64,000 nucleotides of DNA. Source: an uncultured Chloroflexia bacterium (GTDB taxonomy: Bacteria; Chloroflexota; Limnocylindria; QHBO01). The notes under the pieces were generated by a model, which was given only the letters and a program-made list of their open reading frames with translations, was not told the DNA's origin and did no database searches. The position numbers and the translations under genes are program-made. Shown here piece after piece: positions 1 through 64,000 of this stretch. The stretch is taken from NCBI GenBank assembly GCA_963805305.1, contig CAWDTM010000008.1:628620-692619 (forward strand), given 5' to 3'. How positions within the stretch are numbered: the stretch's first letter is position 1; every line of letters starts with the position of its first letter.

Positions 1-356
1 CTGGTAAAGGCGGCCTTGGCGGTTTCGACGATCTTGCCGAAGGCAGCATCATCCCGGACGGCGAGATCCGCGAGCACCTTGCGGTCGACGGCCACGCCTG
101 CGGTCTTGAGGCCCGCGATCAGGCGAGCGTAGGGCAGGCCGTGGGTGCGCGACGCGGCGTTGATACGCTGGATCCAGAGACGACGCATCTGCCGCTTCCG
201 GTTGCGCCGATCCCGGTAGGCATACACGAGGGCGTGGAAGAGCGCCTCGCGCGCGGGACGGACCAGCGTCGATCGCGTGCCGCGCCGACCCGAGGCCTGG
301 GCAAGGAGCCGCTTGTGGCGCTTGTGCGCGGGGACGCCGCGCTTGACTCGTGCCAT
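1..356 (-). CDS. rplT: 50S ribosomal protein L20 (partial; C-terminus runs off the window start)
   Basis: Reverse-strand translation from ATG at 356 reads [23 protein letters not shown]...[18 protein letters not shown], the L20 signature. Classic infC-rpmI-rplT order. Confidence 0.9.
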
Positions 357-364
357 TTAGGGAC

Positions 365-562
365 CTACTCGTACGGCATGAGGCGCTTCAGCTGGGCCTC
401 ATGCACCTTGCTCACGTTTGCCTTGCCCGCGTATCGACGCGTGCGACGGCTGGACTTGATCTCCAGGTGATGACCACGCCACGCCTTGGGCCGGACCCAC
501 TTGCCGGATCCGGTCTTCTTGAAGCGCTTGGCCGTCCCCTTGTGGGTCTTCATCTTTGGCAC
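365..562 (-). CDS. rpmI: 50S ribosomal protein L35
   Basis: 65-aa ORF MPKMKTHKGTAKRFKKTGSGK..., typical L35. Sits between infC and rplT. Confidence 0.9.
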   Translation of the reverse strand: MPKMKTHKGTAKRFKKTGSGKWVRPKAWRGHHLEIKSSRRTRRYAGKANVSKVHEAQLKRLMPYE

Positions 563-566
563 TGTG

Positions 567-1241
567 CTATTGCTCCACGGCTGGCGTTGATGGCTCTTCG
601 GGCGACGCCTGCTGCACGGGCGCCGACGGGGTCATCCCCTTCGCCGCCAGCGCCTCGCCAATCGTCCCGCCACTGCTCTCGGACGATTCGGCCGCCTCGC
701 CGTTCGCCTTTTCGCTCTTCTTCTCGGCGCGCTTGTCGAGCGGCGCCATGACGATGTACATGCTCCGTCCTTCGAGGAGCGGCTGGCGCTCGATGGCCCC
801 GCTCTCGGCGAGCATCTCCGCCGCGCGCTGGAGCAGATCACGCCCGAGGTTCGCGTGCGTCATCTCCCGTCCCCGAAACTGGACCGTCACCTTCACCCGG
901 TCCCCGTCGTCGAGGAACTCGGCCGCCCGGCGGGTCTTGGTCCGCAGGTCGTTGGTGTCGATCTTGACCCGGAGACGGATCTCCTTGAAGGTCTGAGACT
1001 TCTGCTTCTTCTTGGCTTCGCGGTCGCGCTTCTGCAGCTCGTACTTGTACTGACCGTAGTCGAGGATCCGGCAGACCGGCGGGGCCGCGGTGGGCGCCAC
1101 CTCCACGAGGTCGAGCCCCTTCTCCTGTGCCAGGGCAAACGCCTCGGCGGTTGGCATCACACCAAGCTGCTGCCCTTCGTCGTCAATGACCCGCACCTCG
1201 CGGATCCGGATCATTTCGTTGACTCTGAGGTCCCGTGCGAT
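567..1241 (-). CDS. infC: translation initiation factor IF-3
   Basis: The ORF track starts at ATG 1214 (MIRIREVRVIDDEGQQLG...PPVCRILDYG). Homology (RVNEMIRIREVRV vs E. coli RINGEIRAQEVRL) continues in-frame upstream to an ATC at 1239-1241, preceded by AAGGAG 10 nt upstream. IF-3 genes classically use rare start codons. Confidence 0.85.
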   Translation of the reverse strand: MARDLRVNEMIRIREVRVIDDEGQQLGVMPTAEAFALAQEKGLDLVEVAPTAAPPVCRILDYGQYKYELQKRDREAKKKQKSQTFKEIRLRVKIDTNDLRTKTRRAAEFLDDGDRVKVTVQFRGREMTHANLGRDLLQRAAEMLAESGAIERQPLLEGRSMYIVMAPLDKRAEKKSEKANGEAAESSESSGGTIGEALAAKGMTPSAPVQQASPEEPSTPAVEQ

Positions 1242-1382
1242 CTTCGTCCAGCTCCTTCAACAAACAGGCCACCGGCCGCTAGGGTCGGAGGCCTACATCC
1301 AACGCGAAAACGCCGCGAGACTATACCTCGGACCGGCGTGCTCAGTCAACGCGTCGCGACCGTGGACGGGACCGATGGCGCC

Positions 1383-1748
1383 CTAGGTCGGCCAGTCGAA
1401 GAAGACGGCCACCTGCCGTCCATCGGGATCTGCGACGCGGAAGGACCGGCTGCCCTCCCATCGGTCGCCGGATGGTGGCGCGACCAGCGCGAATCCGCGC
1501 TGACCGAGCTCCTGCGCCCAGCCGTCCACCTCTGCCGCGGTGTCGACCCGAAATCCGATCTGGATGCCGTCGCGGGTCGCGGTCTCGGCTCGCCGGAACG
1601 AGAGCTCGAACCCGCCCAGCTCCAGGTCCACCCCACCATCGTCGCCGGCGCGCAGACGAAAGCCAAAGGCATGCTCGTAGAACTCGGCGCAGCGCATCGG
1701 GTTCGTGGAACGGAGCGCCAGCTGGCCCACGCCGCGCATCTTCCTCAT
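1383..1748 (-). CDS. VOC/glyoxalase-bleomycin resistance family protein
   Basis: 121-aa ORF with a glyoxalase-like fold signature (FGFRL...GGFELSFRR...IGFRVD). Confidence 0.65.
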   Translation of the reverse strand: MRKMRGVGQLALRSTNPMRCAEFYEHAFGFRLRAGDDGGVDLELGGFELSFRRAETATRDGIQIGFRVDTAAEVDGWAQELGQRGFALVAPPSGDRWEGSRSFRVADPDGRQVAVFFDWPT

Positions 1749-1758
1749 GGGTGGTGGC

Positions 1759-3570
1759 TCAGTCCGCCGGCGCGTTGTCTTCGTACGGCCACAGCTCGCG
1801 TCGAGCGTTGCGGCCGGCCAGCTGCTCCACGAACTCGGCGAGGGGCACGCCCTGGCGCGAGCGGCCGGTGCGCAGCCGCGGGCTGACCGCTCCGGCCTCC
1901 TGGTCCCGGTCCCCCACCACCAGCATCACGGGGATCTGCTGCTCCTGCGCATCGCGCAGCTTTGCCTGCATCCGCTCCGAGCGATCATCGACCGCCGCGC
2001 GAATCCCCGCGGCGGCAAGGGCATCCCGGACGGAAGTCGCGTACTCGATATGCCGATCGGCGATGGGAATGACCACGGCCTGGACCGGGGCCAGCCAGAG
2101 CGGAAAGGCGCCCGCGAAATGTTCGACGATCACGCCGACGAAGCGCTCGAAGGTGCCGTAGATGGCGTAGTGGATCATCACCGGGCGCTCGAAGCCGCCC
2201 TCGCCGGTGCGGTATTCGAGGTCGAAGCGCTGGGGCAGCTGGTAGTCGAGCTGGACGGTGGCCATCTGCCATTCGCGTCCCAGCGCATCCTCGATGAAGA
2301 CGTCGATCTTCGGGGCATAGAAGGCCGCGCCACCGGGATCCATCGTGTACGCCAGCGCCTCGGCGTCGAGCGCCTCGCGCAGGCGCCCCTCCGCCATGTC
2401 CCAGAACTCGTCGGAGCCCAGCTTCTTGGCCGGTCGTGTGGCGAGTTTGAAGCGCGGCTGGAAGCCGAATGGCTCGTACTGGCGCAGGACGAGGGCGAGC
2501 GCGAGGCGCAGCTCGTCGGCGACCTGGTCGTCGCGGCAGAACACGTGGGAGTCGTCCTGCGTCAGCTGACGAACGCGGAACATGCCGGCGAGGGCGCCGG
2601 TTCGCTCCTTGCGGAAGAGGGTCGAGTAATCGGCGAAGCGCATGGGTAGATCGCGATAGGAGCGCGATCGCGTCTTGTAGACCAGGATCTCCTGGGGGCA
2701 GTTCATGGGCTTGAGGCCGGACGGATGGTCGGAGTCGTCCAGGATGAACATGTTGTCCTGGTACAGCTCCCAGTGGCCGGACTGCTCCCACAGCTCCCTG
2801 CGGACGAGGGACGGTGTCCGCACCTCGGCGAAGCCGCCCTCCGTGCGGACCTGCAGCGACCACGCTTCCAGGACGCGCCAGAGCGCCATCCCCTTGGGGT
2901 GCCAGAAGGGTGCCGCCGGCGACTCGGGATGGAAGGTGAACAGGTCGAGGTCACGTCCCAGTCGCCGGTGGTCGCGCGCCTTGGCCTGCTCGAGCCTCCA
3001 GAGGTACTGATCCAGCTCCTCCTGCGTCTCCCAGACCGTTCCGTAGATGCGCTGGAGCATTGGGCGGTTCTCGTCGCCGCGCCAGTACGCGGCGGCGCTG
3101 TTCAGGAGCTTGAAGGGACCCAGGCGTCCGGTCGAGGCCAGGTGCGGGCCGCGGCACAGGTCGCTGAAATCGCCGTGCCGGTAGAAGCTGATGATGCGCG
3201 CCTCCTCATCGGGAAGCTCGCGGACGATCTCGACCTTGAACGGCTGGGTCTCCGACTCGAGCCGGGCAAGCGCTGTGGCCCGGTCGAGCTCCGTGCGCTC
3301 GAAGGCGAGGTCCGCAGCCACCTGCTCGCCCATCCTGCCCTCGATCGCCTCCAGGTCGGCAGGGGTCAGCGGCCGGGGCAGGTCGAAGTCGTAGTAGAAG
3401 CCGTCCCTGATGGCCGGTCCGATGCCCAGCTTCGCGTCGGGAAACAGCCCGAGGACGGCGGACGCCATGATGTGCGCCGCGGAGTGCCGCATCGTGTCGA
3501 GCGGCTCGTGGGCGCCCGCATCGAGGAGCTCGTCCGCGGCGGAACGGATCTCGTCAGAGTCGATGGCCAT
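1759..3570 (-). CDS. thrS: threonine--tRNA ligase (apparently lacking the N-terminal TGS domain)
   Basis: 603-aa ORF with MRHSAAHIMA (editing-domain HxxxH) at residue ~27 and class II aaRS motifs. ATG at 3570 is only 48 nt downstream of the upstream gene's stop (3619). Confidence 0.9.
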   Translation of the reverse strand: MAIDSDEIRSAADELLDAGAHEPLDTMRHSAAHIMASAVLGLFPDAKLGIGPAIRDGFYYDFDLPRPLTPADLEAIEGRMGEQVAADLAFERTELDRATALARLESETQPFKVEIVRELPDEEARIISFYRHGDFSDLCRGPHLASTGRLGPFKLLNSAAAYWRGDENRPMLQRIYGTVWETQEELDQYLWRLEQAKARDHRRLGRDLDLFTFHPESPAAPFWHPKGMALWRVLEAWSLQVRTEGGFAEVRTPSLVRRELWEQSGHWELYQDNMFILDDSDHPSGLKPMNCPQEILVYKTRSRSYRDLPMRFADYSTLFRKERTGALAGMFRVRQLTQDDSHVFCRDDQVADELRLALALVLRQYEPFGFQPRFKLATRPAKKLGSDEFWDMAEGRLREALDAEALAYTMDPGGAAFYAPKIDVFIEDALGREWQMATVQLDYQLPQRFDLEYRTGEGGFERPVMIHYAIYGTFERFVGVIVEHFAGAFPLWLAPVQAVVIPIADRHIEYATSVRDALAAAGIRAAVDDRSERMQAKLRDAQEQQIPVMLVVGDRDQEAGAVSPRLRTGRSRQGVPLAEFVEQLAGRNARRELWPYEDNAPAD

Positions 3571-3618
3571 GGTGCCCGCAAGCGTAGCGCATCGGCCCCG
3601 TGGGCTCCGGCTGCCTCG

Positions 3619-4401
3619 TCAGCGTGGGGCGAGGGTCCCAGCGAAGACCTGCCAGGCCAGCGCGGACTTGGCCAGGAGCGACAACGCGATGTACACCGCC
3701 TCGCCGAAGAGGTAGTCGCGCCAGGGCCCCACGCGCCGGTACTGGAGCACCATGTTCACGGCAAAGCTGTTGAAGAACACGAAGAGCGACACGAAGATCG
3801 CGTAGACGAACGTCGGCGCGGCGACTTCGGACCCGGGGTTCCACAGGTAGATGCCGATGAGGACCCAGGGGACCGCCCCGGTCATCACGCCGAACCAGTA
3901 GCTCATCCAGTTCGGCCTGCCGGGCTGCTCGTAATGCTCCATAAGCAGGCCGAACAGAATCATGGCCGCGTTCACCCCGAAGATGGCGCCCAGTGCGGCG
4001 ACGTCGCTGATCCCCGGGAGCATGGCGATGAGCACGACCATCAGCGACGAGCTCAGGGCGTACTCGATCCAGCGGGCGTAGTTCCGGCCGTGGAGGAGGT
4101 TGGACCGATACCACCCGAAGATGCCGGGGCTGGCCACGATGAAATGGGCCGCCGCGGAGAGGAGGAGGAAGCCGGCGATGGCCGGGCCGAACGGCAGCTC
4201 GAACAGGGTGGCGTTGCGGACCAGGCCGGATCCCGGTGGTCCGTCCATGAAGGTGGCCGTTACCGGCAGGGCGAAGTCGTTGGCGAGGAGCAGGATGGCG
4301 ATCGCCTGGGCCAGGTGCAGGAAGCCCATGACGACGTTGTAGGCACGGAGGCGGATGAGGCGACGATCCTGCTGCGCCCCGGCGGCAATGGCCTGATTCA
4401 T
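3619..4401 (-). CDS. heliorhodopsin (retinal-binding 7TM, inverted topology family)
   Basis: The 260-aa ORF shares hallmark blocks with heliorhodopsin 48C12: ALANDFALP, NGPPG, RWIEYALSSS, FGVNAAMILFGLL, FVFFNSFA, VLQYRR. The helix-7 retinal lysine context SLLAKSALAWQVFAG is present. Seven hydrophobic helices. Confidence 0.85.
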   Translation of the reverse strand: MNQAIAAGAQQDRRLIRLRAYNVVMGFLHLAQAIAILLLANDFALPVTATFMDGPPGSGLVRNATLFELPFGPAIAGFLLLSAAAHFIVASPGIFGWYRSNLLHGRNYARWIEYALSSSLMVVLIAMLPGISDVAALGAIFGVNAAMILFGLLMEHYEQPGRPNWMSYWFGVMTGAVPWVLIGIYLWNPGSEVAAPTFVYAIFVSLFVFFNSFAVNMVLQYRRVGPWRDYLFGEAVYIALSLLAKSALAWQVFAGTLAPR

Positions 4402-4478
4402 GACTGCGATACGGTATCCCTGCGCGGGTGGATCAGGGAAGGGGTCCGGAGCGATCCACGCGCCCGGCGGTTCGCGCC

Positions 4479-4946
4479 CTACGGCCTCGGCGAGGGCGCA
4501 GGGTAGGTGACCTCTCGAACGAGCGCTCGGTCGATTGGGGCGGTCCCCTGGTCGAGCACCTCGATGCTGCCGTCGGTGTCGCGGCGTTCGAAGCGATAGT
4601 CGAGGATGACGCCCACTGACAGGTCCTCGATCCGGATCGTGAACGGGTACGGCGACGGATCGCAGGGCGGCGTGTCGCCTCCGCCGGTTCCACAGAAGAC
4701 GCGCTGCGGCCTATCGATGGATGCGGGGTTGGTCTGGACGAAGAGGCCGAACGACGCCGTATGCGCGGGCGGCTCGCCAAGGAACAGGTTGAACTGGGCG
4801 GTGGCGGGCCCGGTCCTCGATGCGGGTGGCGTCGAGGACGCGGGAGACGTGCTGGGCGATGACGAGGGAGCGAAGCCGCAGGCGGCGAGCATCAGGAGCC
4901 CGAGCACCAGGGAGCCGGCAGCAGCACCGCGGCGGCGCCGTCGCAT
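4479..4946 (-). CDS. putative secreted lipoprotein (hypothetical)
   Basis: N-terminal MRRRRRGAAAGSLVLGLLMLAACG: signal peptide plus lipobox LAAC. Start is 4 nt after the paaD stop. Confidence 0.5.
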   Translation of the reverse strand: MRRRRRGAAAGSLVLGLLMLAACGFAPSSSPSTSPASSTPPASRTGPATAQFNLFLGEPPAHTASFGLFVQTNPASIDRPQRVFCGTGGGDTPPCDPSPYPFTIRIEDLSVGVILDYRFERRDTDGSIEVLDQGTAPIDRALVREVTYPAPSPRP

Positions 4947-4950
4947 CGGC

Positions 4951-5466
4951 TCAGACCGCCTTGAACTGCTCGAATGGCTGATGGCAGGCGTCGCAGTGAT
5001 GGATCGAGCGGCAGAGCGTGGGGCCGAACGGGTTGTCCATCGTCGTGTTGCGCGAGCCGCAGTACGGGCACGGCGTGGTACCCAGCATGGTGACGAGGCC
5101 GCTCTGGGGCGGAACGAGCTCGGGTGGCGCGAAGCCGCTCGAGCGCAGCTTCTCGCGTCCCTCGGCGCTGATCCGGTCCGAGGTCCACGGCTCGGCGAAG
5201 CTGAGCTCGACGATGACCTCGTCGGCGAGCCGCAGGGCCGTCAGTCGCTCCCCCACCTGTGCGCGCATGACGTCGATCGCCGGACAGCCGACGAAGGTGG
5301 GCAGCAGCTCCACCCGCAGCCACTCTCCGCCGTCTGGCTTCTCCTCGAACGCGAAGCCGCGGATGACGCCCAGCTCGACGACGCTGATGGTCGGGATCTC
5401 CGGATCGGCGACCTCGTCGAGGGCAGCCCACACGACGGTGTCGCGCGGATCGCGCACCGCTACCAC
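4951..5466 (-). CDS. paaD: phenylacetate-CoA oxygenase subunit PaaD (PaaJ)
   Basis: 171 aa, DUF59/MIP18-like N-terminus and C-terminal cysteine cluster CPYCGS...CDAC, typical of PaaD. Confidence 0.8.
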   Translation of the reverse strand: MVAVRDPRDTVVWAALDEVADPEIPTISVVELGVIRGFAFEEKPDGGEWLRVELLPTFVGCPAIDVMRAQVGERLTALRLADEVIVELSFAEPWTSDRISAEGREKLRSSGFAPPELVPPQSGLVTMLGTTPCPYCGSRNTTMDNPFGPTLCRSIHHCDACHQPFEQFKAV

Positions 5467-6242
5467 GTCGCCTCCGGATCGGAGCGGGCCACCATCGTGA
5501 ACTCGCCATGCAGCCAGCGGAAGTCGTCCGTGCGACGGGTGCGACTGTCCGGCGGAGGCTCCAGGTCAGGGTCCGCAGCCGGCAGGCCAAGCGAGTGCAG
5601 CGTCTCCCCCACCATCGCGACCCAGCGGCGTCGGAGGGTCGCCATCGGCGCCGGCAGGATCGCGGCATCGGTCAGCGCCGCCTCGCCGATGAGGGGTGCG
5701 AAGATCGCCTGCGCATCGGGCCACAGCGTGTCGAGCGACTCGGACAGCCGCTGGCGCGCCGCGGTTCCGCCCTCGGCCAGCCGCTTCATCCAGGCCCCGA
5801 GGTGCATCAGGTGGTAGCGCTCTTCGCGCCGCATCTTTGCCGCGAGGCGCGCGAGCGGCTCATACGATGACGCGCTGAGCGCCTCCAGACGCACGGCATC
5901 GGCCGTTTCGTACAGGTAGCGGCGGGCGACGGTGAAGGCCCAGTCGGTCCGCGGATGGTTCAGCAGCGCGGCATGCCGATAGGCGTGCGCTTCGCGTCCG
6001 AACGCGATCCGGTCCGGGTCGTCGCCGGTCAGCTCGGCCAGGAGCTCGTAGAGTGCCTTGGCGTGGCCGATCTCGTCCTGGCTGATGGAGCTGGTGGCGA
6101 CATCCTCCTCGAGCATGGGCGCGATGCCGGTCCATTCGGAGTCCCAGAAGCCGATGACGAACTCGTCGTCGGCCACGCTCAGCAGCAGCTCGGCCAGCGC
6201 CTCGCGCGGCAGGGATGGGTCAGGGGCAGGCGCCGTCCTCAT
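5460..6242 (-). CDS. paaC: 1,2-phenylacetyl-CoA epoxidase subunit C (PaaC/PaaI)
   Basis: 260-aa ferritin-like ORF in paaABCD order. Overlaps its neighbours by a few nt. Confidence 0.75.
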   Translation of the reverse strand: MRTAPAPDPSLPREALAELLLSVADDEFVIGFWDSEWTGIAPMLEEDVATSSISQDEIGHAKALYELLAELTGDDPDRIAFGREAHAYRHAALLNHPRTDWAFTVARRYLYETADAVRLEALSASSYEPLARLAAKMRREERYHLMHLGAWMKRLAEGGTAARQRLSESLDTLWPDAQAIFAPLIGEAALTDAAILPAPMATLRRRWVAMVGETLHSLGLPAADPDLEPPPDSRTRRTDDFRWLHGEFTMVARSDPEATW

Positions 6243-6622
6243 GCCGGCTCCCCGACTGTCTCCGGCTCATCCTCGCCCGGCGCGGCGCCTGCGCGTGCCT
6301 TGGCTGCCTCGAGCTTGTGCTTGATGATGTAGCCGCCCGGGCGCTTGAAGGACCGATCGAATGGCGGCTTGAGCAGGTCCGGGTCGTCGAGCTCCGCGAT
6401 CTGGTCACGGTCAACCACCCAGAGCCGATGGCTCTCCTGGCGCCGCCCGTAGAACTCGCGCGCGTAGTGCAGCGCCAGCTCCTCGTCGGGTGCCCTGACG
6501 TTGCCGGAGTGGATCATGGGATCTCCCTCCGCCTCCTGGCGAAAGACCTCCCATACCCGATCGCCGCTCCCGGACTGCTGCTCCATGCGGGAAGGGTACC
6601 GCGCGGTCATGGCGGTCGCCAT
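6239..6622 (-). CDS. paaB: 1,2-phenylacetyl-CoA epoxidase subunit B (PaaB)
   Basis: WEVFRQEAEG...IHSGNVRAPDEELALHYAREFYGRR...LWVV matches PaaB. True start may be the internal Met at ~6586. Confidence 0.75.
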   Translation of the reverse strand: MATAMTARYPSRMEQQSGSGDRVWEVFRQEAEGDPMIHSGNVRAPDEELALHYAREFYGRRQESHRLWVVDRDQIAELDDPDLLKPPFDRSFKRPGGYIIKHKLEAAKARAGAAPGEDEPETVGEPA

Positions 6623-6668
6623 CCGGATGGGAAACGCTCGAGGTTGACCGGCGGAGGGAGCCGGCGGG

Positions 6669-7649
6669 TCAGGCGGCGGCGCCGGTTCCCGCGGGCGCCT
6701 GGCCCAGGACGGCGTCGCGTACCCACTGGGTCGCCGCGAAGCTCTCGCGGCGGAACGCCAGCCGCTCCTGGGAGCGCGGGCCGTGTCCGGTGACGACCGA
6801 TCGGAGCTCGTTCCAGTCCGGCTCGGTGTACTGCCAGCGGCCCATCGCCTCGTCGTAGCGCAGCGCCGGATCCGGGATGGTCAGGCCCAGCTCGCGAATG
6901 CGCGGCACGTAGATGGTCAGGAACTCCTGCCGCAGCTGCTCGTTGCCCTTGGCCTTGATCTTCCAGATCAGGTCGCGATCCGTCGCCGGGTCGGTTGGCG
7001 GGCCGTGCATCTGCATCAGGGGCCCCCACCATCGGTCCAGGGCGTCCTGGACCAGGGCGCGCTGGGCGGTCGAGCCGTTCATCATGGTCAGGACGACATC
7101 GCGCCCGTGCATGATGTGGACGCTCTCCTCCCAGCAGATCTTCTTCATGGTGCGCGCGTACGGCGCGTACGAAGAGTCGCGGAGCGCCTGCTGGCTGACG
7201 ATGGCCGCGGCGTCCACGAGCCAGGCGATGATGCCGACATCGGCCCACGACTCGGTCGGGTAGTGGAAGACGTTGTGGAACTTCGTCTTGCCGGCCATCA
7301 GGTCGGCGAGCATCTGCTCGCGCGGCTTCCCCAGGTCCTCCGCGACGCGGTACAGCAGCTGGGCATGGCCCACTTCGTCCTGGATCTTGCTGGTCAGCGC
7401 CAGCTTGCGCTTGAGCGTGGGTGCGCGAAGGATCCATTCGCGCTCCGGGAGCACGCCCATCAGCTCGGAGTTGGCGTGCATCTCCACGAACTTGAGGACC
7501 GCGGCCCGGTAGTCATCGGGCATGAAGTCGTCCGCCTCGACCCGACCCCCACCCGAGACGCGGGCGTAGAAGGCTTCGGCGCGGGCGGAGTCGTCGATGG
7601 TCGCGGTCACGAGGGCACCTCCAACGGGTCTGCTCGTAGGGTAGCGCAT
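6669..7649 (-). CDS. paaA: 1,2-phenylacetyl-CoA epoxidase catalytic subunit A (PaaA)
   Basis: 326-aa diiron oxygenase-like ORF (EMHANSELMG...QDEVGHAQLLY...EESVHIMHG). Confidence 0.85.
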   Translation of the reverse strand: MRYPTSRPVGGALVTATIDDSARAEAFYARVSGGGRVEADDFMPDDYRAAVLKFVEMHANSELMGVLPEREWILRAPTLKRKLALTSKIQDEVGHAQLLYRVAEDLGKPREQMLADLMAGKTKFHNVFHYPTESWADVGIIAWLVDAAAIVSQQALRDSSYAPYARTMKKICWEESVHIMHGRDVVLTMMNGSTAQRALVQDALDRWWGPLMQMHGPPTDPATDRDLIWKIKAKGNEQLRQEFLTIYVPRIRELGLTIPDPALRYDEAMGRWQYTEPDWNELRSVVTGHGPRSQERLAFRRESFAATQWVRDAVLGQAPAGTGAAA

Positions 7650-7665
7650 GCCCCGCGCCGGTGCC

Positions 7666-8040
7666 TCAGCGCGGGATCAGCTCCAGCGTCGTGGAGAGCA
7701 CGCCGTCGGCAACCATCGCCGGCGTCGCCGAATCGCCCGCGTACTTGTCGAGGAAGCCGCGACTGGCCGCCTCGATCCGCTCCTCGTCGGTGGCCACCTG
7801 GGCCGTCGCGGCAATGCGCCGGCTTCCGAGCTGCAGCGTGACGGACGAGCGTGAGAGGGCCTCGCGGTACCAGCGAGCCGTGGGGCCGCGGTATGACCGG
7901 ATCAGTGCGCGGCCCCTGTCGTCCACGACCACCCAGATGATGGTGCTGTGGACCGTGCCCGCGTCCGACGCGGTCTCGATGCGGATCTCGGGCATCTCGC
8001 GCAGCAGGGCGCGCAGATCGGTCGGGAATCGATCGGGCAT
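7666..8040 (-). CDS. hypothetical protein (DUF2255 / PNPOx-like split-barrel, tentative)
   Basis: 124-aa ORF, co-directional and 16 nt upstream of paaA. No firm motif recognised. Confidence 0.45.
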   Translation of the reverse strand: MPDRFPTDLRALLREMPEIRIETASDAGTVHSTIIWVVVDDRGRALIRSYRGPTARWYREALSRSSVTLQLGSRRIAATAQVATDEERIEAASRGFLDKYAGDSATPAMVADGVLSTTLELIPR

Positions 8041-8096
8041 GCGGGAAGCGTAGCAGCCCGGCGCGGATCCACCGGCGTGGCCTGGTTGCGCAGTTA

Positions 8097-8349
8097 GTCG
8101 TGCGGGGCGCGACGCAGGGGCCGATGCCAGCGCTGGTAGGCGCCGTCCGATGGCTCGCCCAGGGCGACCCGGTCACCCTCGGCACCGGCGAGGGCGCTGA
8201 GGGGGACGTAGAGGTCCACCGGCACGAGCCCGGAGGTGCGAACGAGGAGATAGTCGGCGAAGACGGCGTCCACGCGCCCGAGGAGACGCCCCTCGGAACC
8301 GAAGACGCTGCTGCCCACCGTGACGGCGGGTATCGGACGGGCGTTCATG
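8097..8349 (-). CDS. PRC-barrel domain protein (hypothetical)
   Basis: Internal Met of the longer ORF: MNARPIPAVTVGSSVFGSEGRLLGRVDAVFADYLLVRTSG...VPLSAL resembles PRC-barrel proteins. Its ATG overlaps the DagK stop (ATGA). Confidence 0.45.
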
Positions 8350-9316
8350 CCGGGGGTACCGTAGCCGATCCACCGGTGCCCGGCACCGAGGGCGGCGCCG
8401 CCACGTCCAGGGCAGCGTGCACGAGCTCGACGCGAACGGGGATGGACCCGAACGGCTCCCCGTCGAGGTGCACCCGGGTCTGGTCGTCCCCCTCGAGGAT
8501 CACGGAGCGCGCACGGACGAACTCGACCGCGGGATGCGAGACGTGGGCCCCCCGATACATGCCGGGCAGCTGGCGGATCGCCTCGAGGCGGCTGATGTTG
8601 CCAACGATGCACAGGTCCAGCCAGCCGTCCGTGACGGTCGCCGCGGGACAGATCTGCATGCCCCCTCCGTAGTACATGCCGTTCGCGAACGCGACGAAGA
8701 GGGCGGTTCGCTCGAGACGCCGCTCGCCGTCGGGGGTCTGGAGCACCAGGCGCAGCGTCTGGTTACGGAACCGCTGGAGTTCCCAGAGGGTCGAAAGGAG
8801 GTAGCCCAGCCGCCCGCGCTGCCACCGGGAGCGGTGGGCCATGGCCGCCGCGACCTGGGCGTCGAATCCGGCGCCGCCGGCGGCCGCGAAGTACCGCCGG
8901 GTGCCGGCAGGCCCTTCCCCGCGGGTGGCCAGGCCCACATCGATTCGGAGCAGGTCGGCCCCCAGTGCCATGGTCAGGGCATCCTCGCCGTGATGCGGGA
9001 GACCGAGGCTGCGGGCCAGGTCGTTCCCGCTTCCCCCGGCCAGGATGCCCAGCGAAAGGTTCGAACCGGCCTCCATGATCCCGTTCACGATCTCCTGGAC
9101 CGTACCGTCGCCCCCGACCGCCACGACGCGGTCATGCCCTGCTGCGGCCGCGTGGAGGGCGATCTCGCGCGCGTGATCGGGTGCCTCTGTCTCCACGAGC
9201 CGGGCCGCCGGCGCGGTGGCGTCCAGCCGCCGCCGCAACCACGGTTCAAGGTGGAGCGCCCGGCCGTCACCCGCGACCGGGTTCACGATCAGGAGTGGAG
9301 CGGACGACGTCGGCAT
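8345..9316 (-). CDS. diacylglycerol kinase family lipid kinase (YegS/DagK-like)
   Basis: 323 aa with LLIVNPVAGDG...VVAVGGDGTVQEIVNG...GILAGGSGNDLARSLG, the DAGK catalytic-domain motifs. Confidence 0.8.
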   Translation of the reverse strand: MPTSSAPLLIVNPVAGDGRALHLEPWLRRRLDATAPAARLVETEAPDHAREIALHAAAAGHDRVVAVGGDGTVQEIVNGIMEAGSNLSLGILAGGSGNDLARSLGLPHHGEDALTMALGADLLRIDVGLATRGEGPAGTRRYFAAAGGAGFDAQVAAAMAHRSRWQRGRLGYLLSTLWELQRFRNQTLRLVLQTPDGERRLERTALFVAFANGMYYGGGMQICPAATVTDGWLDLCIVGNISRLEAIRQLPGMYRGAHVSHPAVEFVRARSVILEGDDQTRVHLDGEPFGSIPVRVELVHAALDVAAPPSVPGTGGSATVPPA

Positions 9317-9480
9317 GCCGCAGATTGTGCACGGCGGCGGGTGCGCGGCGAGCCCCGCTCGGGACGTTCATCCCGGTGGGTCAGGGTCGGATGTCCACGA
9401 ACGGGACCGGCAGGTCATTCGTTGGAACCGATGGAGCACCGAGCAAGACCCGCCCTCCAGCAAGAGGACATGACCAGCAC

Positions 9481-9882
9481 ATGCATCGTCTTCGAATCTA
9501 CAGCGTGGTCGCCGCGGTGGCGTCACTCGCGCTCACAGCAGGCATCACCACCGCGCACCTGATGCCGGCGGCATCCGATCCGGGCCTCACCACGGCGCGC
9601 CAGGCATCGGGACAGGACGTGCCGATGGGCGTCGACGGCTCGTTCACGGACACCACGGCCACCGGGAATACCGCTGACGCGCCCGCCGACACGCACGGAT
9701 ACACCGTGTCGCAGGCGGCGCAGGGCCCGACGCCGAGCGACGGCGGCTGGGCGAACCACGGCGCATACGTCAGTTCCATCGCGACGGGCTGGGGTCAGCA
9801 GCACGCGGCTGCCCATCAGAGCAACGCCCCGAGCCCTGAGGAGCTGGCGCAGGCAACGGACGGGCTGTCACACCGTCCCTGA
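9481..9882 (+). CDS. hypothetical secreted protein
   Basis: Start taken at internal Met MHRLRIYSVVAAVASLALTAGITTAHLMPAAS (signal peptide). The sequence upstream in the long ORF looks non-coding. Confidence 0.4.
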   Translation: MHRLRIYSVVAAVASLALTAGITTAHLMPAASDPGLTTARQASGQDVPMGVDGSFTDTTATGNTADAPADTHGYTVSQAAQGPTPSDGGWANHGAYVSSIATGWGQQHAAAHQSNAPSPEELAQATDGLSHRP

Positions 9883-9892
9883 GCGTCCCTGC

Positions 9893-11460
9893 CTAGGAGA
9901 TCTGCAGACTGACCTGGTGATAGCCGGTCGCTCCGTTGGGCGCCGGGTCGTGCGGGGTGGCAAGCTGCAGCTCGCCCGTCCCGTCGGTCGCGCGCACCCG
10001 GAGCGTGTGGCGGCCTGAGGTGGCCGCCCACCGGTAGACCCACTGCACCCACGTGCTGCCCGAGATGGGCGTTGCCAGATCGGCCGCCTGCCACGCTCCG
10101 TCGTCGACCTGCACCTCGACCTTGCCGATGCCGCGGTCCGGGGCCCAGGCCACACCCGCGACCGGAACGGTGCCGGCGCGCGGAGACGAGCCAGCGCGCG
10201 GCGTGTCGATGCGCGATGCGGTCTTGATGGGTCCCAGCTTCGACCACCCGAGCGGAACCCAGTAGGCATCGAAGGCCTCGAGCGTCGTCAGCTCGATGTT
10301 CGTCAGCCACTTCGTGGCCGACACGTAGCCGTAGAGCCCGGGAACGATGAGCCGCGCCGGGAATCCGTGCGCGGCAGGAAGCGGATCCCCGTTCATGGCA
10401 AGCGCAATGAGCGCTTCCCGGTCCGAGTCGGTCAGCCACGCCGTGGGGAACCCGCTCGTCCAGCCGTCGAACGCCCTCCCGACGATCTGCGTCGCGTCGG
10501 CATGCACCCCGGCGCGATCGAGCACCTCCCGCAGGCGCACTCCCCGCCAGAGGGCGTTGCCCACGAGGTCACCGCCAACCTCGTTCGAGACGCACTGGAT
10601 CGTGACGTACTCCTCGTGCAGCGGCATGGCGCGCAGCTCGTCGTACGTGAAGCTCAGCTCGTGGTCGACCATGCCGGTCACGGTGAGGTGCCACGTCGAT
10701 GCATCAACATGAGGCGTGAGGAGCTGGGTGTCGATTCGGTAGAAGTCATTGTTGGGCGTGACCAGGGGCGAGATCCCCGGTACGTCGAGCCGGGCGGCGG
10801 CTGGCACCGGCGGGGCAGTCTCGGCCGGCGCGGGCACGTCCCCGAAGGCGACGGCGGAGGAGCCTCGGTTGGTCAGGAGAACGCGGCCGAGCAGCCCGGC
10901 AGCGAGGGCACCGGCGCCGATCCCCATGGTCGTGCCCAGGAAGCGGCGGCGTGACCAGTCCGGCATCTCGGCAACGGGCGCACGGGCAGCCCGCCGCGAC
11001 GCCAACCTGAGCAGGAAGGAGAGCACCTGCCAGGCGACGATCACCGAGACGGCCAGCGACCCGACCGCGAGAATGCCATCGACCAGCGGGTCCCGGAATG
11101 CCGCGACGAGGGCCACCAGGGCCACCACGCCAAAGCCGCCCACCGCCAGGCGGAACCGGAGGTCGCTCCGGTCCTCGTCCCCGCGTCCTGAGCGGGCGAG
11201 CATGCCCAGTCCGGCGGAGATCGCCAACGCCACGAGCAGGACCGCCAGGCTGAGGACCAGCTTGTCGTTCTTCCCCAGCAACCCAACCAGGGCCTGCTCC
11301 GCGCCGGGCGGCTGAAGGGCGATGACGAGCGACCCCATCTCCGCGACCGGGGACGGCGCACCGTCAAAGAGTCCCGCCAGCAGCTCGGCGGCGCCCAGGG
11401 CGGCGCCTCCGGCGACGAGCCCGGCCATGGCTCCGGCGAGACGGGAGGGTCGATGCATGG
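9893..11460 (-). CDS. molybdopterin-dependent oxidoreductase (sulfite-oxidase/YedY family) with N-terminal membrane domain
   Basis: C-terminal Moco-binding region (QCVSNEVGG...GVRLREVLDRAGV...PGLYGYVSATKWLTNIEL) after several TM helices and an internal SRRRFLGTTMG Tat-like motif. Start moved to MHRPSRLAGAMAG (11460). Confidence 0.7.
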
Positions 11461-11511
11461 GCGCATTCAACCCGTTTCGTGTGACGGCCGTGTGAAAGAT
11501 GGGCGAAGGCG

Positions 11512-12051
11512 ATGCGGCGCGCGTATCGTCAGTGGATGCCGCCACGCATCGTTCTCGCCCCCGGCGCATCCGGGTCGGTCGCCGCTCTTGCCCCGCAGCT
11601 CCGTGGCCTCCGGGCGCGCGGCCTGGAGGCGCGCGCGATCACGTTGCCGCGCGGCCTCGCCCAACGCGCCGTCCCCGTCTATCGCGCGGCCGTGCTCGAG
11701 CCGGACGCCACCATCATCGGTGGCCATTCCTTCGGTGGGCGGGTGGCCAGCCTGCTCGCCGCGGATGAGCCGGTGGCCGGGCTGCTCCTCCTCTCGTATC
11801 CGCTTCACCGACCGGGCCACCCGGAGGGATGGGACGAGCGCACGGCGCACTGGGATCGCATCGGCTGTCCGGTGCTGCTGCTCTCGGGGGAATCGGATCC
11901 CTTCGCGCGAATCGACCTGCTTCGGAAGGCCGCGGCACGCCTCCGCGATGCACAGCTGATCACCTATCCGCGGGTACGCCACGGTCTGTCACCGGTGCTG
12001 GGGGACGCGATGGACGCAATTGCAGCGTGGGCCTCTGCGTTCGACGGCTAG
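11512..12051 (+). CDS. alpha/beta hydrolase fold protein
   Basis: 179 aa with GGHSFGGRVASLLAA (GxSxG nucleophile elbow). Confidence 0.55.
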   Translation: MRRAYRQWMPPRIVLAPGASGSVAALAPQLRGLRARGLEARAITLPRGLAQRAVPVYRAAVLEPDATIIGGHSFGGRVASLLAADEPVAGLLLLSYPLHRPGHPEGWDERTAHWDRIGCPVLLLSGESDPFARIDLLRKAAARLRDAQLITYPRVRHGLSPVLGDAMDAIAAWASAFDG

Positions 12052-12103
12052 CCCCCACGCCCGCGGTGCGCCGGTTCGGTCCCACCCTCTACACTCGGAC
12101 GGC

Positions 12104-15100
12104 ATGACGACGGCCGGTTCGATCCCCTGTCCGAGCTGTGGGAGGTCGGTCCCTGATCGGTACCGGCGCTGCGGCTACTGCGCCACGGTCCTCGATCCCG
12201 CTCGCGCGCCGGGGGAGATTCGCCGGACGGCGACCATCGTCACCTCTGACCTGAAGGGCTCCACCAGCCTTGGCGAGCGCCTCGATCCCGAGTCCCTCCG
12301 CGAGCTGCTCACCCGCTACTTCGACGAGATGCGCCTGGTCTTCGAATCGTATGGCGGCACGATCGAGAAGATCATCGGCGATGCCATCGTGGCTGCCTTC
12401 GGCCTGCCGACCCGTCGGGACGACGATCCGCTGCGGGCGGTCGCGGCGGCCGCCGAGAGCCTGCGGACGCTGAGCGCGCTCAACGAGCAGTTCGAGCGCG
12501 CCTACGGGGTGCGGCTCGAGAATCGGACCGGCATCGCGAGCGGCGAGGTGGTCGTCGGGGAGGCGAGCGAAGGGCAGCACGTGCTGACCGGGGACACCGT
12601 CCGGATCGCGACGGTCATGGAGCAGAATTCGCCTCCGATGGAGGTGCTGCTGGCGGCCTCGACCTACGAGCTCGTCGCCGACCAGGTCGAGGTGGAGTCC
12701 CTGCCGGGTGTCGCCGTCAAGGGTGTCGCGGCTCCGCTCGACGGCTATCGGCTGGTCTCCCTCTCGAGCGAGGCCGAGGAACACCTCCGGGCCGGTGCTG
12801 CTCAGACCGCCACGGACGCTCGAATCTGCCCCAACTGTGGCGAGGATAACCTGCCCGCCTTCACGACCTGCGGTACCTGCGGCGGCGCGCTCGATCGAGC
12901 CGCCCCCGCCGCCGAACGACGCAAGACCGTCACGCTCGTCTTCGCCGATCCACGCCCCACCACGACGACCGGCGAGCGGCCCAGTCCCGAGGCGCTCCGG
13001 GCCGTGATGTCAAGCTACTTCGAAACGGTCCATCCGATCCTCGAGCGCCACGGGGGCACGGTCGAGAAGTTCATCGGCGACGCGATGATGGCCGTCTTCG
13101 GACTGCCGGTCCTCCACGAGGATGACGCCCTGCGCGCCACGCGGGCCGCGCTCGAGATGCAGCAGGCCCTGCCGGATCTGAACGCCGCGCTCGAGGCAGC
13201 GTGGGGCGTCACGCTCGAGACCCACATCGGCGTCAACACCGGCGAAGTCATCGCGGGAGATGCCAGCCTCGGGCAGCGCCTGGTCACCGGAGACGCCGTC
13301 AACACCGCCGCGCGGCTCGAGCAGGCCGCGGGGGCCCGAGAGGTGCTTCTCGGTGGTCTCACCTTTCGCCTCGCACGCGACCAGATCGAGGCCGACGAGG
13401 TCGAGCCGCTCACCCTGAAGGGCAAGGCCGAGCCGGTTCCGGCCTACCGCCTGCGATCGGTGGCCACCGTGGACCAGGCCGTCCGGCGTCGCAACGAAGG
13501 GCCGATGGTCGGCCGCGAGAAGGAGCTGGCGGCGTTGACGGAGCTGTATGCCCGCGCCGTGGACCAGGGCTCCTGCGAGCTGGCCGCGGTTGTGGGTGAC
13601 GCGGGAGTCGGCAAATCACGCCTCATCGCCGAGTTCACCTCCGGGACGGCTCCCGCCGCGCATGTCATTCGGGGCAAATGCCTGCCGTACGGTGACGGCA
13701 TCACGTTCTGGCCTCTGCGCGAGGCTGCGCGCGACGCCGCCGGCATCGGCGTCGACGAAGGCGCCGCATCGGCGCTCGAGAAGCTGCGGGCCACGATCGA
13801 GACCGACGAGGTCGTGGACCGCCTCGCGTCGGTGATGGGCCTGTCAACGACGCCGTACCCGGTCCCGGAGATCCAGTGGGGTGCCCGGAAGTTCCTGGAG
13901 CACCTGGGCGGCCGCAGGCCGGTGGTCATGATCGTCGAGGACATCCACTGGGCCGAGACCACGTTCCTCGAGCTCCTGCAGAGCCTCGTGACGAGCGTCG
14001 AGCATGCCCCGGTCCTGCTCCTGTGCACCAGCCGCCACGAGCTCCTCGACCGCGATCCGGATTGGGGGCTGGCCGATGGCGCCGTCCGGCTCGTCCTGCG
14101 GCCGCTGACCGACTCCGATGCCGGTCTGGTGGTGGCTGGTCTGCTGGGCGGCACCGGCCTTCCGGAAGGAATCCGGCAGCGCATCGTGGATGCCTCGGCC
14201 GGCAATCCCCTGTTCGTCGAGCAGCTTCTGTCCATGCTCATCGACAACGGCTCTCTGCGCCAGACCGACGGGCGCTGGGAGCAGGTCCGCGACCTCGCCG
14301 CGCTCGATGTCCCGCCCACCATCCAGGCCCTGCTGGCCGCCCGCCTCGACCTGCTGGAGGCGCCGGAGCGGGCTGTGATCGAGCCCGCATCGGTCATCGG
14401 CCAGACCTTCGCGCAGGCAGCCGTGTCCGAGCTGGTCAGGTCGGACCAGTCACCCGACGTGCCGGAGCGCCTGCTGGCGATCGCGCGCCGTGAGCTCATC
14501 GCCTCCAGCCCCGGCACCGCCGGTGACGAGGCGGCCTACCGGTTCGCGCACATCCTGGTGCGCGATGCCGCGTACAACGGTCTCCTCAAGCGCGCGCGTG
14601 CCGAATTCCACGAGCGCTTCGTGGACTGGGCCGAGGAGCTCAACCGCCGCCAGGGCAGGGCCGGTCACGAGTTCGAGGAGATCCACGGCTATCACCTCGA
14701 ACAGGCGTACCGCTATCTCAGCGATCTGGGCACCATCGACGAGCACGCACGGCGTGTGGGCATTCGCGCCTCCGAGAAGCTGGCCAGCGCGGGGCGCCGC
14801 GCCCAGGCTCGTGGAGACATGCCGGCGGCGGTCAGCCTGCTCCGCCGTGCAGCCGCCACACGGTCGCGCCTTGACCCGGGTCGCCTGTCGCTCCTCCCGG
14901 ACCTGGGAGAGGCGCTCATGGAAGCCGGCGAGTTTGACGATGCGGACAACATCCTTCGCGAGGCAGCGGCTGCCGGCGCCGAGACCAAGAACGAAACCCT
15001 CAGCGCCCAGGCGAACCTGGTTCGGCTGCTGGTCCAGTCCTATTCGGGCGAGAGCGACGACTGGAGCGGACGCGTTGCCGAGGAGGTGGAGCGCGCACTT

Positions 15101-16021
15101 CCGATCTTCGAGCGCGCGGACGATGTGGCCGGAATGATGCAAGCATGGCGCTTGCGTGCCGGACTCAACGGCACGGCCGGGCGCTACGCGGAGGCCGCGC
15201 TGGCGCAGGAGGAGGTGATCCGCTACGTCGCGCGCACGGGAAACCGCCGAGCCGAGACTCGGGCCGCAGCCGGCCTGTCGATCTCTCTGCTGTACGGGCC
15301 GACACCGGTGCCCGAGGCCATCCGCCGCTGCGACGAGCTCGTCCGACGCACGAGCTCCGACCGGCGGACGGTGGCGCTCATGGACGCCCAGCTTGCGCAG
15401 TTGCACGCGATGCTCGGGGAGTTCGACACGGCGCGGCGCCTTTATCGTGAAACGAAGGCGACCCTGGACGACCTCGGCGTCCGTGTCCTTGCCGACTCGA
15501 CGTCAATCGACTCTTCGCGGGTCGAGATCCTGGCCCAGGATTACCCCGCCGCGGAGCACGAGCTGCGTCGGGACCACGAGGCCCTGAGCGCAATTGGCGA
15601 ACGCTTCCTGCTGTCCACGATCGATGGCCTCCTTGCAAGAGTTCTCGAGGCCCAGGGGAATCTCGACGAGGCCGAGGAGGTGACCCACGCCGCGGAGGAT
15701 ATCGCGGCCGAAGACGACGTGGACGCCCAGGCCATCTGGCGCGGCGTGCGGGCACGGATCCTGGCACGCCGTGGACGCGTGGGCGAGGCTCTGGAACTGG
15801 CAAACCAGGCGGTTGCCCTGCGCAACACGACCGACTCCCCCATCCTCCGCGCGGAGGCACTCATCGACCTCGCGGAGGTTCAGCTCGCCTCCGCCGATCC
15901 GGCTGCATGCACCGTCGCCTTGGACCGTGCGCTCGCCCTGGTGAAGGCGAAGGGCGACCTCGTGACGTCCGGGCGGCTCCGCGCCCGACGCGCGGCGATC
16001 ACGGCCGCCTCAGCCGGCTGA
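12104..16021 (+). CDS. tandem class III adenylate/guanylate cyclase - STAND (AAA) ATPase - TPR protein
   Basis: Two units each of zinc-ribbon (CPSCG...CGYC / CPNCG...CGTCG) plus cyclase catalytic domain (TSDLKGST...EKIIGDAIVAAFG; FADPR...VEKFIGDAMMAVFG). Then a P-loop NTPase (VVGDAGVGKSRL) and a long TPR-like C-terminus. Confidence 0.8.
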   Translation: MTTAGSIPCPSCGRSVPDRYRRCGYCATVLDPARAPGEIRRTATIVTSDLKGSTSLGERLDPESLRELLTRYFDEMRLVFESYGGTIEKIIGDAIVAAFGLPTRRDDDPLRAVAAAAESLRTLSALNEQFERAYGVRLENRTGIASGEVVVGEASEGQHVLTGDTVRIATVMEQNSPPMEVLLAASTYELVADQVEVESLPGVAVKGVAAPLDGYRLVSLSSEAEEHLRAGAAQTATDARICPNCGEDNLPAFTTCGTCGGALDRAAPAAERRKTVTLVFADPRPTTTTGERPSPEALRAVMSSYFETVHPILERHGGTVEKFIGDAMMAVFGLPVLHEDDALRATRAALEMQQALPDLNAALEAAWGVTLETHIGVNTGEVIAGDASLGQRLVTGDAVNTAARLEQAAGAREVLLGGLTFRLARDQIEADEVEPLTLKGKAEPVPAYRLRSVATVDQAVRRRNEGPMVGREKELAALTELYARAVDQGSCELAAVVGDAGVGKSRLIAEFTSGTAPAAHVIRGKCLPYGDGITFWPLREAARDAAGIGVDEGAASALEKLRATIETDEVVDRLASVMGLSTTPYPVPEIQWGARKFLEHLGGRRPVVMIVEDIHWAETTFLELLQSLVTSVEHAPVLLLCTSRHELLDRDPDWGLADGAVRLVLRPLTDSDAGLVVAGLLGGTGLPEGIRQRIVDASAGNPLFVEQLLSMLIDNGSLRQTDGRWEQVRDLAALDVPPTIQALLAARLDLLEAPERAVIEPASVIGQTFAQAAVSELVRSDQSPDVPERLLAIARRELIASSPGTAGDEAAYRFAHILVRDAAYNGLLKRARAEFHERFVDWAEELNRRQGRAGHEFEEIHGYHLEQAYRYLSDLGTIDEHARRVGIRASEKLASAGRRAQARGDMPAAVSLLRRAAATRSRLDPGRLSLLPDLGEALMEAGEFDDADNILREAAAAGAETKNETLSAQANLVRLLVQSYSGESDDWSGRVAEEVERALPIFERADDVAGMMQAWRLRAGLNGTAGRYAEAALAQEEVIRYVARTGNRRAETRAAAGLSISLLYGPTPVPEAIRRCDELVRRTSSDRRTVALMDAQLAQLHAMLGEFDTARRLYRETKATLDDLGVRVLADSTSIDSSRVEILAQDYPAAEHELRRDHEALSAIGERFLLSTIDGLLARVLEAQGNLDEAEEVTHAAEDIAAEDDVDAQAIWRGVRARILARRGRVGEALELANQAVALRNTTDSPILRAEALIDLAEVQLASADPAACTVALDRALALVKAKGDLVTSGRLRARRAAITAASAG

Positions 16022-16032
16022 GCCCGGCGATG

Positions 16033-16065
16033 CCGAACGCCGGGGCTGCCTGCCCCGGCGTTCGG
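16033..16065. terminator. bidirectional hairpin between convergent genes
   Basis: Perfect 13-bp inverted repeat CCGAACGCCGGGG-ctgcctg-CCCCGGCGTTCGG between the stop at 16021 and the minus-strand stop at 16089. Confidence 0.5.
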
Positions 16066-16088
16066 ACGAGTTATTGCGCCACCGCGGG

Positions 16089-17042
16089 TCAATAGCCGCG
16101 GTAGTTGCCATTCGTGTAGGTCCAGATGGTGATCGTTGTCGTCGTGCCGTTGTCATGCTCGATCAGGCACGGTGCGTTGCTGGGGTTCGTCGGCGAGTCG
16201 CAAATGTCGCCCCCCTCATTTGCCTCCTCGCCGTTCAGCTGCTCGTAGCCGCCGCTGTCAAGGGCGTGGATGACGTTGACCTCGTTATAGGCGGGGGGAC
16301 CGTCGTCCTCGTTGTCGGGCGTGATCAGCGAGTGGTCGATGGTGAGCGTGATCGGGAAGGGGGCCCCGTACGTCTGACCGTTGCCCACGTTCACGTTGGA
16401 CCACTGGCCGATGCAGCTCAGGTGCAGCTGCGCGCACCAATCAGTACCGGCGATGGTATTGGTCTGCTGCAGAGCAACGACGATGTTCGAACCGGACGGG
16501 GCGGTGACGTTCGTCGATTGCTGCGTGCCCCCAGTGCTCAACTGCTGGCCACCGGAGAGGAATGCGAAGGCGCCGGCAAGGCTCGCATCGCTGGTCAAGG
16601 TTGTGGTTGCCGACACGGTCTGCGCATCGACGATCCACCGCCCGGTGACTGCCTCACCGACCCGAATGGTCATGCTCGTGCCGCTCGATGGCGTCTTGTA
16701 GGCGACCGTGACACCAGCCTGACCCCCCGGTGCAACCGGGCCGATGTCGCACAGGAACGCTCGTGCGGCGCAGGTCCCCTGATCCGGCACGGCCTGCCCG
16801 AACGACGCGCCGCGCGGGGTCGTCGCTGCGAGAACGACATGATTGAAGGCAACGGCTGAGTTGTTGGTCACCACGACACGGTACGCGGCGTCCGAACCCT
16901 TGAGGACGATGGATGGCAGCGGGGTGACGGTCACGCCGGACGGATGGGTGTAGGCAGACGTCGTCCCGGCGAGCGTTCCCGCAAGCAGAGCGCCAGCGAC
17001 GCCACTGACAACGAGCGCGCGGCGGATGCGATGGATGTGCAT
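16089..17042 (-). CDS. secreted DUF11-like (conserved repeat) domain protein
   Basis: Signal peptide MHIHRIRRALVVSGVAGALLAGTLAG, then Thr/Ser/Gly/Asn-rich beta-type sequence. Confidence 0.5.
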   Translation of the reverse strand: MHIHRIRRALVVSGVAGALLAGTLAGTTSAYTHPSGVTVTPLPSIVLKGSDAAYRVVVTNNSAVAFNHVVLAATTPRGASFGQAVPDQGTCAARAFLCDIGPVAPGGQAGVTVAYKTPSSGTSMTIRVGEAVTGRWIVDAQTVSATTTLTSDASLAGAFAFLSGGQQLSTGGTQQSTNVTAPSGSNIVVALQQTNTIAGTDWCAQLHLSCIGQWSNVNVGNGQTYGAPFPITLTIDHSLITPDNEDDGPPAYNEVNVIHALDSGGYEQLNGEEANEGGDICDSPTNPSNAPCLIEHDNGTTTTITIWTYTNGNYRGY

Positions 17043-17311
17043 GCTCGGCAACCTCAGTTAAGGGGCAGGAAGCGGGCCGGAGCCACCCCAGCGTTCGGTG
17101 CGGGGACTCGGTGACCCGGATGTGGGGGCCATGGGCTCAGGGGGATCAGTTGAGAATCCTGAGGCAATCTCCCTTTCAGCGACGTGCTCGGGGCTCCCGA
17201 CAGATTGAGCCGCGCGGCGCCCCATCCGCTGGAGCATGCGTGAGTGTAGCCGAGCACCAGGACGAAGGTAAGGGTGGCCGCCTGCCCGGGTTAGTACCTG
17301 TGGCGCGATCT

Positions 17312-17331
17312 GTGGTGCATACACGCACCAC
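17312..17331. promoter_or_regulatory. 7-6-7 inverted repeat GTGGTGC-ATACAC-GCACCAC upstream of the K+ channel gene
   Basis: Perfect palindrome arms seen directly, 28 nt upstream of ATG 17359. Candidate operator. Confidence 0.3.
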
Positions 17332-17358
17332 GGTGGCGACGGCAGCGCCCCATCTGAC

Positions 17359-18453
17359 ATGATCCGCGGCGTGGATGGTTGGCCAGCTGGCATCGCCGGT
17401 GCAAGCGCGGGGCTGCTGCTCGTTGCCGTGGTGTTGTGGGACATCTTCCAGACGGTGGTTCTCCCGCGTCCCGCCCACACCCGGATTCGGCTGGCGCGGA
17501 CGCTCATTCGCCTGAGCTGGCCCCTCTGGCGGCGGAGGGCCGTACGGAAGGTCACGAACGTCGACCAGGAGAAGATCCTGGGCTCGTACGCGCCGGCGGT
17601 CGTGGTGATCCTGCTGATGACCTGGATCGCCCTCATGATCCTGGGTTTCGGGCTGATCCTCTACGCACTGCGCGGCGAGCTCACACCCAGCCCCGACTTC
17701 GGCGGCGCCCTGTACTTCGCCGGGGAATCGGTCCTCACCATCGGCTTCGGGGACTTCAGCGCGACCGGCGGCCTCTCGCGGCTGGCGGCGGTGGTTGGCG
17801 GGGGCCTGGGCCTGGGCGTCCTCGCCCTGGGCATCACGTACCTGTTCAGCCTGTACGCCTCGTTCCAGCGGCGCGAGACGCTCGTGGTCCGCCTGGAGCC
17901 GCGGGCCGGTGCCCCGCCGTCGGGGGTGGCCCTCCTGGAAGCCTATGGTGCCCAGGACATGCGGGCGGCGCTGCCGGCCTTCTTCCTTGAATGGGAGGTG
18001 TGGGCAGCCGAGGTGCTCGACACGCACGTGGCGTATCCCATCCTCCCCTACTTCCGCTCCTCCCACGACAACGCGTCGTGGGTCTCCGCGCTTGGGGCGG
18101 TGCTCGATGCAGCCGCTCTCGTCCTGACCTGCGTGGAGGACGGCCCGACCGGGGAGGCGACCATGGTCCAGCGCATCGGTGGACACGTCGTCGAGGACCT
18201 GTCGAACTTCTTCGGTTGGGAGCAGGTTCGGCTGGCCCTCGTCGAGCGGGGCGAGTTCGACGAGGCCCGCACCCGGTTGGCAGCCGCAGGCTGGTCGTTG
18301 CGCGAGGCCGATGCGGCGTGGGCCCGCTTCGTGATGCTCCGTTCAGGCTATGCGGCCCGCCTCAACGAGATGGCCCTCTTCTGGGTCACGCCTCCGGCGC
18401 TGTGGATCGGCGACCGGGGCGCGGTCCGACACCTTCCCGCTGCGCCACCCTGA
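17359..18453 (+). CDS. two-TM-type potassium channel (Ion_trans_2 family) with cytoplasmic C-terminal domain
   Basis: TM helices flank a pore loop with the K+ selectivity filter TIGFGD. Confidence 0.7.
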   Translation: MIRGVDGWPAGIAGASAGLLLVAVVLWDIFQTVVLPRPAHTRIRLARTLIRLSWPLWRRRAVRKVTNVDQEKILGSYAPAVVVILLMTWIALMILGFGLILYALRGELTPSPDFGGALYFAGESVLTIGFGDFSATGGLSRLAAVVGGGLGLGVLALGITYLFSLYASFQRRETLVVRLEPRAGAPPSGVALLEAYGAQDMRAALPAFFLEWEVWAAEVLDTHVAYPILPYFRSSHDNASWVSALGAVLDAAALVLTCVEDGPTGEATMVQRIGGHVVEDLSNFFGWEQVRLALVERGEFDEARTRLAAAGWSLREADAAWARFVMLRSGYAARLNEMALFWVTPPALWIGDRGAVRHLPAAPP

Positions 18454-18688
18454 GCCCGGAGCCTCCCCGTAGGGGCCGTAGCCGCGGGTCCCCGGCGGTC
18501 CCCACGCGCAACCCCGCTGGGCGGCATATCCATCGCATGGCGGACCGGGGGTACGTGGAGGGCGGCGCGTCGTAGGCCCGGTGACCCGTCGGGCGAAACG
18601 GACAGCGACTGGGGCGGGAACCGCCGGCCCCGCGCGAGTCAGATATCCCGCGGGGCGGCACAAGGCGAAGGGCGCCCGAGGCGATAAG

Positions 18689-18710
18689 CGGTCGCGAACC
18701 GGGCCGTAAC
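18689..18710 (+). repeat. dispersed intergenic repeat, core CGGTCGYNNNCSGGGYMGTAAC-like copy
   Basis: cggtcgcgaaccgggccgtaac, 18-40 nt upstream of the XRE gene start. Also shares the gcgataagcg box with the region upstream of the paralogue at 49416. Confidence 0.4.
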
Positions 18711-18727
18711 GGTCTCCGCGGACGCTG

Positions 18728-19384
18728 GTGCCGATGTCCAGGCCATCCGAACGTGTCCTGCTCGGCCGCCGCCGGGGCGAGAGGCTGCGCCGGGAGCTGG
18801 GCACCGAGCTGCGACTCGCACGCCGGTCGGCGGGGTTGAGCATCGCCAGCGTCGCCGCGGCGTCGGGATGCTCGGCGGCCGAGGTCTGGCGGATCGAGCA
18901 CGCGGCCGCGTCGTGGGTCTCGATTCAGCGAGCCGCCGTCATCGGCTCCGTGCTTGGGCTCGATCTCACGATGCGGTGCTTCCCCGCCGGGTCGCCGCTG
19001 CGTGACGCCGCTCACCTGGCGCTCATCAGCCGGCTCCGCCCGCACGTCGCCGCGTGGCACGCCAGCCTGGAGGTTCCGCTTCCGATCCTCGGGGATCGGC
19101 GCTCCATCGACGTGGTGCTTTCGTCGGTCGCGGGCAGGATTGGGGTCGAGGCCGAGACGGCGCTGGTGGACATCCAGGCACTGCTGCGCGAGATGCAGCG
19201 CAAGCAACGCGATGCGGGCCTGGATCGCATGGTTCTCCTCGTCCTGCGGTCCAGGCGAAACCGCCTTGCCCTGCGCAGTGCCACGACCGCAATGGCCGAT
19301 GCATTCCCGGTGCCGGCGCGCGCGGTCCTTGGTGCCCTGCGATCCGGTCGGCTCCCGTCGGGAAATGGCATCGTGAGCCTTTGA
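18728..19384 (+). CDS. XRE-family HTH protein with conserved ~140-aa C-terminal domain (paralogue 1)
   Basis: HTH region (LRLARRSAGLSIASVAAASGCSAAEVWRIEHA), then an uncharacterised C-terminal domain ending RAVLGALRSGRLPSGNGIVSL. About 40% identical to the ORF at 49416..50069. Confidence 0.7.
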   Translation: MPMSRPSERVLLGRRRGERLRRELGTELRLARRSAGLSIASVAAASGCSAAEVWRIEHAAASWVSIQRAAVIGSVLGLDLTMRCFPAGSPLRDAAHLALISRLRPHVAAWHASLEVPLPILGDRRSIDVVLSSVAGRIGVEAETALVDIQALLREMQRKQRDAGLDRMVLLVLRSRRNRLALRSATTAMADAFPVPARAVLGALRSGRLPSGNGIVSL

Positions 19385-19597
19385 CAGGAGCCGTACCCGT
19401 GCCGTGACGCGGCACATCCGGCCCACGAGCGGCCCTTCCAGCCCCGGGACGGCTGCGAACCGCGCCCGTCGTTCCGCCCGACGGATCAAGCGCTCCGCGA
19501 GCCCGGGCCCGGAGTGCCTCGTGCGTCAGAAATCCCGCGGGGCGGCGGGGCGGCGGGGCGGGAGGAGCCGGGAGGGCCGGCGCGGGAGGTGCGTGCG

Positions 19598-20041
19598 TCA
19601 GAGGCGCTGCACGAGCCGGAAGCGCTCCGCGATGATGAGGGTGTCGTCGGTGACGTGCCAGTCGGGGTCTCCCAGCCAGGCACGCGTCTCGTCCGCGTAG
19701 TCGTGCCAGAAGCGCTCGTGGGCCTCGCGCCAATCCGCCACGGCGGCGAAGCCCTCACCCTCGTCGTGGGCGAACGACTCGTCGACGTCGCCCACCCGGA
19801 TGGCGCGCGCCTCGAGTATCTCGATGATCGCAACCGGCCGCAGGTCCGAGTCGATCACGACCTGCCGCTCCCCCGGCTGCGCGATGGCGTCGCCCTCCCG
19901 CTCGTAGTCGCTCAACAGGCCGGAGGTGGCCGTCTTCTCGCCGCGCAGGATGGCCGCGATCAGCTCCTCGCGCAGCGGACCCGGGAAGGCGAATTCCACG
20001 ACCGCCAGCCCGTCGATCTCCCGGGGCGCTTGGTCGGTCAT
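19598..20041 (-). CDS. ASCH domain protein
   Basis: 147-aa ORF with an ASCH-like beta-barrel signature (LRGEKTATSG...). Confidence 0.6.
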   Translation of the reverse strand: MTDQAPREIDGLAVVEFAFPGPLREELIAAILRGEKTATSGLLSDYEREGDAIAQPGERQVVIDSDLRPVAIIEILEARAIRVGDVDESFAHDEGEGFAAVADWREAHERFWHDYADETRAWLGDPDWHVTDDTLIIAERFRLVQRL

Positions 20042-21144
20042 GGGCCGATTGTCGCCGATGGCGCCTCCGCCACGAGCTCGCGCGCGCGGTCGATGGTCGC
20101 AAGCGCCGCATCGCGTTCCCGTCTCCCCAGCCCGCAGGAGGTCGCGACATCGACCCGCCGTCCCACGAGGGACTCGATGAGCGCCAGGGTCTCCTGCTGC
20201 TCTGCCAGGGGCCGCGATTCGTGGACGAAGCCGGCGATGAACCGGGTCTGCGACGGAAGCCGCAGCCCACGCAACGGAGTGTAGAACGCGGCCCCATCGG
20301 CGGTCGCGGGCGAGGGTGGGGGCAGGATGGCGGCCGCGAACGGGGCATGGATGAACTCGAGGCTGCGACCCGGCGGCCAGGCGTGCGCGATGGCGTTGGC
20401 GAGCCCCACGAGCGGGGTGACGTCCTTGAGCCGCGCCAGCGCCCGGTGATTCATGTCGCCGACGCAGAGGTGAATCCCGAAGCGCGTGCCGTCCGGCGAA
20501 CGCGCAGCGAGAGCGGCAACTCCCCCACCCAGCCAGTGCGCCACGAGCGGCTGGAGCGGGCCCGGGAATCGCGCGACAAAGACCAGCTCCGCCGGGATCT
20601 CGAGCTGGAAGACAACGTCCGGGCGCCCCGAAGCCTCTCGTCCCGCCAGCGACTGGATCTGCCGTATCTCAGCCAGCGTTGCATCGGCGAACGGGCGGCG
20701 ATGACGGAACGGCCCGGTGGGGCCGAAGACGAAGAGGGCCATGTCGAAGTCCCCGGGGATCCCCACCTGGAAGGCGAGGTCGCCGGCGCCGGGGACGCCC
20801 GCCTCGACCGCGGCCGCACGCCGCCGTACGAACGCGGGATAGGCGGCCTCGAACGGTGCCACGTGCCGGAGGTCCAGCGAGCCGGCACTCAGCCGGTGGC
20901 CTTTGCGCAGGCGGAAGACCGGGGTGCGGTCATAGGCGGACCAGTCGCCCTCCCTGGCGACCTCGAGGTCCGGGTGCGCCCGCAGCGCCTCGATGATGTG
21001 GATGATCCAGTTGCGGCGATCACCGGTCTCGCCGTCGGGGACGCTGTGCAGGTGCCCGCCCAGGCGGTCGAAGGCGATATCGATGGCCTCGTCGGCATCG
21101 GTGAAGGGGGTGCTGCCCACGAGGTGGGCGGCGCGGGTGGCCAT
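20038..21144 (-). CDS. hypothetical protein (MetE/UROD-like fold, tentative)
   Basis: Start set at MATRAAHLVGSTPFTD. No strong motif. 4-nt overlap with the ASCH gene. Confidence 0.4.
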   Translation of the reverse strand: MATRAAHLVGSTPFTDADEAIDIAFDRLGGHLHSVPDGETGDRRNWIIHIIEALRAHPDLEVAREGDWSAYDRTPVFRLRKGHRLSAGSLDLRHVAPFEAAYPAFVRRRAAAVEAGVPGAGDLAFQVGIPGDFDMALFVFGPTGPFRHRRPFADATLAEIRQIQSLAGREASGRPDVVFQLEIPAELVFVARFPGPLQPLVAHWLGGGVAALAARSPDGTRFGIHLCVGDMNHRALARLKDVTPLVGLANAIAHAWPPGRSLEFIHAPFAAAILPPPSPATADGAAFYTPLRGLRLPSQTRFIAGFVHESRPLAEQQETLALIESLVGRRVDVATSCGLGRRERDAALATIDRARELVAEAPSATIGP

Positions 21145-21442
21145 GGTGGTCCTCCATCGGGTCTGTCGCAGGAGAAGCAGGACAGTCGGCGGCGCTCCGC
21201 CGCGGGATGGAGGTGGACCGATGTCGGCCGGTCTACGAACCCTCACCCGAGCAGCGGGGCCGCCCGGGCATCGCCATCGTGGACCAGTGGGGGTTCCAGC
21301 GGGTCATGGTGCGCCGCAGCGTAGCACCCGTGGCAAGGGCGCCGCCCGCGCGTGTCGATTCGGCGGTGCGCCGTTCGTCGAGTGCACGAAGAGGCCGGGA
21401 CAGAGCTCCGGCAATCGACCAGCCCACAGGAGGCACACGGCA

Positions 21443-21781
21443 ATGGCGAACGAGGTCATCCACGTCGAGGTCACCGGGAGCGACGGAGAACGGCTCCAGC
21501 GTTTCTTCCGCGAAGTCTTCGGTTGGGAGATCGACACGAACAACCCGGGCGGCTACGGCATGTACCGCGGCGCGAACGGGATCACCGGAGGGTTCGGCGC
21601 CGCGCCGGAGGGACGGCCCGGCGGCGTCACCTTCTACGTGACGTCGGACGACGCGCAGGCAACGCTGGACCGCGTCGAGGCTGCGGGCGGCCGCGTCCTC
21701 ATGCCGCCCACCGAGGTGGCGCCCGACACCATCGTCGCGCTCTTCGCCGACCCGGAGGGCCACGTCATCGGCCTGATGTAG
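21443..21781 (+). CDS. VOC/glyoxalase family protein
   Basis: MANEVIHVEVTGSDGERLQRFFREVFGWEI...GGRVLMPPTEVAPDTIVALFADPEGHVIGLM. Confidence 0.6.
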   Translation: MANEVIHVEVTGSDGERLQRFFREVFGWEIDTNNPGGYGMYRGANGITGGFGAAPEGRPGGVTFYVTSDDAQATLDRVEAAGGRVLMPPTEVAPDTIVALFADPEGHVIGLM

Positions 21782-22140
21782 TCGCCCCATGGGTACCAGT
21801 CCCATTTCGTCTCTTGCGCCGTCGGGCGGCGTTCCGCAGACTCACGGGGAGACGCTCCGGAGGATTGGTCTTGCCTGCTGACCCATTCGCGACCCAGCCC
21901 GTGGCCACCGGCCTGCTGCTGGCAGCCCTTGCCCTGGCCACCTACCTGTACGGTGCCCTGCTCCGACGGCGCCATGCCCATGAGCGAGCCCTGGAAACGA
22001 GCCTGCACGCCATCGTGGACAACTACGGGCGCTCCGGCCTTCCCTAGGACCCGGATCGTCGTGTCCCGGTAACCGGGGCGTCATCGCGTCGTCACACCCC
22101 CGCGGCATCCTCGGCGGATGACGAGCACGAGGAACCCGCG

Positions 22141-22383
22141 ATGACTGCGAATCCGCGCCGCGCCCTGCGCCTGCTGGGCGCGGTGACCCTTCCGGTCGCC
22201 ATCGCGCTGGCCGCCTGCCAGCCCGCCGGCGCCACCGCCTCCCCCTCCGAAGCGATGATGGACCACTCGGCATCACCCTCGGAGGCGATGATGGAAGAGA
22301 CCGCCTCCCCCTCCGAAGCGATGATGGACCACTCGGCATCACCCTCGGAGGCGATGATGGAAGAGACGGCATCGCCATCGTGA
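22141..22383 (+). CDS. small lipoprotein with Met-rich tandem repeats (putative periplasmic metal/Cu-binding)
   Basis: Signal peptide plus lipobox (LAAC), then four copies of ASPSEAMM(D/E)(H/E)(S/T). Ends 36 nt before the CcdA-thioredoxin gene. Confidence 0.5.
   Translation: MTANPRRALRLLGAVTLPVAIALAACQPAGATASPSEAMMDHSASPSEAMMEETASPSEAMMDHSASPSEAMMEETASPS
22236..22380 (+). repeat. 2.4 copies of a 60-bp tandem repeat (coding)
   Basis: gcctccccctccgaagcgatgatggaccactcggcatcaccctcggaggcgatgatggaagagac is repeated head to tail. Confidence 0.7.
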
Positions 22384-22418
22384 ACCGCCGAGCAGCCGCC
22401 ACGGAGTAGCCGCCGCGC

Positions 22419-23729
22419 ATGGGCCTGGTCCTTGTTTTCGCGTTCGTGGCCGGGGTGCTGACCATCCTGTCGCCCTGCACACTCCCGGTCGTCCCGCTGC
22501 TGCTCGGGAGCGCGAGCGCCGGCGGCCGGCGTCGCGTCGCCGGCCTGCTCCTCGGGTTCTCGGCGATGTTCGTGGCCGTCACCGTCGTGCTGGCATCGAC
22601 CCTTGCGGCTGCCGGTCTCACCACCGACCGGCTCCGCCTGGCGAGTGCGCTTCTCCTTGGCGCCTTCGGCGCGGTCCTCCTGGTGCCCGCCCTGGGTCGG
22701 TGGGTCGAGATGCGCACCGGATCCCTGGCCCGACTGGGAACGACGCTCGCGGGCGCCGCGCCTCCCGGCGCAACGAGCCGCTCCGGATTCGCGGGCGGGG
22801 TCGTGATGGGCGCCGCCATCGGCCTGGTGTGGGCGCCCTGCGTTGGCCCCATCATGGCCGGCGTCATCGCCGTGGCCATCACCTCCGGGCCGTCGCTCCA
22901 GGCCCTGGCCATTGCCCTCGCCTACGTCGCGGGCGCAGCGATCCCGCTGGCGCTGGTCGCCGGCGCGGGGCGCGCGGCGGTCCAGGCGCTCGGCGGGCCG
23001 GAGCGGCGGGGGCGGCTTCAGCGAATCTTCGGGGCGGCCATGGTCGTCGTCGCGCTCGTCGTGGCCAGCGGCCTCGACGTTCCGCTGCAGGCGTCGGTGA
23101 GCAACCTCCTGCCTGATGGATGGGGCTCGGCACTCCTGGCGGTCGAGCAGCAACCGGCGGTGCAGGACGAGCTGGGCCAGCTGGGATCCGACGCCGGCGT
23201 CGCGATTGGCCCCACCACGGACGCCGACGGCAACCCGCTGCCAACGCCCGTGGCCTCCTCGCTGCCCGGGTCGGTCGGCCTGCAGGACCTGGGTCCGGCG
23301 CCTGAACTGACCGGAATCACCGACTGGATCAACTCCGACCCGCTGACCCTCGCCTCCCTGCGTGGCAAGGTCGTCCTCGTCCAGTTCTGGACCTTCGCCT
23401 GCATCAACTGCATCCACGTCCAGCCGTACGTGAAGGCCTGGTATGACCGATATGCCGCGGACGGCTTCGTGGTCATTGGCGTGCACACGCCCGAGCTCAG
23501 TTTCGAGCGCGAGATCGCCAACGTCCGCAGGGCGGTCGCCGATGACGGCGTTCGTTTCCCCGTCGCCTTCGATCCCGCGTACGCCACCTGGAATGCCTAC
23601 CACAACAGCTACTGGCCGGCGTTCTACTTCCTGGACAAGCAGGGTCACATCCGGCATACCCACTGGGGCGAGGGTGATTACGCCGGCTCCGAGCAGGTGA
23701 TCCGCCAGCTGCTGGCCGCTCCTGCCTGA
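22419..23729 (+). CDS. cytochrome c-type biogenesis protein CcdA (DsbD TM core) fused to thioredoxin-like TlpA/ResA domain
   Basis: N-terminal 6-TM CcdA region with the two conserved Cys (ILSPCTLPV...WAPCVGPI). C-terminal redoxin domain with CxxC (WTFACINCIHV). Confidence 0.8.
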   Translation: MGLVLVFAFVAGVLTILSPCTLPVVPLLLGSASAGGRRRVAGLLLGFSAMFVAVTVVLASTLAAAGLTTDRLRLASALLLGAFGAVLLVPALGRWVEMRTGSLARLGTTLAGAAPPGATSRSGFAGGVVMGAAIGLVWAPCVGPIMAGVIAVAITSGPSLQALAIALAYVAGAAIPLALVAGAGRAAVQALGGPERRGRLQRIFGAAMVVVALVVASGLDVPLQASVSNLLPDGWGSALLAVEQQPAVQDELGQLGSDAGVAIGPTTDADGNPLPTPVASSLPGSVGLQDLGPAPELTGITDWINSDPLTLASLRGKVVLVQFWTFACINCIHVQPYVKAWYDRYAADGFVVIGVHTPELSFEREIANVRRAVADDGVRFPVAFDPAYATWNAYHNSYWPAFYFLDKQGHIRHTHWGEGDYAGSEQVIRQLLAAPA

Positions 23730-23803
23730 CCCGCCTCGGCCGGGGAGGCTACAGGGCGTACTCCGGTTCGGGGGCCTCGTGGCTTTGCTTCGCAACGAGG
23801 GCG

Positions 23804-24160
23804 GTGGAGATCCGCGCTGGAAGCAGCGACCCACGCGGCACCATCGAAGGCCCTGAGTACGGTCGCGCCTGGCGCATGTTCGGCACCGATGCCGACGAGG
23901 ACAGCGTGCTGGCATGGTACCGGGCCGCCTACGAAGCCGACGGCTGGGAGCCGGATCGCTATGCGTTTTGCACGATGACCGATGGCAACGGCACGGAGCC
24001 TGGTTGGCGGAAGGGTGATCTGCGGATCGCCGTCGGGTTCATCGACCGTGACTGGGTTGTCCACCTGACACCCAGCTGGGAACCGAAACTGGCCGGTCAC
24101 GCGACGATCTACGAGACGATCATCTTCTACGAACCGCCGAGGGCGAGCCCGTCGGTCTAA
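23804..24160 (+). CDS. hypothetical protein
   Basis: 118-aa ORF. The competing minus-strand ORF 23678..24226 looks less protein-like. Weak call. Confidence 0.3.
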   Translation: MEIRAGSSDPRGTIEGPEYGRAWRMFGTDADEDSVLAWYRAAYEADGWEPDRYAFCTMTDGNGTEPGWRKGDLRIAVGFIDRDWVVHLTPSWEPKLAGHATIYETIIFYEPPRASPSV

Positions 24161-24233
24161 CGGCGCCTTCGCCTCGCCCGGAGCCGGCATCGCGTCGGCA
24201 TATCTTGACGGCGGGGCTACGATCATCTCTCAA

Positions 24234-24249
24234 CCAAACGTTCGTTTGG
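24234..24249. promoter_or_regulatory. palindrome CCAAACG-TT-CGTTTGG (candidate TetR operator)
   Basis: Perfect 7-bp arms 10 nt upstream of the tetR ORF. TTGACG lies at 24205. Confidence 0.4.
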
Positions 24250-24259
24250 CACGCACGAG

Positions 24260-24874
24260 ATGGAGCGCCGCGACCGGCCCATGACCACCATCACCCGTCC
24301 TCGCGAGACCGAGCTGTGGGCCGCCGCCACCCGCCTCTTCCGACAGCGTGGCTACCACGCGACCTCGATGCAGGACCTCGCCGAGGCGCTGGGCATGAAC
24401 CGCGGCAGCCTCTATCACTACATCGCCTCGAAGGACGACCTGCTGTGGTCGATCCTGGACCGGACCTTCGACCTCCTCGAGGAGCGAGTGGTGGGGCTGC
24501 TCGGCGGTGACGCTCCTCCGCTGGACCGCCTGACGGGCGCGATACACGCCCATCTGCGCATCGCGGCCGACCACGCGGACGAGATGAGCCTGATCCAGAT
24601 CGAGCTCCGGTCGTTGAGCCCGGAACGCCGCTCGCTGCTCATCGAGCGACGCGACGCGTACGAGGCTGCCTGGCGCCGGACCATTGGCGAGGCAGTTGCC
24701 GGCGGTTCCGTTCGCGATGTGGACGTGCGCCTGGCCGGCATCGGCATCCTTTCGGTCTGCAACTGGTTCACGCAGTGGTACCGGCCGGGGGGCGCGCTCG
24801 CGGTGGACGAGATCGCCGATGCCTTCGTGAGCCTGTTCGTCCAGGGCCTCGCGCCACGGGTGGATGCCGGATGA
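24260..24874 (+). CDS. TetR family transcriptional regulator
   Basis: N-terminal TetR HTH (LFRQRGYHATSMQDLAEALGMNRGSLYHYIASKDDL). Stop overlaps the fadN ATG (ATGA at 24871-24874). Confidence 0.8.
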   Translation: MERRDRPMTTITRPRETELWAAATRLFRQRGYHATSMQDLAEALGMNRGSLYHYIASKDDLLWSILDRTFDLLEERVVGLLGGDAPPLDRLTGAIHAHLRIAADHADEMSLIQIELRSLSPERRSLLIERRDAYEAAWRRTIGEAVAGGSVRDVDVRLAGIGILSVCNWFTQWYRPGGALAVDEIADAFVSLFVQGLAPRVDAG

Positions 24875-27177
24875 GCCAGATTGCGCGTCTGCGCAGCGTC
24901 GCCGTCCTGGGTGCCGGGACCATGGGAGCCCAGATTGCGGCGCTGCTGGCCGGGAACGGCGTGCGGGTGAGCCTCCTCGACCTCGATGCCGATGTCGCCC
25001 GCGCCGGGCTGGACCGCGCGGCCAGGCTGCGCCCGACGCCGTTCTACCTGCCGTCGGATCGCCGCAACATCCGGACGAACGGCCTTGACGACCTCGCCGA
25101 TGCCGTCACCCACGCCGACTGGGTGGTGGAGGCCATCGTGGAGCAGCTCGAGCCCAAGCGCGAGCTGCTCGCCCGCGTCGAGGAGGCGGTCGCCGAACGG
25201 GATCGACCACCCATCGTCTCGACCAACACCAGCGGAATCTCGATCAGCGCCCTCCTCGCCGGCCGCGGCGAGGCGTTCCGGCGGCGGTTCCTGGGCACCC
25301 ATTTCTTCAATCCGCCGCGCTACACCCGGCTGCTGGAGCTCATCCCGGTTGGCGGCACCGACCCCGCGGTGGTCGACCAGATGGCCGACATCGGCTCACG
25401 CCTTCTGGGCAAGGGCACCGTGGTGGCCCGCGATACGCCCGCGTTCATCGCCAACCGGCTGGGAGTCCACGGCCTGATGGTCAGCCTGCAGCTCGCCCAG
25501 GAGCTGGGTCTGGGCCCCGACGAGGTCGACGAGCTGACAGGAACCCTGATTGGCCGTCCGAAGAGCGCCACCTTCCGCACCCTGGACCTGGTGGGAATCG
25601 ACGTGGCCGTGGCGGTCGCGGACCACTGCCACGCGGATCTCGCCGACGACCCGCGACGAGACGATTTCTCCGTGCCGCCCCTCCTGCGCTCGCTCATGGA
25701 GCGCGGTGCGCTGGGCGAGAAGACCGGGGCCGGTTTCTTCCGCAAGGAGAAGGGCGAGATCCTGGCGCTGGACTTCGCGAGTGGTGACTACCGGCCGCGG
25801 CGTCGGGTCGAGTCGGGCGCGGTGGCGATGGCCCGCAACGAGCAGGACCTGCCGCGCCGCATGGCAATCCTGCTCAACGCGCAGGACACCGCCGGGGAGT
25901 TCCTGCGGCGGACCTTCAGTGCATCGCTGGGCTATGCCGTCGCCACGGGGCCGCAGATCGCGGATGACGCCCGCAGCATCGACAACGCCATGCGCTGGGG
26001 ATTCGGGTGGGAGCTCGGACCGCTGCAGCTGGTCGACGCGCTCGGCACGGAGCTGCGCACAGCCCTTCTCGGCGAGGCCGCCGGCGCGGCACCGGTCACG
26101 TACTACGCCAACGGCTCCGGCTGGAGCTTCACCGACGGCGAGCTGCGGCCGGTGCCCGCACGCCCGGGTGCGCTCGACGTACCGGACGCCCGGGACCGCG
26201 CCGCCGCCGCCGGCCTGCCGACATCCGCATCGGCCTCGATGCGGGAGCTGCCGGACGGCATCCTGGGCCTGGAGCTGCACGGCAAGCTCAACATCATCGG
26301 CCCCGAGACGATCAGCATGGTGCGACGGGCCGTGGAGCTGGCCGTGGACCACTACGACGGGCTGGTGATCGGCACCGATGCTGCAGACTTCTCCGCCGGC
26401 GCCAACCTGGCCCTCATGCTGATCGAGGCCGAGGAGGGCGAATGGGACGAGCTGGACCGGGCGATCCGCGCCTTCCAGGCCGCGACCGGTGCGATCCGCC
26501 ACTCCCCCATCCCGGTCGTCGTGGCGCCGCGAGGCCGAACGCTGGGCGGCGGCACGGAGTTCGTGCTGGCCGCGGATCGAGCCCAGGCGCTGATGGAGAC
26601 GTACATCGGCCTGGTGGAGGTGGGCGTCGGGCTCATCCCGGCCGGCGGCGGCTCGACGGCCATGGCACGCCGGGCCGCCGAGCAGCTTCCCCAGCGCGCA
26701 CACGCGGACCTCTTCCCCATCTTCCAGCACGTGTTCACGGGCATCGCCACGGCCCGCGTGGCCATGGGAGCGCCGGACGCTCGCGACTACCTCCTCCTGC
26801 GTGACTGCGATCCGCTGACTGCGGACCCGGACCGCCAATGGACCGATGCCGCCCGCACCGCCCGCGACCTCGCCGCCGCCGGCTACCGCGCCCCGGGCGA
26901 GACCCGCATCGCGGTGCTGGGTCGCCGGGGCATCGCTGCGGCCGAGTCGCTCACCTACAACCAGCTCGTCGCCCGCCAGATGAGCGAGCACGACCGGCTG
27001 ATCACCCTGGAGTTGGCACGGGTCATGAGCGGCGGCGACGTCGCGGAGGGAACCGCGGTCGGCGAGAACCACCTGCTGGGCCTTGAACGGGAAGCCTTTC
27101 TGCGTTTGCTTGGCGAACGGCTCACCCGGGACCGCATCCGGCACACGCTCAAGACCGGCAAGCCGCTGCGCAACTGA
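24871..27177 (+). CDS. fadN: 3-hydroxyacyl-CoA dehydrogenase / enoyl-CoA hydratase fusion (FadN/FadB-like)
   Basis: N-terminal Rossmann motif VAVLGAGTMGAQIA (3HCDH), C-terminal crotonase-fold region. 770 aa. Confidence 0.85.
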   Translation: MSQIARLRSVAVLGAGTMGAQIAALLAGNGVRVSLLDLDADVARAGLDRAARLRPTPFYLPSDRRNIRTNGLDDLADAVTHADWVVEAIVEQLEPKRELLARVEEAVAERDRPPIVSTNTSGISISALLAGRGEAFRRRFLGTHFFNPPRYTRLLELIPVGGTDPAVVDQMADIGSRLLGKGTVVARDTPAFIANRLGVHGLMVSLQLAQELGLGPDEVDELTGTLIGRPKSATFRTLDLVGIDVAVAVADHCHADLADDPRRDDFSVPPLLRSLMERGALGEKTGAGFFRKEKGEILALDFASGDYRPRRRVESGAVAMARNEQDLPRRMAILLNAQDTAGEFLRRTFSASLGYAVATGPQIADDARSIDNAMRWGFGWELGPLQLVDALGTELRTALLGEAAGAAPVTYYANGSGWSFTDGELRPVPARPGALDVPDARDRAAAAGLPTSASASMRELPDGILGLELHGKLNIIGPETISMVRRAVELAVDHYDGLVIGTDAADFSAGANLALMLIEAEEGEWDELDRAIRAFQAATGAIRHSPIPVVVAPRGRTLGGGTEFVLAADRAQALMETYIGLVEVGVGLIPAGGGSTAMARRAAEQLPQRAHADLFPIFQHVFTGIATARVAMGAPDARDYLLLRDCDPLTADPDRQWTDAARTARDLAAAGYRAPGETRIAVLGRRGIAAAESLTYNQLVARQMSEHDRLITLELARVMSGGDVAEGTAVGENHLLGLEREAFLRLLGERLTRDRIRHTLKTGKPLRN

Positions 27178-27190
27178 AGGAGAACGAGTC

Positions 27191-28405
27191 ATGCGTGACG
27201 CCGTCATCGTCTCGGCGGCCCGGACGGCGGTCGGCAAGGCGCCGCGCGGCACGCTGCGCGAGACGCCTCCCGAGGAGCTGGCCATGGCCGCCATCCGCGC
27301 GGCCCTCGAGCGTGCTCCCGGCTTCGATCCCGCTGAGGTCGAGGACCTGGTCCTGGGCTGCGCCATGCCGGAGGGTGCCCAGGGGCTGAACATCGCGCGG
27401 CAGGTGGCCCTGGGCGCCGGCCTGCCCGTCAGCGCCAGTGCCATGACCATCAACCGCTTCTGCGCCTCGGGCCTGCAGGCACTGGCGCTCGCCACCCAGT
27501 CCGTCCAGGCGGGCGTCCACGACGTGGTGATGGCCGGCGGGATGGAGTCCATGAGCTTCGTGCCCATGATCGGCCATCGGTTCACGCCCGACCCGCTCCT
27601 CGCTGATACCCGACCGCAGGTCTACCTGTCCATGGGGCTCACCGCGGAGAACGTGTCGGAACGATTCGGCGTGAGCCGCGAGGACCAGGATGCGTGGGGC
27701 CTTCGCTCGCACCAGCGCGCGTCTGCGGCGCAACGGGAGGGCCGGTTCCGTGACGAGATCACGCCGGTCGCCGCTCGGATCACCGAGGTGGATGCGGATG
27801 GGCGGCCATCCGCACGCGAGGCTGCCTTCGACGCCGACGAGGGGATCCGCCACGACTCCGATGCCGCCAGGATGGCGGCCCTGCGCCCCGTCTTCGCCAC
27901 CCGCGGCACAGTGACCGCCGGCAACTCCAGCCAGATGAGCGACGGTGCGGCCGCACTGCTGGTGATGACCGGCGAACGCGCCGCGGCGCTGGGACTGGAG
28001 CCGCTCGGGCGACTCGTGAGCTTCGCGACCGCCGGGGTCGAGCCCGCGATCATGGGGATCGGTCCCGTGGATGCTGTGCCCCGGGCGCTTCGCAAGGCGG
28101 GCCTTGCGCTCGATGACATCGCGATCACCGAGCTCAACGAGGCGTTCGCCGCGCAGGTCGTGGCCGTGGTCCGCCAGCTGGGGCTCAACGAGGAGACCAC
28201 CAACGTCAACGGCGGGGCCATTGCCCTCGGCCATCCCCTGGGCGCGACCGGCGCCAAGCTGACCGTGCAGGCGCTCGCCGAGCTGGCGCGGCGCGGCGCG
28301 AAGTACGGCCTGGTGACCATGTGCGTGGGAGGCGGGCAGGGCGCTGCGGGCGTCATCGAGTGGCTCGGCGGGCGCCAGCCCGCGCGGGCAGAGGAGGCGG
28401 CATGA
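27191..28405 (+). CDS. fadA: acetyl-CoA C-acyltransferase (thiolase)
   Basis: Thiolase motifs: NRFCASGLQA active Cys, C-terminal GLVTMCVGGGQGAAG. Confidence 0.9.
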   Translation: MRDAVIVSAARTAVGKAPRGTLRETPPEELAMAAIRAALERAPGFDPAEVEDLVLGCAMPEGAQGLNIARQVALGAGLPVSASAMTINRFCASGLQALALATQSVQAGVHDVVMAGGMESMSFVPMIGHRFTPDPLLADTRPQVYLSMGLTAENVSERFGVSREDQDAWGLRSHQRASAAQREGRFRDEITPVAARITEVDADGRPSAREAAFDADEGIRHDSDAARMAALRPVFATRGTVTAGNSSQMSDGAAALLVMTGERAAALGLEPLGRLVSFATAGVEPAIMGIGPVDAVPRALRKAGLALDDIAITELNEAFAAQVVAVVRQLGLNEETTNVNGGAIALGHPLGATGAKLTVQALAELARRGAKYGLVTMCVGGGQGAAGVIEWLGGRQPARAEEAA

Positions 28406-30189
28406 CCACGGAGACCCGGACACCCGCGCAGGCCGCGAGGGGCGGGACCTTCCTGACCGGTCCGGCGCCTGCGGCAGGCGTCTTCACCCCCGAACAGCTC
28501 TCCGACGAGCACCGCGCGATCCGCGATGCGGTCGGCGCCTTCGTCGAGAAGGAGGTCCTCCCCCGCCGTGATGCCGTCGAGGGGACGGGCGGCAAGGACT
28601 ACGCCGTCCACCGGGCCCTCCTGGAGCGGCTCGGTCGTGACGGGTACCTGGGGATCGACGTCCCGGAGGCCTACGGCGGTGCCGGGCTGGACCGCATCAG
28701 CTCCCTCGTGGTCAACGAAGCCATGGCCGGCGCGGGCTCGTTCGCCGTCACGTACGCGGCGCACACCGGGATCGGGACGCTGCCCACCGTGTTCTTCGGG
28801 ACCAATGAGCAGAAGGAGCGGTATCTCCCCGGTCTGGCCGATGGCACGATCGTGGGCGCCTATGCCCTCACCGAGCCGGGCGCCGGGTCCGACGCCATGG
28901 GGATCCGAACCCGGGCGACCCGCGAGCCGGACGGCTCCTGGCGCCTGGACGGCGCGAAGCAGTTCATCACCAACGCCGCCTTCGCCGATCTCTTCACCGT
29001 GTACGCCAAGATCGACGGCGAGCAGTTCACGGCCTTCCTCGTCGAGCGCGACACACCTGGCCTGACCATTGGGCGCGAGGAGGAGAAGATGGGCCTCCAC
29101 GGCGCCTCGACCTGCCCGGTCACCCTGGACGGGGTCGTGGTTCCGGCCGGCAACCTCCTGGGCGAGCCGGGAAAGGGCCACCGGGTCGCCTTCAACGTCC
29201 TGAACGTCGGCCGGTTCAAGCTGGGCGCGGCCTGCCTGGGCGGGATGCGCCCGGCACTCGCGGTGGCCACGCGGTATGCGAAGGACCGATCCGCGTTCGG
29301 CCGCAAGCTGGCGGATTTTCCGCTCATGGGGGCCAAGCTGGCCGGGATCGCGGCGCGCACCTACGCGGTCGAATCGTCCGTGTACCGCATCGCGGGGCTC
29401 CTGGAGGGAAGCCTCGCGGCAGCAGAGGACGCCGCCTCGCCCGATGCCGTCCGCAGCGCGCTCGAGGAGTACGCCGTCGAGTGCAGCGTGGCCAAGGTCC
29501 TCGCCAGCGAGGAGCTGGGCGCGGTCGTGGACGAGGTGGTCCAGATCCACGGCGGGTACGGCTACATCGAGGAGTACCCCGCGGCGGGCTTCTACCGCGA
29601 CGCACGGATCCATCGCATCTGGGAGGGCACCAGCGAGATCAACCGCCTCCTCATCCCGGGGACGCTGCTGAAGCGGGCGATGACCGGTCGGCTGGATCTG
29701 CTGGGTCCCGCGCAGCGCTCGTCCGATCTCCTGATGGGCGGCGAGCTGCCCGCCTTCGATGGGGCGTTTGCCGCGGAGGACGCGGCCGTATTCGCCACGC
29801 GTACCGTCACCCTGCTCCTCGCAGGCGCGGCCGTGCAGCGCCATGCGACGGCCCTCGAAGAGCAGCAGGAGCTGCTTGCCGGCCTCGCGGACCTGGCCAT
29901 CGACCTGTTCGCGATGGAGAGCAGCGTGGAGCGAGCCCGCCAGGCGGCGAGCGCCGGCGGGGCATTGGCATCTGTGCACGCGGATCTCGCGCGGCTGATC
30001 GTGGCGGACCGGCTGGGTGCCGTCGAGCGCCGCGCAAAGGGCCTGGCCGCGTCGGTGGCCAGCGGGGACGAGGCACGCACCCTGGTCGCTGGCATTCGGC
30101 GCATCCTCCGCGCCGATCCGGTGGATGTCATTGGCGTTGCCCGGCGGATCGCCGCCGCGGTGGTGGAGCGCGGAGGGTATCCGGTCTAG
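28402..30189 (+). CDS. fadE: acyl-CoA dehydrogenase
   Basis: ACAD fold, ATGA overlap with fadA. 595 aa. Confidence 0.8.
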   Translation: MTTETRTPAQAARGGTFLTGPAPAAGVFTPEQLSDEHRAIRDAVGAFVEKEVLPRRDAVEGTGGKDYAVHRALLERLGRDGYLGIDVPEAYGGAGLDRISSLVVNEAMAGAGSFAVTYAAHTGIGTLPTVFFGTNEQKERYLPGLADGTIVGAYALTEPGAGSDAMGIRTRATREPDGSWRLDGAKQFITNAAFADLFTVYAKIDGEQFTAFLVERDTPGLTIGREEEKMGLHGASTCPVTLDGVVVPAGNLLGEPGKGHRVAFNVLNVGRFKLGAACLGGMRPALAVATRYAKDRSAFGRKLADFPLMGAKLAGIAARTYAVESSVYRIAGLLEGSLAAAEDAASPDAVRSALEEYAVECSVAKVLASEELGAVVDEVVQIHGGYGYIEEYPAAGFYRDARIHRIWEGTSEINRLLIPGTLLKRAMTGRLDLLGPAQRSSDLLMGGELPAFDGAFAAEDAAVFATRTVTLLLAGAAVQRHATALEEQQELLAGLADLAIDLFAMESSVERARQAASAGGALASVHADLARLIVADRLGAVERRAKGLAASVASGDEARTLVAGIRRILRADPVDVIGVARRIAAAVVERGGYPV

Positions 30190-30203
30190 CGAGCGAGGCG
30201 ACC

Positions 30204-31922
30204 ATGACTGCCAGCCCAACAACGATGCAGCCTGCCAGGGCGGATCGGCCGTGGCTGGCCCACTACGAGGCCGGCGTCCCGGCGGAGATCCAGGTCCCCG
30301 AGCTGACCGTGGACGGCCTGCTGCGCCGGGCGGCGGAGCAGCATCCGGGGCGGACCGCGCTCGTCTTCTTCGGTGCGAGGACCAGCTATCGGCAGCTCGA
30401 TGCCGCGGTGGACCGCTTCGCCCACGTCCTGCACGGGATGGGGATTGGGCATGGCGATCGGGTCAGCCTGCATCTGCCGACCTCGCCGGCCTTCGTGATC
30501 GCCTTCATGGGAGCCCTGCGCGCCGGCGCGGTGGTGGTGTCGATGTCGCCGCTCTACGTCGAGCGCGAGCTTGGCATCCTGTTCGAGCAGACCCGGCCAA
30601 GCGTCGCGGTGGTCCTGGACGCCCTGGTCCCACGCCTCCGGCGCCTCAGCGGGGACCCTGGCGTGCCGGACCGGATGATCGTGACCGGAATCCAGGACTC
30701 GTTGCCCATCCCGCTGCGCTGGCTGTACCCGATCAAGGCGCGGCGCGACGGGACCTGGCATCCGTTGCCGCACACCCCGGAGACGCCGAACCTGTTCCGT
30801 CTGCTGGCCGAGGCACCGTCCGGGCCGTTCGTCTCCGCCGCGGCGCCGGACGACATCGCAGTCCTGCAACCGACCGGCGGCACGACCGGCACCCCCAAGG
30901 CCGCCATGCTCACCCACCGCAACCTCGTGGCGAACGCCGAGCAGGTCTCCGTGTGGTTCCCCGGCGCGGACGAGTTCCCGGTGGTGTTGGCCGCGCTCCC
31001 GTTCTTCCACATCTATGGACTGACCGTGGACCTCGACTACGCGATGCTGCGTGCCGGGACCTTGATCCTGCTCCCCCGCTTCGATCCGCACCAGGTCTTC
31101 GCCGCCATCGCGAAGCATCGACCCAGCCTCTTTCCCGGCGCCCCGATCATGTACCAGACCCTCGCCAACCACCCGGACGCGGCGAAGTACGACCTCAAGA
31201 GCATTCGCGCCTGCATCAGCGGCGCGGCGCCGCTCGCACCGGAGGTGCAGAACGGATTCGAGGCGGCAACCGGCGGCCGGGTGGTCGAGGGCTATGGGCT
31301 CACGGAGGCTGCGCCGGTCACGCACTGCAACCCGGTGATGGGCGAACGGCGCAATGGAACCATTGGCCTGCCGTTCCCCGGCACGGAGGCGCGCGTGGTC
31401 CGTCCCGGAGGCGGCGAACCCCTCCCGGTGGGCGAGGTCGGCGAGCTGGAGGTGCGCGGTCCCCAGGTGATGAGCGGCTACTGGGAGCGTCCGGAGGAAA
31501 CGGCCGCGGTCCTGCGCGACGGCTGGCTGTGCACCGGGGACATGGCTCGTATGTCGCCCGACGGGTACTTCACCATCGTCGACCGCAAGAAGGACCTCGT
31601 CATCGTGGGAGGCATGAACGTCTATCCCCGAGAGGTCGAGGAAGTGCTGCTCAGCCATCCGGCGGTCCGCGAAGCGGCCGTCATCGGCGTGGCGGAGGAG
31701 CGGCACGGGGAGGTGCCCCGCGCCTTCGTGGTCCTCAACCCGGGAGCATCGGTGACATCCGAAGCGCTCGTGAAGCACTGCGAGGGGAACCTGGCACGGT
31801 TCAAGGTGCCACGCACGATCGAGTTCCGGGCCGAGCTCCCCAAGACCATGATCGGAAAGGTGCTCCGCCGGGACCTGCGCGCGGAGGTGGAGCGCGAAGG
31901 CGCGAACGACGACCGACGGTAG
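30204..31922 (+). CDS. fadD: long-chain fatty acid--CoA ligase
   Basis: AMP-binding motifs (LQPTGGTTGTPKAAMLTHRNL; GYGLTEAAPV; VGGMNVYPREVEEVL). Confidence 0.85.
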   Translation: MTASPTTMQPARADRPWLAHYEAGVPAEIQVPELTVDGLLRRAAEQHPGRTALVFFGARTSYRQLDAAVDRFAHVLHGMGIGHGDRVSLHLPTSPAFVIAFMGALRAGAVVVSMSPLYVERELGILFEQTRPSVAVVLDALVPRLRRLSGDPGVPDRMIVTGIQDSLPIPLRWLYPIKARRDGTWHPLPHTPETPNLFRLLAEAPSGPFVSAAAPDDIAVLQPTGGTTGTPKAAMLTHRNLVANAEQVSVWFPGADEFPVVLAALPFFHIYGLTVDLDYAMLRAGTLILLPRFDPHQVFAAIAKHRPSLFPGAPIMYQTLANHPDAAKYDLKSIRACISGAAPLAPEVQNGFEAATGGRVVEGYGLTEAAPVTHCNPVMGERRNGTIGLPFPGTEARVVRPGGGEPLPVGEVGELEVRGPQVMSGYWERPEETAAVLRDGWLCTGDMARMSPDGYFTIVDRKKDLVIVGGMNVYPREVEEVLLSHPAVREAAVIGVAEERHGEVPRAFVVLNPGASVTSEALVKHCEGNLARFKVPRTIEFRAELPKTMIGKVLRRDLRAEVEREGANDDRR

Positions 31923-31989
31923 ACGCCATTGGTCCCTCCTGGACGCGGCTGCGATGATGAGTGGCCGCAAACCCGAGGAGGAAGGATCC

Positions 31990-32367
31990 ATGGCCGAGCA
32001 TCCGAACGCGGCCCTTGTGCGCCGTTCCATTGATGCCATGAACAAGGGCGACGCCGATGCCATCACCGCTGCGTTGGCGCCCGACGTCGAATGGCACGAG
32101 ATCGGCCGGGATGACGCCATCCACGGCCTCCAGGCGCTGGGCGAGCGCTACAGCCAGGGAACTGCCGACTTCACGATCACCGGGACCATCCACGACGTCG
32201 TGGCCAACGACGACCACGTGGTGGCCCTGGTCGAGGCGGAGGCGGATCGCAACGGGAAGCACCTGTCCTACCGGACCGCGGAGATATTCCACGTGAAGGA
32301 CGGCAGGATCACCGCCCGATGGGCCTTCTCGGACGACACCGCCGCCATCAACGCCTTCTTCGCCTGA
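31990..32367 (+). CDS. SnoaL-like / NTF2-fold protein
   Basis: 125-aa ORF with a SnoaL-type pattern (WHEIG...RITARWAF). Confidence 0.55.
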   Translation: MAEHPNAALVRRSIDAMNKGDADAITAALAPDVEWHEIGRDDAIHGLQALGERYSQGTADFTITGTIHDVVANDDHVVALVEAEADRNGKHLSYRTAEIFHVKDGRITARWAFSDDTAAINAFFA

Positions 32368-32386
32368 CCAACCCGGGTCGCGGCCG

Positions 32387-35300
32387 ATGTCGGGCCCGCT
32401 GCCCCCTGCTCCAGCAGCCGAAGGCCGCGGGAGCGATAATCGGCGCGTGGCCCTCTCCGATACCGAGCAGACCAGCGGGGAGATCGGCAAGCCCACCGAG
32501 ACCCCATGGGTCCAGACGCTTGGCGGCAGTGCGCTGGACCCGCGCGTCCAGCCGCAATGCTCGCTCGTGGTCCAGATGCGGCGGGTCACCGGTTCGCTGG
32601 TCGGGCGGTCGAGCGAGCTGGCCACCATCACCAAGGAGCTCAAAGAGGCGGCGGATCGGCTCTGTGCGCTGACCCTGGAGGGTGAGCCCGGTGTCGGCAA
32701 GACGCGCCTCCTGCTGGCCGCGGCCGAGATGGCGGCCAGCTCCGGCTTCACGGTTGTCGCGGTCACCGCCGACGAGGAGATACGCGGGCCCTTCCTGCTG
32801 GCGCAGAGCATCTTCGCGGCGCCGGCCCTGCGGGACGTCATCGGCGGCACCCCGGCCGACGAGGCCGTCCAGCGCGTCATCGAGGCCATCTCCGGGCGGA
32901 GCGAGCCGGGCCTCGAGACGCTGGGTGCCGACTCGAAGGTTCTGCGCGCCTTCGACCTGGCCGGCATGGCCCTAGGTTCGGTGGCATCGCAGCGACCGCT
33001 TGCCCTCCTGATCGACGATGCGCAGTGGGCCGATGCCGACACCCTGCGCCTCCTGCGCTACGTCGTCCGCGCCGATGCCGACCGTCCGATCTTCCTGCTG
33101 CTCACCATTCGGCCTGACGAGTTCGCCACGGTCACGGAGGCCGTGAACTTCGTCGCGGACATGGAGCGGATGGGCCTGGTGCACCGCATGCGCCCGGGCC
33201 GCTTCAGCCAGCTGGAGAGCGGCGAGCTGGCGCGCCAGGTCCTGGGCGGCAGCATCGACCCCGCCTCGGGGGCCGCCATCCACAGCCAGTCGGAGGGCGT
33301 GCCGTTCATCATCGAGGAGCTGGTCCGCACCTACCGCGAGGCCGGGATGATCCAGCAGATCGACGGCGCCTGGACGCTGGGTCGCAACGCGGCGAAGCTC
33401 GTCCCCTCCGCGGTGCGGACCCTCATCGCGCGGCGCTCTGCCCGCCTGCCCGCCGAGACGCGTTCGATCCTTTCCGACGCCGCGGTCCTGGGGCGCAGCT
33501 TCAGCCTGCGTGACCTGCGCGAGATTCGCTCCCGCCTGGACGGGGCGACCGACGCCCCTGGCGCCCTGGCCGATGCGCTGGCCCCCGCGACCGCGGCAGG
33601 TCTCCTCCTCCGGCATGCCGAGGGAGCGCCCGCCGACTACACGTTCACCCATGAGCAGGTCCGCGAGTTCGCCACCAGCGAGCTGTCGCAGGCACGCCGG
33701 CGCGCGGTGCATCGAACCATCGTCGATCTGCTCCTCGAGGCCGGCGAGCCCACGCCGGCTGCGCTTCCCCTCATTGCCCATCACGCGCTCGCAGGGGGCG
33801 ACGCGGAACGCGCGGCGCGCCTCTCCATCGATGCCGCCCACGCGGCTCTGCAGGCCAATGCCCCCGAGGAGGCACTGCGCCTCGTGGTCCAGGCCCTCCC
33901 CAACGTGGCCAGCTCGCAGGACCGCCGCCAGCTCCTGGTCGCCCGTGACGACGCCTACGCCAGCCTGCGCAATGCGGAGGATCGCCTGGAGGGCCTGGCC
34001 GAGCTGGCCGCCCTGGCGGAGGCCATGGGCGAGCCGGCCCTGGAGCTCGACGTGCAGCTGCGGCGGGCGGCGGCCCTCCGTCTTGCCCACGACGAGGAGG
34101 GGGCCGCAGACCTCGCGCGGCGCGTGCAGGCCCGGGCGGCACAGCACGATGACGCCCGATCCGAGCTGCGCGCCGCCCTGGAGCTGGGCCAGGCGCTCAT
34201 GCGCTCGGCGCTGGGTGAGTCCTTCGGGGCATCGGCGGTCGAGGTCGACCTGGATGGCGCTGAGGCGGCCTACCGGGCGGCGATCGCCCTGGCCGAGCGG
34301 CTCGGTGATCAGCGGAGCCTGGCGGGCGCCCTGCGTGAGCTGGCCATGATCCTGCTCTCGCGCATTCGAGCCTGGTTCGTGGGGCAGGTCCAGACCGGGG
34401 AGGTCATGGCCCTCAGCCAGCGCGTCCTTGCCGGAGAGGCCGTCGACGCGGTGCTGTCGACCACGGTGGTCGCGCCCCAGGTCGTCGAGACCACTGCGTG
34501 CCTGGAGCGCGCACTGGCCATCTACGAGGAGCTGGGCGACCGGACCGGCGTGATGTCCACGGTCATCGCCATGGCCTACGTGAACTACGCGCCCACCATC
34601 CACATCAGCTCGTCGGCCCGGCATCTCGAGGAGATCCGGCGGGTGACCTCCCGCCTCTCGGACCTGGTCACGGAGAGCGAGCGTGCCCGCCAGGAGCTCC
34701 AGATGCTGTATGGCGTCCACGTCTACGCCCGGGCCAAGGTGGTCCCCGACCTGATGATCGCGCGCGGGGTTGAGGCGCACCGCATGGCCCGCCTCCTCGG
34801 CGATCGCTCCATCGAGTTCCTCGCCGCCGGCGGGGTGGCCATGAGCCACCTGGATCTTGGCGAGCAGTCCGATGCGGAGGAATGGGTGAGCCGCGCCGCG
34901 ACGGCTGCGGCCGCCTCCCCCACCCCACTGCGTGCGCGACAGCTCGCCCGGTGGCGCGGCCTGTGCAGCACCGCCGCGCGGAACGCCGAGGGCCTGCGCG
35001 AGCACCTGGGGCAGGCGGTGCAGATGGCGACCGACACGGGCCGGCCGGCGGCTCGCTGCGAGGCGCTCTCAGAGCTGGCGCTGGCCGCAGCGCGCCTGGG
35101 TGCCGCCAGCGGCGACGAGGGCCTTCTGGACCTGGGCGAGCGTTCCGCGCACGAGGGGCTCGAGCTGATCGGGGTCCTTCCCGGCCACGCGCCGTGGGGC
35201 GCCCGATCCCAGGCCGCCCTCGCAGCGGTTGCCCTGGCGCGAGGCGAGCGCGAACGAGCAGCGGCCGCCGGAGGAACCGCGATCCAGGCGCTCCAGGAGG

Positions 35301-35749
35301 CGCTCCAGGAGGACAGCAACCTCGACATCCTGCTTCCCGCGGCACGGGCCGTCCTGGCCGGTGGGCCCCCGGAGGCACAGCAGATGACCCGATGGTGGCT
35401 GCAGATGACCCTCTCACGGATCGCCCAGGGCGTCGTCGACGACGAGGTGCGCGTCCGCTGGCTCCGGGGCCCCGTGGGTGGCGAGCTCGCGGAGCTCGCC
35501 GGACCCATGGACGAGCCGGCTCCCGCGCCCGCCGGCGCGAATGGCGGCGAGGTCGGCGCGCTGGACCCCGCCGACCGGGAGCTCCTGCGGCTGCTCACCC
35601 AGGGGAGCACCAACCGGGAGATCGCCGAGCAGCTGGCACTCGACGAGAACGAGGTCGCCCAGCGACTCGCCAGGCTACTGGCCGCCATCGGCGCATCCAC
35701 CCGGGCGCAGGCCACCTCGCTCGCCTTCCGCAGCGTGGCCCGGTCATGA
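32387..35749 (+). CDS. LuxR-family regulator with N-terminal STAND/AAA ATPase and TPR region
   Basis: Walker A GEPGVGKTRLL, long helical repeat region, C-terminal LuxR HTH (LTQGSTNREIAEQLALDENEVAQRLARLL). 1120 aa. Confidence 0.8.
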   Translation: MSGPLPPAPAAEGRGSDNRRVALSDTEQTSGEIGKPTETPWVQTLGGSALDPRVQPQCSLVVQMRRVTGSLVGRSSELATITKELKEAADRLCALTLEGEPGVGKTRLLLAAAEMAASSGFTVVAVTADEEIRGPFLLAQSIFAAPALRDVIGGTPADEAVQRVIEAISGRSEPGLETLGADSKVLRAFDLAGMALGSVASQRPLALLIDDAQWADADTLRLLRYVVRADADRPIFLLLTIRPDEFATVTEAVNFVADMERMGLVHRMRPGRFSQLESGELARQVLGGSIDPASGAAIHSQSEGVPFIIEELVRTYREAGMIQQIDGAWTLGRNAAKLVPSAVRTLIARRSARLPAETRSILSDAAVLGRSFSLRDLREIRSRLDGATDAPGALADALAPATAAGLLLRHAEGAPADYTFTHEQVREFATSELSQARRRAVHRTIVDLLLEAGEPTPAALPLIAHHALAGGDAERAARLSIDAAHAALQANAPEEALRLVVQALPNVASSQDRRQLLVARDDAYASLRNAEDRLEGLAELAALAEAMGEPALELDVQLRRAAALRLAHDEEGAADLARRVQARAAQHDDARSELRAALELGQALMRSALGESFGASAVEVDLDGAEAAYRAAIALAERLGDQRSLAGALRELAMILLSRIRAWFVGQVQTGEVMALSQRVLAGEAVDAVLSTTVVAPQVVETTACLERALAIYEELGDRTGVMSTVIAMAYVNYAPTIHISSSARHLEEIRRVTSRLSDLVTESERARQELQMLYGVHVYARAKVVPDLMIARGVEAHRMARLLGDRSIEFLAAGGVAMSHLDLGEQSDAEEWVSRAATAAAASPTPLRARQLARWRGLCSTAARNAEGLREHLGQAVQMATDTGRPAARCEALSELALAAARLGAASGDEGLLDLGERSAHEGLELIGVLPGHAPWGARSQAALAAVALARGERERAAAAGGTAIQALQEALQEDSNLDILLPAARAVLAGGPPEAQQMTRWWLQMTLSRIAQGVVDDEVRVRWLRGPVGGELAELAGPMDEPAPAPAGANGGEVGALDPADRELLRLLTQGSTNREIAEQLALDENEVAQRLARLLAAIGASTRAQATSLAFRSVARS

Positions 35750-35762
35750 GGGAGCGCGGCGC

Positions 35763-36497
35763 ATGCTGAAGGCGCGCGTGGACCGGCACAAGTGCATTGG
35801 GGCCGGCAACTGCATCACCATCGCGCCCACCGCCTTCGACTGGCTCAAGGGAGACTTCGGCAAGGCCGATGTCGTCGGACCGGGGAGCGTGGAGGAAGAG
35901 CTGCTGCGCACTGCCGCGGACGCCTGCCCCACCGCCGCGATCATCATCGAGGACGTCGAGGAGCTGCTGCCCTGGCAGCTGCGCGGCAAGGCGGGACCGT
36001 CGCGGCGGGTGCTGAAGACCTTCATGTTCACCGACATCGTTGGCTCGACGAACCTCGTCGAGGCCCTGGGCGACGAGGCCTGGGAGACGCTCCTGCGCTG
36101 GCACGACAACACGCTGCGCGAGATCTTCGCCGCGCATTCGGGCGAGGAGGTCTCTTCCACCGGGGACGGCTTCTTCGTGGGCTTCGACTCCCCGGATCTG
36201 GCACTGGCCACGGCCGTGGCCGTCCAGCAGCGCCTGGCAGAGCATCGCGCCAAGAACGGGTTCGCGCCTCAGGTCCGGATCGGGATCCATGTCTCCGACG
36301 CGACCCAGGCCGGTGGCTCGTTCAGCGGGAAGGGCGTCCACGAGGCGGCACGGATTGCCGCCCTCGCCTCCGGGGGCGAGATCCTCGCCAGCGTCGCCAC
36401 CGTGGCCGACACCGCCATCCCCACCTCGGCGCCCCGCAGCGTGATGCTGAAGGGCCTCTCCGAGCCCGTGGACGTCGTCGCGGTGGAGTGGCGCTAG
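35763..36497 (+). CDS. ferredoxin (single [4Fe-4S]-type) fused to class III nucleotidyl cyclase domain
   Basis: N-terminus RVDRHKCIGAGNCITIAPTAF...ADACPTAAI (Cx2..Cx..C ferredoxin pattern). Then a cyclase domain FMFTDIVGST...STGDGFFVGF...RIGIHVSD. Starts 13 nt after the LuxR-STAND stop. Confidence 0.75.
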   Translation: MLKARVDRHKCIGAGNCITIAPTAFDWLKGDFGKADVVGPGSVEEELLRTAADACPTAAIIIEDVEELLPWQLRGKAGPSRRVLKTFMFTDIVGSTNLVEALGDEAWETLLRWHDNTLREIFAAHSGEEVSSTGDGFFVGFDSPDLALATAVAVQQRLAEHRAKNGFAPQVRIGIHVSDATQAGGSFSGKGVHEAARIAALASGGEILASVATVADTAIPTSAPRSVMLKGLSEPVDVVAVEWR

Positions 36498-36537
36498 GAC
36501 CTGCCCGCCGGCCGCCGCCCGCCGCTCCCACGACCGC

Positions 36538-36568
36538 TTGACTCTTACGTTACGTAAGGGTGCATAGT
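36538..36568 (+). promoter_or_regulatory. MerR-type promoter: TTGACT - 19-bp spacer with perfect palindrome CTTACGT-T-ACGTAAG - CATAGT
   Basis: -35 TTGACT at 36538-36543, 19-nt spacer carrying the 7-1-7 inverted repeat, -10-like CATAGT. Immediately upstream of the TipA-like MerR gene. Confidence 0.55.
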
Positions 36569-36575
36569 GCCGCCC

Positions 36576-37355
36576 ATGAACGAATCGGCGGGGGCGAACA
36601 GTCTCAGGGTGGGTGCCGTGGCCCGCATGGCGGGCATCACGGTGCGGACCCTGCACCATTACGACCAGATCGGGCTGCTCCGGCCGGCCGGGCGCTCGGA
36701 TGCGGGCTATCGGCGCTATACCGATGCCGACCTCGAGCGCCTGCAGCAGATCCTCTTCTATCGGGAGCTGGGGTTCGCCCTCGACGAGATCGAGCAGGTC
36801 ATGGCCCGCGGAGCCGCCAGCCCGCTGCTCCACCTTCGGCGGCAGCACGCCCTGCTGCTCGACCGGATCACACGACTCAGGCGGATGGCCACGGCCGTCG
36901 AGAAGGCAATGGAGGCACGAACCATGGGAATCTCACTCACCCCCGAGGAGCGGCTCGAGGTCTTCGGCGACTTCGACCCCGAAGAGCATGCGGCCGAGGT
37001 GCAGGAGCGCTGGGGCGACTCGGACGCGTACCGCGAGTCGCAGCGCCGCGCAGCGCGCTACACGAAGGCTGACTGGGCCCGGATCCGCGACGAGATGGCG
37101 GCGATCACGGAGCGTGCCGCCGCGGCGCTGCGGTCCGGACTGCCTGCCGACGCAACGGAGGCGATGGACGCCGTCGAGGCGCATCGGCTGCAGATCAGCC
37201 GCGACTTCTATCCGTGCTCGCACGAGATCCATGTCGGCCTGGCCGAGATGTACGTCGCAGATCCGCGGTTCACGGCAACGTACGAGAAGGTTGCGCCGGG
37301 CCTGGCGCAGTACGTCCACGACGCGATCCTGGCCAACGCCGCCCGCCATCCCTGA
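36576..37355 (+). CDS. MerR family transcriptional regulator, TipA-like (HTH + TipAS drug-binding domain)
   Basis: MerR HTH VGAVARMAGITVRTLHHYDQIGLL plus a C-terminal TipAS-like domain. ATG at 36576 sits ~8 nt after the -10 box, so the mRNA may be leaderless. The ORF track uses GTG 36567. Confidence 0.8.
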   Translation: MNESAGANSLRVGAVARMAGITVRTLHHYDQIGLLRPAGRSDAGYRRYTDADLERLQQILFYRELGFALDEIEQVMARGAASPLLHLRRQHALLLDRITRLRRMATAVEKAMEARTMGISLTPEERLEVFGDFDPEEHAAEVQERWGDSDAYRESQRRAARYTKADWARIRDEMAAITERAAAALRSGLPADATEAMDAVEAHRLQISRDFYPCSHEIHVGLAEMYVADPRFTATYEKVAPGLAQYVHDAILANAARHP

Positions 37356-37492
37356 CGGGCTCGCCCCGCAGGAACCCGGGCAACGAGGCGGGTGTTGCAC
37401 GCCCGCAACCAACCCTCCTCCGAACGGGACAACCATGCCGGTTCGGCGGACGTGCGGTTACCGGCCCGGAACGATTTGGGTCAGGCGGGATC

Positions 37493-38563
37493 GGCGTAGC
37501 GCCAGGCGGATCGATACTCCCGGACGCAGCCGTAGCAGGTGCCGCCGTCCCACGGCTGGCGCGGGTGCCCGCAGGCATAGACCGATGTCGCGCGTTCGCG
37601 GGGCGGGAACGACGGCCGGGCGCCCACGCCCACGGCCACCGGCGCGACAGCGCGGGCGGGCGCGGCGGTGCTGGAGGCCGACAGGGGCGCGAGCGTGCGA
37701 GCATGGAGGGAGCGCGCGAACCGGGCGAAAGACGTATCGAGACCGCCCGTACGGAGCAGTGCTGCCCAGGCGCGAAAGGCGGGCGAGGTATCGGCGCGCT
37801 GCCAGACCTCGAGCAGGGGCTTCTCCCCGTCCTCGAGGACATGGAGCAGGTCGCGCCACACGGCTTCGCGCTCCGGTTCAAGCATGGTCCTGCGGCGAAC
37901 GCGCAGCGGGAGGTCGGCCGTATCGGCGAGGCCGTCGACGCGATCGATGAGCTGCGCATCCCCAACCGTGACCGGCTCCACCCAGACGGCAACCACGTCG
38001 TCGAGAGGCAGGGATCTGCGCGCGTTCAGCGCCAGCTCCACGCTCCGGGCCCGCGGCCGGTCGAGCGCCACGGCCAGGTCATGTCCGATCCGTGTTCGCT
38101 CGCTCCACGGGAATGCGTCCGAGGCGGGCCGCAGGAAGCACCGGTCCAGGTCGCCGGGATCCGAGAGCAGGTCGGTCGTCGCGTCGAAATCAGGGGCCGA
38201 GAACGGGCGCAGCGCGATCTGCACCGTCGCGGCGCGCTCGAGCACCCGGGGATGGAGCTGAAGGGTGATGGGACCCCGGAGGTTGGGCAGCATCCGCCAG
38301 CCGCGGGCGAACCCCTGGCCGACGTCATCGAGGTCCAGCAGGACGCGCTCCGGCTCGACGTGTGCGCGCTCGATCGGATCCGTCTCGTCCGCGGCGGAGG
38401 CCTGGCCGGCGCGTTGGAGCTCAGCCGGGGAGCCGACACCCGCCAGGCGCAGGTAGCCGGCGAAATCGGTCAGGCCGCAGGCATGCCACAGCGACGCCTC
38501 GCGCGCGCGCAGGGCGGCCACCATCGTCGCGACCTGGTTCGGACCGAACGAGTTCCCTCTCAT
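37493..38563 (-). CDS. hypothetical protein with C-terminal Cys cluster
   Basis: 356-aa ORF, no family recognised. C-terminus has CGHPRQPWDGGTCYGC. Confidence 0.4.
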
Positions 38564-38748
38564 GGGCGTGCGGCAGCGTAGGTGCCACGCCCCGCGGTGG
38601 TCGATGTGACGGAAGTCCTAGGCGTGGGTCGGCTTGGCGAACCCACCGCGCACAAACCGGCCGACATGGAGCACGATGCGCGACATGGACAAGCCCATCG
38701 TCCCCCGTTCCCGCACCGCCGAGGCCACGACCGCGGGGGAGGCACCGC

Positions 38749-39145
38749 GGTGACGCACGAGTACACCGTTCTCACCGGTGGCGTCGTCCTCCCCGGCGGG
38801 GGCGCACCGCCGGCGACGGCCATCGCCTGGGCGGGTGACACGATCCTGGCCATGGGTGCGGACGCCGAGGTCCGCGCGATCTCGCGTGGCGACTCGCACT
38901 TCGTGGACCTCCGCGGTGCGGCGGTCATCCCGCGCGCGCCGGGCGCCGAGCCGGCGTGGCCCACCACCGCGACGCTCGAGGTGGGAGGTCCGGCAGACCT
39001 CGCCGTGCTGAGCAGGGATCCGCGACTGGCGCCGCACGATCCGCCGGAGGAGCTCGCCGTGTTCCGCGCCGGGCGGCTGGCCGCCGGTTCTCTCGCCGGA
39101 GCGGCGCAGGCCCGAACCGCGCCGGCCGAGCGCGACCCGGGCTAG
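38749..39145 (+). pseudogene. amidohydrolase remnant (N- and C-terminal segments only)
   Basis: THEYTVLTGGVVLPGG...DTILAMGADAEV resembles an amidohydrolase N-terminus. EVGGPADLAVLSRDP...ELAVFRAGRL resembles the C-terminus. About 280 aa of the core are missing. Confidence 0.35.
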
Positions 39146-40824
39146 TCCTCCGCCGGGAGAGGAGCGGGCTCGGCCCGCATGGGGCCAGCGGTCACGGGCG
39201 CGCCCTCGCCCATCCGACCTGCCGGCATGATGAGCAGGACGAACAGGGCCGCGGCGAGCGTCGCGACGATCCCGATCCCGAAGGTCGCGGCGGTCGCCAG
39301 GGAGAAGGCCTGGTGGATGGCGGAGACCATGGCGCCGATGAACGGCTGAACCTGGGCACGGGCTGCCTCCGGCACCTGGGCCAGGATGGCGGCGCCCAGG
39401 TCACCCACGCCCTGGATGTTGCCGAGGGTCGCGCTGCCGCCCGACCCGAAGCCGCTGGCCACCTGCTGCGGAACGCCGCTCGCGGCCATCTGGCGCGGAA
39501 CCTCCGTGCTGAACGTGGTGGCGAATGCCGATCCCACGATCGCCAGGCCGACCGTGCCGCCCACCTGCTGGAAGAGCGTCAGGCTCGACGTGGCGGTGCC
39601 CAGCTCGCGCACCGGCACGGCGTTCTGCACCACCAGGGTGAAGACGGCAAAGGCCGGTCCCACGCCCAGGCCGGTCACGAGCATCCAGAGCCAGACCAGC
39701 GGCGCCGGCGAGTCGGGGCGCAGGTTGGTCAGCAGGAAGAGGCCAACCGCGGTGGTGACCAGGGCGGCGACGATGAGCGTCTTGTAACGGCCGGTGCGTG
39801 CCACGAGCTGCCCGGAGGCGATGGCGGCCACGATCAGGCCCAGCAGGAGCGGGAGGATCTGGTAGCCGGCCTCCGTCGCGGATGATCCCTCCACGACCTG
39901 GTACCAGCGAGGCAGGAAGACCACCGCCGCGAAGAAGCCCATGGCGACCAGGAAGAAGGCGACGACGCTGGCGGTGAAGGCACGGATCCGGAAGAGCTCC
40001 AGCGGGAGGATTGGCTCCCTGGCCCGCGACTCGATCCAGACGAACGCCGCCAGGAAGAGTGCGCCAACTGCGATCAGGCCGCCCACGGCCGGATCGGTCC
40101 AGTCGCCCGCCTGCTTGTTCGTGAAGCCGATGAGCACCGGCACCAGGGCCGCGACGAGGAGCGAGGCGCCCAGGTAGTCGATGTGGCGGTCCGCGTCGAC
40201 CTCGTGGTGGGTGGGCAGGGTGCGCCAGATGACGAACAGGCTGATGGCGCCCAGGGGCACGTTGACGTAGAAGACCCAGTGCCAGCCGACCGTGTCGGTG
40301 ATGATCCCGCCAATGGCCGGGCCAATGAGGCTGGAGAGCCCGAAGACCGCACCAAAGAAGCCCTGGTACTTGCCGCGCTCCGAGGGCGCGAAGATGTCAC
40401 CAATGATGGCGAGCGCCACCGGGAAGAGCGCGCCCGCACCCAGGCCCTGGATCCCGCGGAAGGCGATGAACTGCCACATCGACCCGGACAGGCCCGAGAG
40501 GATGGACCCGAACAGGAAGACGGTCACGCCGAAGAGGAAGATCGGTCGCCGACCGTAGATGTCGGAGAGCTTCCCGTACATCGGCCCGCTGATGGTGGCC
40601 GTCAGCAGGTAGCTCGTGAAGGCCCAGGTGTAGACGTCGTTCCCGTGCAGGTCGGTGACGATCCTGGGCAGGGCGGTGCCTACCACGGTCTGGTCCAGCG
40701 CCGCCAGGAAGATGCCCAGCAGCACGGCCACCAGGATCTCCATCCGCGTCCGATGGGGCAGCTCGATGGGGGCTCGGTCGTAGGGCGCGGCGCTGTGCGT
40801 CGCGGCAGGGTTGGTCGCGGTCAT
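39142..40824 (-). CDS. MFS transporter, DHA2 (EmrB/QacA-like) 14-TM drug:H+ antiporter family
   Basis: 560 aa, 14 predicted TM segments, motif A (GKLSDIYGRRP). Sits near the TipA-like regulator. Confidence 0.85.
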   Translation of the reverse strand: MTATNPAATHSAAPYDRAPIELPHRTRMEILVAVLLGIFLAALDQTVVGTALPRIVTDLHGNDVYTWAFTSYLLTATISGPMYGKLSDIYGRRPIFLFGVTVFLFGSILSGLSGSMWQFIAFRGIQGLGAGALFPVALAIIGDIFAPSERGKYQGFFGAVFGLSSLIGPAIGGIITDTVGWHWVFYVNVPLGAISLFVIWRTLPTHHEVDADRHIDYLGASLLVAALVPVLIGFTNKQAGDWTDPAVGGLIAVGALFLAAFVWIESRAREPILPLELFRIRAFTASVVAFFLVAMGFFAAVVFLPRWYQVVEGSSATEAGYQILPLLLGLIVAAIASGQLVARTGRYKTLIVAALVTTAVGLFLLTNLRPDSPAPLVWLWMLVTGLGVGPAFAVFTLVVQNAVPVRELGTATSSLTLFQQVGGTVGLAIVGSAFATTFSTEVPRQMAASGVPQQVASGFGSGGSATLGNIQGVGDLGAAILAQVPEAARAQVQPFIGAMVSAIHQAFSLATAATFGIGIVATLAAALFVLLIMPAGRMGEGAPVTAGPMRAEPAPLPAED

Positions 40825-41037
40825 GGAATCTGCTCGGTCCTTGTTCGGGTTGGGCGGCGCAGCGTCGCGGCTGCTGCCAACGAGTGCGCGCGGAAGTCTA
40901 CCGCGGATTCGTCAAGAGGTCGTTCCCCTGATCCTGCAGTGCGTTCCTGCCACCTGCTGGCGCGAATCGTCCGTCCCGGCGGCCCGGATCCTCCGCATGG
41001 TTAGCCACACGAGCCTTACGACGCCCGGCGCGGTCTC

Positions 41038-41064
41038 CAATGGTCATTTGGTTACCGATTCGAG
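41038..41064 (+). repeat. dispersed intergenic repeat copy (aatGGTCATTTGGTTACCGATTCGAGC)
   Basis: Near-identical to 61816-61836 (cGGTCGTATGGGTAATCGAGC) and 55787-55808. Confidence 0.5.
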
Positions 41065-41291
41065 CCGGGTGACCCTCGAACCGCCAGCCAGGGCCGCCCA
41101 GAGCTCCGCCGGCGGTCACAGGGTTCGCCACGCTAACCGCGCGCGGGTCCCCCACCCGGCGGTGGGCGCGAATCCATCGACGGGACGAGCGGGATCGCGC
41201 AGAATGTGCCGCACGTTCGCCGCCGGCGGACGGCAGCAGTCCGAGGGGACCCCGCGTTGGCGCTGACCAGCACCGCCCCGGATCCGAACCC

Positions 41292-44200
41292 ATGACGAAA
41301 CCTTCCCCGTCCGCCGAGCTGGCTGCAGCACGGAAACGGATCGCGGAGCTCGAGGCGCGCGAGGCCGCGCACGAGCGCGCCGCCCAGGTGCAGGCGGCGT
41401 TGTATCGCATCGCCGAAACCGCCGCATCGGCTCAGGACCTGCCGACCTTCTACGCCACCGTGCACGAGATCGTGGGCGGCCTCATGTACGCGGACAACTT
41501 CTACATCGCGCTCTACGACGCCGAGCGCGAGCGCATGAACTACCCGTACTTCGTCGACACGTACGACTCGGACGTGCCCGATCCCAACGCGTGGGAGCCG
41601 TTCGGCGTGGGGCAGGCCCGGGGTGTCACCGCCTACGCCCTGCGCAGGGACCAGCCATTGCTCATCGATCCGGCCGAGTATCAGCGCCTCCTGGAGGCCG
41701 GCGAGATCGAGACCCTGGGCGTCGTCAAAGACGAGAGCCAATGGTTGGGCGTGCCACTGCGCGCCGAGGGGAGGACTCTGGGTCTGCTGGTGGTCCAGAG
41801 CTACTCCGCCGACCACCGCTACACCGATGCGGACAAGGACCTGCTGGTGTTCGTTGCCCAGCACGTCGCCTCCGCGCTGACGCGCGCCCGGGCCCTCAAG
41901 GAGACGCGCGAGCGGAACGCCGAGCTGGCGATCGTGAACGAGGTCGGCCTGGCGCTGGCGAAGCAGCTGGATTTCAGCGCCGTGATCAACCTTGTCGGCG
42001 ACCGGATCCGCGAGATCTTCGCGGTCGACACGGGGAACATCGGCCTCTACGACGAGGCAGCTTCCACGATCCAGCTCCCCTACTCCATGGACCAGGGCCG
42101 GCGGCTGGAGATGATCTCGCGACCGTTCGGGACCGGGCTGATGTCGGAGGTGATCAGCACCCGGGCGCCACTGCGTCTCAACACGAACGCCGAGGCGGAG
42201 GCGCATGGAGCCTTCATCTACGGATCCGACGAAGCGGAGTCCTGGCTCGGCGTCCCCATCCTTGCCGGTGATCGCGTTCTGGGCGCCATCGGCCTGGAGC
42301 GAGCCGCCCAGCACGCCTTCAGCGAGTCCGACGAGCGCCTGCTCTCCACGCTCGCCGCCAGCATGGGCGTCGCGCTCGAGAACGCGCGCCTCTTCGACGA
42401 GACCAAGCGGCTCCTGGCCGAGACCGAGCAGCGCAACGCCGAGCTGGCGGTCATCAACGAGATCGGTGCAGCGCTGGCGAAGCAGCTGGATTTCGATGCG
42501 ATCACCGAGCTCGTCGGAGAGCGGGTGCGGGCCATCTTCTCCGCGTCGTCCGTGTTCGTGGCCCTCTACGACGAGGCGTCCGGCGTCATCCGCTTCCCGT
42601 ACGAGATCGGCGAGGGCCAGCGGATGCACACCGAGCCCATGCCGCTCAACGAGGGTCTGACCTCGCAGGTCATCCGCTCCCGGACGTCGTTGCGGCTGGG
42701 GTCCACCGCGGAGTCGAGCGCCGCGGGAGGCATCAGCGTGGGAGATGCCTTCACGGAGTCGTGGGTCGGGGTGCCGATCCTCAGCGCCGGCCGCGTCATT
42801 GGCGTGATTGGCCTCGAAAGCCCGCAGGTCAACGCCTACACGGAGGCCGACGAGCGGCTGCTCGCAACGCTCGCCTCGAGCATGGGCGTGGCCCTGGAGA
42901 ACGCGCGTCTGTTCGGTGAGACGAAGCGCCTCCTGGCCGAGACCGATGCGCGCGCCAACGAGCTCGCGGTCATCAACGAGATCGGTGCGGCCCTGGCGCG
43001 GCAGCTCGATTTCAACGCCATCATCGAGCTCGTCGGCGACCGCGTCTCTCAGATACTCCGCTCCAGGGACGTGTCCATCGCCATCCACGACCCGGCGACA
43101 GACCTCATCAGCTTCCCGTACCAGACGGAGGACGGCAAGCACTTCGTCGATGAACCGATTCCCCTGGGGGCTGGGATCACCTCGCGGATCATCCAGACCA
43201 GGGAACCCCTCCGGATTGGTACGGCAGCCGAGGCCGATCTCCTGGGTGCTCACTGGACGGGGAACACCGCCGAGCGCAAGGACTCGTATCTCGGCGTTCC
43301 CATCCCCGCCAGCGACCGCGTGCTGGGAGTCGTCTCGGTGGTTGCCAGCGCCCCGAACGCCTTCTCGGATGCCGACGAACGCCTGATCTCGACCCTCGCC
43401 ACCTCGATGGGCGTTGCGCTGGAGAACGCGCGCTTGTTCGGCGAGACGAAGCGCCTCCTCGCGGAGACGGACGAGCGTGCGGCCGAGCTGGCCATCATCA
43501 ACAGCGTCCAGCAGGGCCTCGCGGCAAACCTGGACATGCAGGCCATGTACGACCTGGTGGGTGACAAGATCCAGGAGATCTTCGATGCGCAGGTGGTCGA
43601 CATCGGCATCCTCGACAGGGACGCCAACGCGATCCAGTTCACGTACACCATCGAGCGTGGGGTGCGCTTCCCGAACGAGACCATGGCCGTCATCGGGCCC
43701 CGCCGCCACGTCCTTGAGACCCGCGAGCCACTCGTCTTCAACGAGGACCTGCTGAACCAGGTCCGGCAGTACGGGCAGGAGGGCGTGGTGTCCGGCGAGC
43801 TGCCGCAGTCGGCGGTCTACGCGCCGCTCATCAGCGGCGGCGAGGCGCGCGGCGTCATCAGCCTCCAGAACCTCGACCGCGAGCACGCGTTCTCGGATGC
43901 CGACGTCCGGCTCCTGATGACCCTTGCCAGCAGCCTGGCGGTCGCGCTCGACAATGCGCGGCTCTTCGGTGAGACGAGGCGCCTTCTGGGCGAGACGGAC
44001 GAGCGTGCCGCCGAGCTGGCGATCATGAACAGCGTCCAGCAAGGCCTTGCCCAGAACCTGGACATGCAGGCGATGTACGAGCTCGTCGGGGACAAGATCC
44101 AGGAGATCTTCGACTCCCAGGTGGTCGACATCGGCATCTTCGACCTCGAGGCAGGGGTGGTCCGCTATCCATACACCATCGAGCGCGGCGTCCGGTTCCC

Positions 44201-47200
44201 GGACCTGCCCACCCCGCTGGCCATGGCCGACCTGTCGCGCGAGATGCTCGCGACCGGCAGCGCCATCCTGATCAACGACGTCCCGGCCTGGGAGGCCGAG
44301 CGCGAACGTTCGGGCGTTGTCCAGGGAGAGCCGCCCCTCTCGGTCCTTATGGTCCCCATCACCTCTGCCGGCACCATCACCGGGCGGATCTCCCTCCAGA
44401 ACCTCGACCGCAGGAATGCCTTCAGCCAGGCCGATCTCCGGCTTCTCTCGACCCTGGCCGCCAGCCTGTCCGTGGCGCTCGACAACGCCCGGCTCTTCGA
44501 CGAGACGAACCGGCGCGCGGCCGAGCTCGCCATCGTCAACGACCTGCAGCGTGCGCTCGCATCGCAGGTCGACGTGCAGGCCATGTACGAGCTGGTGGGC
44601 GAGCGGGCGAACGACGTCTTCGACACGCACGTCGTGGACATCGCCGTCTTCGACCAGGCCGCTGGGACGATGCGGTTCCCCTTCAGCGTCGAACGCGGCA
44701 GCCGGTTCCCGGACGAAGTGCGGCCCATCATGGGCTTCCGCAAGCACGTCCTCGAGAGCCGCATGCCCCTGCTCATCAGCGAGAAGCTGCGCGAGATCGG
44801 CGCCCAGTACGGGCAGGGAGCGCAGATCAAGGGAGAACCGGCGAAGTCGGCCCTCTTCGTGCCGCTCCTCGTTGGCGAGGAGGTGGCCGGCGTCATCAGC
44901 CTCCAGAACCTCGACCGGGAGCATGCATTCACGGACCGCGACCTCTCCCTGCTGACGACCCTGGCCGCCAGCCTCTCCGTGGCGCTGCGGACCGGGCGCC
45001 TGATCGACGAGACCCGCGCGCGCGTGGCGGAGCTGGCGACCATCAACTCGGTGGGCGAGGCGCTGACCGCGCAGGTCGAGATCGCTCCCCTGCTCGAGGT
45101 GGTTGGCGACAAGCTGCGCGACGCCTTCGGGGCCGATATCGCCTTCATCGCGCTGCTGGACGAGGCGGCGGGCCTCATCCGCTTCCCGTACTACGTCGAA
45201 GCCGGAGCCCGGGAGCCGCAGGAGCCCATGGCCCTTGGCGAAGGCCTCAGCTCGCAGATCATCACCACCCGTGAGCCAATCCTCGCCAACCGCGCAGCGG
45301 AGCTCGAGCACGCCCCGCTGGTCGGCACCCGTCCGCGCTCGTTCCTGGGCGTGCCCATCGTGGTCGGCGAGCGCGCCATCGGCGTCATCAGCGTCCAGAG
45401 CACCACCCAGGAGGGTCGCTTCCAGGAGTCCGATGCCCGCCTGCTGTCGACCATTGCCGCGAACGTGGGGGTCGCCGTCCAGAACGCCCGGCTGTATGAC
45501 GAGACCCGGCAGCGCGCGGACCAGATGGCGGCCCTGGCCGACGTGAGCCGCGAGATCTCCGCCACGCTGGAGCGTTCCGCGGTGCTGCACATGATCGCGG
45601 AGCGCGCGAAGACGCTGCTGCGGGGCGACTCCAGCGTCGTGTACCTGCGCACCGACGACCCCGACGTCTTCCGCGCGGAGGTCGCCATTGGACAGCTGGC
45701 GGATGCCGTCCAGGGATTCCCGCTCCTGCGCGGGACGGGGATCATGGGCGCCATCATCGAGTCCGGCCGCGCCGAGGTCGTGAACGACGCCCGCAACGAC
45801 CCGCGCGCCCAGACCATCCCCGGCACGGAGGACGACGAGGAGGACCGCCTCATGGCGGCACCGCTCATCGTCCGCGGCGAGGTGAGCGGCATGCTCGCGG
45901 TCTGGCGGTCCGTTGGCGTCGAGGACTTCAGCGAGCTGGACCTCAGCTTCCTGGTGGGCCTCTCGCAGCAGGCCGCCATCGCGGTGCAGAACGCCGCGCT
46001 CTTCGAGGACACCCTCGAGGCCCGCCAGGCCGCCGAGCAGGCGAACGAGGCCAAGAGCTCGTTCCTGGCGGCCATGAGCCACGAGATCCGGACCCCGTTG
46101 AACGCGGTGATCGGGATGAGCGGACTGCTCGTCGACACGCCGCTCAACGAGGAGCAGCACGACTACGCGGAGACCATCCGCACCTCCGGAGACGCGCTGC
46201 TGACCATCATCAACGACGTCCTGGACTTCTCGAAGATCGAGGCGGGCCGCGTGGAGCTCGAGGCGCGACCGTACGTTCTCCGCGAGGCCGTCGAGGCGTC
46301 GCTCGACATCCTGGCGCCCACGGCGGCCAAGAAGGGCCTGGAGCTGGTCTACGCCATCGACGAGGACCTGCCAACGGTCCTCGTCGGCGACGCCGGCCGC
46401 CTGCGCCAGGTGGTCCTGAACCTGCTCTCGAACGCGGTGAAGTTCACCGAGCGCGGGGAGGTGCTCGTCACCGTGGCCGGGGCGGAGGTGCGCGCCGCGA
46501 CCGGTCGTGCCGCGGCGACCTGGGAGATCCGGGTCGACGTGCGGGACACCGGCATCGGGATCCCCGCCGCCGCCATGGATCGGCTCTTCCAGTCCTTCAG
46601 CCAGGTGGACGCCTCCATTGCACGCCGGTACGGCGGCACCGGACTGGGCCTGGCCATCAGCCGCCGCCTGGCCGAGCTGATGGACGGCTCCCTGACCGCG
46701 GAGAGCAGCGGCAAGGCCGGGGAGGGCAGCACCTTCCACCTGGTGATCCGCAACCCGGTCGGCAGGGCGGACGCCGTGGCCTCCACCCGCGCACCGCGCA
46801 TCGAGGCGGACCTCGGCGGCAAGACGGTCCTGATCGTGGACGACAATGCCACGAATCGCCGCATCCTCGTCGCCCAGACCGCTCGGTGGGGCATGGTCCC
46901 GCGGGAGACGGGCTCCCCCACCGAAGCGCTGGCCTGGCTTGCCGGCGGGGAGCGGTTCGAGGTCATCCTCTCCGACCTGATCATGCCGGAGATGGACGGC
47001 CTGGAGCTCGCCGCGCAGGTTCGCGCGTCGAACGGCAAAGGCGTCCCGCCACCGGTCGTGATCCTCTCCTCCATAGGGCTCCGGGAGCGCGACGACGGGA
47101 GCGTCGCCGGCTGGCTCGCCAAGCCGGTCAAGCCCTCCGCCCTGCATGACACCATCGCAACCATCCTGCTCGGCGGGGTTGCCACCCAGGCGGCTGCGGT

Positions 47201-47684
47201 CGCCACCAGCGGGGCCGACGCCGACACCGTCCTCGGGGAGCGGCACCCGCTGCGCATCCTCCTCGCGGAGGACAACGCGGTGAACCAGAAGCTTGCCCTC
47301 CGGCTCCTGGCCCAGCTCGGCTACGCAGCCCCGGTGGCAGGGGACGGGCTGCAGGCCATTTCGGCGCTCGAAGGCGGCGACTTCGACGTTGTCCTCATGG
47401 ACGTCCAGATGCCGGAGCTCGATGGGCTGGAGGCGACCCGCCGCATCCGCGCCCGCTGGCCGGACCGTCCGCTGCGGATCGTGGCCATGACCGCCAACGC
47501 CATGGCCGGCGACCGCGAGGCGTGCCTCGCGGCGGGCATGGACGACTACATCAGCAAGCCCATTCGCGTCGCGGAGCTCACCGCGGCGCTCGAGCGGGTG
47601 CCGGGCACCGGTCCGACGATTGGCCGGCATCGGACCCGCAAGCAGTCCTCCAGGACCAACGGCAAGAGGAACGCACGTGCCTGA
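41292..47684 (+). CDS. multi-GAF (about 9-10 domains) hybrid sensor histidine kinase with two receiver domains
   Basis: Repeating units: GAF domains separated by conserved coiled-coil linkers (ENARLF(D/G)ETKRLLAET(D/E)...AELA(V/I)IN). Then HisKA ([20 protein letters not shown]), HATPase_c ([13 protein letters not shown]) and two REC domains ([13 protein letters not shown]; [13 protein letters not shown]). 2130 aa. Confidence 0.85.
41886..45560 (+). repeat. intragenic diverged tandem repeat array (~525-bp period, about 8 units) encoding linker+GAF modules
   Basis: Linker-coding blocks recur at ~41886, 42381, 42900, 43425, 43950, 44475, 44990 and 45480. Adjacent units share up to ~85% nucleotide identity by eye. 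Confidence 0.55.
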
Positions 47685-48048
47685 CCAAACACCGGTGCTC
47701 GACGAGTCCGTCCTGGCCGAGCTGCAGACCTCGACGGGAGACGACGCGGCCTTCGTCCGCGAGCTGATCGACACCTTCCTGGCCGATGTCTCGGTCCAGC
47801 TGGACGGCATCGCCGCAGCAGTGCAGGCCAATGATCCCGCTGCCCTCGTCCGGCCGGCGCACACCCTCAAGTCCGGGAGCGCCACCGTGGGTGCCATGCG
47901 GCTGGCCGCGGTTGCGCGCGAGCTGGAGTTTGCGGGCAGATCCGGTGCCCTGGACGCCGGCGCGCAGCGCGGCCTGGAGACCGCCCGAGCAGAAGCCGAT
48001 GCGGCACGCCAGGCCATGGCGGCCTGGCTGGACCGGGAGGTCGGCTGA
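47677..48048 (+). CDS. Hpt (histidine phosphotransfer) domain protein
   Basis: [13 protein letters not shown] (Hpt HxxKG motif). GTG start overlaps the kinase stop. Its stop overlaps the next gene's ATG. Confidence 0.7.
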
Positions 48049-49133
48049 TGGCCAGCGGTATCGCCCTGGTCGTCGACGACTCCCCGGTCAACCGGCTGGT
48101 CCTCACCAAGCGCCTCGAGGCGCTGAACCTGGAGGTGCTCCAGGCCGAGAATGGCATGCAGGCCCTGGAGCTGCTGGGCGCCAGGCCCGGCGTGGTGGAC
48201 GTGGTCCTGCTCGACGTGGTGATGCCCGAGCTCGACGGATACGAGACGCTCGCCGCCATGAAGGGCGACCCTGCCACGCAGCACATCCCGGTGCTGGTGG
48301 TCTCCAGCGTCGAGGAGCTGGACTCGGTGGTGCGCTGCATCGAGCTGGGTGCGACCGATTACCTTCCCAAGCCCATCGACCCGCCCATCCTCGCGGCACG
48401 CATCAACGCCTCCCTGGCCGCCAAGCGCCTGCACGACGTGCAGCAGGAATCGCTCGAGCGCGAACGGGCGCTGAACAGGACCATCGAGCGGCAGAAGGAG
48501 GAGCTGAGCCGATTCCTCTCCCCCCAGATCGCGGCGCTCGTCTCCTCGGCCGAGGGCGAGCAGCTGCTGGCAGGGCATCGGCGGGAGATCACGGTGGTCT
48601 TCTGCGACCTGCGCGGCTTCACAACGTTTGCGGAGCAGGCGGACCCCGAGGCGTTGTTCGCCCTCCTCGGGGAGTACCACGGCATGCTGGGGCAGGCGAT
48701 CATCGAGCACGGCGGCACGCTCGAGCACTTCGCCGGCGACGGCGTGATGGTCTTCTTCAACGACCCCATCGCCCAGGAGGACCATGTCGAGCGCGCGGTC
48801 CGCATGGCGGTGACCATGCGCGAACGCTTCGCGGAGCTCGGGGCGCTCTGGCACAAGCGCGGCTACGAGCTGGGGCTGGGTGTGGGGATCGCGGTGGGAT
48901 ACGCCACGCTGGGAAGGATCGGATTCGAGGGGCGGCACGACTACGGCGCCATCGGCAACGTCACGATCCTCGCGTCGCGTCTGTGCAGCCAGGCCCAGGC
49001 GGGGCAGATCCTGCTCAGCCCGCGGGCGCAGACCATCATCGAGGAGCTCGTTGAGTCCGAGTCCGTTGGCGAGCTGACCCTGAAGGGGCTGACCCGGCCG
49101 GTCCTGGCCAGCAACGTGGTTGCCCTGCGCTGA
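48048..49133 (+). CDS. response-regulator receiver fused to class III nucleotidyl cyclase
   Basis: REC (IALVVDDSPVNRLVLTKRL...DVVLLDVVMPELDGYETL...KPID) then a cyclase domain (TVVFCDLRGFT...LEHFAGDGVMVFFNDP...GVGIAVGYATLGRIG). Confidence 0.8.
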   Translation: MASGIALVVDDSPVNRLVLTKRLEALNLEVLQAENGMQALELLGARPGVVDVVLLDVVMPELDGYETLAAMKGDPATQHIPVLVVSSVEELDSVVRCIELGATDYLPKPIDPPILAARINASLAAKRLHDVQQESLERERALNRTIERQKEELSRFLSPQIAALVSSAEGEQLLAGHRREITVVFCDLRGFTTFAEQADPEALFALLGEYHGMLGQAIIEHGGTLEHFAGDGVMVFFNDPIAQEDHVERAVRMAVTMRERFAELGALWHKRGYELGLGVGIAVGYATLGRIGFEGRHDYGAIGNVTILASRLCSQAQAGQILLSPRAQTIIEELVESESVGELTLKGLTRPVLASNVVALR

Positions 49134-49174
49134 GGCGCCGCGGCGGCACGGTGGGGCGCGAGCCTGCGCCGGCC

Positions 49175-49185
49175 GGGTGGTAACC
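49175..49185 (+). repeat. dispersed repeat core (GGGTGGTAACC)
   Basis: Lies in the 282-nt intergenic region upstream of XRE paralogue 2 that holds three motif copies. Confidence 0.35.
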
Positions 49186-49230
49186 CCATTGCCGGTGTGA
49201 CCGCCCGGCCACGAGCGGTCGGCGCCGGAC

Positions 49231-49247
49231 GGTTGGCCGGGTAATCC
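49231..49247 (+). repeat. dispersed repeat copy (GGTTGGCCGGGTAATCC)
   Basis: Same intergenic region. Confidence 0.4.
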
Positions 49248-49311
49248 AGCAGACCGCGCAGCCGGTGGGCCTGTCCCTGGGCGGAGACCAGCTCCCGAAC
49301 GGCGTCTTCGG

Positions 49312-49330
49312 CGGTCGTTCGGGCAATGCC
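49312..49330 (+). repeat. dispersed repeat copy (CGGTCGTTCGGGCAATGCC)
   Basis: Same intergenic region. Reads in-frame as GGRSGNAMTGRAWAARGRVVTPR. Confidence 0.45.
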
Positions 49331-49415
49331 ATGACCGGCCGGGCGTGGGCGGCGCGGGGGCGGGTGGTAACGCCGCGATAAGCGTGCGGTGGGCGTCCCG
49401 CGGCAATGATCTGGC

Positions 49416-50069
49416 ATGGCCGCGCGCACGAACCGCGTCGACGAGGCTGGACGGCGGGCCTCATGGCAGCTGGCCGGCCTGGTTCGTGAGCTCCGCGCGG
49501 CTCGCGTCAGCGCGGGCCTCAGCCAGGCCACGGTCGCCCGCGCGGTGGGCTGCTCCCGCGAGCTGGTGAAGGCCTGGGAAAGCGGCCGTTCGAGTCCCTC
49601 GGTCACGCGGCTCGCCCGCTGGGCGTGCGCAGTCGGGCTGGACGTTCCGCTGCGGACCTATCCCGGTGGATCGCCGCTTCGCGACGCGGGGCAGCTGCGC
49701 GCGCTGGGGCGCGCTCGCGCCACCATCGGCGGCGAATGGGCGTGGCGTGCAGAGGTGCCGGTCAGTTCGGACCCGCTGGACCGCCGGGCGGTAGATGCGG
49801 TGCTCGAGCTGGACGAGGTGCGCGTCGGCGTGGAGGTCGTTTCCCGGCTCGGCGATGCTCAGGCCGAGGTCCGCCGGGCCATCCTGAAACAGGAGGTCGC
49901 ACAGCTGGACCGGTTGCTCCTGGTGCTGCCCGATACCCGTCACAACCGGCGCGCCGTGATGGAGGGCGCCGCGACGCTGCGAAGCGCGTTCCCTCTTGCC
50001 TCGCGGGCGGTCCTGGCCGCCTTGCGCGCAGGGCGGCTTCCGGGCGCCAATGGAGTGCTGCTCGTCTGA
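49416..50069 (+). CDS. XRE-family HTH protein with conserved C-terminal domain (paralogue 2)
   Basis: HTH (LRAARVSAGLSQATVARAVGCSRELVKAWESGRSSPS). C-terminus ends RAVLAALRAGRLPGANGVLLV, homologous along its length to 18728..19384. Confidence 0.7.
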   Translation: MAARTNRVDEAGRRASWQLAGLVRELRAARVSAGLSQATVARAVGCSRELVKAWESGRSSPSVTRLARWACAVGLDVPLRTYPGGSPLRDAGQLRALGRARATIGGEWAWRAEVPVSSDPLDRRAVDAVLELDEVRVGVEVVSRLGDAQAEVRRAILKQEVAQLDRLLLVLPDTRHNRRAVMEGAATLRSAFPLASRAVLAALRAGRLPGANGVLLV

Positions 50070-50156
50070 TCCGCGTGGCCGCGCCTCGCTGAATTGGTAA
50101 TCCACGTACCCGCACGACCGCGGGCCGGACACCAGCGCCGTTCTTCCAGGCACGTG

Positions 50157-50176
50157 GGGGTCGCCCGGGTAACGCC
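50157..50176 (+). repeat. dispersed repeat copy (GGTCGCCCGGGTAACGCC)
   Basis: Between XRE paralogue 2 and the methyltransferase gene. Reads in-frame as GRPGNALT. Confidence 0.45.
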
Positions 50177-50261
50177 CTGACCCATCTGACCGCCGCGGAC
50201 CACCCCGCCGGTGCAACCGGCAACCCCATGACCGAAGGAGCCGGTACGGTATCGTGCCGGG

Positions 50262-50921
50262 ATGAGCCGACCCGATCCGAGCTGCTGCCGCCCCAGGTAC
50301 GCCGTCTTCGACGAGCGCACCGCCCACGAGGAGCTGGAAACGTACCGCCAGGAAGGCCCCGACACCGAGTCGAGCGACCTGGTCGCGGTGCTGGAGCGCC
50401 AGGGCCTGGAGGGGGCGACCGCCCTGGACATCGGCTCCGGGGTAGGCACCATCGGCCATGGGCTGGTGGCTGCCGGCGTCACCCACCTGACCGATGTCGA
50501 CGGGTCCCCGTCCTATCTCGCGGTCGCCCGGGAAGAGGCAGAGCGACGCGGAACGGCGGAGCGCTGGGCGTTCCGCGAGGGAGACTTCGTGGCGCTGGCG
50601 GGCGAGATCGGCCCGGCTGACGTCGTGACCCTGGGCCGGGTCCTGTGCTGCTACGCGGACTGGCGCTCGTTGGTCAGCGCCTCGACGGCCCGGGCGCTTC
50701 GGCTCTACGGCGTGGTCTACCCGATCAGCCGATGGTGGCTTCGACTGGGGGCCGCCATCGCCAATCCCCTCTTCCGCCTGACCCGCCAGACATCGCGGAT
50801 CTTCATCCATCCCGACCGCGAGGTGGATGCGGCCATCCGCGCCGCCGGCTTCGAACGCATCCACGCCCGTCGCGGGCTGGTGTGGCAGAGCGCGGCGTAC
50901 CGGCGGATCGCCGGCGCCTGA
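50262..50921 (+). CDS. class I SAM-dependent methyltransferase
   Basis: Motif I LDIGSGVGTIGHGL and downstream acidic-residue motifs. 219 aa. Confidence 0.7.
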   Translation: MSRPDPSCCRPRYAVFDERTAHEELETYRQEGPDTESSDLVAVLERQGLEGATALDIGSGVGTIGHGLVAAGVTHLTDVDGSPSYLAVAREEAERRGTAERWAFREGDFVALAGEIGPADVVTLGRVLCCYADWRSLVSASTARALRLYGVVYPISRWWLRLGAAIANPLFRLTRQTSRIFIHPDREVDAAIRAAGFERIHARRGLVWQSAAYRRIAGA

Positions 50922-51234
50922 CGTCCCCGCGGGCCCAACCCGAGCCCAAGCGAGGCCATCCCAGGTACCGCGGGGCTACTCGGTGTCGCGCTGCACCGGG
51001 CAAAGGTCCCGAGCGACCCCGGACGGGCTATCGGAGCAGGCCGCCGGGCGCCTAGATTCCCGCCGAACCGTCGCGGCCGATGGCAGACCGGGGGACGTCC
51101 GAGCCCCTCCGCCGGCCGCCACGCCGGGGAGGTGCATGCCCTTGACAGGTCGTCGCTAGGTGATGCGGACCTGCCCTGCCGCGGGTCCCGCCAGCCCCCT
51201 TCAGCTCCACGCTGATCATCCTTGGAGGAAGACC

Positions 51235-53286
51235 ATGTTCCGAGCGCCTCGTCCTGGGGCCGTGCCGTTCCACTCTCCACTCACGAGCAGGGTGCTTGCT
51301 GCGGTGTGCACCGCCGCCGTGACCCTCCTCGCCATGGGGCCGGTCACCGCGCTCGCCGCGACGAGCACCCTTTCGAACCCGACCTCGCTCTCCGGCGACT
51401 CGACCCTGACCGCGGTCGGCTTCACCGCCAGCGGCGCGGGGGTCACCGCCACCGGCACCGCGGAGATCACCGTCCACTGGACGCAGCCGGCGTCGCTGGC
51501 AACCACCTTCGATCCGAACCTCGTCCGCCAGGGCCGGGCCCTGGATCCGTCTGACGCCTACACCCGGACCGGGTCGGGCGCCATGTCGGTGGACTACACC
51601 ATCGACAACCTGCAGGTCTCCTGGGACGGCCTCGGCCCGTTCGACCTCGGGAACCCGACGTACACCACCACGGGCAGCTGCGACCTGATGGCCGGCGGGC
51701 CTGACTACACCTGCCATCTCGAGAGCGACCAGATCACGCTCCTCGACCCCACCCCGCTCCCCGGCCCCTTCGTCAAGCTGCGGCTGGTGTCCGACGTGAC
51801 CGTCACGCCGGACGGGATCGCAACCGTGCGGACCGCGTCGTTTGGCGGCGTGGCGGACGGGACCGCGAACCTGTCGCTGGGGGAATCGCCCATCACCGAC
51901 AACCTCACCATCCCCTGCACCGCCGGCGCCGGTGACGAGATGAGCTACGACCTTGGCTCGGTCTCGGCCACCCCGGGGATCAGCGTCGACAGCGGCCTCG
52001 AGTTCGACGTCGGCACCTCGATCCCCAACCCCTTCTTCCCGGTCCCCGACCCGGTGGACCCGGTCATCTACATCACCTTCGCCTCGCCCACCATCGACCT
52101 CGGCTCGACCGCGGGTGACGTCACCGTCAGCGGCGCGGGCGCGACGTTCGACATGGGCGCGGTCCAGGCCAACAACATCCCGCCCACGGTCGACGCGGGC
52201 GGCCCGTACGCCGGTGCCGAGGGCAGTCCCGTCACGTTCGACGGCTCCGGCTCCTCGTCCATCTGCGGCTTCCCGACCCTCCGTTGGGACTTCTCCGATG
52301 GCGGCGTCGCCTTCGGCGCAATGCCCCAGCACACCTTCCAGGGCCCGGGCGTGTTCAGCGGCCTGCTGACCGCCACCGATCCCACGGGTCTCTCCGCCAT
52401 GACGACCTTCTCCGTGACCATCGCGAACCTGGCACCGGTGGTCGAGGCCGGACCGGACACCACGGCGGCATGGGGGCGCCTCGTTGCGTTCAACGGCAGC
52501 GCCACCGATCCAGGGGCCGATGACCAGTCGACCCTGGCCTACGCGTGGACCTTCGGCGATGGGTCCCCGTCCGCGAGTGGCGGTGGAAGCACGTTCCACG
52601 CCTACTCGGTCCCAGGTGACTACGTCGCCACCCTGACCGTCTGCGACCGATGGTCCGCCTGTTCCTCCGACACCCGGACGGTCCACGTCCGGAAGCGGAC
52701 CGTCACCGTGGGCGACCTGGGCGACACCGCCGGGACGTACGACACGCCCGGAGCCCTGAGCGCCTCCCTCGTCGATGAGTTCGGCGAGACGGTGAACGGA
52801 CGCACCATCGCCTTCTCGGTGGATGGCGCAGCCGCGGGTTCGGCGGTGACGAATGCGTCGGGTACCGCCTCGGTGGCCTACACGCCGCTCGTCGACGCAG
52901 GCACGCACGCCACCGGCGCATCGTTCGCCGGCGACAGCCTGTACGAGGCGGGTGCCGGGTCGAGCAGCATCGCCATCGGCGTCAAGGCGACATCGGTGAC
53001 CTACACCGGTGCGCTTTCGAGCAAGCCGAACAAGACCATCACCCTCAGCGCCGTGCTGAAGGACGCGACCGGCAAGCCGCTTGCCGGCCGGACCATCGTG
53101 TTCGTGCTGGGCAGCCAGACGGCGGCCGCGGTCACCGACGCGTCGGGACTGGCCTCCACCGACCTGAAGCTCAAGCAGAAGAACGCGATGTACCTGCTGA
53201 CCGCCACCTGGACGCCGTTGGGAGCCGATGCGAACCGCTACGCGGGCAGCGCCGACTCCGCGACGTTCAGCCTCCAGGCCAAGTAG
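51235..53286 (+). CDS. large secreted protein with PKD and Ig-like (Big) domains
   Basis: RBS GGAGGAAG 5 nt upstream of ATG 51235. Signal peptide (VLAAVCTAAVTLLAMGPVTALAA). Two PKD-like modules (FDGSGSS...WDFSDGG; FNGSATDPG...WTFGDGS) and C-terminal Ig-like repeats. Confidence 0.7.
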   Translation: MFRAPRPGAVPFHSPLTSRVLAAVCTAAVTLLAMGPVTALAATSTLSNPTSLSGDSTLTAVGFTASGAGVTATGTAEITVHWTQPASLATTFDPNLVRQGRALDPSDAYTRTGSGAMSVDYTIDNLQVSWDGLGPFDLGNPTYTTTGSCDLMAGGPDYTCHLESDQITLLDPTPLPGPFVKLRLVSDVTVTPDGIATVRTASFGGVADGTANLSLGESPITDNLTIPCTAGAGDEMSYDLGSVSATPGISVDSGLEFDVGTSIPNPFFPVPDPVDPVIYITFASPTIDLGSTAGDVTVSGAGATFDMGAVQANNIPPTVDAGGPYAGAEGSPVTFDGSGSSSICGFPTLRWDFSDGGVAFGAMPQHTFQGPGVFSGLLTATDPTGLSAMTTFSVTIANLAPVVEAGPDTTAAWGRLVAFNGSATDPGADDQSTLAYAWTFGDGSPSASGGGSTFHAYSVPGDYVATLTVCDRWSACSSDTRTVHVRKRTVTVGDLGDTAGTYDTPGALSASLVDEFGETVNGRTIAFSVDGAAAGSAVTNASGTASVAYTPLVDAGTHATGASFAGDSLYEAGAGSSSIAIGVKATSVTYTGALSSKPNKTITLSAVLKDATGKPLAGRTIVFVLGSQTAAAVTDASGLASTDLKLKQKNAMYLLTATWTPLGADANRYAGSADSATFSLQAK

Positions 53287-53292
53287 CCCACG

Positions 53293-53323
53293 GGTGGGCG
53301 GGCTCGCCGCGAGCTCGCCCACC
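53293..53323 (+). terminator. GC-rich hairpin after the PKD-protein gene
   Basis: GGTGGGCG-ggctcgccgcgagct-CGCCCACC, 7 nt after the stop. No U-tract. Confidence 0.35.
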
Positions 53324-53367
53324 GCGCACCGCAGGGAGTAGGCTGCGCTGGCAGGGAGGTTTCACGG

Positions 53368-53694
53368 ATGGTGCCATTGGCTCACCCCCGTACGAAGCAG
53401 CTCATCGTCGTGCTCCTGGGGATCGCGCTTGTGCTGGCGGCCTGTGTCGCGGGCCCGAATCCCGACGTCGGCACCGCAGCCGCCGGGGGAAGCTCTGCCG
53501 GCTTCTGGCTGGGTCTCTGGCACGGCTTCATCGCCCCCATCACCTTCATCGTGTCGCTCTTCACCGAGTCGGTGAGCGTCTACGAGGTCCACAACAGCGG
53601 CAACTGGTACGACTTCGGCTTCGTGCTGGGCGCCGGCATCCTGTTCGGTGGCGGCTTCTTTGGCGCCGGGCGCTCCCGGGGGAGCACGCACTAG
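53368..53694 (+). CDS. small membrane lipoprotein (hypothetical)
   Basis: Signal/lipobox LVLAACVAG plus two hydrophobic segments. 108 aa. Confidence 0.4.
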   Translation: MVPLAHPRTKQLIVVLLGIALVLAACVAGPNPDVGTAAAGGSSAGFWLGLWHGFIAPITFIVSLFTESVSVYEVHNSGNWYDFGFVLGAGILFGGGFFGAGRSRGSTH

Positions 53695-53737
53695 CGCCGC
53701 TTCCCCAATGGCACTGTTCCGGCCCAGGAGCCGCCGC

Positions 53738-54086
53738 TCAGGGGGTTCCCGCGCCGTTGCAGCCCACCCAGATCACGGGCCGCCAGCCGATTCCCGCGAC
53801 GTTCACGCTCACCGCGGCGAAGTGAACGTTCTCGATGGGACTCGTCGACGGGGGCAGGCACTCCGGGCGGCCACGATCGTGGAGGCTGCCCCGGCTGTCG
53901 GTCCAGGAGCCGTCCATCGGCACGCCGTAGGACCAGCCATCCGCCTCGATGGTGATCGCGCCTTCCGCCGATTGGGCGGTGCCCGTCAGGTACATGACCG
54001 TCGACCGGGCGCCCAGGTAGTAGGCCCCGACCACGGCCAACAGCAGGAACACGACGATCACCCGCATCCGTACGTCTGTGCTCATG
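53738..54086 (-). CDS. small membrane-anchored hypothetical protein
   Basis: Strong RBS GGAGGGAGGG 7 nt upstream of ATG 54086. N-terminal TM helix VIVVFLLLAVVGAYYL. Confidence 0.45.
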
Positions 54087-54260
54087 ATCCGGTCCCTCCC
54101 TCCGCGGCGCCCTGCCGCTCCATCGCCCACTGTAGGTCGCCAGTCTGCGCTTGACACGATCCCGGAACGTTGACGGCGCCAACATTCCGGTCCGGGTGGT
54201 GATCTGGGGACCCGTCCGACCGCCGAAACGTCCCTGACCCGTGCGCAGGGGCCTCTCCGT

Positions 54261-54278
54261 GGTCACTCGGGTGATCCC
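54261..54278 (+). repeat. dispersed repeat copy (GGTCACTCGGGTGATCCC)
   Basis: Downstream (3' side) of the membrane cyclase gene. Confidence 0.4.
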
Positions 54279-54310
54279 ATGACCACCACGACCGGGCAGC
54301 CGTCAGCCGA

Positions 54311-54330
54311 CGGTCGTACCGGTAATCAGG
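54311..54330 (+). repeat. dispersed repeat copy (CGGTCGTACCGGTAATCAGG)
   Basis: In-frame DGRTGNQAT. Inverted partner at 55725-55759. Confidence 0.5.
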
Positions 54331-54380
54331 CCACCATCCGGAGACTCCACCCTCGACGCCGCGAGCGAGAACGACGGGAC

Positions 54381-55802
54381 TCAGGCCCGGGCAACCTGCG
54401 GCGAAGGCACCGCTCGCCGGCCGAGCAGGAACCAGGTCTCCATGTCGCCCTTGCCCTTGATGGGCACGCTGCCCCTCGCCTCGCACGCGAACTCGTCGCG
54501 GAGCAGCTCGTACGTCGCCTGCGTGATCTGGATCCGGCCCGGCGTGCCCTGCGTCTGCATGCGGCCCGCGGTGTTCACCGCGTCTCCCCACAGGTCATAG
54601 AGGAACCGCTTGCGACCAATGACCCCGGCCACCAGGGGTCCCGAGTTGATCCCGATCCGCAGCTCGAAGCCCAGGGATCCCATGGCGCCGGTCGAGCGAA
54701 CCGCATCGAGCATGTCGAGGGCCAGGAGGGCAACCGCCTGAGCATGGTCGGGACGGGGCGCCGGGATGCCGGCGGCGGCCATGTAGCAGTCGCCGATGGT
54801 CTTGATCTTCTCCAGGTCGTAGCGCTCCACCAGCTCGTCGAAGTGACCGAAGAGCTGGTCCAGCATCTCCACGATCTGGGCCGGCGGGAGGTGCTCGGCC
54901 AGGGGCGTGAAGTCCACGACATCGGCGAACAGGACCGATGCCGACGTGAAGGAATCCGCGATGGTCCTGGTCTCCGTCTTGAGCTTCTCCGCGATGGAGC
55001 GTGGCAGCACGTTGAGGAGCAGGTTCTCGGCGCGCGCCTGCTCGGCGCGCAGGGCGGCCAGCGCGTCCTGCCGCTGGATGGCGAAGACAGCGAGCAGGGT
55101 GAAGACGATGGTTCCGCCGACCGTCACGTTGAGGGCCAGCATGATGCTCGTGAACCAGGCCGGCACCGGCGACAGCGGATGCCACAGCTCGCCCGCGATG
55201 CCCGAGACCACGAACAGCGCCAGGAATCCCACGAACCAGCGGATGCCGGCCCGCACGCTGTCGAAGACCAGGGCGCCCATGGGGCCCAGGAGGCCCCACA
55301 GACCCACACCGCCCGAGGCGAGGAAGCCGCCGATGGGGATCATGGACAGGCACGTGGTGAGCATGATGTCCAGCTGTTCGGCGCGGAGGAGGAGCATCCG
55401 GTTCCGGGTGCGGGCGAACGCGAGGATTGCGACGAGGGAGACCGTGAAGTACACGAACGGGAGGTAGCCGAGCGGCGAGCCGAAGGCGAGGTACAGGCTC
55501 CCCCACACCAGGGAGACGGGCAGGATGAGCACCGAGATGAGGACCAGCAGCCCGTTGCGCCGCCTGGTCTCCTCGTCGTCCTCCGGCCTGGCGCCAACCG
55601 TGGCCAGCCACGCGAAGAGCGCCGCACCCGAGTCGCGCAGAGTGGTCACCGCCGCAGGATACCGCCCCCCGCGCGCCTCCGGCCCCCTCGACCCCCTCGA
55701 CGCCCCCCCTTCCACGGTGTGGTTGGTAGCCTGATTGCCCATCCGACCGACGACCGTCCGCACAACGGCCGCACGAGGGTCCTCAGCGGTCATTTGGGTC
55801 AC
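54381..55802 (-). CDS. membrane-anchored (6-TM) class III adenylate cyclase; true start probably downstream of 55802
   Basis: Six hydrophobic helices, then a canonical cyclase domain (VLFADVVDFT...EKIKTIGDCYMAAAG...RIGINSGPLVAGVIG). The first ~55 codons of the ORF are built from the dispersed repeat (..GRMGNQATNH..), so the start is likely an internal GTG/ATG. Confidence 0.75.
   Translation of the reverse strand: MTQMTAEDPRAAVVRTVVGRMGNQATNHTVEGGASRGSRGPEARGGRYPAAVTTLRDSGAALFAWLATVGARPEDDEETRRRNGLLVLISVLILPVSLVWGSLYLAFGSPLGYLPFVYFTVSLVAILAFARTRNRMLLLRAEQLDIMLTTCLSMIPIGGFLASGGVGLWGLLGPMGALVFDSVRAGIRWFVGFLALFVVSGIAGELWHPLSPVPAWFTSIMLALNVTVGGTIVFTLLAVFAIQRQDALAALRAEQARAENLLLNVLPRSIAEKLKTETRTIADSFTSASVLFADVVDFTPLAEHLPPAQIVEMLDQLFGHFDELVERYDLEKIKTIGDCYMAAAGIPAPRPDHAQAVALLALDMLDAVRSTGAMGSLGFELRIGINSGPLVAGVIGRKRFLYDLWGDAVNTAGRMQTQGTPGRIQITQATYELLRDEFACEARGSVPIKGKGDMETWFLLGRRAVPSPQVARA
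55725..55759 (-). repeat. dispersed repeat copy in inverted orientation (revcomp GGACGGTCGTCGGTCGGATGGGCAATCAGGCTACC)
   Basis: Reverse complement matches 54311-54330 (GACGGTCGT...AATCAGGC.ACC). With that copy it forms an inverted pair bracketing the cyclase gene. Confidence 0.5.
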
Positions 55803-55808
55803 CCGATC
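55787..55808 (+). repeat. dispersed repeat copy (CGGTCATTTGGGTCACCCGATC)
   Basis: Direct-orientation copy similar to 54261-54278 and 41038-41064. Confidence 0.5.
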
Positions 55809-55893
55809 ACCACGCTGACCGGGGACCCATCCTCCGGCGGTCGCACGGGTACGTGGGCCGCCACTCCCGCGCGATCAAAACGCTGCCGGACGG

Positions 55894-56592
55894 CTACGTC
55901 TCTGCTGGAGCTCCCCCGGCGCGCAGGAGCCCGGACTCGTAGGCGACCACCACGGCCTGCGCCCGGTTGTGGAGTTCCAGCTTGGCCAGGATTCCCGCGA
56001 CGTGGGTCTTGACCGTTGCCTCGGAGACGACCAGGGCCTCCGCGATCTCGGCGTTGCTCATGGCGCGGGCCACCAGCCGGAACACCTCGAGCTCCCGCGC
56101 GGTCAGCGCGGAGAGGGCCTGGGTGGCGGCGGGCGGCGGCGCATCGGTCCTGGCGTAGCGCTCCACCAGGCGACGGGTGATGGTGGGGGCCAGCAGGGCG
56201 TCGCCGGCCATGACGGTGCGAACCGCGGCGACCAGTCGTTCCGGCGAAACGTCCTTGAGCAGGAACCCGCAGGCGCCCACCTGCAGCGCGGCGTACACGT
56301 ACTCGTCGAGGTCGAAGGTGGTCAGGATGATCACCCGGGGCGCAGCCGCCCCCGGGCCGGCGGATCCCGCCATGATCTGGCGGGTCGCCTCGATGCCGTC
56401 CATGCCGGGCATGCGGACGTCCATGAGCACCACGTCCGGCCGATGGCGCCGGACAAGGCGGACTGCCTCCTCGCCCTGGGTGGCCTGCGCAATGACGGTG
56501 ATATCCGGCTGCGCCTGCAGGATCATCTGCAGCCCGGCGCGCACCAGCTGCTGGTCGTCGGCGACAAGGACGCGCACGGGCTGGTCGGTCAT
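55894..56592 (-). CDS. NarL/FixJ-family response regulator (REC + LuxR HTH)
   Basis: VLVADDQQLVRAGL...DVVLMDVRMPGMDG; C-terminal LTARELEVFRLVARAMSNAEIAEALVVSEATVKTHV. Confidence 0.85.
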   Translation of the reverse strand: MTDQPVRVLVADDQQLVRAGLQMILQAQPDITVIAQATQGEEAVRLVRRHRPDVVLMDVRMPGMDGIEATRQIMAGSAGPGAAAPRVIILTTFDLDEYVYAALQVGACGFLLKDVSPERLVAAVRTVMAGDALLAPTITRRLVERYARTDAPPPAATQALSALTARELEVFRLVARAMSNAEIAEALVVSEATVKTHVAGILAKLELHNRAQAVVVAYESGLLRAGGAPAET

Positions 56593-57785
56593 GGCTCGAC
56601 CTCGCGAAGCGGCAGCCATGCCCGCACCGCCCACCCCCCGCCCAGGCGCGGCCCCGCCTCGAGCTGGCCGCCGGCAAGGGTCGCTCGTTCTCGGAGCCCG
56701 GCGAGACCCGCCCCGGCGCCCTGCGATGGCGCGGCATGCCCGGGTCCGGCGTCGAGCACCTCGATGCGCAGCTGCGCTGCTTCGTAGGCAATCTGCACGA
56801 GCGTTGCCGCGTGCGCGGCGTAGCGCAGCGCGTTCGTCAGCGCCTCCTGGACGATCCGATAGGCGGTCACATCGACGCTCGGAGCCAGCGGTCGCGTCGC
56901 GCCCGACGTTTCCAGGGTGACGGGCAGCCCCGCGTCCCGGACCCGCGCGACAAGCTCGTCGAGGCGATCCAGGCCGGGCTGCGGCGCGAGCCCGCCACCG
57001 TCGGCTCCGGCGTCCGCCGCGTCGTCGCCCAGGGCGCCCAGCAGGGTGCGCAGCTCGGCCATGGTCTCGCGGCCGGTCTTCTCCACCGCGCGGAGCGCCG
57101 CCTCCGCCTCCTCCGGCGTCTTCTCCATGACCTGGCGCGCGGCACCGGCCTGGATGACCATGACGCTCACGCTGTGGGCCACGACATCATGGAGCTCGCG
57201 CGCGACGTGCCGGCGTTCCTCCGCCACCGCCGCGCGCAGGGCGGCCTCGCGCTCGTGGATCTCCTGCCGTGCCGCCTCCGCCCGGGCCACCCGGGCCTCG
57301 CGCCGCCCGCGGACCAGGTCCCCGGCCAGCCACGAGGGCAGGAGGACGACGTACGGCAGGGTGATGGCGCTGCGAGCCTCCGCGCCCAACGCCAGCAGAC
57401 CGGCCATGAGGCAGGCGGCCACCAGGAACGTGACGGCCACGGACCTCGTCCGGTCCGTGGATCGCTCGCCCATGGTGTAGCTCGCCAGCGCCATGGCAGC
57501 GACGTACGTCCAGATGCTGGACGCGCCCGTAGCAGTGAGCAGGGTCGCCACTGCCTCCGTGAGGAGCACCGCGGTCGGGGCAACCCGGCGCAGGAGGATC
57601 GGCAGGATGACGATCGCCGCGCCGGCGGCCACCATGGGGCGATCGAAGAAATGGGTGGCTCCGGCCAGGATGACCAGCGCGGCCACCGGCAGCACCTCGG
57701 GGGCCACGCGGCAGGCGAGCCGCCACGCCGCCAGCCAGGCCGGCGCGCCACGCGGTGGCGCGGTGGGCAGGGCAGGGCCGGACAT
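56589..57785 (-). CDS. sensor histidine kinase (HisKA_3/NarX-like) with N-terminal membrane domain
   Basis: TM helices, then ARELHDVVAHSVSVMVIQAGAA (H-box of HisKA_3) and an HATPase_c domain. ATGA overlap with the regulator gene. Confidence 0.8.
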   Translation of the reverse strand: MSGPALPTAPPRGAPAWLAAWRLACRVAPEVLPVAALVILAGATHFFDRPMVAAGAAIVILPILLRRVAPTAVLLTEAVATLLTATGASSIWTYVAAMALASYTMGERSTDRTRSVAVTFLVAACLMAGLLALGAEARSAITLPYVVLLPSWLAGDLVRGRREARVARAEAARQEIHEREAALRAAVAEERRHVARELHDVVAHSVSVMVIQAGAARQVMEKTPEEAEAALRAVEKTGRETMAELRTLLGALGDDAADAGADGGGLAPQPGLDRLDELVARVRDAGLPVTLETSGATRPLAPSVDVTAYRIVQEALTNALRYAAHAATLVQIAYEAAQLRIEVLDAGPGHAAPSQGAGAGLAGLRERATLAGGQLEAGPRLGGGWAVRAWLPLREVEP

Positions 57786-57840
57786 GCGGGCACTCTAGCC
57801 CGCCGTCCGCCGTTGCGCCTCGGCGGGAAGGCGTACCAGC

Positions 57841-57860
57841 CCTCATCCGATCGGATGAGG
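57841..57860. promoter_or_regulatory. perfect 20-bp palindrome CCTCATCCGA|TCGGATGAGG in the divergent intergenic region
   Basis: Seen directly. 55 nt upstream of the histidine kinase start codon (minus) and 113 nt upstream of the ABC ATPase start (plus). Confidence 0.45.
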
Positions 57861-57972
57861 CCGCGCGGGAATCAGCCCATCGGCCGAGGATGGTCAGACC
57901 GCACGGTGGACGACGAGGATCAACCAGCCCCGCACGCTGGCAGTCGATTCGCAACCCACCCTGGAGGCACCC

Positions 57973-58644
57973 GTGCCACCCCTCATCGAGCTTCGCGGCG
58001 TGACCAAGCGCTACAACGGCTCCGCCCTTCCCGCACTGGACGAGGTGAACCTCGCGATGGAAGCCGGCACCACCACGGCGGTGCTGGGTCCGTCCGGCTG
58101 CGGCAAGTCGACCCTGCTCAACCTGATGGGCGCGCTCGACCGTCCCACCACCGGCGAGGTGACCCTGGACGGAACCCGGGTGGACCACCTCTCAGAGGCC
58201 GATGCCGCCCGCCTGCGCCGAACCCGGGTCGGCTTCATCTTCCAGTTCTTCCACCTGCTCGACGACCTGACCGTCCTCGACAACATCGCGGTGGGCGCTC
58301 AGCTGGCCGGGGTGCCGCGTCGGGACGCTGTGGAGCGTGCCGCGCTGCTCCTGGGGCAGCTGGGCCTGTCCGAGCGGGCTCGTCGCTTCCCCGCGACCCT
58401 CAGCGGCGGCGAACGCCAGCGGGTGGCCATTGGTCGCGCGGTGGTGAACCAGCCGGCCGTGCTGCTCGCCGATGAGCCGACGGGCGCCCTGGACAGCCAC
58501 AACGGGGCGACCGTCCTGGCCCTCCTGGACGACCTGCAGCGCCAGGGCCAGACCGTGGTCCTGGTGACGCACAGCGAGGAGCTGGCAGCCCACCACGCCC
58601 AGCGCATCGTCCGCATGATCGACGGCCGGATCGAGGCCGCCTGA
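57973..58644 (+). CDS. ABC transporter ATP-binding protein (MacB/LolD-like)
   Basis: Walker A GPSGCGKSTLL, signature LSGGERQRVAIGRA, Walker B LLADEPTGALD. GTG start. Confidence 0.85.
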   Translation: MPPLIELRGVTKRYNGSALPALDEVNLAMEAGTTTAVLGPSGCGKSTLLNLMGALDRPTTGEVTLDGTRVDHLSEADAARLRRTRVGFIFQFFHLLDDLTVLDNIAVGAQLAGVPRRDAVERAALLLGQLGLSERARRFPATLSGGERQRVAIGRAVVNQPAVLLADEPTGALDSHNGATVLALLDDLQRQGQTVVLVTHSEELAAHHAQRIVRMIDGRIEAA

Positions 58645-61055
58645 TGGGGGCGCTGCGGACGACCCTGGGCGCCCACCTGCGACATCGGCGACTGCAGGCG
58701 CTCGTCATCGGCCTGGTGCTCTTCCTGTCCACCGCCTCAGCCGCGCTCGCGCTCAACGACGCACTCGAGGCCCAGGCACCGTTCCAGCACGCCTTCGCGC
58801 AGGCCAACGGCGCACACCTGGTCATCGACTACGAGACCTCCGTCAGCGACGCCCAGCTGCAGGCCACGACGAGCACCGGCGGCGTCACCGCCAGCGCCGG
58901 ACCGTGGTTGACCGCCCCGGCGGCACTCACCATCCAGGGGCGATCCGACGGCCCGGACGGGGGCAAGTTCCTCGAGTTCGGGATGATTGCCGACCGCCAG
59001 GACCCCGCGGCCGGGGTCGACCGCATGACCCTCAGCGCCGGGCGCTGGTGGCGCACACCTGGCGAGGTGGTCGTGTCCCAGTCGTGGGCCGAGCGACACG
59101 ATGCGCGCGTTGGCGACAGCGTGGCGGTCCAGGAGGTCATCGCGGCGAAGGGAGGAGGGGGCGGGGGCGCGGTGAAGGTGGCTCCCGGACCGGCACAGCT
59201 CCAGGGCCAGGACCTGAGAAGCACGACGCTGGTGATCGTGGGGATCGCCGGCTCGGTCAGCACCCCGCAGATTGCAGCGTGGATGAGCCCTGCCGACCTG
59301 GAGGCGGTCAGCGCGCCGGTGGCCCGCTCGGCCCAGATGCTCTACCGCGTCACCCCGTCCGCGACCACCGCGGACCTGGCGACCGCGACGGCGGCCATCA
59401 CCGGCGCTCTGCCTGCCGGTGCCGTCGACACGGTGACCACCTATCTCTCACTGCAGCACGACGTGGACCGCACGGCCGCGGTCTTCATCCCCATCCTGCT
59501 CGCGTTCTCCCTCTTCGGACTGCTTGCCGCCGCGTTCCTGATCGCCAACGCGGTGAGCGGCATCGTCCTCGCCAGCTATCGCCAGATCGGGATCATGAAG
59601 TCGGTGGGCTACACGCCCTGGGGCATCACCGGCATCCTGCTGGGCGAGATCCTGCTGCCCGCGGCGGTCGGGACCGTCGCCGGCGTGATCGCCGGGACCA
59701 TCGCCAGCCTCCCCATCCTGCGGAGCACGGCGCGCTCGTTCGGGCTGCCCGCCGCGACCAGCCTGTCGATCCCCCTCCTGGCGGGGCTCGCCGTGGCCAC
59801 GCTCGCCGTCGCCGGACTGGCGGCCCTGGGTCCGGCGGTGCGCGCCGGCCGGCTGAGCGCGGTCCAGGCCCTGACCCGCGGCAGCACGCCGTCACCCCGG
59901 CATCACTCCGGCTGGGCGGCCCGCCTGCCGCTGCCGCTGTCCGTGGTCCGCGGCATCACCGGCGCCACCGCGCATCCGGGACGGACGCTGATGACCTTCG
60001 GGGCACTGACCGTTGGCGTGGCCGCGGTGGTCTTCGCCGTGGGCCTGCAGTCCTCGCTGCGCCTGGTGGCCAGGGACCTCATCCGCGATCAGGCCAGCCC
60101 GGTGCGTATCGAGCTCCGGGGCCCCGCATCCGGCGCCGCCTCGATCACGACGGCGATCCGGAACGCGCCAAGCACCGGGCACTGGGTCGCGGTCGGGACG
60201 GAGCAGGTCTCCATCCCCCAGCTGGGTCGCGTCACGTATGCCGCGTACGAGGGCGACACGACCTGGATGGGATACCAGCTCATCAGCGGTCGATGGTTCT
60301 CGGCACCCGGCGAGGTCGTGGCTCCGGCGAACCTCTTCCGCGCGTCCGGCCTGGCGGTGGGCGATCGAACGACCATCAGCGAGAACGGCAGATCGGTGAC
60401 CGTCACCCTCGTCGGCGAGATCTTCGACCAGGGCGACGACAGCCAGGACGGACTCGTCCTGCGCGGGAGCTGGGACGACCTGCTGGCGCTGGATCCGGGG
60501 CTCACGCCGGACCGATGGGAGGTCCGCCCCGCGGCCGGCGTCAGCGGCAGCGAGTACCTCACCGCGCTGGCGTTTCCCGTCAGCGAAGTCGACGCCGGAA
60601 CGGTGAGCAACTCGGACGCCAACAGGACGTTCCTGCTGTTCGAGGGTGCGGCATGGCTGATCGCCGTCGTGCTGGTTGCCGTCTCGATCGGCGGGGTCTT
60701 CATCACGGTCCTGCTGGAGACGCGCCATCGCGCCCGCGAGATCGCCGTGCTCAAGACGCTCGGGATGACGCCACGCCAGACCATGGCCACCGTGATCGCC
60801 GCCGTGCTCCCGGCCGGCCTCGCCGCCGGCGCCGTGGGGGTTCCCGTCGGCCTCGCCTGCCAGCGGGTCGTGATCGGCTTCATGGCCGATGCCGCCGGCC
60901 ACCTGGGCGTTCCGGAGAGCGTCTTCGCGGTCTTCGGGCCGCTGACCCTGCTGGGCCTCGGTGTGGTGGGGCTGCTCATCGGCGTCGCGGGGTCCCTGGT
61001 GCCGGCCCGCCGTGCGGCTGCGTCGCGGATTGCACCCGTCCTGCAGGCCGAATAG
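58644..61055 (+). CDS. ABC transporter permease, FtsX-like (duplicated 4+4 TM with large extracytoplasmic domains)
   Basis: 803 aa with two FtsX-type TM bundles (…IGIMKSVGYTPWGI…; …LKTLGMTPRQT…). ATG overlaps the ATPase stop. Confidence 0.8.
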   Translation: MGALRTTLGAHLRHRRLQALVIGLVLFLSTASAALALNDALEAQAPFQHAFAQANGAHLVIDYETSVSDAQLQATTSTGGVTASAGPWLTAPAALTIQGRSDGPDGGKFLEFGMIADRQDPAAGVDRMTLSAGRWWRTPGEVVVSQSWAERHDARVGDSVAVQEVIAAKGGGGGGAVKVAPGPAQLQGQDLRSTTLVIVGIAGSVSTPQIAAWMSPADLEAVSAPVARSAQMLYRVTPSATTADLATATAAITGALPAGAVDTVTTYLSLQHDVDRTAAVFIPILLAFSLFGLLAAAFLIANAVSGIVLASYRQIGIMKSVGYTPWGITGILLGEILLPAAVGTVAGVIAGTIASLPILRSTARSFGLPAATSLSIPLLAGLAVATLAVAGLAALGPAVRAGRLSAVQALTRGSTPSPRHHSGWAARLPLPLSVVRGITGATAHPGRTLMTFGALTVGVAAVVFAVGLQSSLRLVARDLIRDQASPVRIELRGPASGAASITTAIRNAPSTGHWVAVGTEQVSIPQLGRVTYAAYEGDTTWMGYQLISGRWFSAPGEVVAPANLFRASGLAVGDRTTISENGRSVTVTLVGEIFDQGDDSQDGLVLRGSWDDLLALDPGLTPDRWEVRPAAGVSGSEYLTALAFPVSEVDAGTVSNSDANRTFLLFEGAAWLIAVVLVAVSIGGVFITVLLETRHRAREIAVLKTLGMTPRQTMATVIAAVLPAGLAAGAVGVPVGLACQRVVIGFMADAAGHLGVPESVFAVFGPLTLLGLGVVGLLIGVAGSLVPARRAAASRIAPVLQAE

Positions 61056-61194
61056 CGTGTGCGACGGTGGGTGCGGGGTCCACATGGAGTATGCTTGATG
61101 CCTGCCGTCTCCGGCAGACTCGCTTGGTCGATGGGTTCTTCTCGAACCGGCCGCGCGCCGTTGTTTCGTTCGAGAAGAGACCAGAGGAACCATC

Positions 61195-61398
61195 ATGACC
61201 AGCGGTACCGTCAAGAAGCTCATCAGTGAGCGCGGCTTCGGCTTCATCACCGCCGAGGACGGCAAGGACTACTTCTTCCACAAGGACGGCCTGTCGAGCT
61301 CGCTCGATTTCGACCGCCTCGTGGGCGGCGAGGCCGTGACCTTCGAGGTCGAGGCAGGCCCCAAGGGCCCGCGCGCCATCCAGGTCCAGTCCGCCTAG
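61195..61398 (+). CDS. cspA: cold-shock protein (CspA family)
   Basis: MTSGTVKKLISERGFGFITAEDGKDYFFHKDGL: RNP1/RNP2 motifs. Long 5' UTR region upstream. Confidence 0.9.
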   Translation: MTSGTVKKLISERGFGFITAEDGKDYFFHKDGLSSSLDFDRLVGGEAVTFEVEAGPKGPRAIQVQSA

Positions 61399-61452
61399 TC
61401 CAACCGGTCACGGTGGCCGGTCGCATGGCCGGCCACCGCGGCTTCATCTCCC

Positions 61453-61677
61453 ATGACCGATGAGTCCCGCCTGCGCAAGGTCCTGCGCCTGCGCGGGTTA
61501 TGGCGCAGGGGATCCGAGCAGGCTCCCGACGCGCATCGGTCCACAGAGGATCAGGCGGCGCACCGCCGCTCGGATGCCCTCGACTCCAACGATCGGATTC
61601 GCGCCGAGGCTCCCAACGACCTCGAGACGCGCCGCCGCGCCGACCAGCTCGAGCGCGAGATCAAGCGCACCCACTGA
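61453..61677 (+). CDS. hypothetical small basic protein
   Basis: 74-aa ORF only. Low-complexity Arg/Asp-rich. Confidence 0.25.
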   Translation: MTDESRLRKVLRLRGLWRRGSEQAPDAHRSTEDQAAHRRSDALDSNDRIRAEAPNDLETRRRADQLEREIKRTH

Positions 61678-61743
61678 CCGCACCCCCCGCCCGGTAACCA
61701 GGTGACCACCGCGACCGCCGGCGAGTCGCTCCGGACCCCTCCG

Positions 61744-61761
61744 CGGTCGCCCGGGTAAGCC
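61744..61761 (+). repeat. dispersed repeat copy (CGGTCGCCCGGGTAAGCC)
   Basis: In-frame GRPGKPVTATTGEGPRAPAAHRANGRMGNRA*. Confidence 0.45.
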
Positions 61762-61815
61762 CGTTACCGCGACGACCGGCGAAGGACCCCGCGCGCCCGC
61801 CGCGCATCGCGCCAA

Positions 61816-61836
61816 CGGTCGTATGGGTAATCGAGC
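61816..61836 (+). repeat. dispersed repeat copy (CGGTCGTATGGGTAATCGAGC)
   Basis: Identical core to 63097-63116. Confidence 0.5.
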
Positions 61837-61852
61837 ATAGGGAAGGTCCCGG

Positions 61853-62575
61853 TCAGGACTCGCCGGAGAGGTCCCGGTCCTCCATCTCCCAGGCATGGTC
61901 GAGCACGTGGTACGCGGCGTGGCGGATCACGAACTGGACGGTCCAGTTCCGCGCCGCAACGCCATGCGCGTTGGCCTCGCGGATCGCGGCGCAGAACGCA
62001 TCGCGGTACGCGCGCAGGGCAACGGGATCTCGCTGCGCTTCGATGGGCGTGTCAAGGCCCACCTTCCGCGCGAAGTCGCTGATCTCCACGTTGTTCACGT
62101 GCTCCACGATCCGGTCGCGGTCTCGCCCACCACCCCGCGGCCCCTTGCGCAGCACCGCGGACACCCGCGAGGCAACGTCGTCGAAGTAGGTCCAGCTCGC
62201 TCGCAGCAGGGCAATCTTGCGGTCGCAGGCCGCCTCGCTGATCTGCTCCTGCTCGGGTCCGGCTGGCCGCATGGAGAGCCCGTAGAAATCGGTCATGCCA
62301 ATCCCCTCGATGCGCTCGACCACCACCGGGTCGCCGATGTCGCCGAACTCCTTCGCGAGGCCGGCACGCTCCGCGACCCCGGCGTACCGCGGGCCATACC
62401 GGGAGAGCACCTCGATGGCATCGTCTTCCGAGCGCCCGCTCCGCTCCCAGCCCGGCCAGTCGAAGGCCACGGCCACGGCGACGGGCTTCTTCCTGCCCCG
62501 CTCGATCATCACGCGGATGGGGTCGCTCACGCGCACATGGTCGCACACGAGGGATGCTCGTCCCGGCGCGACCAT
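61853..62575 (-). CDS. hypothetical protein (DinB/YfiT-like helical bundle, tentative)
   Basis: Start set at MVAPGRASLV. The sequence upstream within the ORF is low-complexity Asp/Gly-rich. Confidence 0.4.
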   Translation of the reverse strand: MVAPGRASLVCDHVRVSDPIRVMIERGRKKPVAVAVAFDWPGWERSGRSEDDAIEVLSRYGPRYAGVAERAGLAKEFGDIGDPVVVERIEGIGMTDFYGLSMRPAGPEQEQISEAACDRKIALLRASWTYFDDVASRVSAVLRKGPRGGGRDRDRIVEHVNNVEISDFARKVGLDTPIEAQRDPVALRAYRDAFCAAIREANAHGVAARNWTVQFVIRHAAYHVLDHAWEMEDRDLSGES

Positions 62576-62629
62576 CGGCTGCGGTCCGCCCGGCACTGGA
62601 CCTGGGGCCGCCCAATGGGCTCTACTACG

Positions 62630-62992
62630 CCGATGGCGACTGCCAACCTTGCCCTGCGCTTCCTGCTGGAGCTCGCAGGATTCGCCGGCGCCGGCTACGC
62701 CGTCTACGAGGTGACCAGTGGCGTCCCCTCCATTCCGCGCTGGATCCTGGCCATCGGCGGTGGGCTGGCGGTCATCGGCCTGTGGGGATTCGTCGTGGCT
62801 CCACGAAGGCAGAACGGGCTCTCGCAGGCGCGGAAGGACGTCATTGGCACGGTCATCCTGCTGGTCATTGCCGGTGTCGTCTGGGTGGCCGGCCAACCGG
62901 GACTGGGCATCGGGTTTGGCGTCCTGCTGATCGTCAACTCGCTGCTGCTCTTCGTGTTCGGCCAGGACGCCCGCGAGCGGTTCGAGGCATGA
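62630..62992 (+). CDS. small integral membrane protein (YrdB/DUF2568-like)
   Basis: MATANLALRFLLELAGFAGAGYAV... with three to four TM helices. ~120 aa. Confidence 0.45.
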   Translation, partial: PMATANLALRFLLELAGFAGAGYAVYEVTSGVPSIPRWILAIGGGLAVIGLWGFVVAPRRQNGLSQARKDVIGTVILLVIAGVVWVAGQPGLGIGFGVLLIVNSLLLFVFGQDARERFEA

Positions 62993-63096
62993 CCAGGGGG
63001 CGGATCCCCGTCCAGCGACCAGCCAACGGTCAGGACCCGGCGCCGGTAATCAGCGGACCACAACGACCGCCGTGCAGCGACGCCCGGCTCGCTCCG

Positions 63097-63116
63097 CGGT
63101 CGTATGGGTAACCGCC
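63097..63116 (+). repeat. dispersed repeat copy (CGGTCGTATGGGTAACCGCC)
   Basis: Contains the ATG of the 62-aa ORF 63104..63292 (MGNRPTRTTDERPESPAAHGINGRLGNPVTT...). Confidence 0.5.
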
Positions 63117-63168
63117 CTACCCGGACGACGGACGAACGCCCCGAATCGCCGGCCGCGCACGGCATCAA

Positions 63169-63193
63169 CGGTCGTTTGGGCAACCCGGTTACC
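63169..63193 (+). repeat. dispersed repeat copy (CGGTCGTTTGGGCAACCCGGTTACC)
   Basis: Second copy, 72 nt downstream, in the same frame (INGRLGNPVTT). Confidence 0.5.
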
Positions 63194-63290
63194 ACCCGCG
63201 GGCGAACTCGCGGCCCGTTGGCGGTTCCGGAGCGACGCGCTACGCTCTGCACGGTTATCGGATCACCCCACGAAACTCGGAGAGATGCCT

Positions 63291-63483
63291 GATGAAGTGG
63301 TCGACCCTGGCCGTCGCGGCAGCGGTGGTCCTGCTGCTGCTGGCTGACTTCCTGGCCTTCCACGACCTGTTCGAGCCGCACACCGTCCGCGACTGGCTGA
63401 TGCTGGCGGGCTCGCTGCTCGCGATCGTGGGCCTGGTCGGCGCGTCCATGGACGGGTTGCGTAGCACCGCGCGCGGCGCCTGA
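63291..63483 (+). CDS. small two-TM membrane protein (hypothetical)
   Basis: MKWSTLAVAAAVVLLLLADFLAF...LMLAGSLLAIVGLVGA. 63 aa. Confidence 0.35.
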
Positions 63484-63502
63484 CCGGCAGGCGGAGCTGC
63501 CC

Positions 63503-63886
63503 GTGCCACGCGATCCCAACGTTCCCGACGCGTTCGACGTCTGCACCATGGTCCTGCTGCGCAGCGCCCCGGATGCGCCAGCCTTGACCGATGCCGAGCT
63601 CAGCGAGCTGCAGGCGCGCCACCTCGCCTATCGCGCCGAACTGGGCCGGCGGGGCGTCCTGGTCGTCAACGGACCGCTCGCCGAGCAGTCGGACCCGCGG
63701 ATGCGCGGCCTCTCCATCTTCGCCTGCGACCTGGCGGAGGCGGCACGCCTCAGTGATGGGGATCCATCGGTTCAGGCCGGTCGCCTGACGTATGAGCTGT
63801 TCGAGTGGTGGATGGGGGCGGGCTCGCTCGCCTTCCCGCGCGCCTCCGGTCCTGTGGGCGAACGGCGGTCCTTGCCGGAGGACTGA
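63503..63886 (+). CDS. YciI-like (Dabb/DGPF) family protein
   Basis: MVLLRSAP...LSELQARHLAYRAELGRRGVLVVNGPL, typical of YciI-like proteins. Confidence 0.5.
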   Translation: MPRDPNVPDAFDVCTMVLLRSAPDAPALTDAELSELQARHLAYRAELGRRGVLVVNGPLAEQSDPRMRGLSIFACDLAEAARLSDGDPSVQAGRLTYELFEWWMGAGSLAFPRASGPVGERRSLPED

Positions 63887-63928
63887 GCGCCCCGGCGCCC
63901 CGATGGCGGTGTGGCCACCGGGTTCGTG

Positions 63929-64000
63929 TCAGAAGACCACGAACCGCCCCATCACCCCGAAGGCGCTCAGCAGGCCGATAGCCACCAGCGCCACCACCGC
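63929..64000 (-). CDS. C-terminal fragment of a membrane protein (partial; continues beyond the window end)
   Basis: Reverse frame reads ...AVVALVAIGLLSAFGVMGRFVVF*. Confidence 0.25.
   Translation of the reverse strand, partial: AVVALVAIGLLSAFGVMGRFVVF

Follow-up and report, generated by a model that had tools for sequence, protein, structure and literature searches.

A conserved hybrid kinase, Hpt and receiver-cyclase cassette in Limnocylindria: a probable phosphorelay to a cyclase domain with altered active-site residues

Limnocylindria are abundant, uncultured soil bacteria and their signalling is, to our knowledge, uncharacterised. The window analysed here, a stretch of 64,000 nucleotides from an uncultured Chloroflexia bacterium, carries three overlapping genes that raise the question of whether a GAF-rich hybrid kinase, an Hpt protein and a receiver-cyclase (REC-cyclase) form one signalling pathway, and what the cyclase domain at its end does. 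The best overall explanation, which we hold to be probable, is a self-contained four-step phosphorelay ending in a switchable REC-cyclase. The three genes are:

41292..47684, + strand: hybrid sensor histidine kinase gene, 2130 aa (open reading frame, Pfam, GC3 of 0.92)
47677..48048, + strand: Hpt phosphotransfer protein gene, GTG start, 123 aa (Pfam Hpt)
48048..49133, + strand: REC-cyclase response regulator gene, ATG start, 361 aa (open reading frame, Pfam)

These positions, taken from the open reading frame listing, are exactly those of the original prediction, and a protein-cluster look-up shows public gene calls with the same three lengths, including 2130 and 123 aa. GC3 values of 0.92-0.93 for the three genes indicate that the + strand is coding. 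An antisense open reading frame of 2757 aa (41133..49406) is dismissed as a high-GC artefact, as GC3 favours the + strand. At the kinase/Hpt junction, aagaggaacgcacGTGCCTGAcc, the GTG at 47677 and the TGA at 47682-47684 form an 8-nt overlap, and GAGG is found 7 nt upstream of the GTG start. At the Hpt/REC-cyclase junction, gggaggtcggcTGATGgcc, the ATG overlaps the Hpt stop by 1 nt, with GGGAGG 7 nt upstream of the ATG. Both overlaps, the second in the form TGATG, had been predicted and can be read in the junction sequence. The overlapping start and stop codons would couple translation of the kinase, Hpt and REC-cyclase. Scans for regulatory RNAs, promoters and terminators over 40700-49600 found none. 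The neighbours of the cassette are genes for an HTH protein and a methyltransferase.

All domain types proposed for the three proteins (GAF, HisKA, HATPase_c, Response_reg, Hpt and Guanylate_cyc) are matched by Pfam models, and every domain scores far beyond the Pfam cut-offs. The core of the kinase is located as follows:

46050..46751, + strand: HisKA (aa 1587-1652) and HATPase_c (aa 1699-1820), from Pfam
46824..47591, + strand: two receivers, REC1 (about aa 1845-1960) and REC2 (aa 1989-2100), from Pfam

HisKA (PF00512, 4e-22) carries a predicted phospho-His1597 in the motif SHEIRTP, and is followed by HATPase_c (PF02518, 3e-25) and the two Response_reg matches (1.5e-40). His1597, D1895 and K1944 of REC1, and D2037 and K2089 of REC2 are all invariant in alignments of Limnocylindria-type orthologs, and REC2 is more conserved than REC1 among orthologs. 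The best models for the kinase core are BarA, TorS, ArcB and LuxQ, with E-values of 1e-95 to 1e-122, yet the scores fall under the equivalog cut-offs. Apart from the GAF array, the Pfam scan of the kinase shows no other domain and no membrane or extracytoplasmic module; the phosphorelay is probably cytoplasmic. The Hpt protein (PF01627, 6e-14) is weakly LuxU- and TorS-like in the model search and has a predicted phospho-His62 in AHTLKS, which is invariant in 30 homologs.

Synteny is confined to the cassette itself and extends over about 25 Limnocylindria/Limnocylindrales genomes, where the order kinase-Hpt-REC-cyclase or kinase-REC-cyclase-Hpt recurs (L001-L025); the flanking genes are common only to the closest relative, L001. 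Overlapping junctions (NTGSCTGA, ATGA or GTGA) recur among the orthologs as well. In three genomes (L022, L047 and L061) the Hpt is fused to the C-terminus of the kinase. In more distant relatives a homologous REC-cyclase directly follows a kinase, and a stand-alone receiver takes the place of the Hpt. The cyclase subtype also occurs elsewhere, in proteins where 1-4 GAFs are joined to it directly. Identity of the cyclase across >100 protein clusters is 75-91%, and a genome scan gives at least 600 matching stretches. The cassette is among the most conserved signalling modules of Limnocylindria.

Loss of phospho-acceptors, the outcome that the original prediction had set against its own relay, is not seen on alignment: H1597, D1895, D2037, His62 of the Hpt and D56 of the REC-cyclase are retained and invariant in the Limnocylindria-type orthologs. 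Inference from sequence thus gives good support to a His-Asp-His-Asp relay that ends at the cyclase: the acceptors are invariant, the cassette is syntenic and three genomes have a kinase-Hpt fusion. The three-gene relay logic of the original prediction and its coupled junctions hold up on the same evidence, together with the conserved overlaps.

We infer the direction and the partners of phosphotransfer as follows. The GAF array would sense a signal at some point and so modulate autophosphorylation of His1597. The phosphoryl group would then pass to an Asp of an internal receiver, with REC2 (D2037) favoured as the more conserved receiver, from there to His62 of the Hpt, and in the last step to Asp56 of the REC-cyclase.

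The original prediction gave about ten GAF domains followed by HisKA/HATPase and two receivers; the domain order is as predicted, the number is not. Pfam GAF_2 matches the kinase in 9 stretches (1.7e-129), and a self-profile search resolves aa 34-1577 into exactly nine GAF units:

41391..41915, + strand: GAF1, N-terminal type, aa 34-208, 17-28% identity to the other units
41919..43463, + strand: GAF2-GAF4, type A, aa 210-724, 53-55% mutual identity
43482..45026, + strand: GAF5-GAF7, type B, aa 731-1245, 48-60% mutual identity
45027..46022, + strand: GAF8 (aa 1246-1409) and GAF9 (aa 1410-1577), kinase-proximal, from the self-profile search

The nine units represent five types (1, A, B, 8 and 9), with A and B each triplicated in the window kinase. 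When 15 orthologs are mapped against these types, GAF1 is the best match of the first unit in 13 (the exceptions are L013 and L014) and the GAF 8-9 pair stands at the end of the array in 13, while type A is best matched by about 1-6 units per ortholog and type B by 0-4. No DNA-level tandem repeats are present in the GAF region, so the GAF duplications are old.

The length of the array had been taken to imply that many small-molecule or cofactor inputs are integrated; in its full form, this reading gives each of about ten GAFs a ligand of its own, which would make the kinase an integrator of many inputs. GAF domains as a class bind diverse ligands, and the units of the window kinase, 17-60% identical to one another overall, have diverged enough to allow distinct pockets. 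However, the extra copies in the window are triplications of two of the five types. The total number of GAFs ranges from 5 to 12 in orthologous kinases that feed the same Hpt and cyclase, so that five units can be enough; even L001, which is 91% identical, differs in its internal unit pattern. Comparison of the units with solved structures gave weak generic matches, and no GAF of known ligand matched beyond an E-value of about 1e-6 to 1e-8. The proposal of many separate inputs is therefore very doubtful. These sequence comparisons describe the array not as nine independent inputs but as a five-type scaffold (1-A-B-8-9) in which the two middle types have been amplified, to copy numbers that vary between genomes. 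The orthologs form a natural series in which the GAF number runs from 5 to 12 while the ends of the array stay the same, and which is useful for probing the effect of sensor-domain copy number.

The output protein of the proposed relay consists of three parts:

48057..48407, + strand: receiver domain, aa 4-120 (Pfam Response_reg, PF00072, 3.6e-25)
48408..48572, + strand: helical linker and cyclase-transducer element (AF2 helix; alignment to 6FHT)
48573..49130, + strand: class III cyclase-homology domain (alignments to 3r5g, 2w01, 6fht and 1wc0; fold; conservation)

The receiver pocket, D10, D11, the putative phospho-acceptor D56, S86 and K108, is invariant in alignment A1, and D56 is kept at all loci. 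In an AF2 model of the monomer, a continuous helix (residues 112-154) leads out of the receiver; the alignment behind the model is shallow (15 sequences), and confidence is low for residues 150-176 and 289-301. The segment LSRFLSPQIAALV, which includes LSRFLSPQ (aa 153-160), aligns to the FGRY-containing transducer element of Cya2/6FHT, and R155, F156 and P159 of this element are invariant in alignment A1. The cyclase-transducer element is described as a short conserved helical element that lies after a coiled coil and directly N-terminal of the catalytic core (PMC5995499). Phosphorylation of the receiver may re-register the long helix from alpha5 through the coiled-coil linker to the transducer element. 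Such a helix shift would switch a homodimeric class IIIb-like domain between unproductive and productive states, in the manner of REC-GGDEF enzymes and of cyclases coupled through coiled coils.

The cyclase domain matches Guanylate_cyc (PF00211) with an E-value of 9.6e-18 and resembles class IIIb enzymes, with 38% identity to CyaB and 34% to Cya2. Aligned to solved cyclases, it retains the metal Asp residues D187 and D231, the Arg (R311) and the phosphate Lys (K346). D187 and D231 align with the Asp residues of CyaB, Cya2 and CyaC and are invariant in the clade, and R311, K346 and the FxDxxGFT motif are also kept throughout. Three of the six canonical residues are altered: His227 replaces the purine-specifying Lys, Gly300 the Asp/Thr and Ile307 the catalytic Asn. 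The change of Lys to His had been noticed earlier, in LEHFAGDG (aa 225-232), and the alignment places His227 at the Lys position; the other two changes had been missed. The earlier phrase "one cyclic-nucleotide output" presumes a normal cyclase; as Gly300 and Ile307 show, the domain has also lost its second residue for base choice and its catalytic Asn, so neither activity nor product is to be taken for granted.

Canonical base-specifying pairs are Lys with Asp/Thr for ATP, and Glu with Cys/Ser/Gly for GTP. The pair His227 and Gly300 is neither of these. The Asn-Arg transition-state pair is incomplete, with Arg311 present and Ile307 at the Asn position. The loss of the Lys, the Asp/Thr and the Asn is fixed in the clade; each of the 25 cassette orthologs carries Ile or Val at the Asn position. 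Among 143 domain alignments that span the catalytic core, drawn from the 150 nearest cluster representatives, the first specificity position is Arg in 63, His in 51, Glu in 9 and Lys in 3, and the second is Gly in 67, Ala in 49, Ser in 12 and Thr in 10. Because three of the six textbook active-site residues are changed, neither base preference nor product is predictable.

Position 304 was considered as the site of a relocated catalytic Asn and was rejected. Asn304 is present in 12 of 16 cluster representatives with Ile307 versus 10 of 115 with the Asn retained (Fisher p = 3e-8). In the cassette orthologs, though, N, Q, M and T all occur at position 304, and some relatives have both Asn residues, so a relocated catalytic Asn is not required. 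On this alignment evidence, relocation of the Asn to position 304 is unproven.

With the Lys, Asp/Thr and Asn positions all substituted, and with Ile or Val at the Asn position in every cassette ortholog, the relay could be real and still end in a pseudo-enzyme, one that binds a nucleotide or a partner and signals through phosphorylation-controlled dimerisation or interaction with no cyclic nucleotide made. At 64.9 bits the domain has a modest Pfam score, while the neighbouring cyclase reaches 200.8 bits, and this neighbour, about 5 kb off, could provide cAMP:

54381-55802, strand opposite to the cassette: canonical K/D/N/R adenylate cyclase, membrane-bound class IIIa, 200.8 bits (Pfam)

Loss of the Asn also strongly lowers the activity of mammalian cyclase (cited in PMC4215837). 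However, the same paper describes Mycobacterium avium Ma1120 as an active cyclase with Ala at this position. Both metal Asp residues, the transition-state Arg, Lys346 and the FxDxxGFT motif are kept throughout the clade, as is the catalysis-regulating transducer element, including its conserved Arg155. Furthermore, the cyclase domain evolves no faster than the receiver; it is 56-89% identical among orthologs, conserved like the receiver and far above the Hpt (28-71%). A pseudo-enzyme is therefore rather unlikely. Judged from its residues, the domain has most likely kept the ability to bind NTP and metal and to cyclise NTP.

The pattern of retained Asp and lost Lys, Asp/Thr and Asn is also that of a C1-type half-site, and further cyclase genes lie within the same 64-kb window. 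The mammalian C1 half is the one that holds the metal-binding Asp residues. The domain might accordingly be the C1-like half of a heterodimer in which a partner, e.g. the cyclase at 54381-55802, gives the Lys, Asp and Asn. This is highly improbable. The transition-state Arg, a C2-type residue, is still present, and the nearest relatives of solved structure (CyaB, Cya2 and CyaC) form homodimers. The neighbour is a membrane-bound enzyme, has a full residue set of its own and lies on the opposite strand. It was set aside as a partner for want of conserved linkage: no second cyclase gene is conserved beside the cassette, whose flanks match in L001 only.

Membership of the Pycsar systems was likewise rejected. 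PycC HMMs match the REC-cyclase (72.5 bits), but neither the operon context nor the structure ranking agrees with membership. No Pycsar effector, i.e. a cyclic-nucleotide-binding TM or TIR gene, is found beside the REC-cyclase, where the neighbours are the kinase, Hpt, HTH and methyltransferase genes. The PycC match reflects shared class III ancestry. No gene for a cyclic-nucleotide receptor was found linked to the cassette.

A bolder reading, speculative and in our estimate unlikely to be correct, is that the His/Gly/Ile domain and the wider clade with Arg/His plus Gly/Ala make a product other than cAMP, with the GAF array serving as a length-tunable sensor stalk. Candidate products under that reading are cGMP, a cyclic pyrimidine nucleotide or some other compound. 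If true, abundant uncultured Chloroflexota of soil and many Proteobacteria and Actinomycetota would end housekeeping two-component pathways in a non-canonical messenger, unrelated to phage defence. Which product, if any, the REC-cyclase makes (cAMP, cGMP or a pyrimidine cyclic nucleotide) bears on a large and widespread clade.

In the literature searched, the coverage of which is incomplete, neither a kinase-Hpt-REC-cyclase cassette nor a His/Gly/Ile cyclase is described. The proposed relay has parts in common with several known systems. The LuxQ-LuxU-LuxO, Sln1-Ypd1-Ssk1 and ArcB/TorS/BarA-type relays share its His-Asp-His-Asp logic. Unlike these orthodox Hpt relays, the window cassette has no detected membrane or periplasmic sensor, carries two tandem receivers and terminates in an enzyme instead of a transcription factor. 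Spirulina/Anabaena CyaC likewise combines GAF sensing, His-Asp phosphotransfer and a receiver directly upstream of a class IIIb-like catalytic domain, and its catalytic domain (1wc0) is homologous to that of the window protein (E-value = 5e-18, 29-30% identity). Spirulina CyaC is activated through phosphorylation of its proximal receiver (PMC3009899). However, CyaC is a single polypeptide with two GAFs, whereas the window system has three genes, an extra Hpt His step and nine GAFs, and the catalytic residues are K/T/N in CyaC versus H/G/I in the window.

REC-GGDEF enzymes (PleD, WspR and DgcR) also join a receiver, a helical stalk and a palm-fold cyclase that acts as a dimer. The window receiver is closest to that of PleD (E-value = 8e-33), and the whole-chain fold matches are WspR, DgcR and PleD. 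The activation model, phosphorylation followed by a dimer/coiled-coil change, is taken over from these enzymes (PMC8041772). The window output differs in being a class III cyclase-homology domain with no I-site and, if there is a product, a mononucleotide one.

The closest solved structures are those of P. aeruginosa CyaB (3R5G; E-value = 1e-35, Foldseek TM 0.84, 38% identity) and the Synechocystis guanylate cyclase Cya2 (2W01; E-value = 8e-28, TM 0.81, 34% identity). The metal Asp, Arg and phosphate Lys are common to all three proteins, and the transducer element is shared with Cya2/6FHT. The regulatory module is MASE2 in CyaB, CHASE2 in Cya2 and REC in the window protein. The window protein and Cya2 are alike in having Gly at the second specificity position, but the full set is Lys/Thr/Asn in CyaB and Glu/Gly/Asn in Cya2, as against His/Gly/Ile in the window.

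Ma1120, Rv1900c and PycC provide precedents for non-canonical sites, in which other residues at the Lys position are tied to different base preferences. In EaPycC, CTP use depends on Arg142, situated four residues ahead of the metal Asp146 (PMC11224242). These precedents all lack a receiver and the His/Gly/Ile combination, and the solved PycC structures are outside the top sequence or fold matches of the window protein. On alignment, the base-reading and ribose-positioning residues of the window cyclase are unlike those of every characterised enzyme. The wiring of the cassette is ordinary two-component logic, and its oddity lies in the cyclase active site.

Three open reading frames on the forward strand form the cassette, and ORF calling recovers all of them where the original prediction had placed them:

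41292..47684, + strand, kinase gene, 2130 aa
GTG 47677 to 48048, + strand, Hpt gene, product of 123 aa
48048..49133, + strand, REC-cyclase gene, 361 aa

The three protein lengths are identical in public gene calls. The kinase/Hpt and Hpt/cyclase junction sequences are aagaggaacgcacGTGCCTGA and gggaggtcggcTGATGg, with overlaps of 8 nt and 1 nt respectively, and a Shine-Dalgarno-like purine-rich motif is found ~7 nt upstream of each. The G+C content of the window is ~70%; GC3 is 0.92–0.93 in the three genes, and the codon-position G+C signature is that of real genes. An antisense ORF (41133..49406, − strand, 2757 aa) extends across all three genes, and an ORF-length filter could take it for a giant gene. 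It was rejected as a high-GC artefact because it is without domain support and the GC3 signal lies on the + strand. A Pfam search shows every domain that had been named for the three proteins (E-values last):

Kinase, GAF_2, nine stretches, 1.7e-129
Kinase, HisKA, 4e-22
Kinase, HATPase_c, 3e-25
Kinase, Response_reg, two stretches (REC1 and REC2), 1.5e-40
Hpt protein, Hpt domain, 6e-14
REC-cyclase, Response_reg, 3.6e-25
REC-cyclase, Guanylate_cyc, 9.6e-18

Database relatives of the REC-cyclase number over 8000 at E ≤ 1e-20. Its 120 best clusters (74–100% identity, ~362 aa) have both domains in common, and where a source is named it is a metagenome bin from soil, assigned to Chloroflexota or to Candidatus Limnocylindria. 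A motif scan with FCDLRGFT and TLEHFAGD, one genome per species, gave at least 600 matching stretches. The best 80 of these loci include Limnocylindria, Limnocylindrales, other Chloroflexota, Alpha-, Beta- and Gammaproteobacteria (e.g. the cultured Bradyrhizobium liaoningense), Actinomycetota, Binatia and Methylomirabilota. Every ORF in these 80 loci was translated, and the products were searched with four queries from the window: Hpt, the core of the kinase, a single GAF unit and the cyclase.

In loci L001–L025, of which L001 is the closest relative, a multi-GAF hybrid kinase is found directly upstream of the cyclase where the contig reaches far enough, and the Hpt gene usually lies between the two. 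The Hpt gene instead follows the cyclase in L018, L020, L021, L025 and L035, and the Hpt domain is within the kinase polypeptide in L022, L047 and L061, which by the usual gene-fusion reasoning points to a functional link. Kinase-stop/Hpt-start junctions in orthologs read (A/G/T)TG-(G/C)(C/T)-TGA or ATGA, or overlap by 14 nt; those between Hpt and cyclase read ATGA, GTGA or TGATG. The window flanks (MFS, HTH protein, methyltransferase and others) recur only in L001, therefore the conserved unit consists of exactly three genes. The homologous REC-cyclases of more distant phyla are preceded by a non-hybrid kinase and a separate receiver protein (~125 aa), thus the kinase-cyclase partnership is older than the Hpt-based version.

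This alternative trio of non-hybrid kinase, ~125-aa receiver and REC-cyclase is seen among L026–L079 (Proteobacteria, Actinomycetota, others), for example in L071, Bradyrhizobium liaoningense, positions 8337–11490. Its REC-cyclases have Arg, His, Gln or Lys at the Lys position and keep the Asn. In three MFD long-read bins (L008, L015, L016) the orthologous kinase gene is broken up into a number of overlapping ORFs in more than one frame, probably through assembly frameshift errors and not as a pseudogene; such splits would inflate gene counts.

Loss of phospho-acceptor residues on alignment, which would speak against a relay, is not seen. Kinase His1597 (SHEIRTP), D1895/K1944 of REC1 and D2037/K2089 of REC2 do not differ among 22 full-length orthologs of L001–L025, Hpt His62 (AHTLKS) is invariant across 30 homologs, and the REC-cyclase receiver keeps D10, D11, D56, S86 and K108. 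Identity to the window protein among orthologs is 69–93% for REC2 vs 50–80% for REC1; because REC2 is the more conserved, it may tentatively be favoured as the relay receiver of the kinase.

The multi-GAF array predicted for the kinase is real, but a profile of its own repeats gives nine units (residues 34–1577), not about ten. A recurring helical segment of ~30 residues joins the units. Pairwise identity among the nine shows five types:

GAF1, own type, alone
GAF2–4, type A, 53–55% mutual identity
GAF5–7, type B, 48–60% mutual identity
GAF8, own type, ~40% identity to A and to B
GAF9, own type, alone, 16–21% identity to the rest

The units of 15 orthologous kinases (5 to 12 per kinase) were all assigned to these types. 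Most of the 15 are built as 1-[A]n-[B]m-8-9 (n ~1–6, m 0–4); the window kinase has three A and three B units, and in the smallest arrays (L018, L021, L023) each type occurs once. Exceptions are L013 and L014, where the GAF1 type is unrecognisable, L001, which ends 7-9, and L024, which ends in the GAF8 type. The internal pattern of L001 differs from that of the window, and its cyclase is 91% identical. No DNA-level tandem repeat was found in the GAF region, so the duplications are not recent. Against solved structures the units give weak generic GAF matches (best E 5e-6 to 1e-8). Array length had been read as integration of many separate inputs; the data give no case for nine or ten such inputs, and the pattern of types argues for at most five GAF kinds, two with an evolutionarily adjustable number.

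The cyclase domain matches solved class III structures:

P. aeruginosa CyaB (3R5G), E 1e-35, 38% identity, TM 0.84
Cya2-derived chimera (6FHT), E 1.1e-29, 28–34% identity, TM 0.23–0.24 (741-aa chimera)
Synechocystis guanylate cyclase Cya2 (2W01), E 8e-28, 34% identity, TM 0.79–0.81
Spirulina CyaC (1WC0), E 5e-18, 29–30% identity, TM 0.75–0.76

Active-site positions were read from residue-by-residue alignments to solved cyclases:

Metal-binding Asp (two), D187 (FCDLRGFT) and D231 (GDG), kept in CyaB, CyaC, Cya2
Transition-state Arg, R311, kept in CyaB, CyaC, Cya2
Phosphate-binding Lys, K346 (LKG), kept in CyaB, CyaC, Cya2
First base-specifying residue, His227; Lys in CyaB and CyaC, Glu in Cya2
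Second base-specifying residue, Gly300; Thr in CyaB and CyaC, Gly in Cya2
Transition-state Asn, Ile307; Asn in CyaB, CyaC, Cya2

The His predicted in place of Lys at the purine-specifying position is thus confirmed by alignment. His227, Gly300 and Ile307 are invariant among 15 close homologs, and 25/25 cassette orthologs show His, then Gly or Ala, then Ile (Val once). A neighbouring cyclase at 54381..55802 has the full canonical set (FADVVDFT, KIKTIGDCYM, DLWGDAVNTAGRM), therefore the departures are specific to the REC-cyclase and not a lineage-wide habit.

Scanning the full set of 1.84 billion cluster representatives with HMMER gave 4119 proteins at E ≤ 1e-30. Residues were counted in 143 domain alignments spanning the catalytic core, from the best 150 of the 4119:

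Lys position, Arg 63, His 51, Glu 9, Gln 6, Lys 3
Asp/Thr position, Gly 67, Ala 49, Ser 12, Thr 10
Asn position, Asn 115, Ile 16

Therefore the REC-cyclase sits in a large clade that no longer has the Lys-Asp/Thr pair, within a sub-clade whose Asn is gone as well. The His/Gly/Ile subtype also occurs in direct fusion with GAFs (one, two or four), with REC-GAF and with dCache-HAMP. The sub-clade domain is a general output module, and coupling of GAFs to a cyclase recurs both with and without a phosphorelay in between. Fusion examples among the cluster representatives are P0138, P0145, P0157, P0123 and P0231; in GAF-cyclase fusions the last GAF leads straight into an ...ELSRFLSPQ transducer element.

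The REC-cyclase is most likely an active cyclase, with a base preference and product that are not readable from sequence. That it is a pseudo-enzyme, a cyclase domain without catalysis, seems unlikely though not negligible. Two points speak against activity: to our knowledge the His/Gly base-specifying pair occurs in no characterised cyclase, and the Asn-Arg pair of mammalian cyclases has been described as essential (cited in PMC4215837). Speaking for activity, the active M. avium Ma1120 has Ala at the Asn position, and putting Asn back destroyed activity (PMC4215837). In the REC-cyclase all metal- and triphosphate-binding residues are kept, as is the regulatory transducer element, and the cyclase domain, at 56–89% identity among orthologs, is conserved at least as strongly as the receiver and much more strongly than Hpt. 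As to the product of an active cyclase, Gly at the second base position is common to the window cyclase and Cya2, and guanylate cyclases have Glu at the first (PMC4215837). In EaPycC, a cCMP-forming Pycsar cyclase, the required Arg142 lies four residues before metal Asp146 (PMC11224242) and would correspond to window His227. PADLOC PycC models score the REC-cyclase at 72.5 bits, a little higher than the Pfam cyclase model does. Pycsar membership was rejected, with no effector gene nearby and solved PycC structures not among the top matches.

An AF2 model of the REC-cyclase (mean pLDDT 81.5, shallow alignment) displays a canonical receiver with its last helix unbroken to residue 154. LSRFLSPQIAALV, which follows this helix, can be aligned with the cyclase-transducer element (with FGRY) of Cya2 in 6FHT; in that structure the catalytic dimer is gated by the element together with a coiled-coil linker (PMC5995499). 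R155, F156 and P159 do not vary. By whole-chain fold the model matches the REC-GGDEF regulators WspR, DgcR and PleD. By analogy, phosphorylation may re-register a dimeric coiled coil and in this way switch the cyclase.

Other genes in the window are:

32387-35749, + strand, AAA_16 and LuxR-type regulator, 1120 aa
35478-36497, + strand, ferredoxin-cyclase ORF, up to 339 aa
36567-37355, + strand, TipAS/MerR regulator
37481-38563, − strand, coding ORF, 360 aa
51160-53286, + strand, PKD/Big_1 repeat protein
53368-53694, + strand, coding ORF, 108 aa
54381-55802, − strand, second cyclase, 473 aa, class IIIa catalytic domain with K, D, N, R, Pfam 1.8e-59
55894-56634, NarL-type regulator adjoining the second cyclase
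56589-57785, HisKA_3 kinase near these two

The second cyclase has a hydrophobic N-terminal half, probably membrane-spanning, and a transducer-like segment, LLLNVLPRSIAEKL. The ORF at 35478-36497 carries a single-cluster 4Fe-4S ferredoxin domain (aa 100–157) followed by a partial cyclase-homology region (aa 181–272, E 7e-7), an unusual pairing that might represent a redox-linked or a degenerate cyclase; homologs are found in L017 and L077. The AAA_16/LuxR-type, TipAS/MerR and PKD/Big_1 genes are conserved beside the cassette in none of the loci beyond L001. The 360-aa and 108-aa ORFs have good coding support (GC3 0.86–0.89) and are both conserved in L001, and no Pfam family was found for either.

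The cassette proteins are members of the hybrid-kinase, Hpt and receiver families. Phosphorelays with a separate Hpt are textbook systems. A class IIIb cyclase under two-component control is already known from CyaC, where phosphorylation of the proximal receiver activates the enzyme (PMC3009899). The output domain is a class III cyclase-homology domain and not a demonstrated adenylate or guanylate cyclase, because neither of the two defining residue sets tested is complete. No characterised member of the Arg/His-Gly/Ala clade was found in the searchable literature, and the significance of the system would rise substantially only if the REC-cyclase product proves non-canonical. What is new relative to known systems is the split three-gene His-Asp-His-Asp version ending in a cyclase and conserved across a poorly known soil class, the His/Gly/Ile active site inside the large Arg/His-Gly/Ala clade, and a GAF array of five types with variable copy number.
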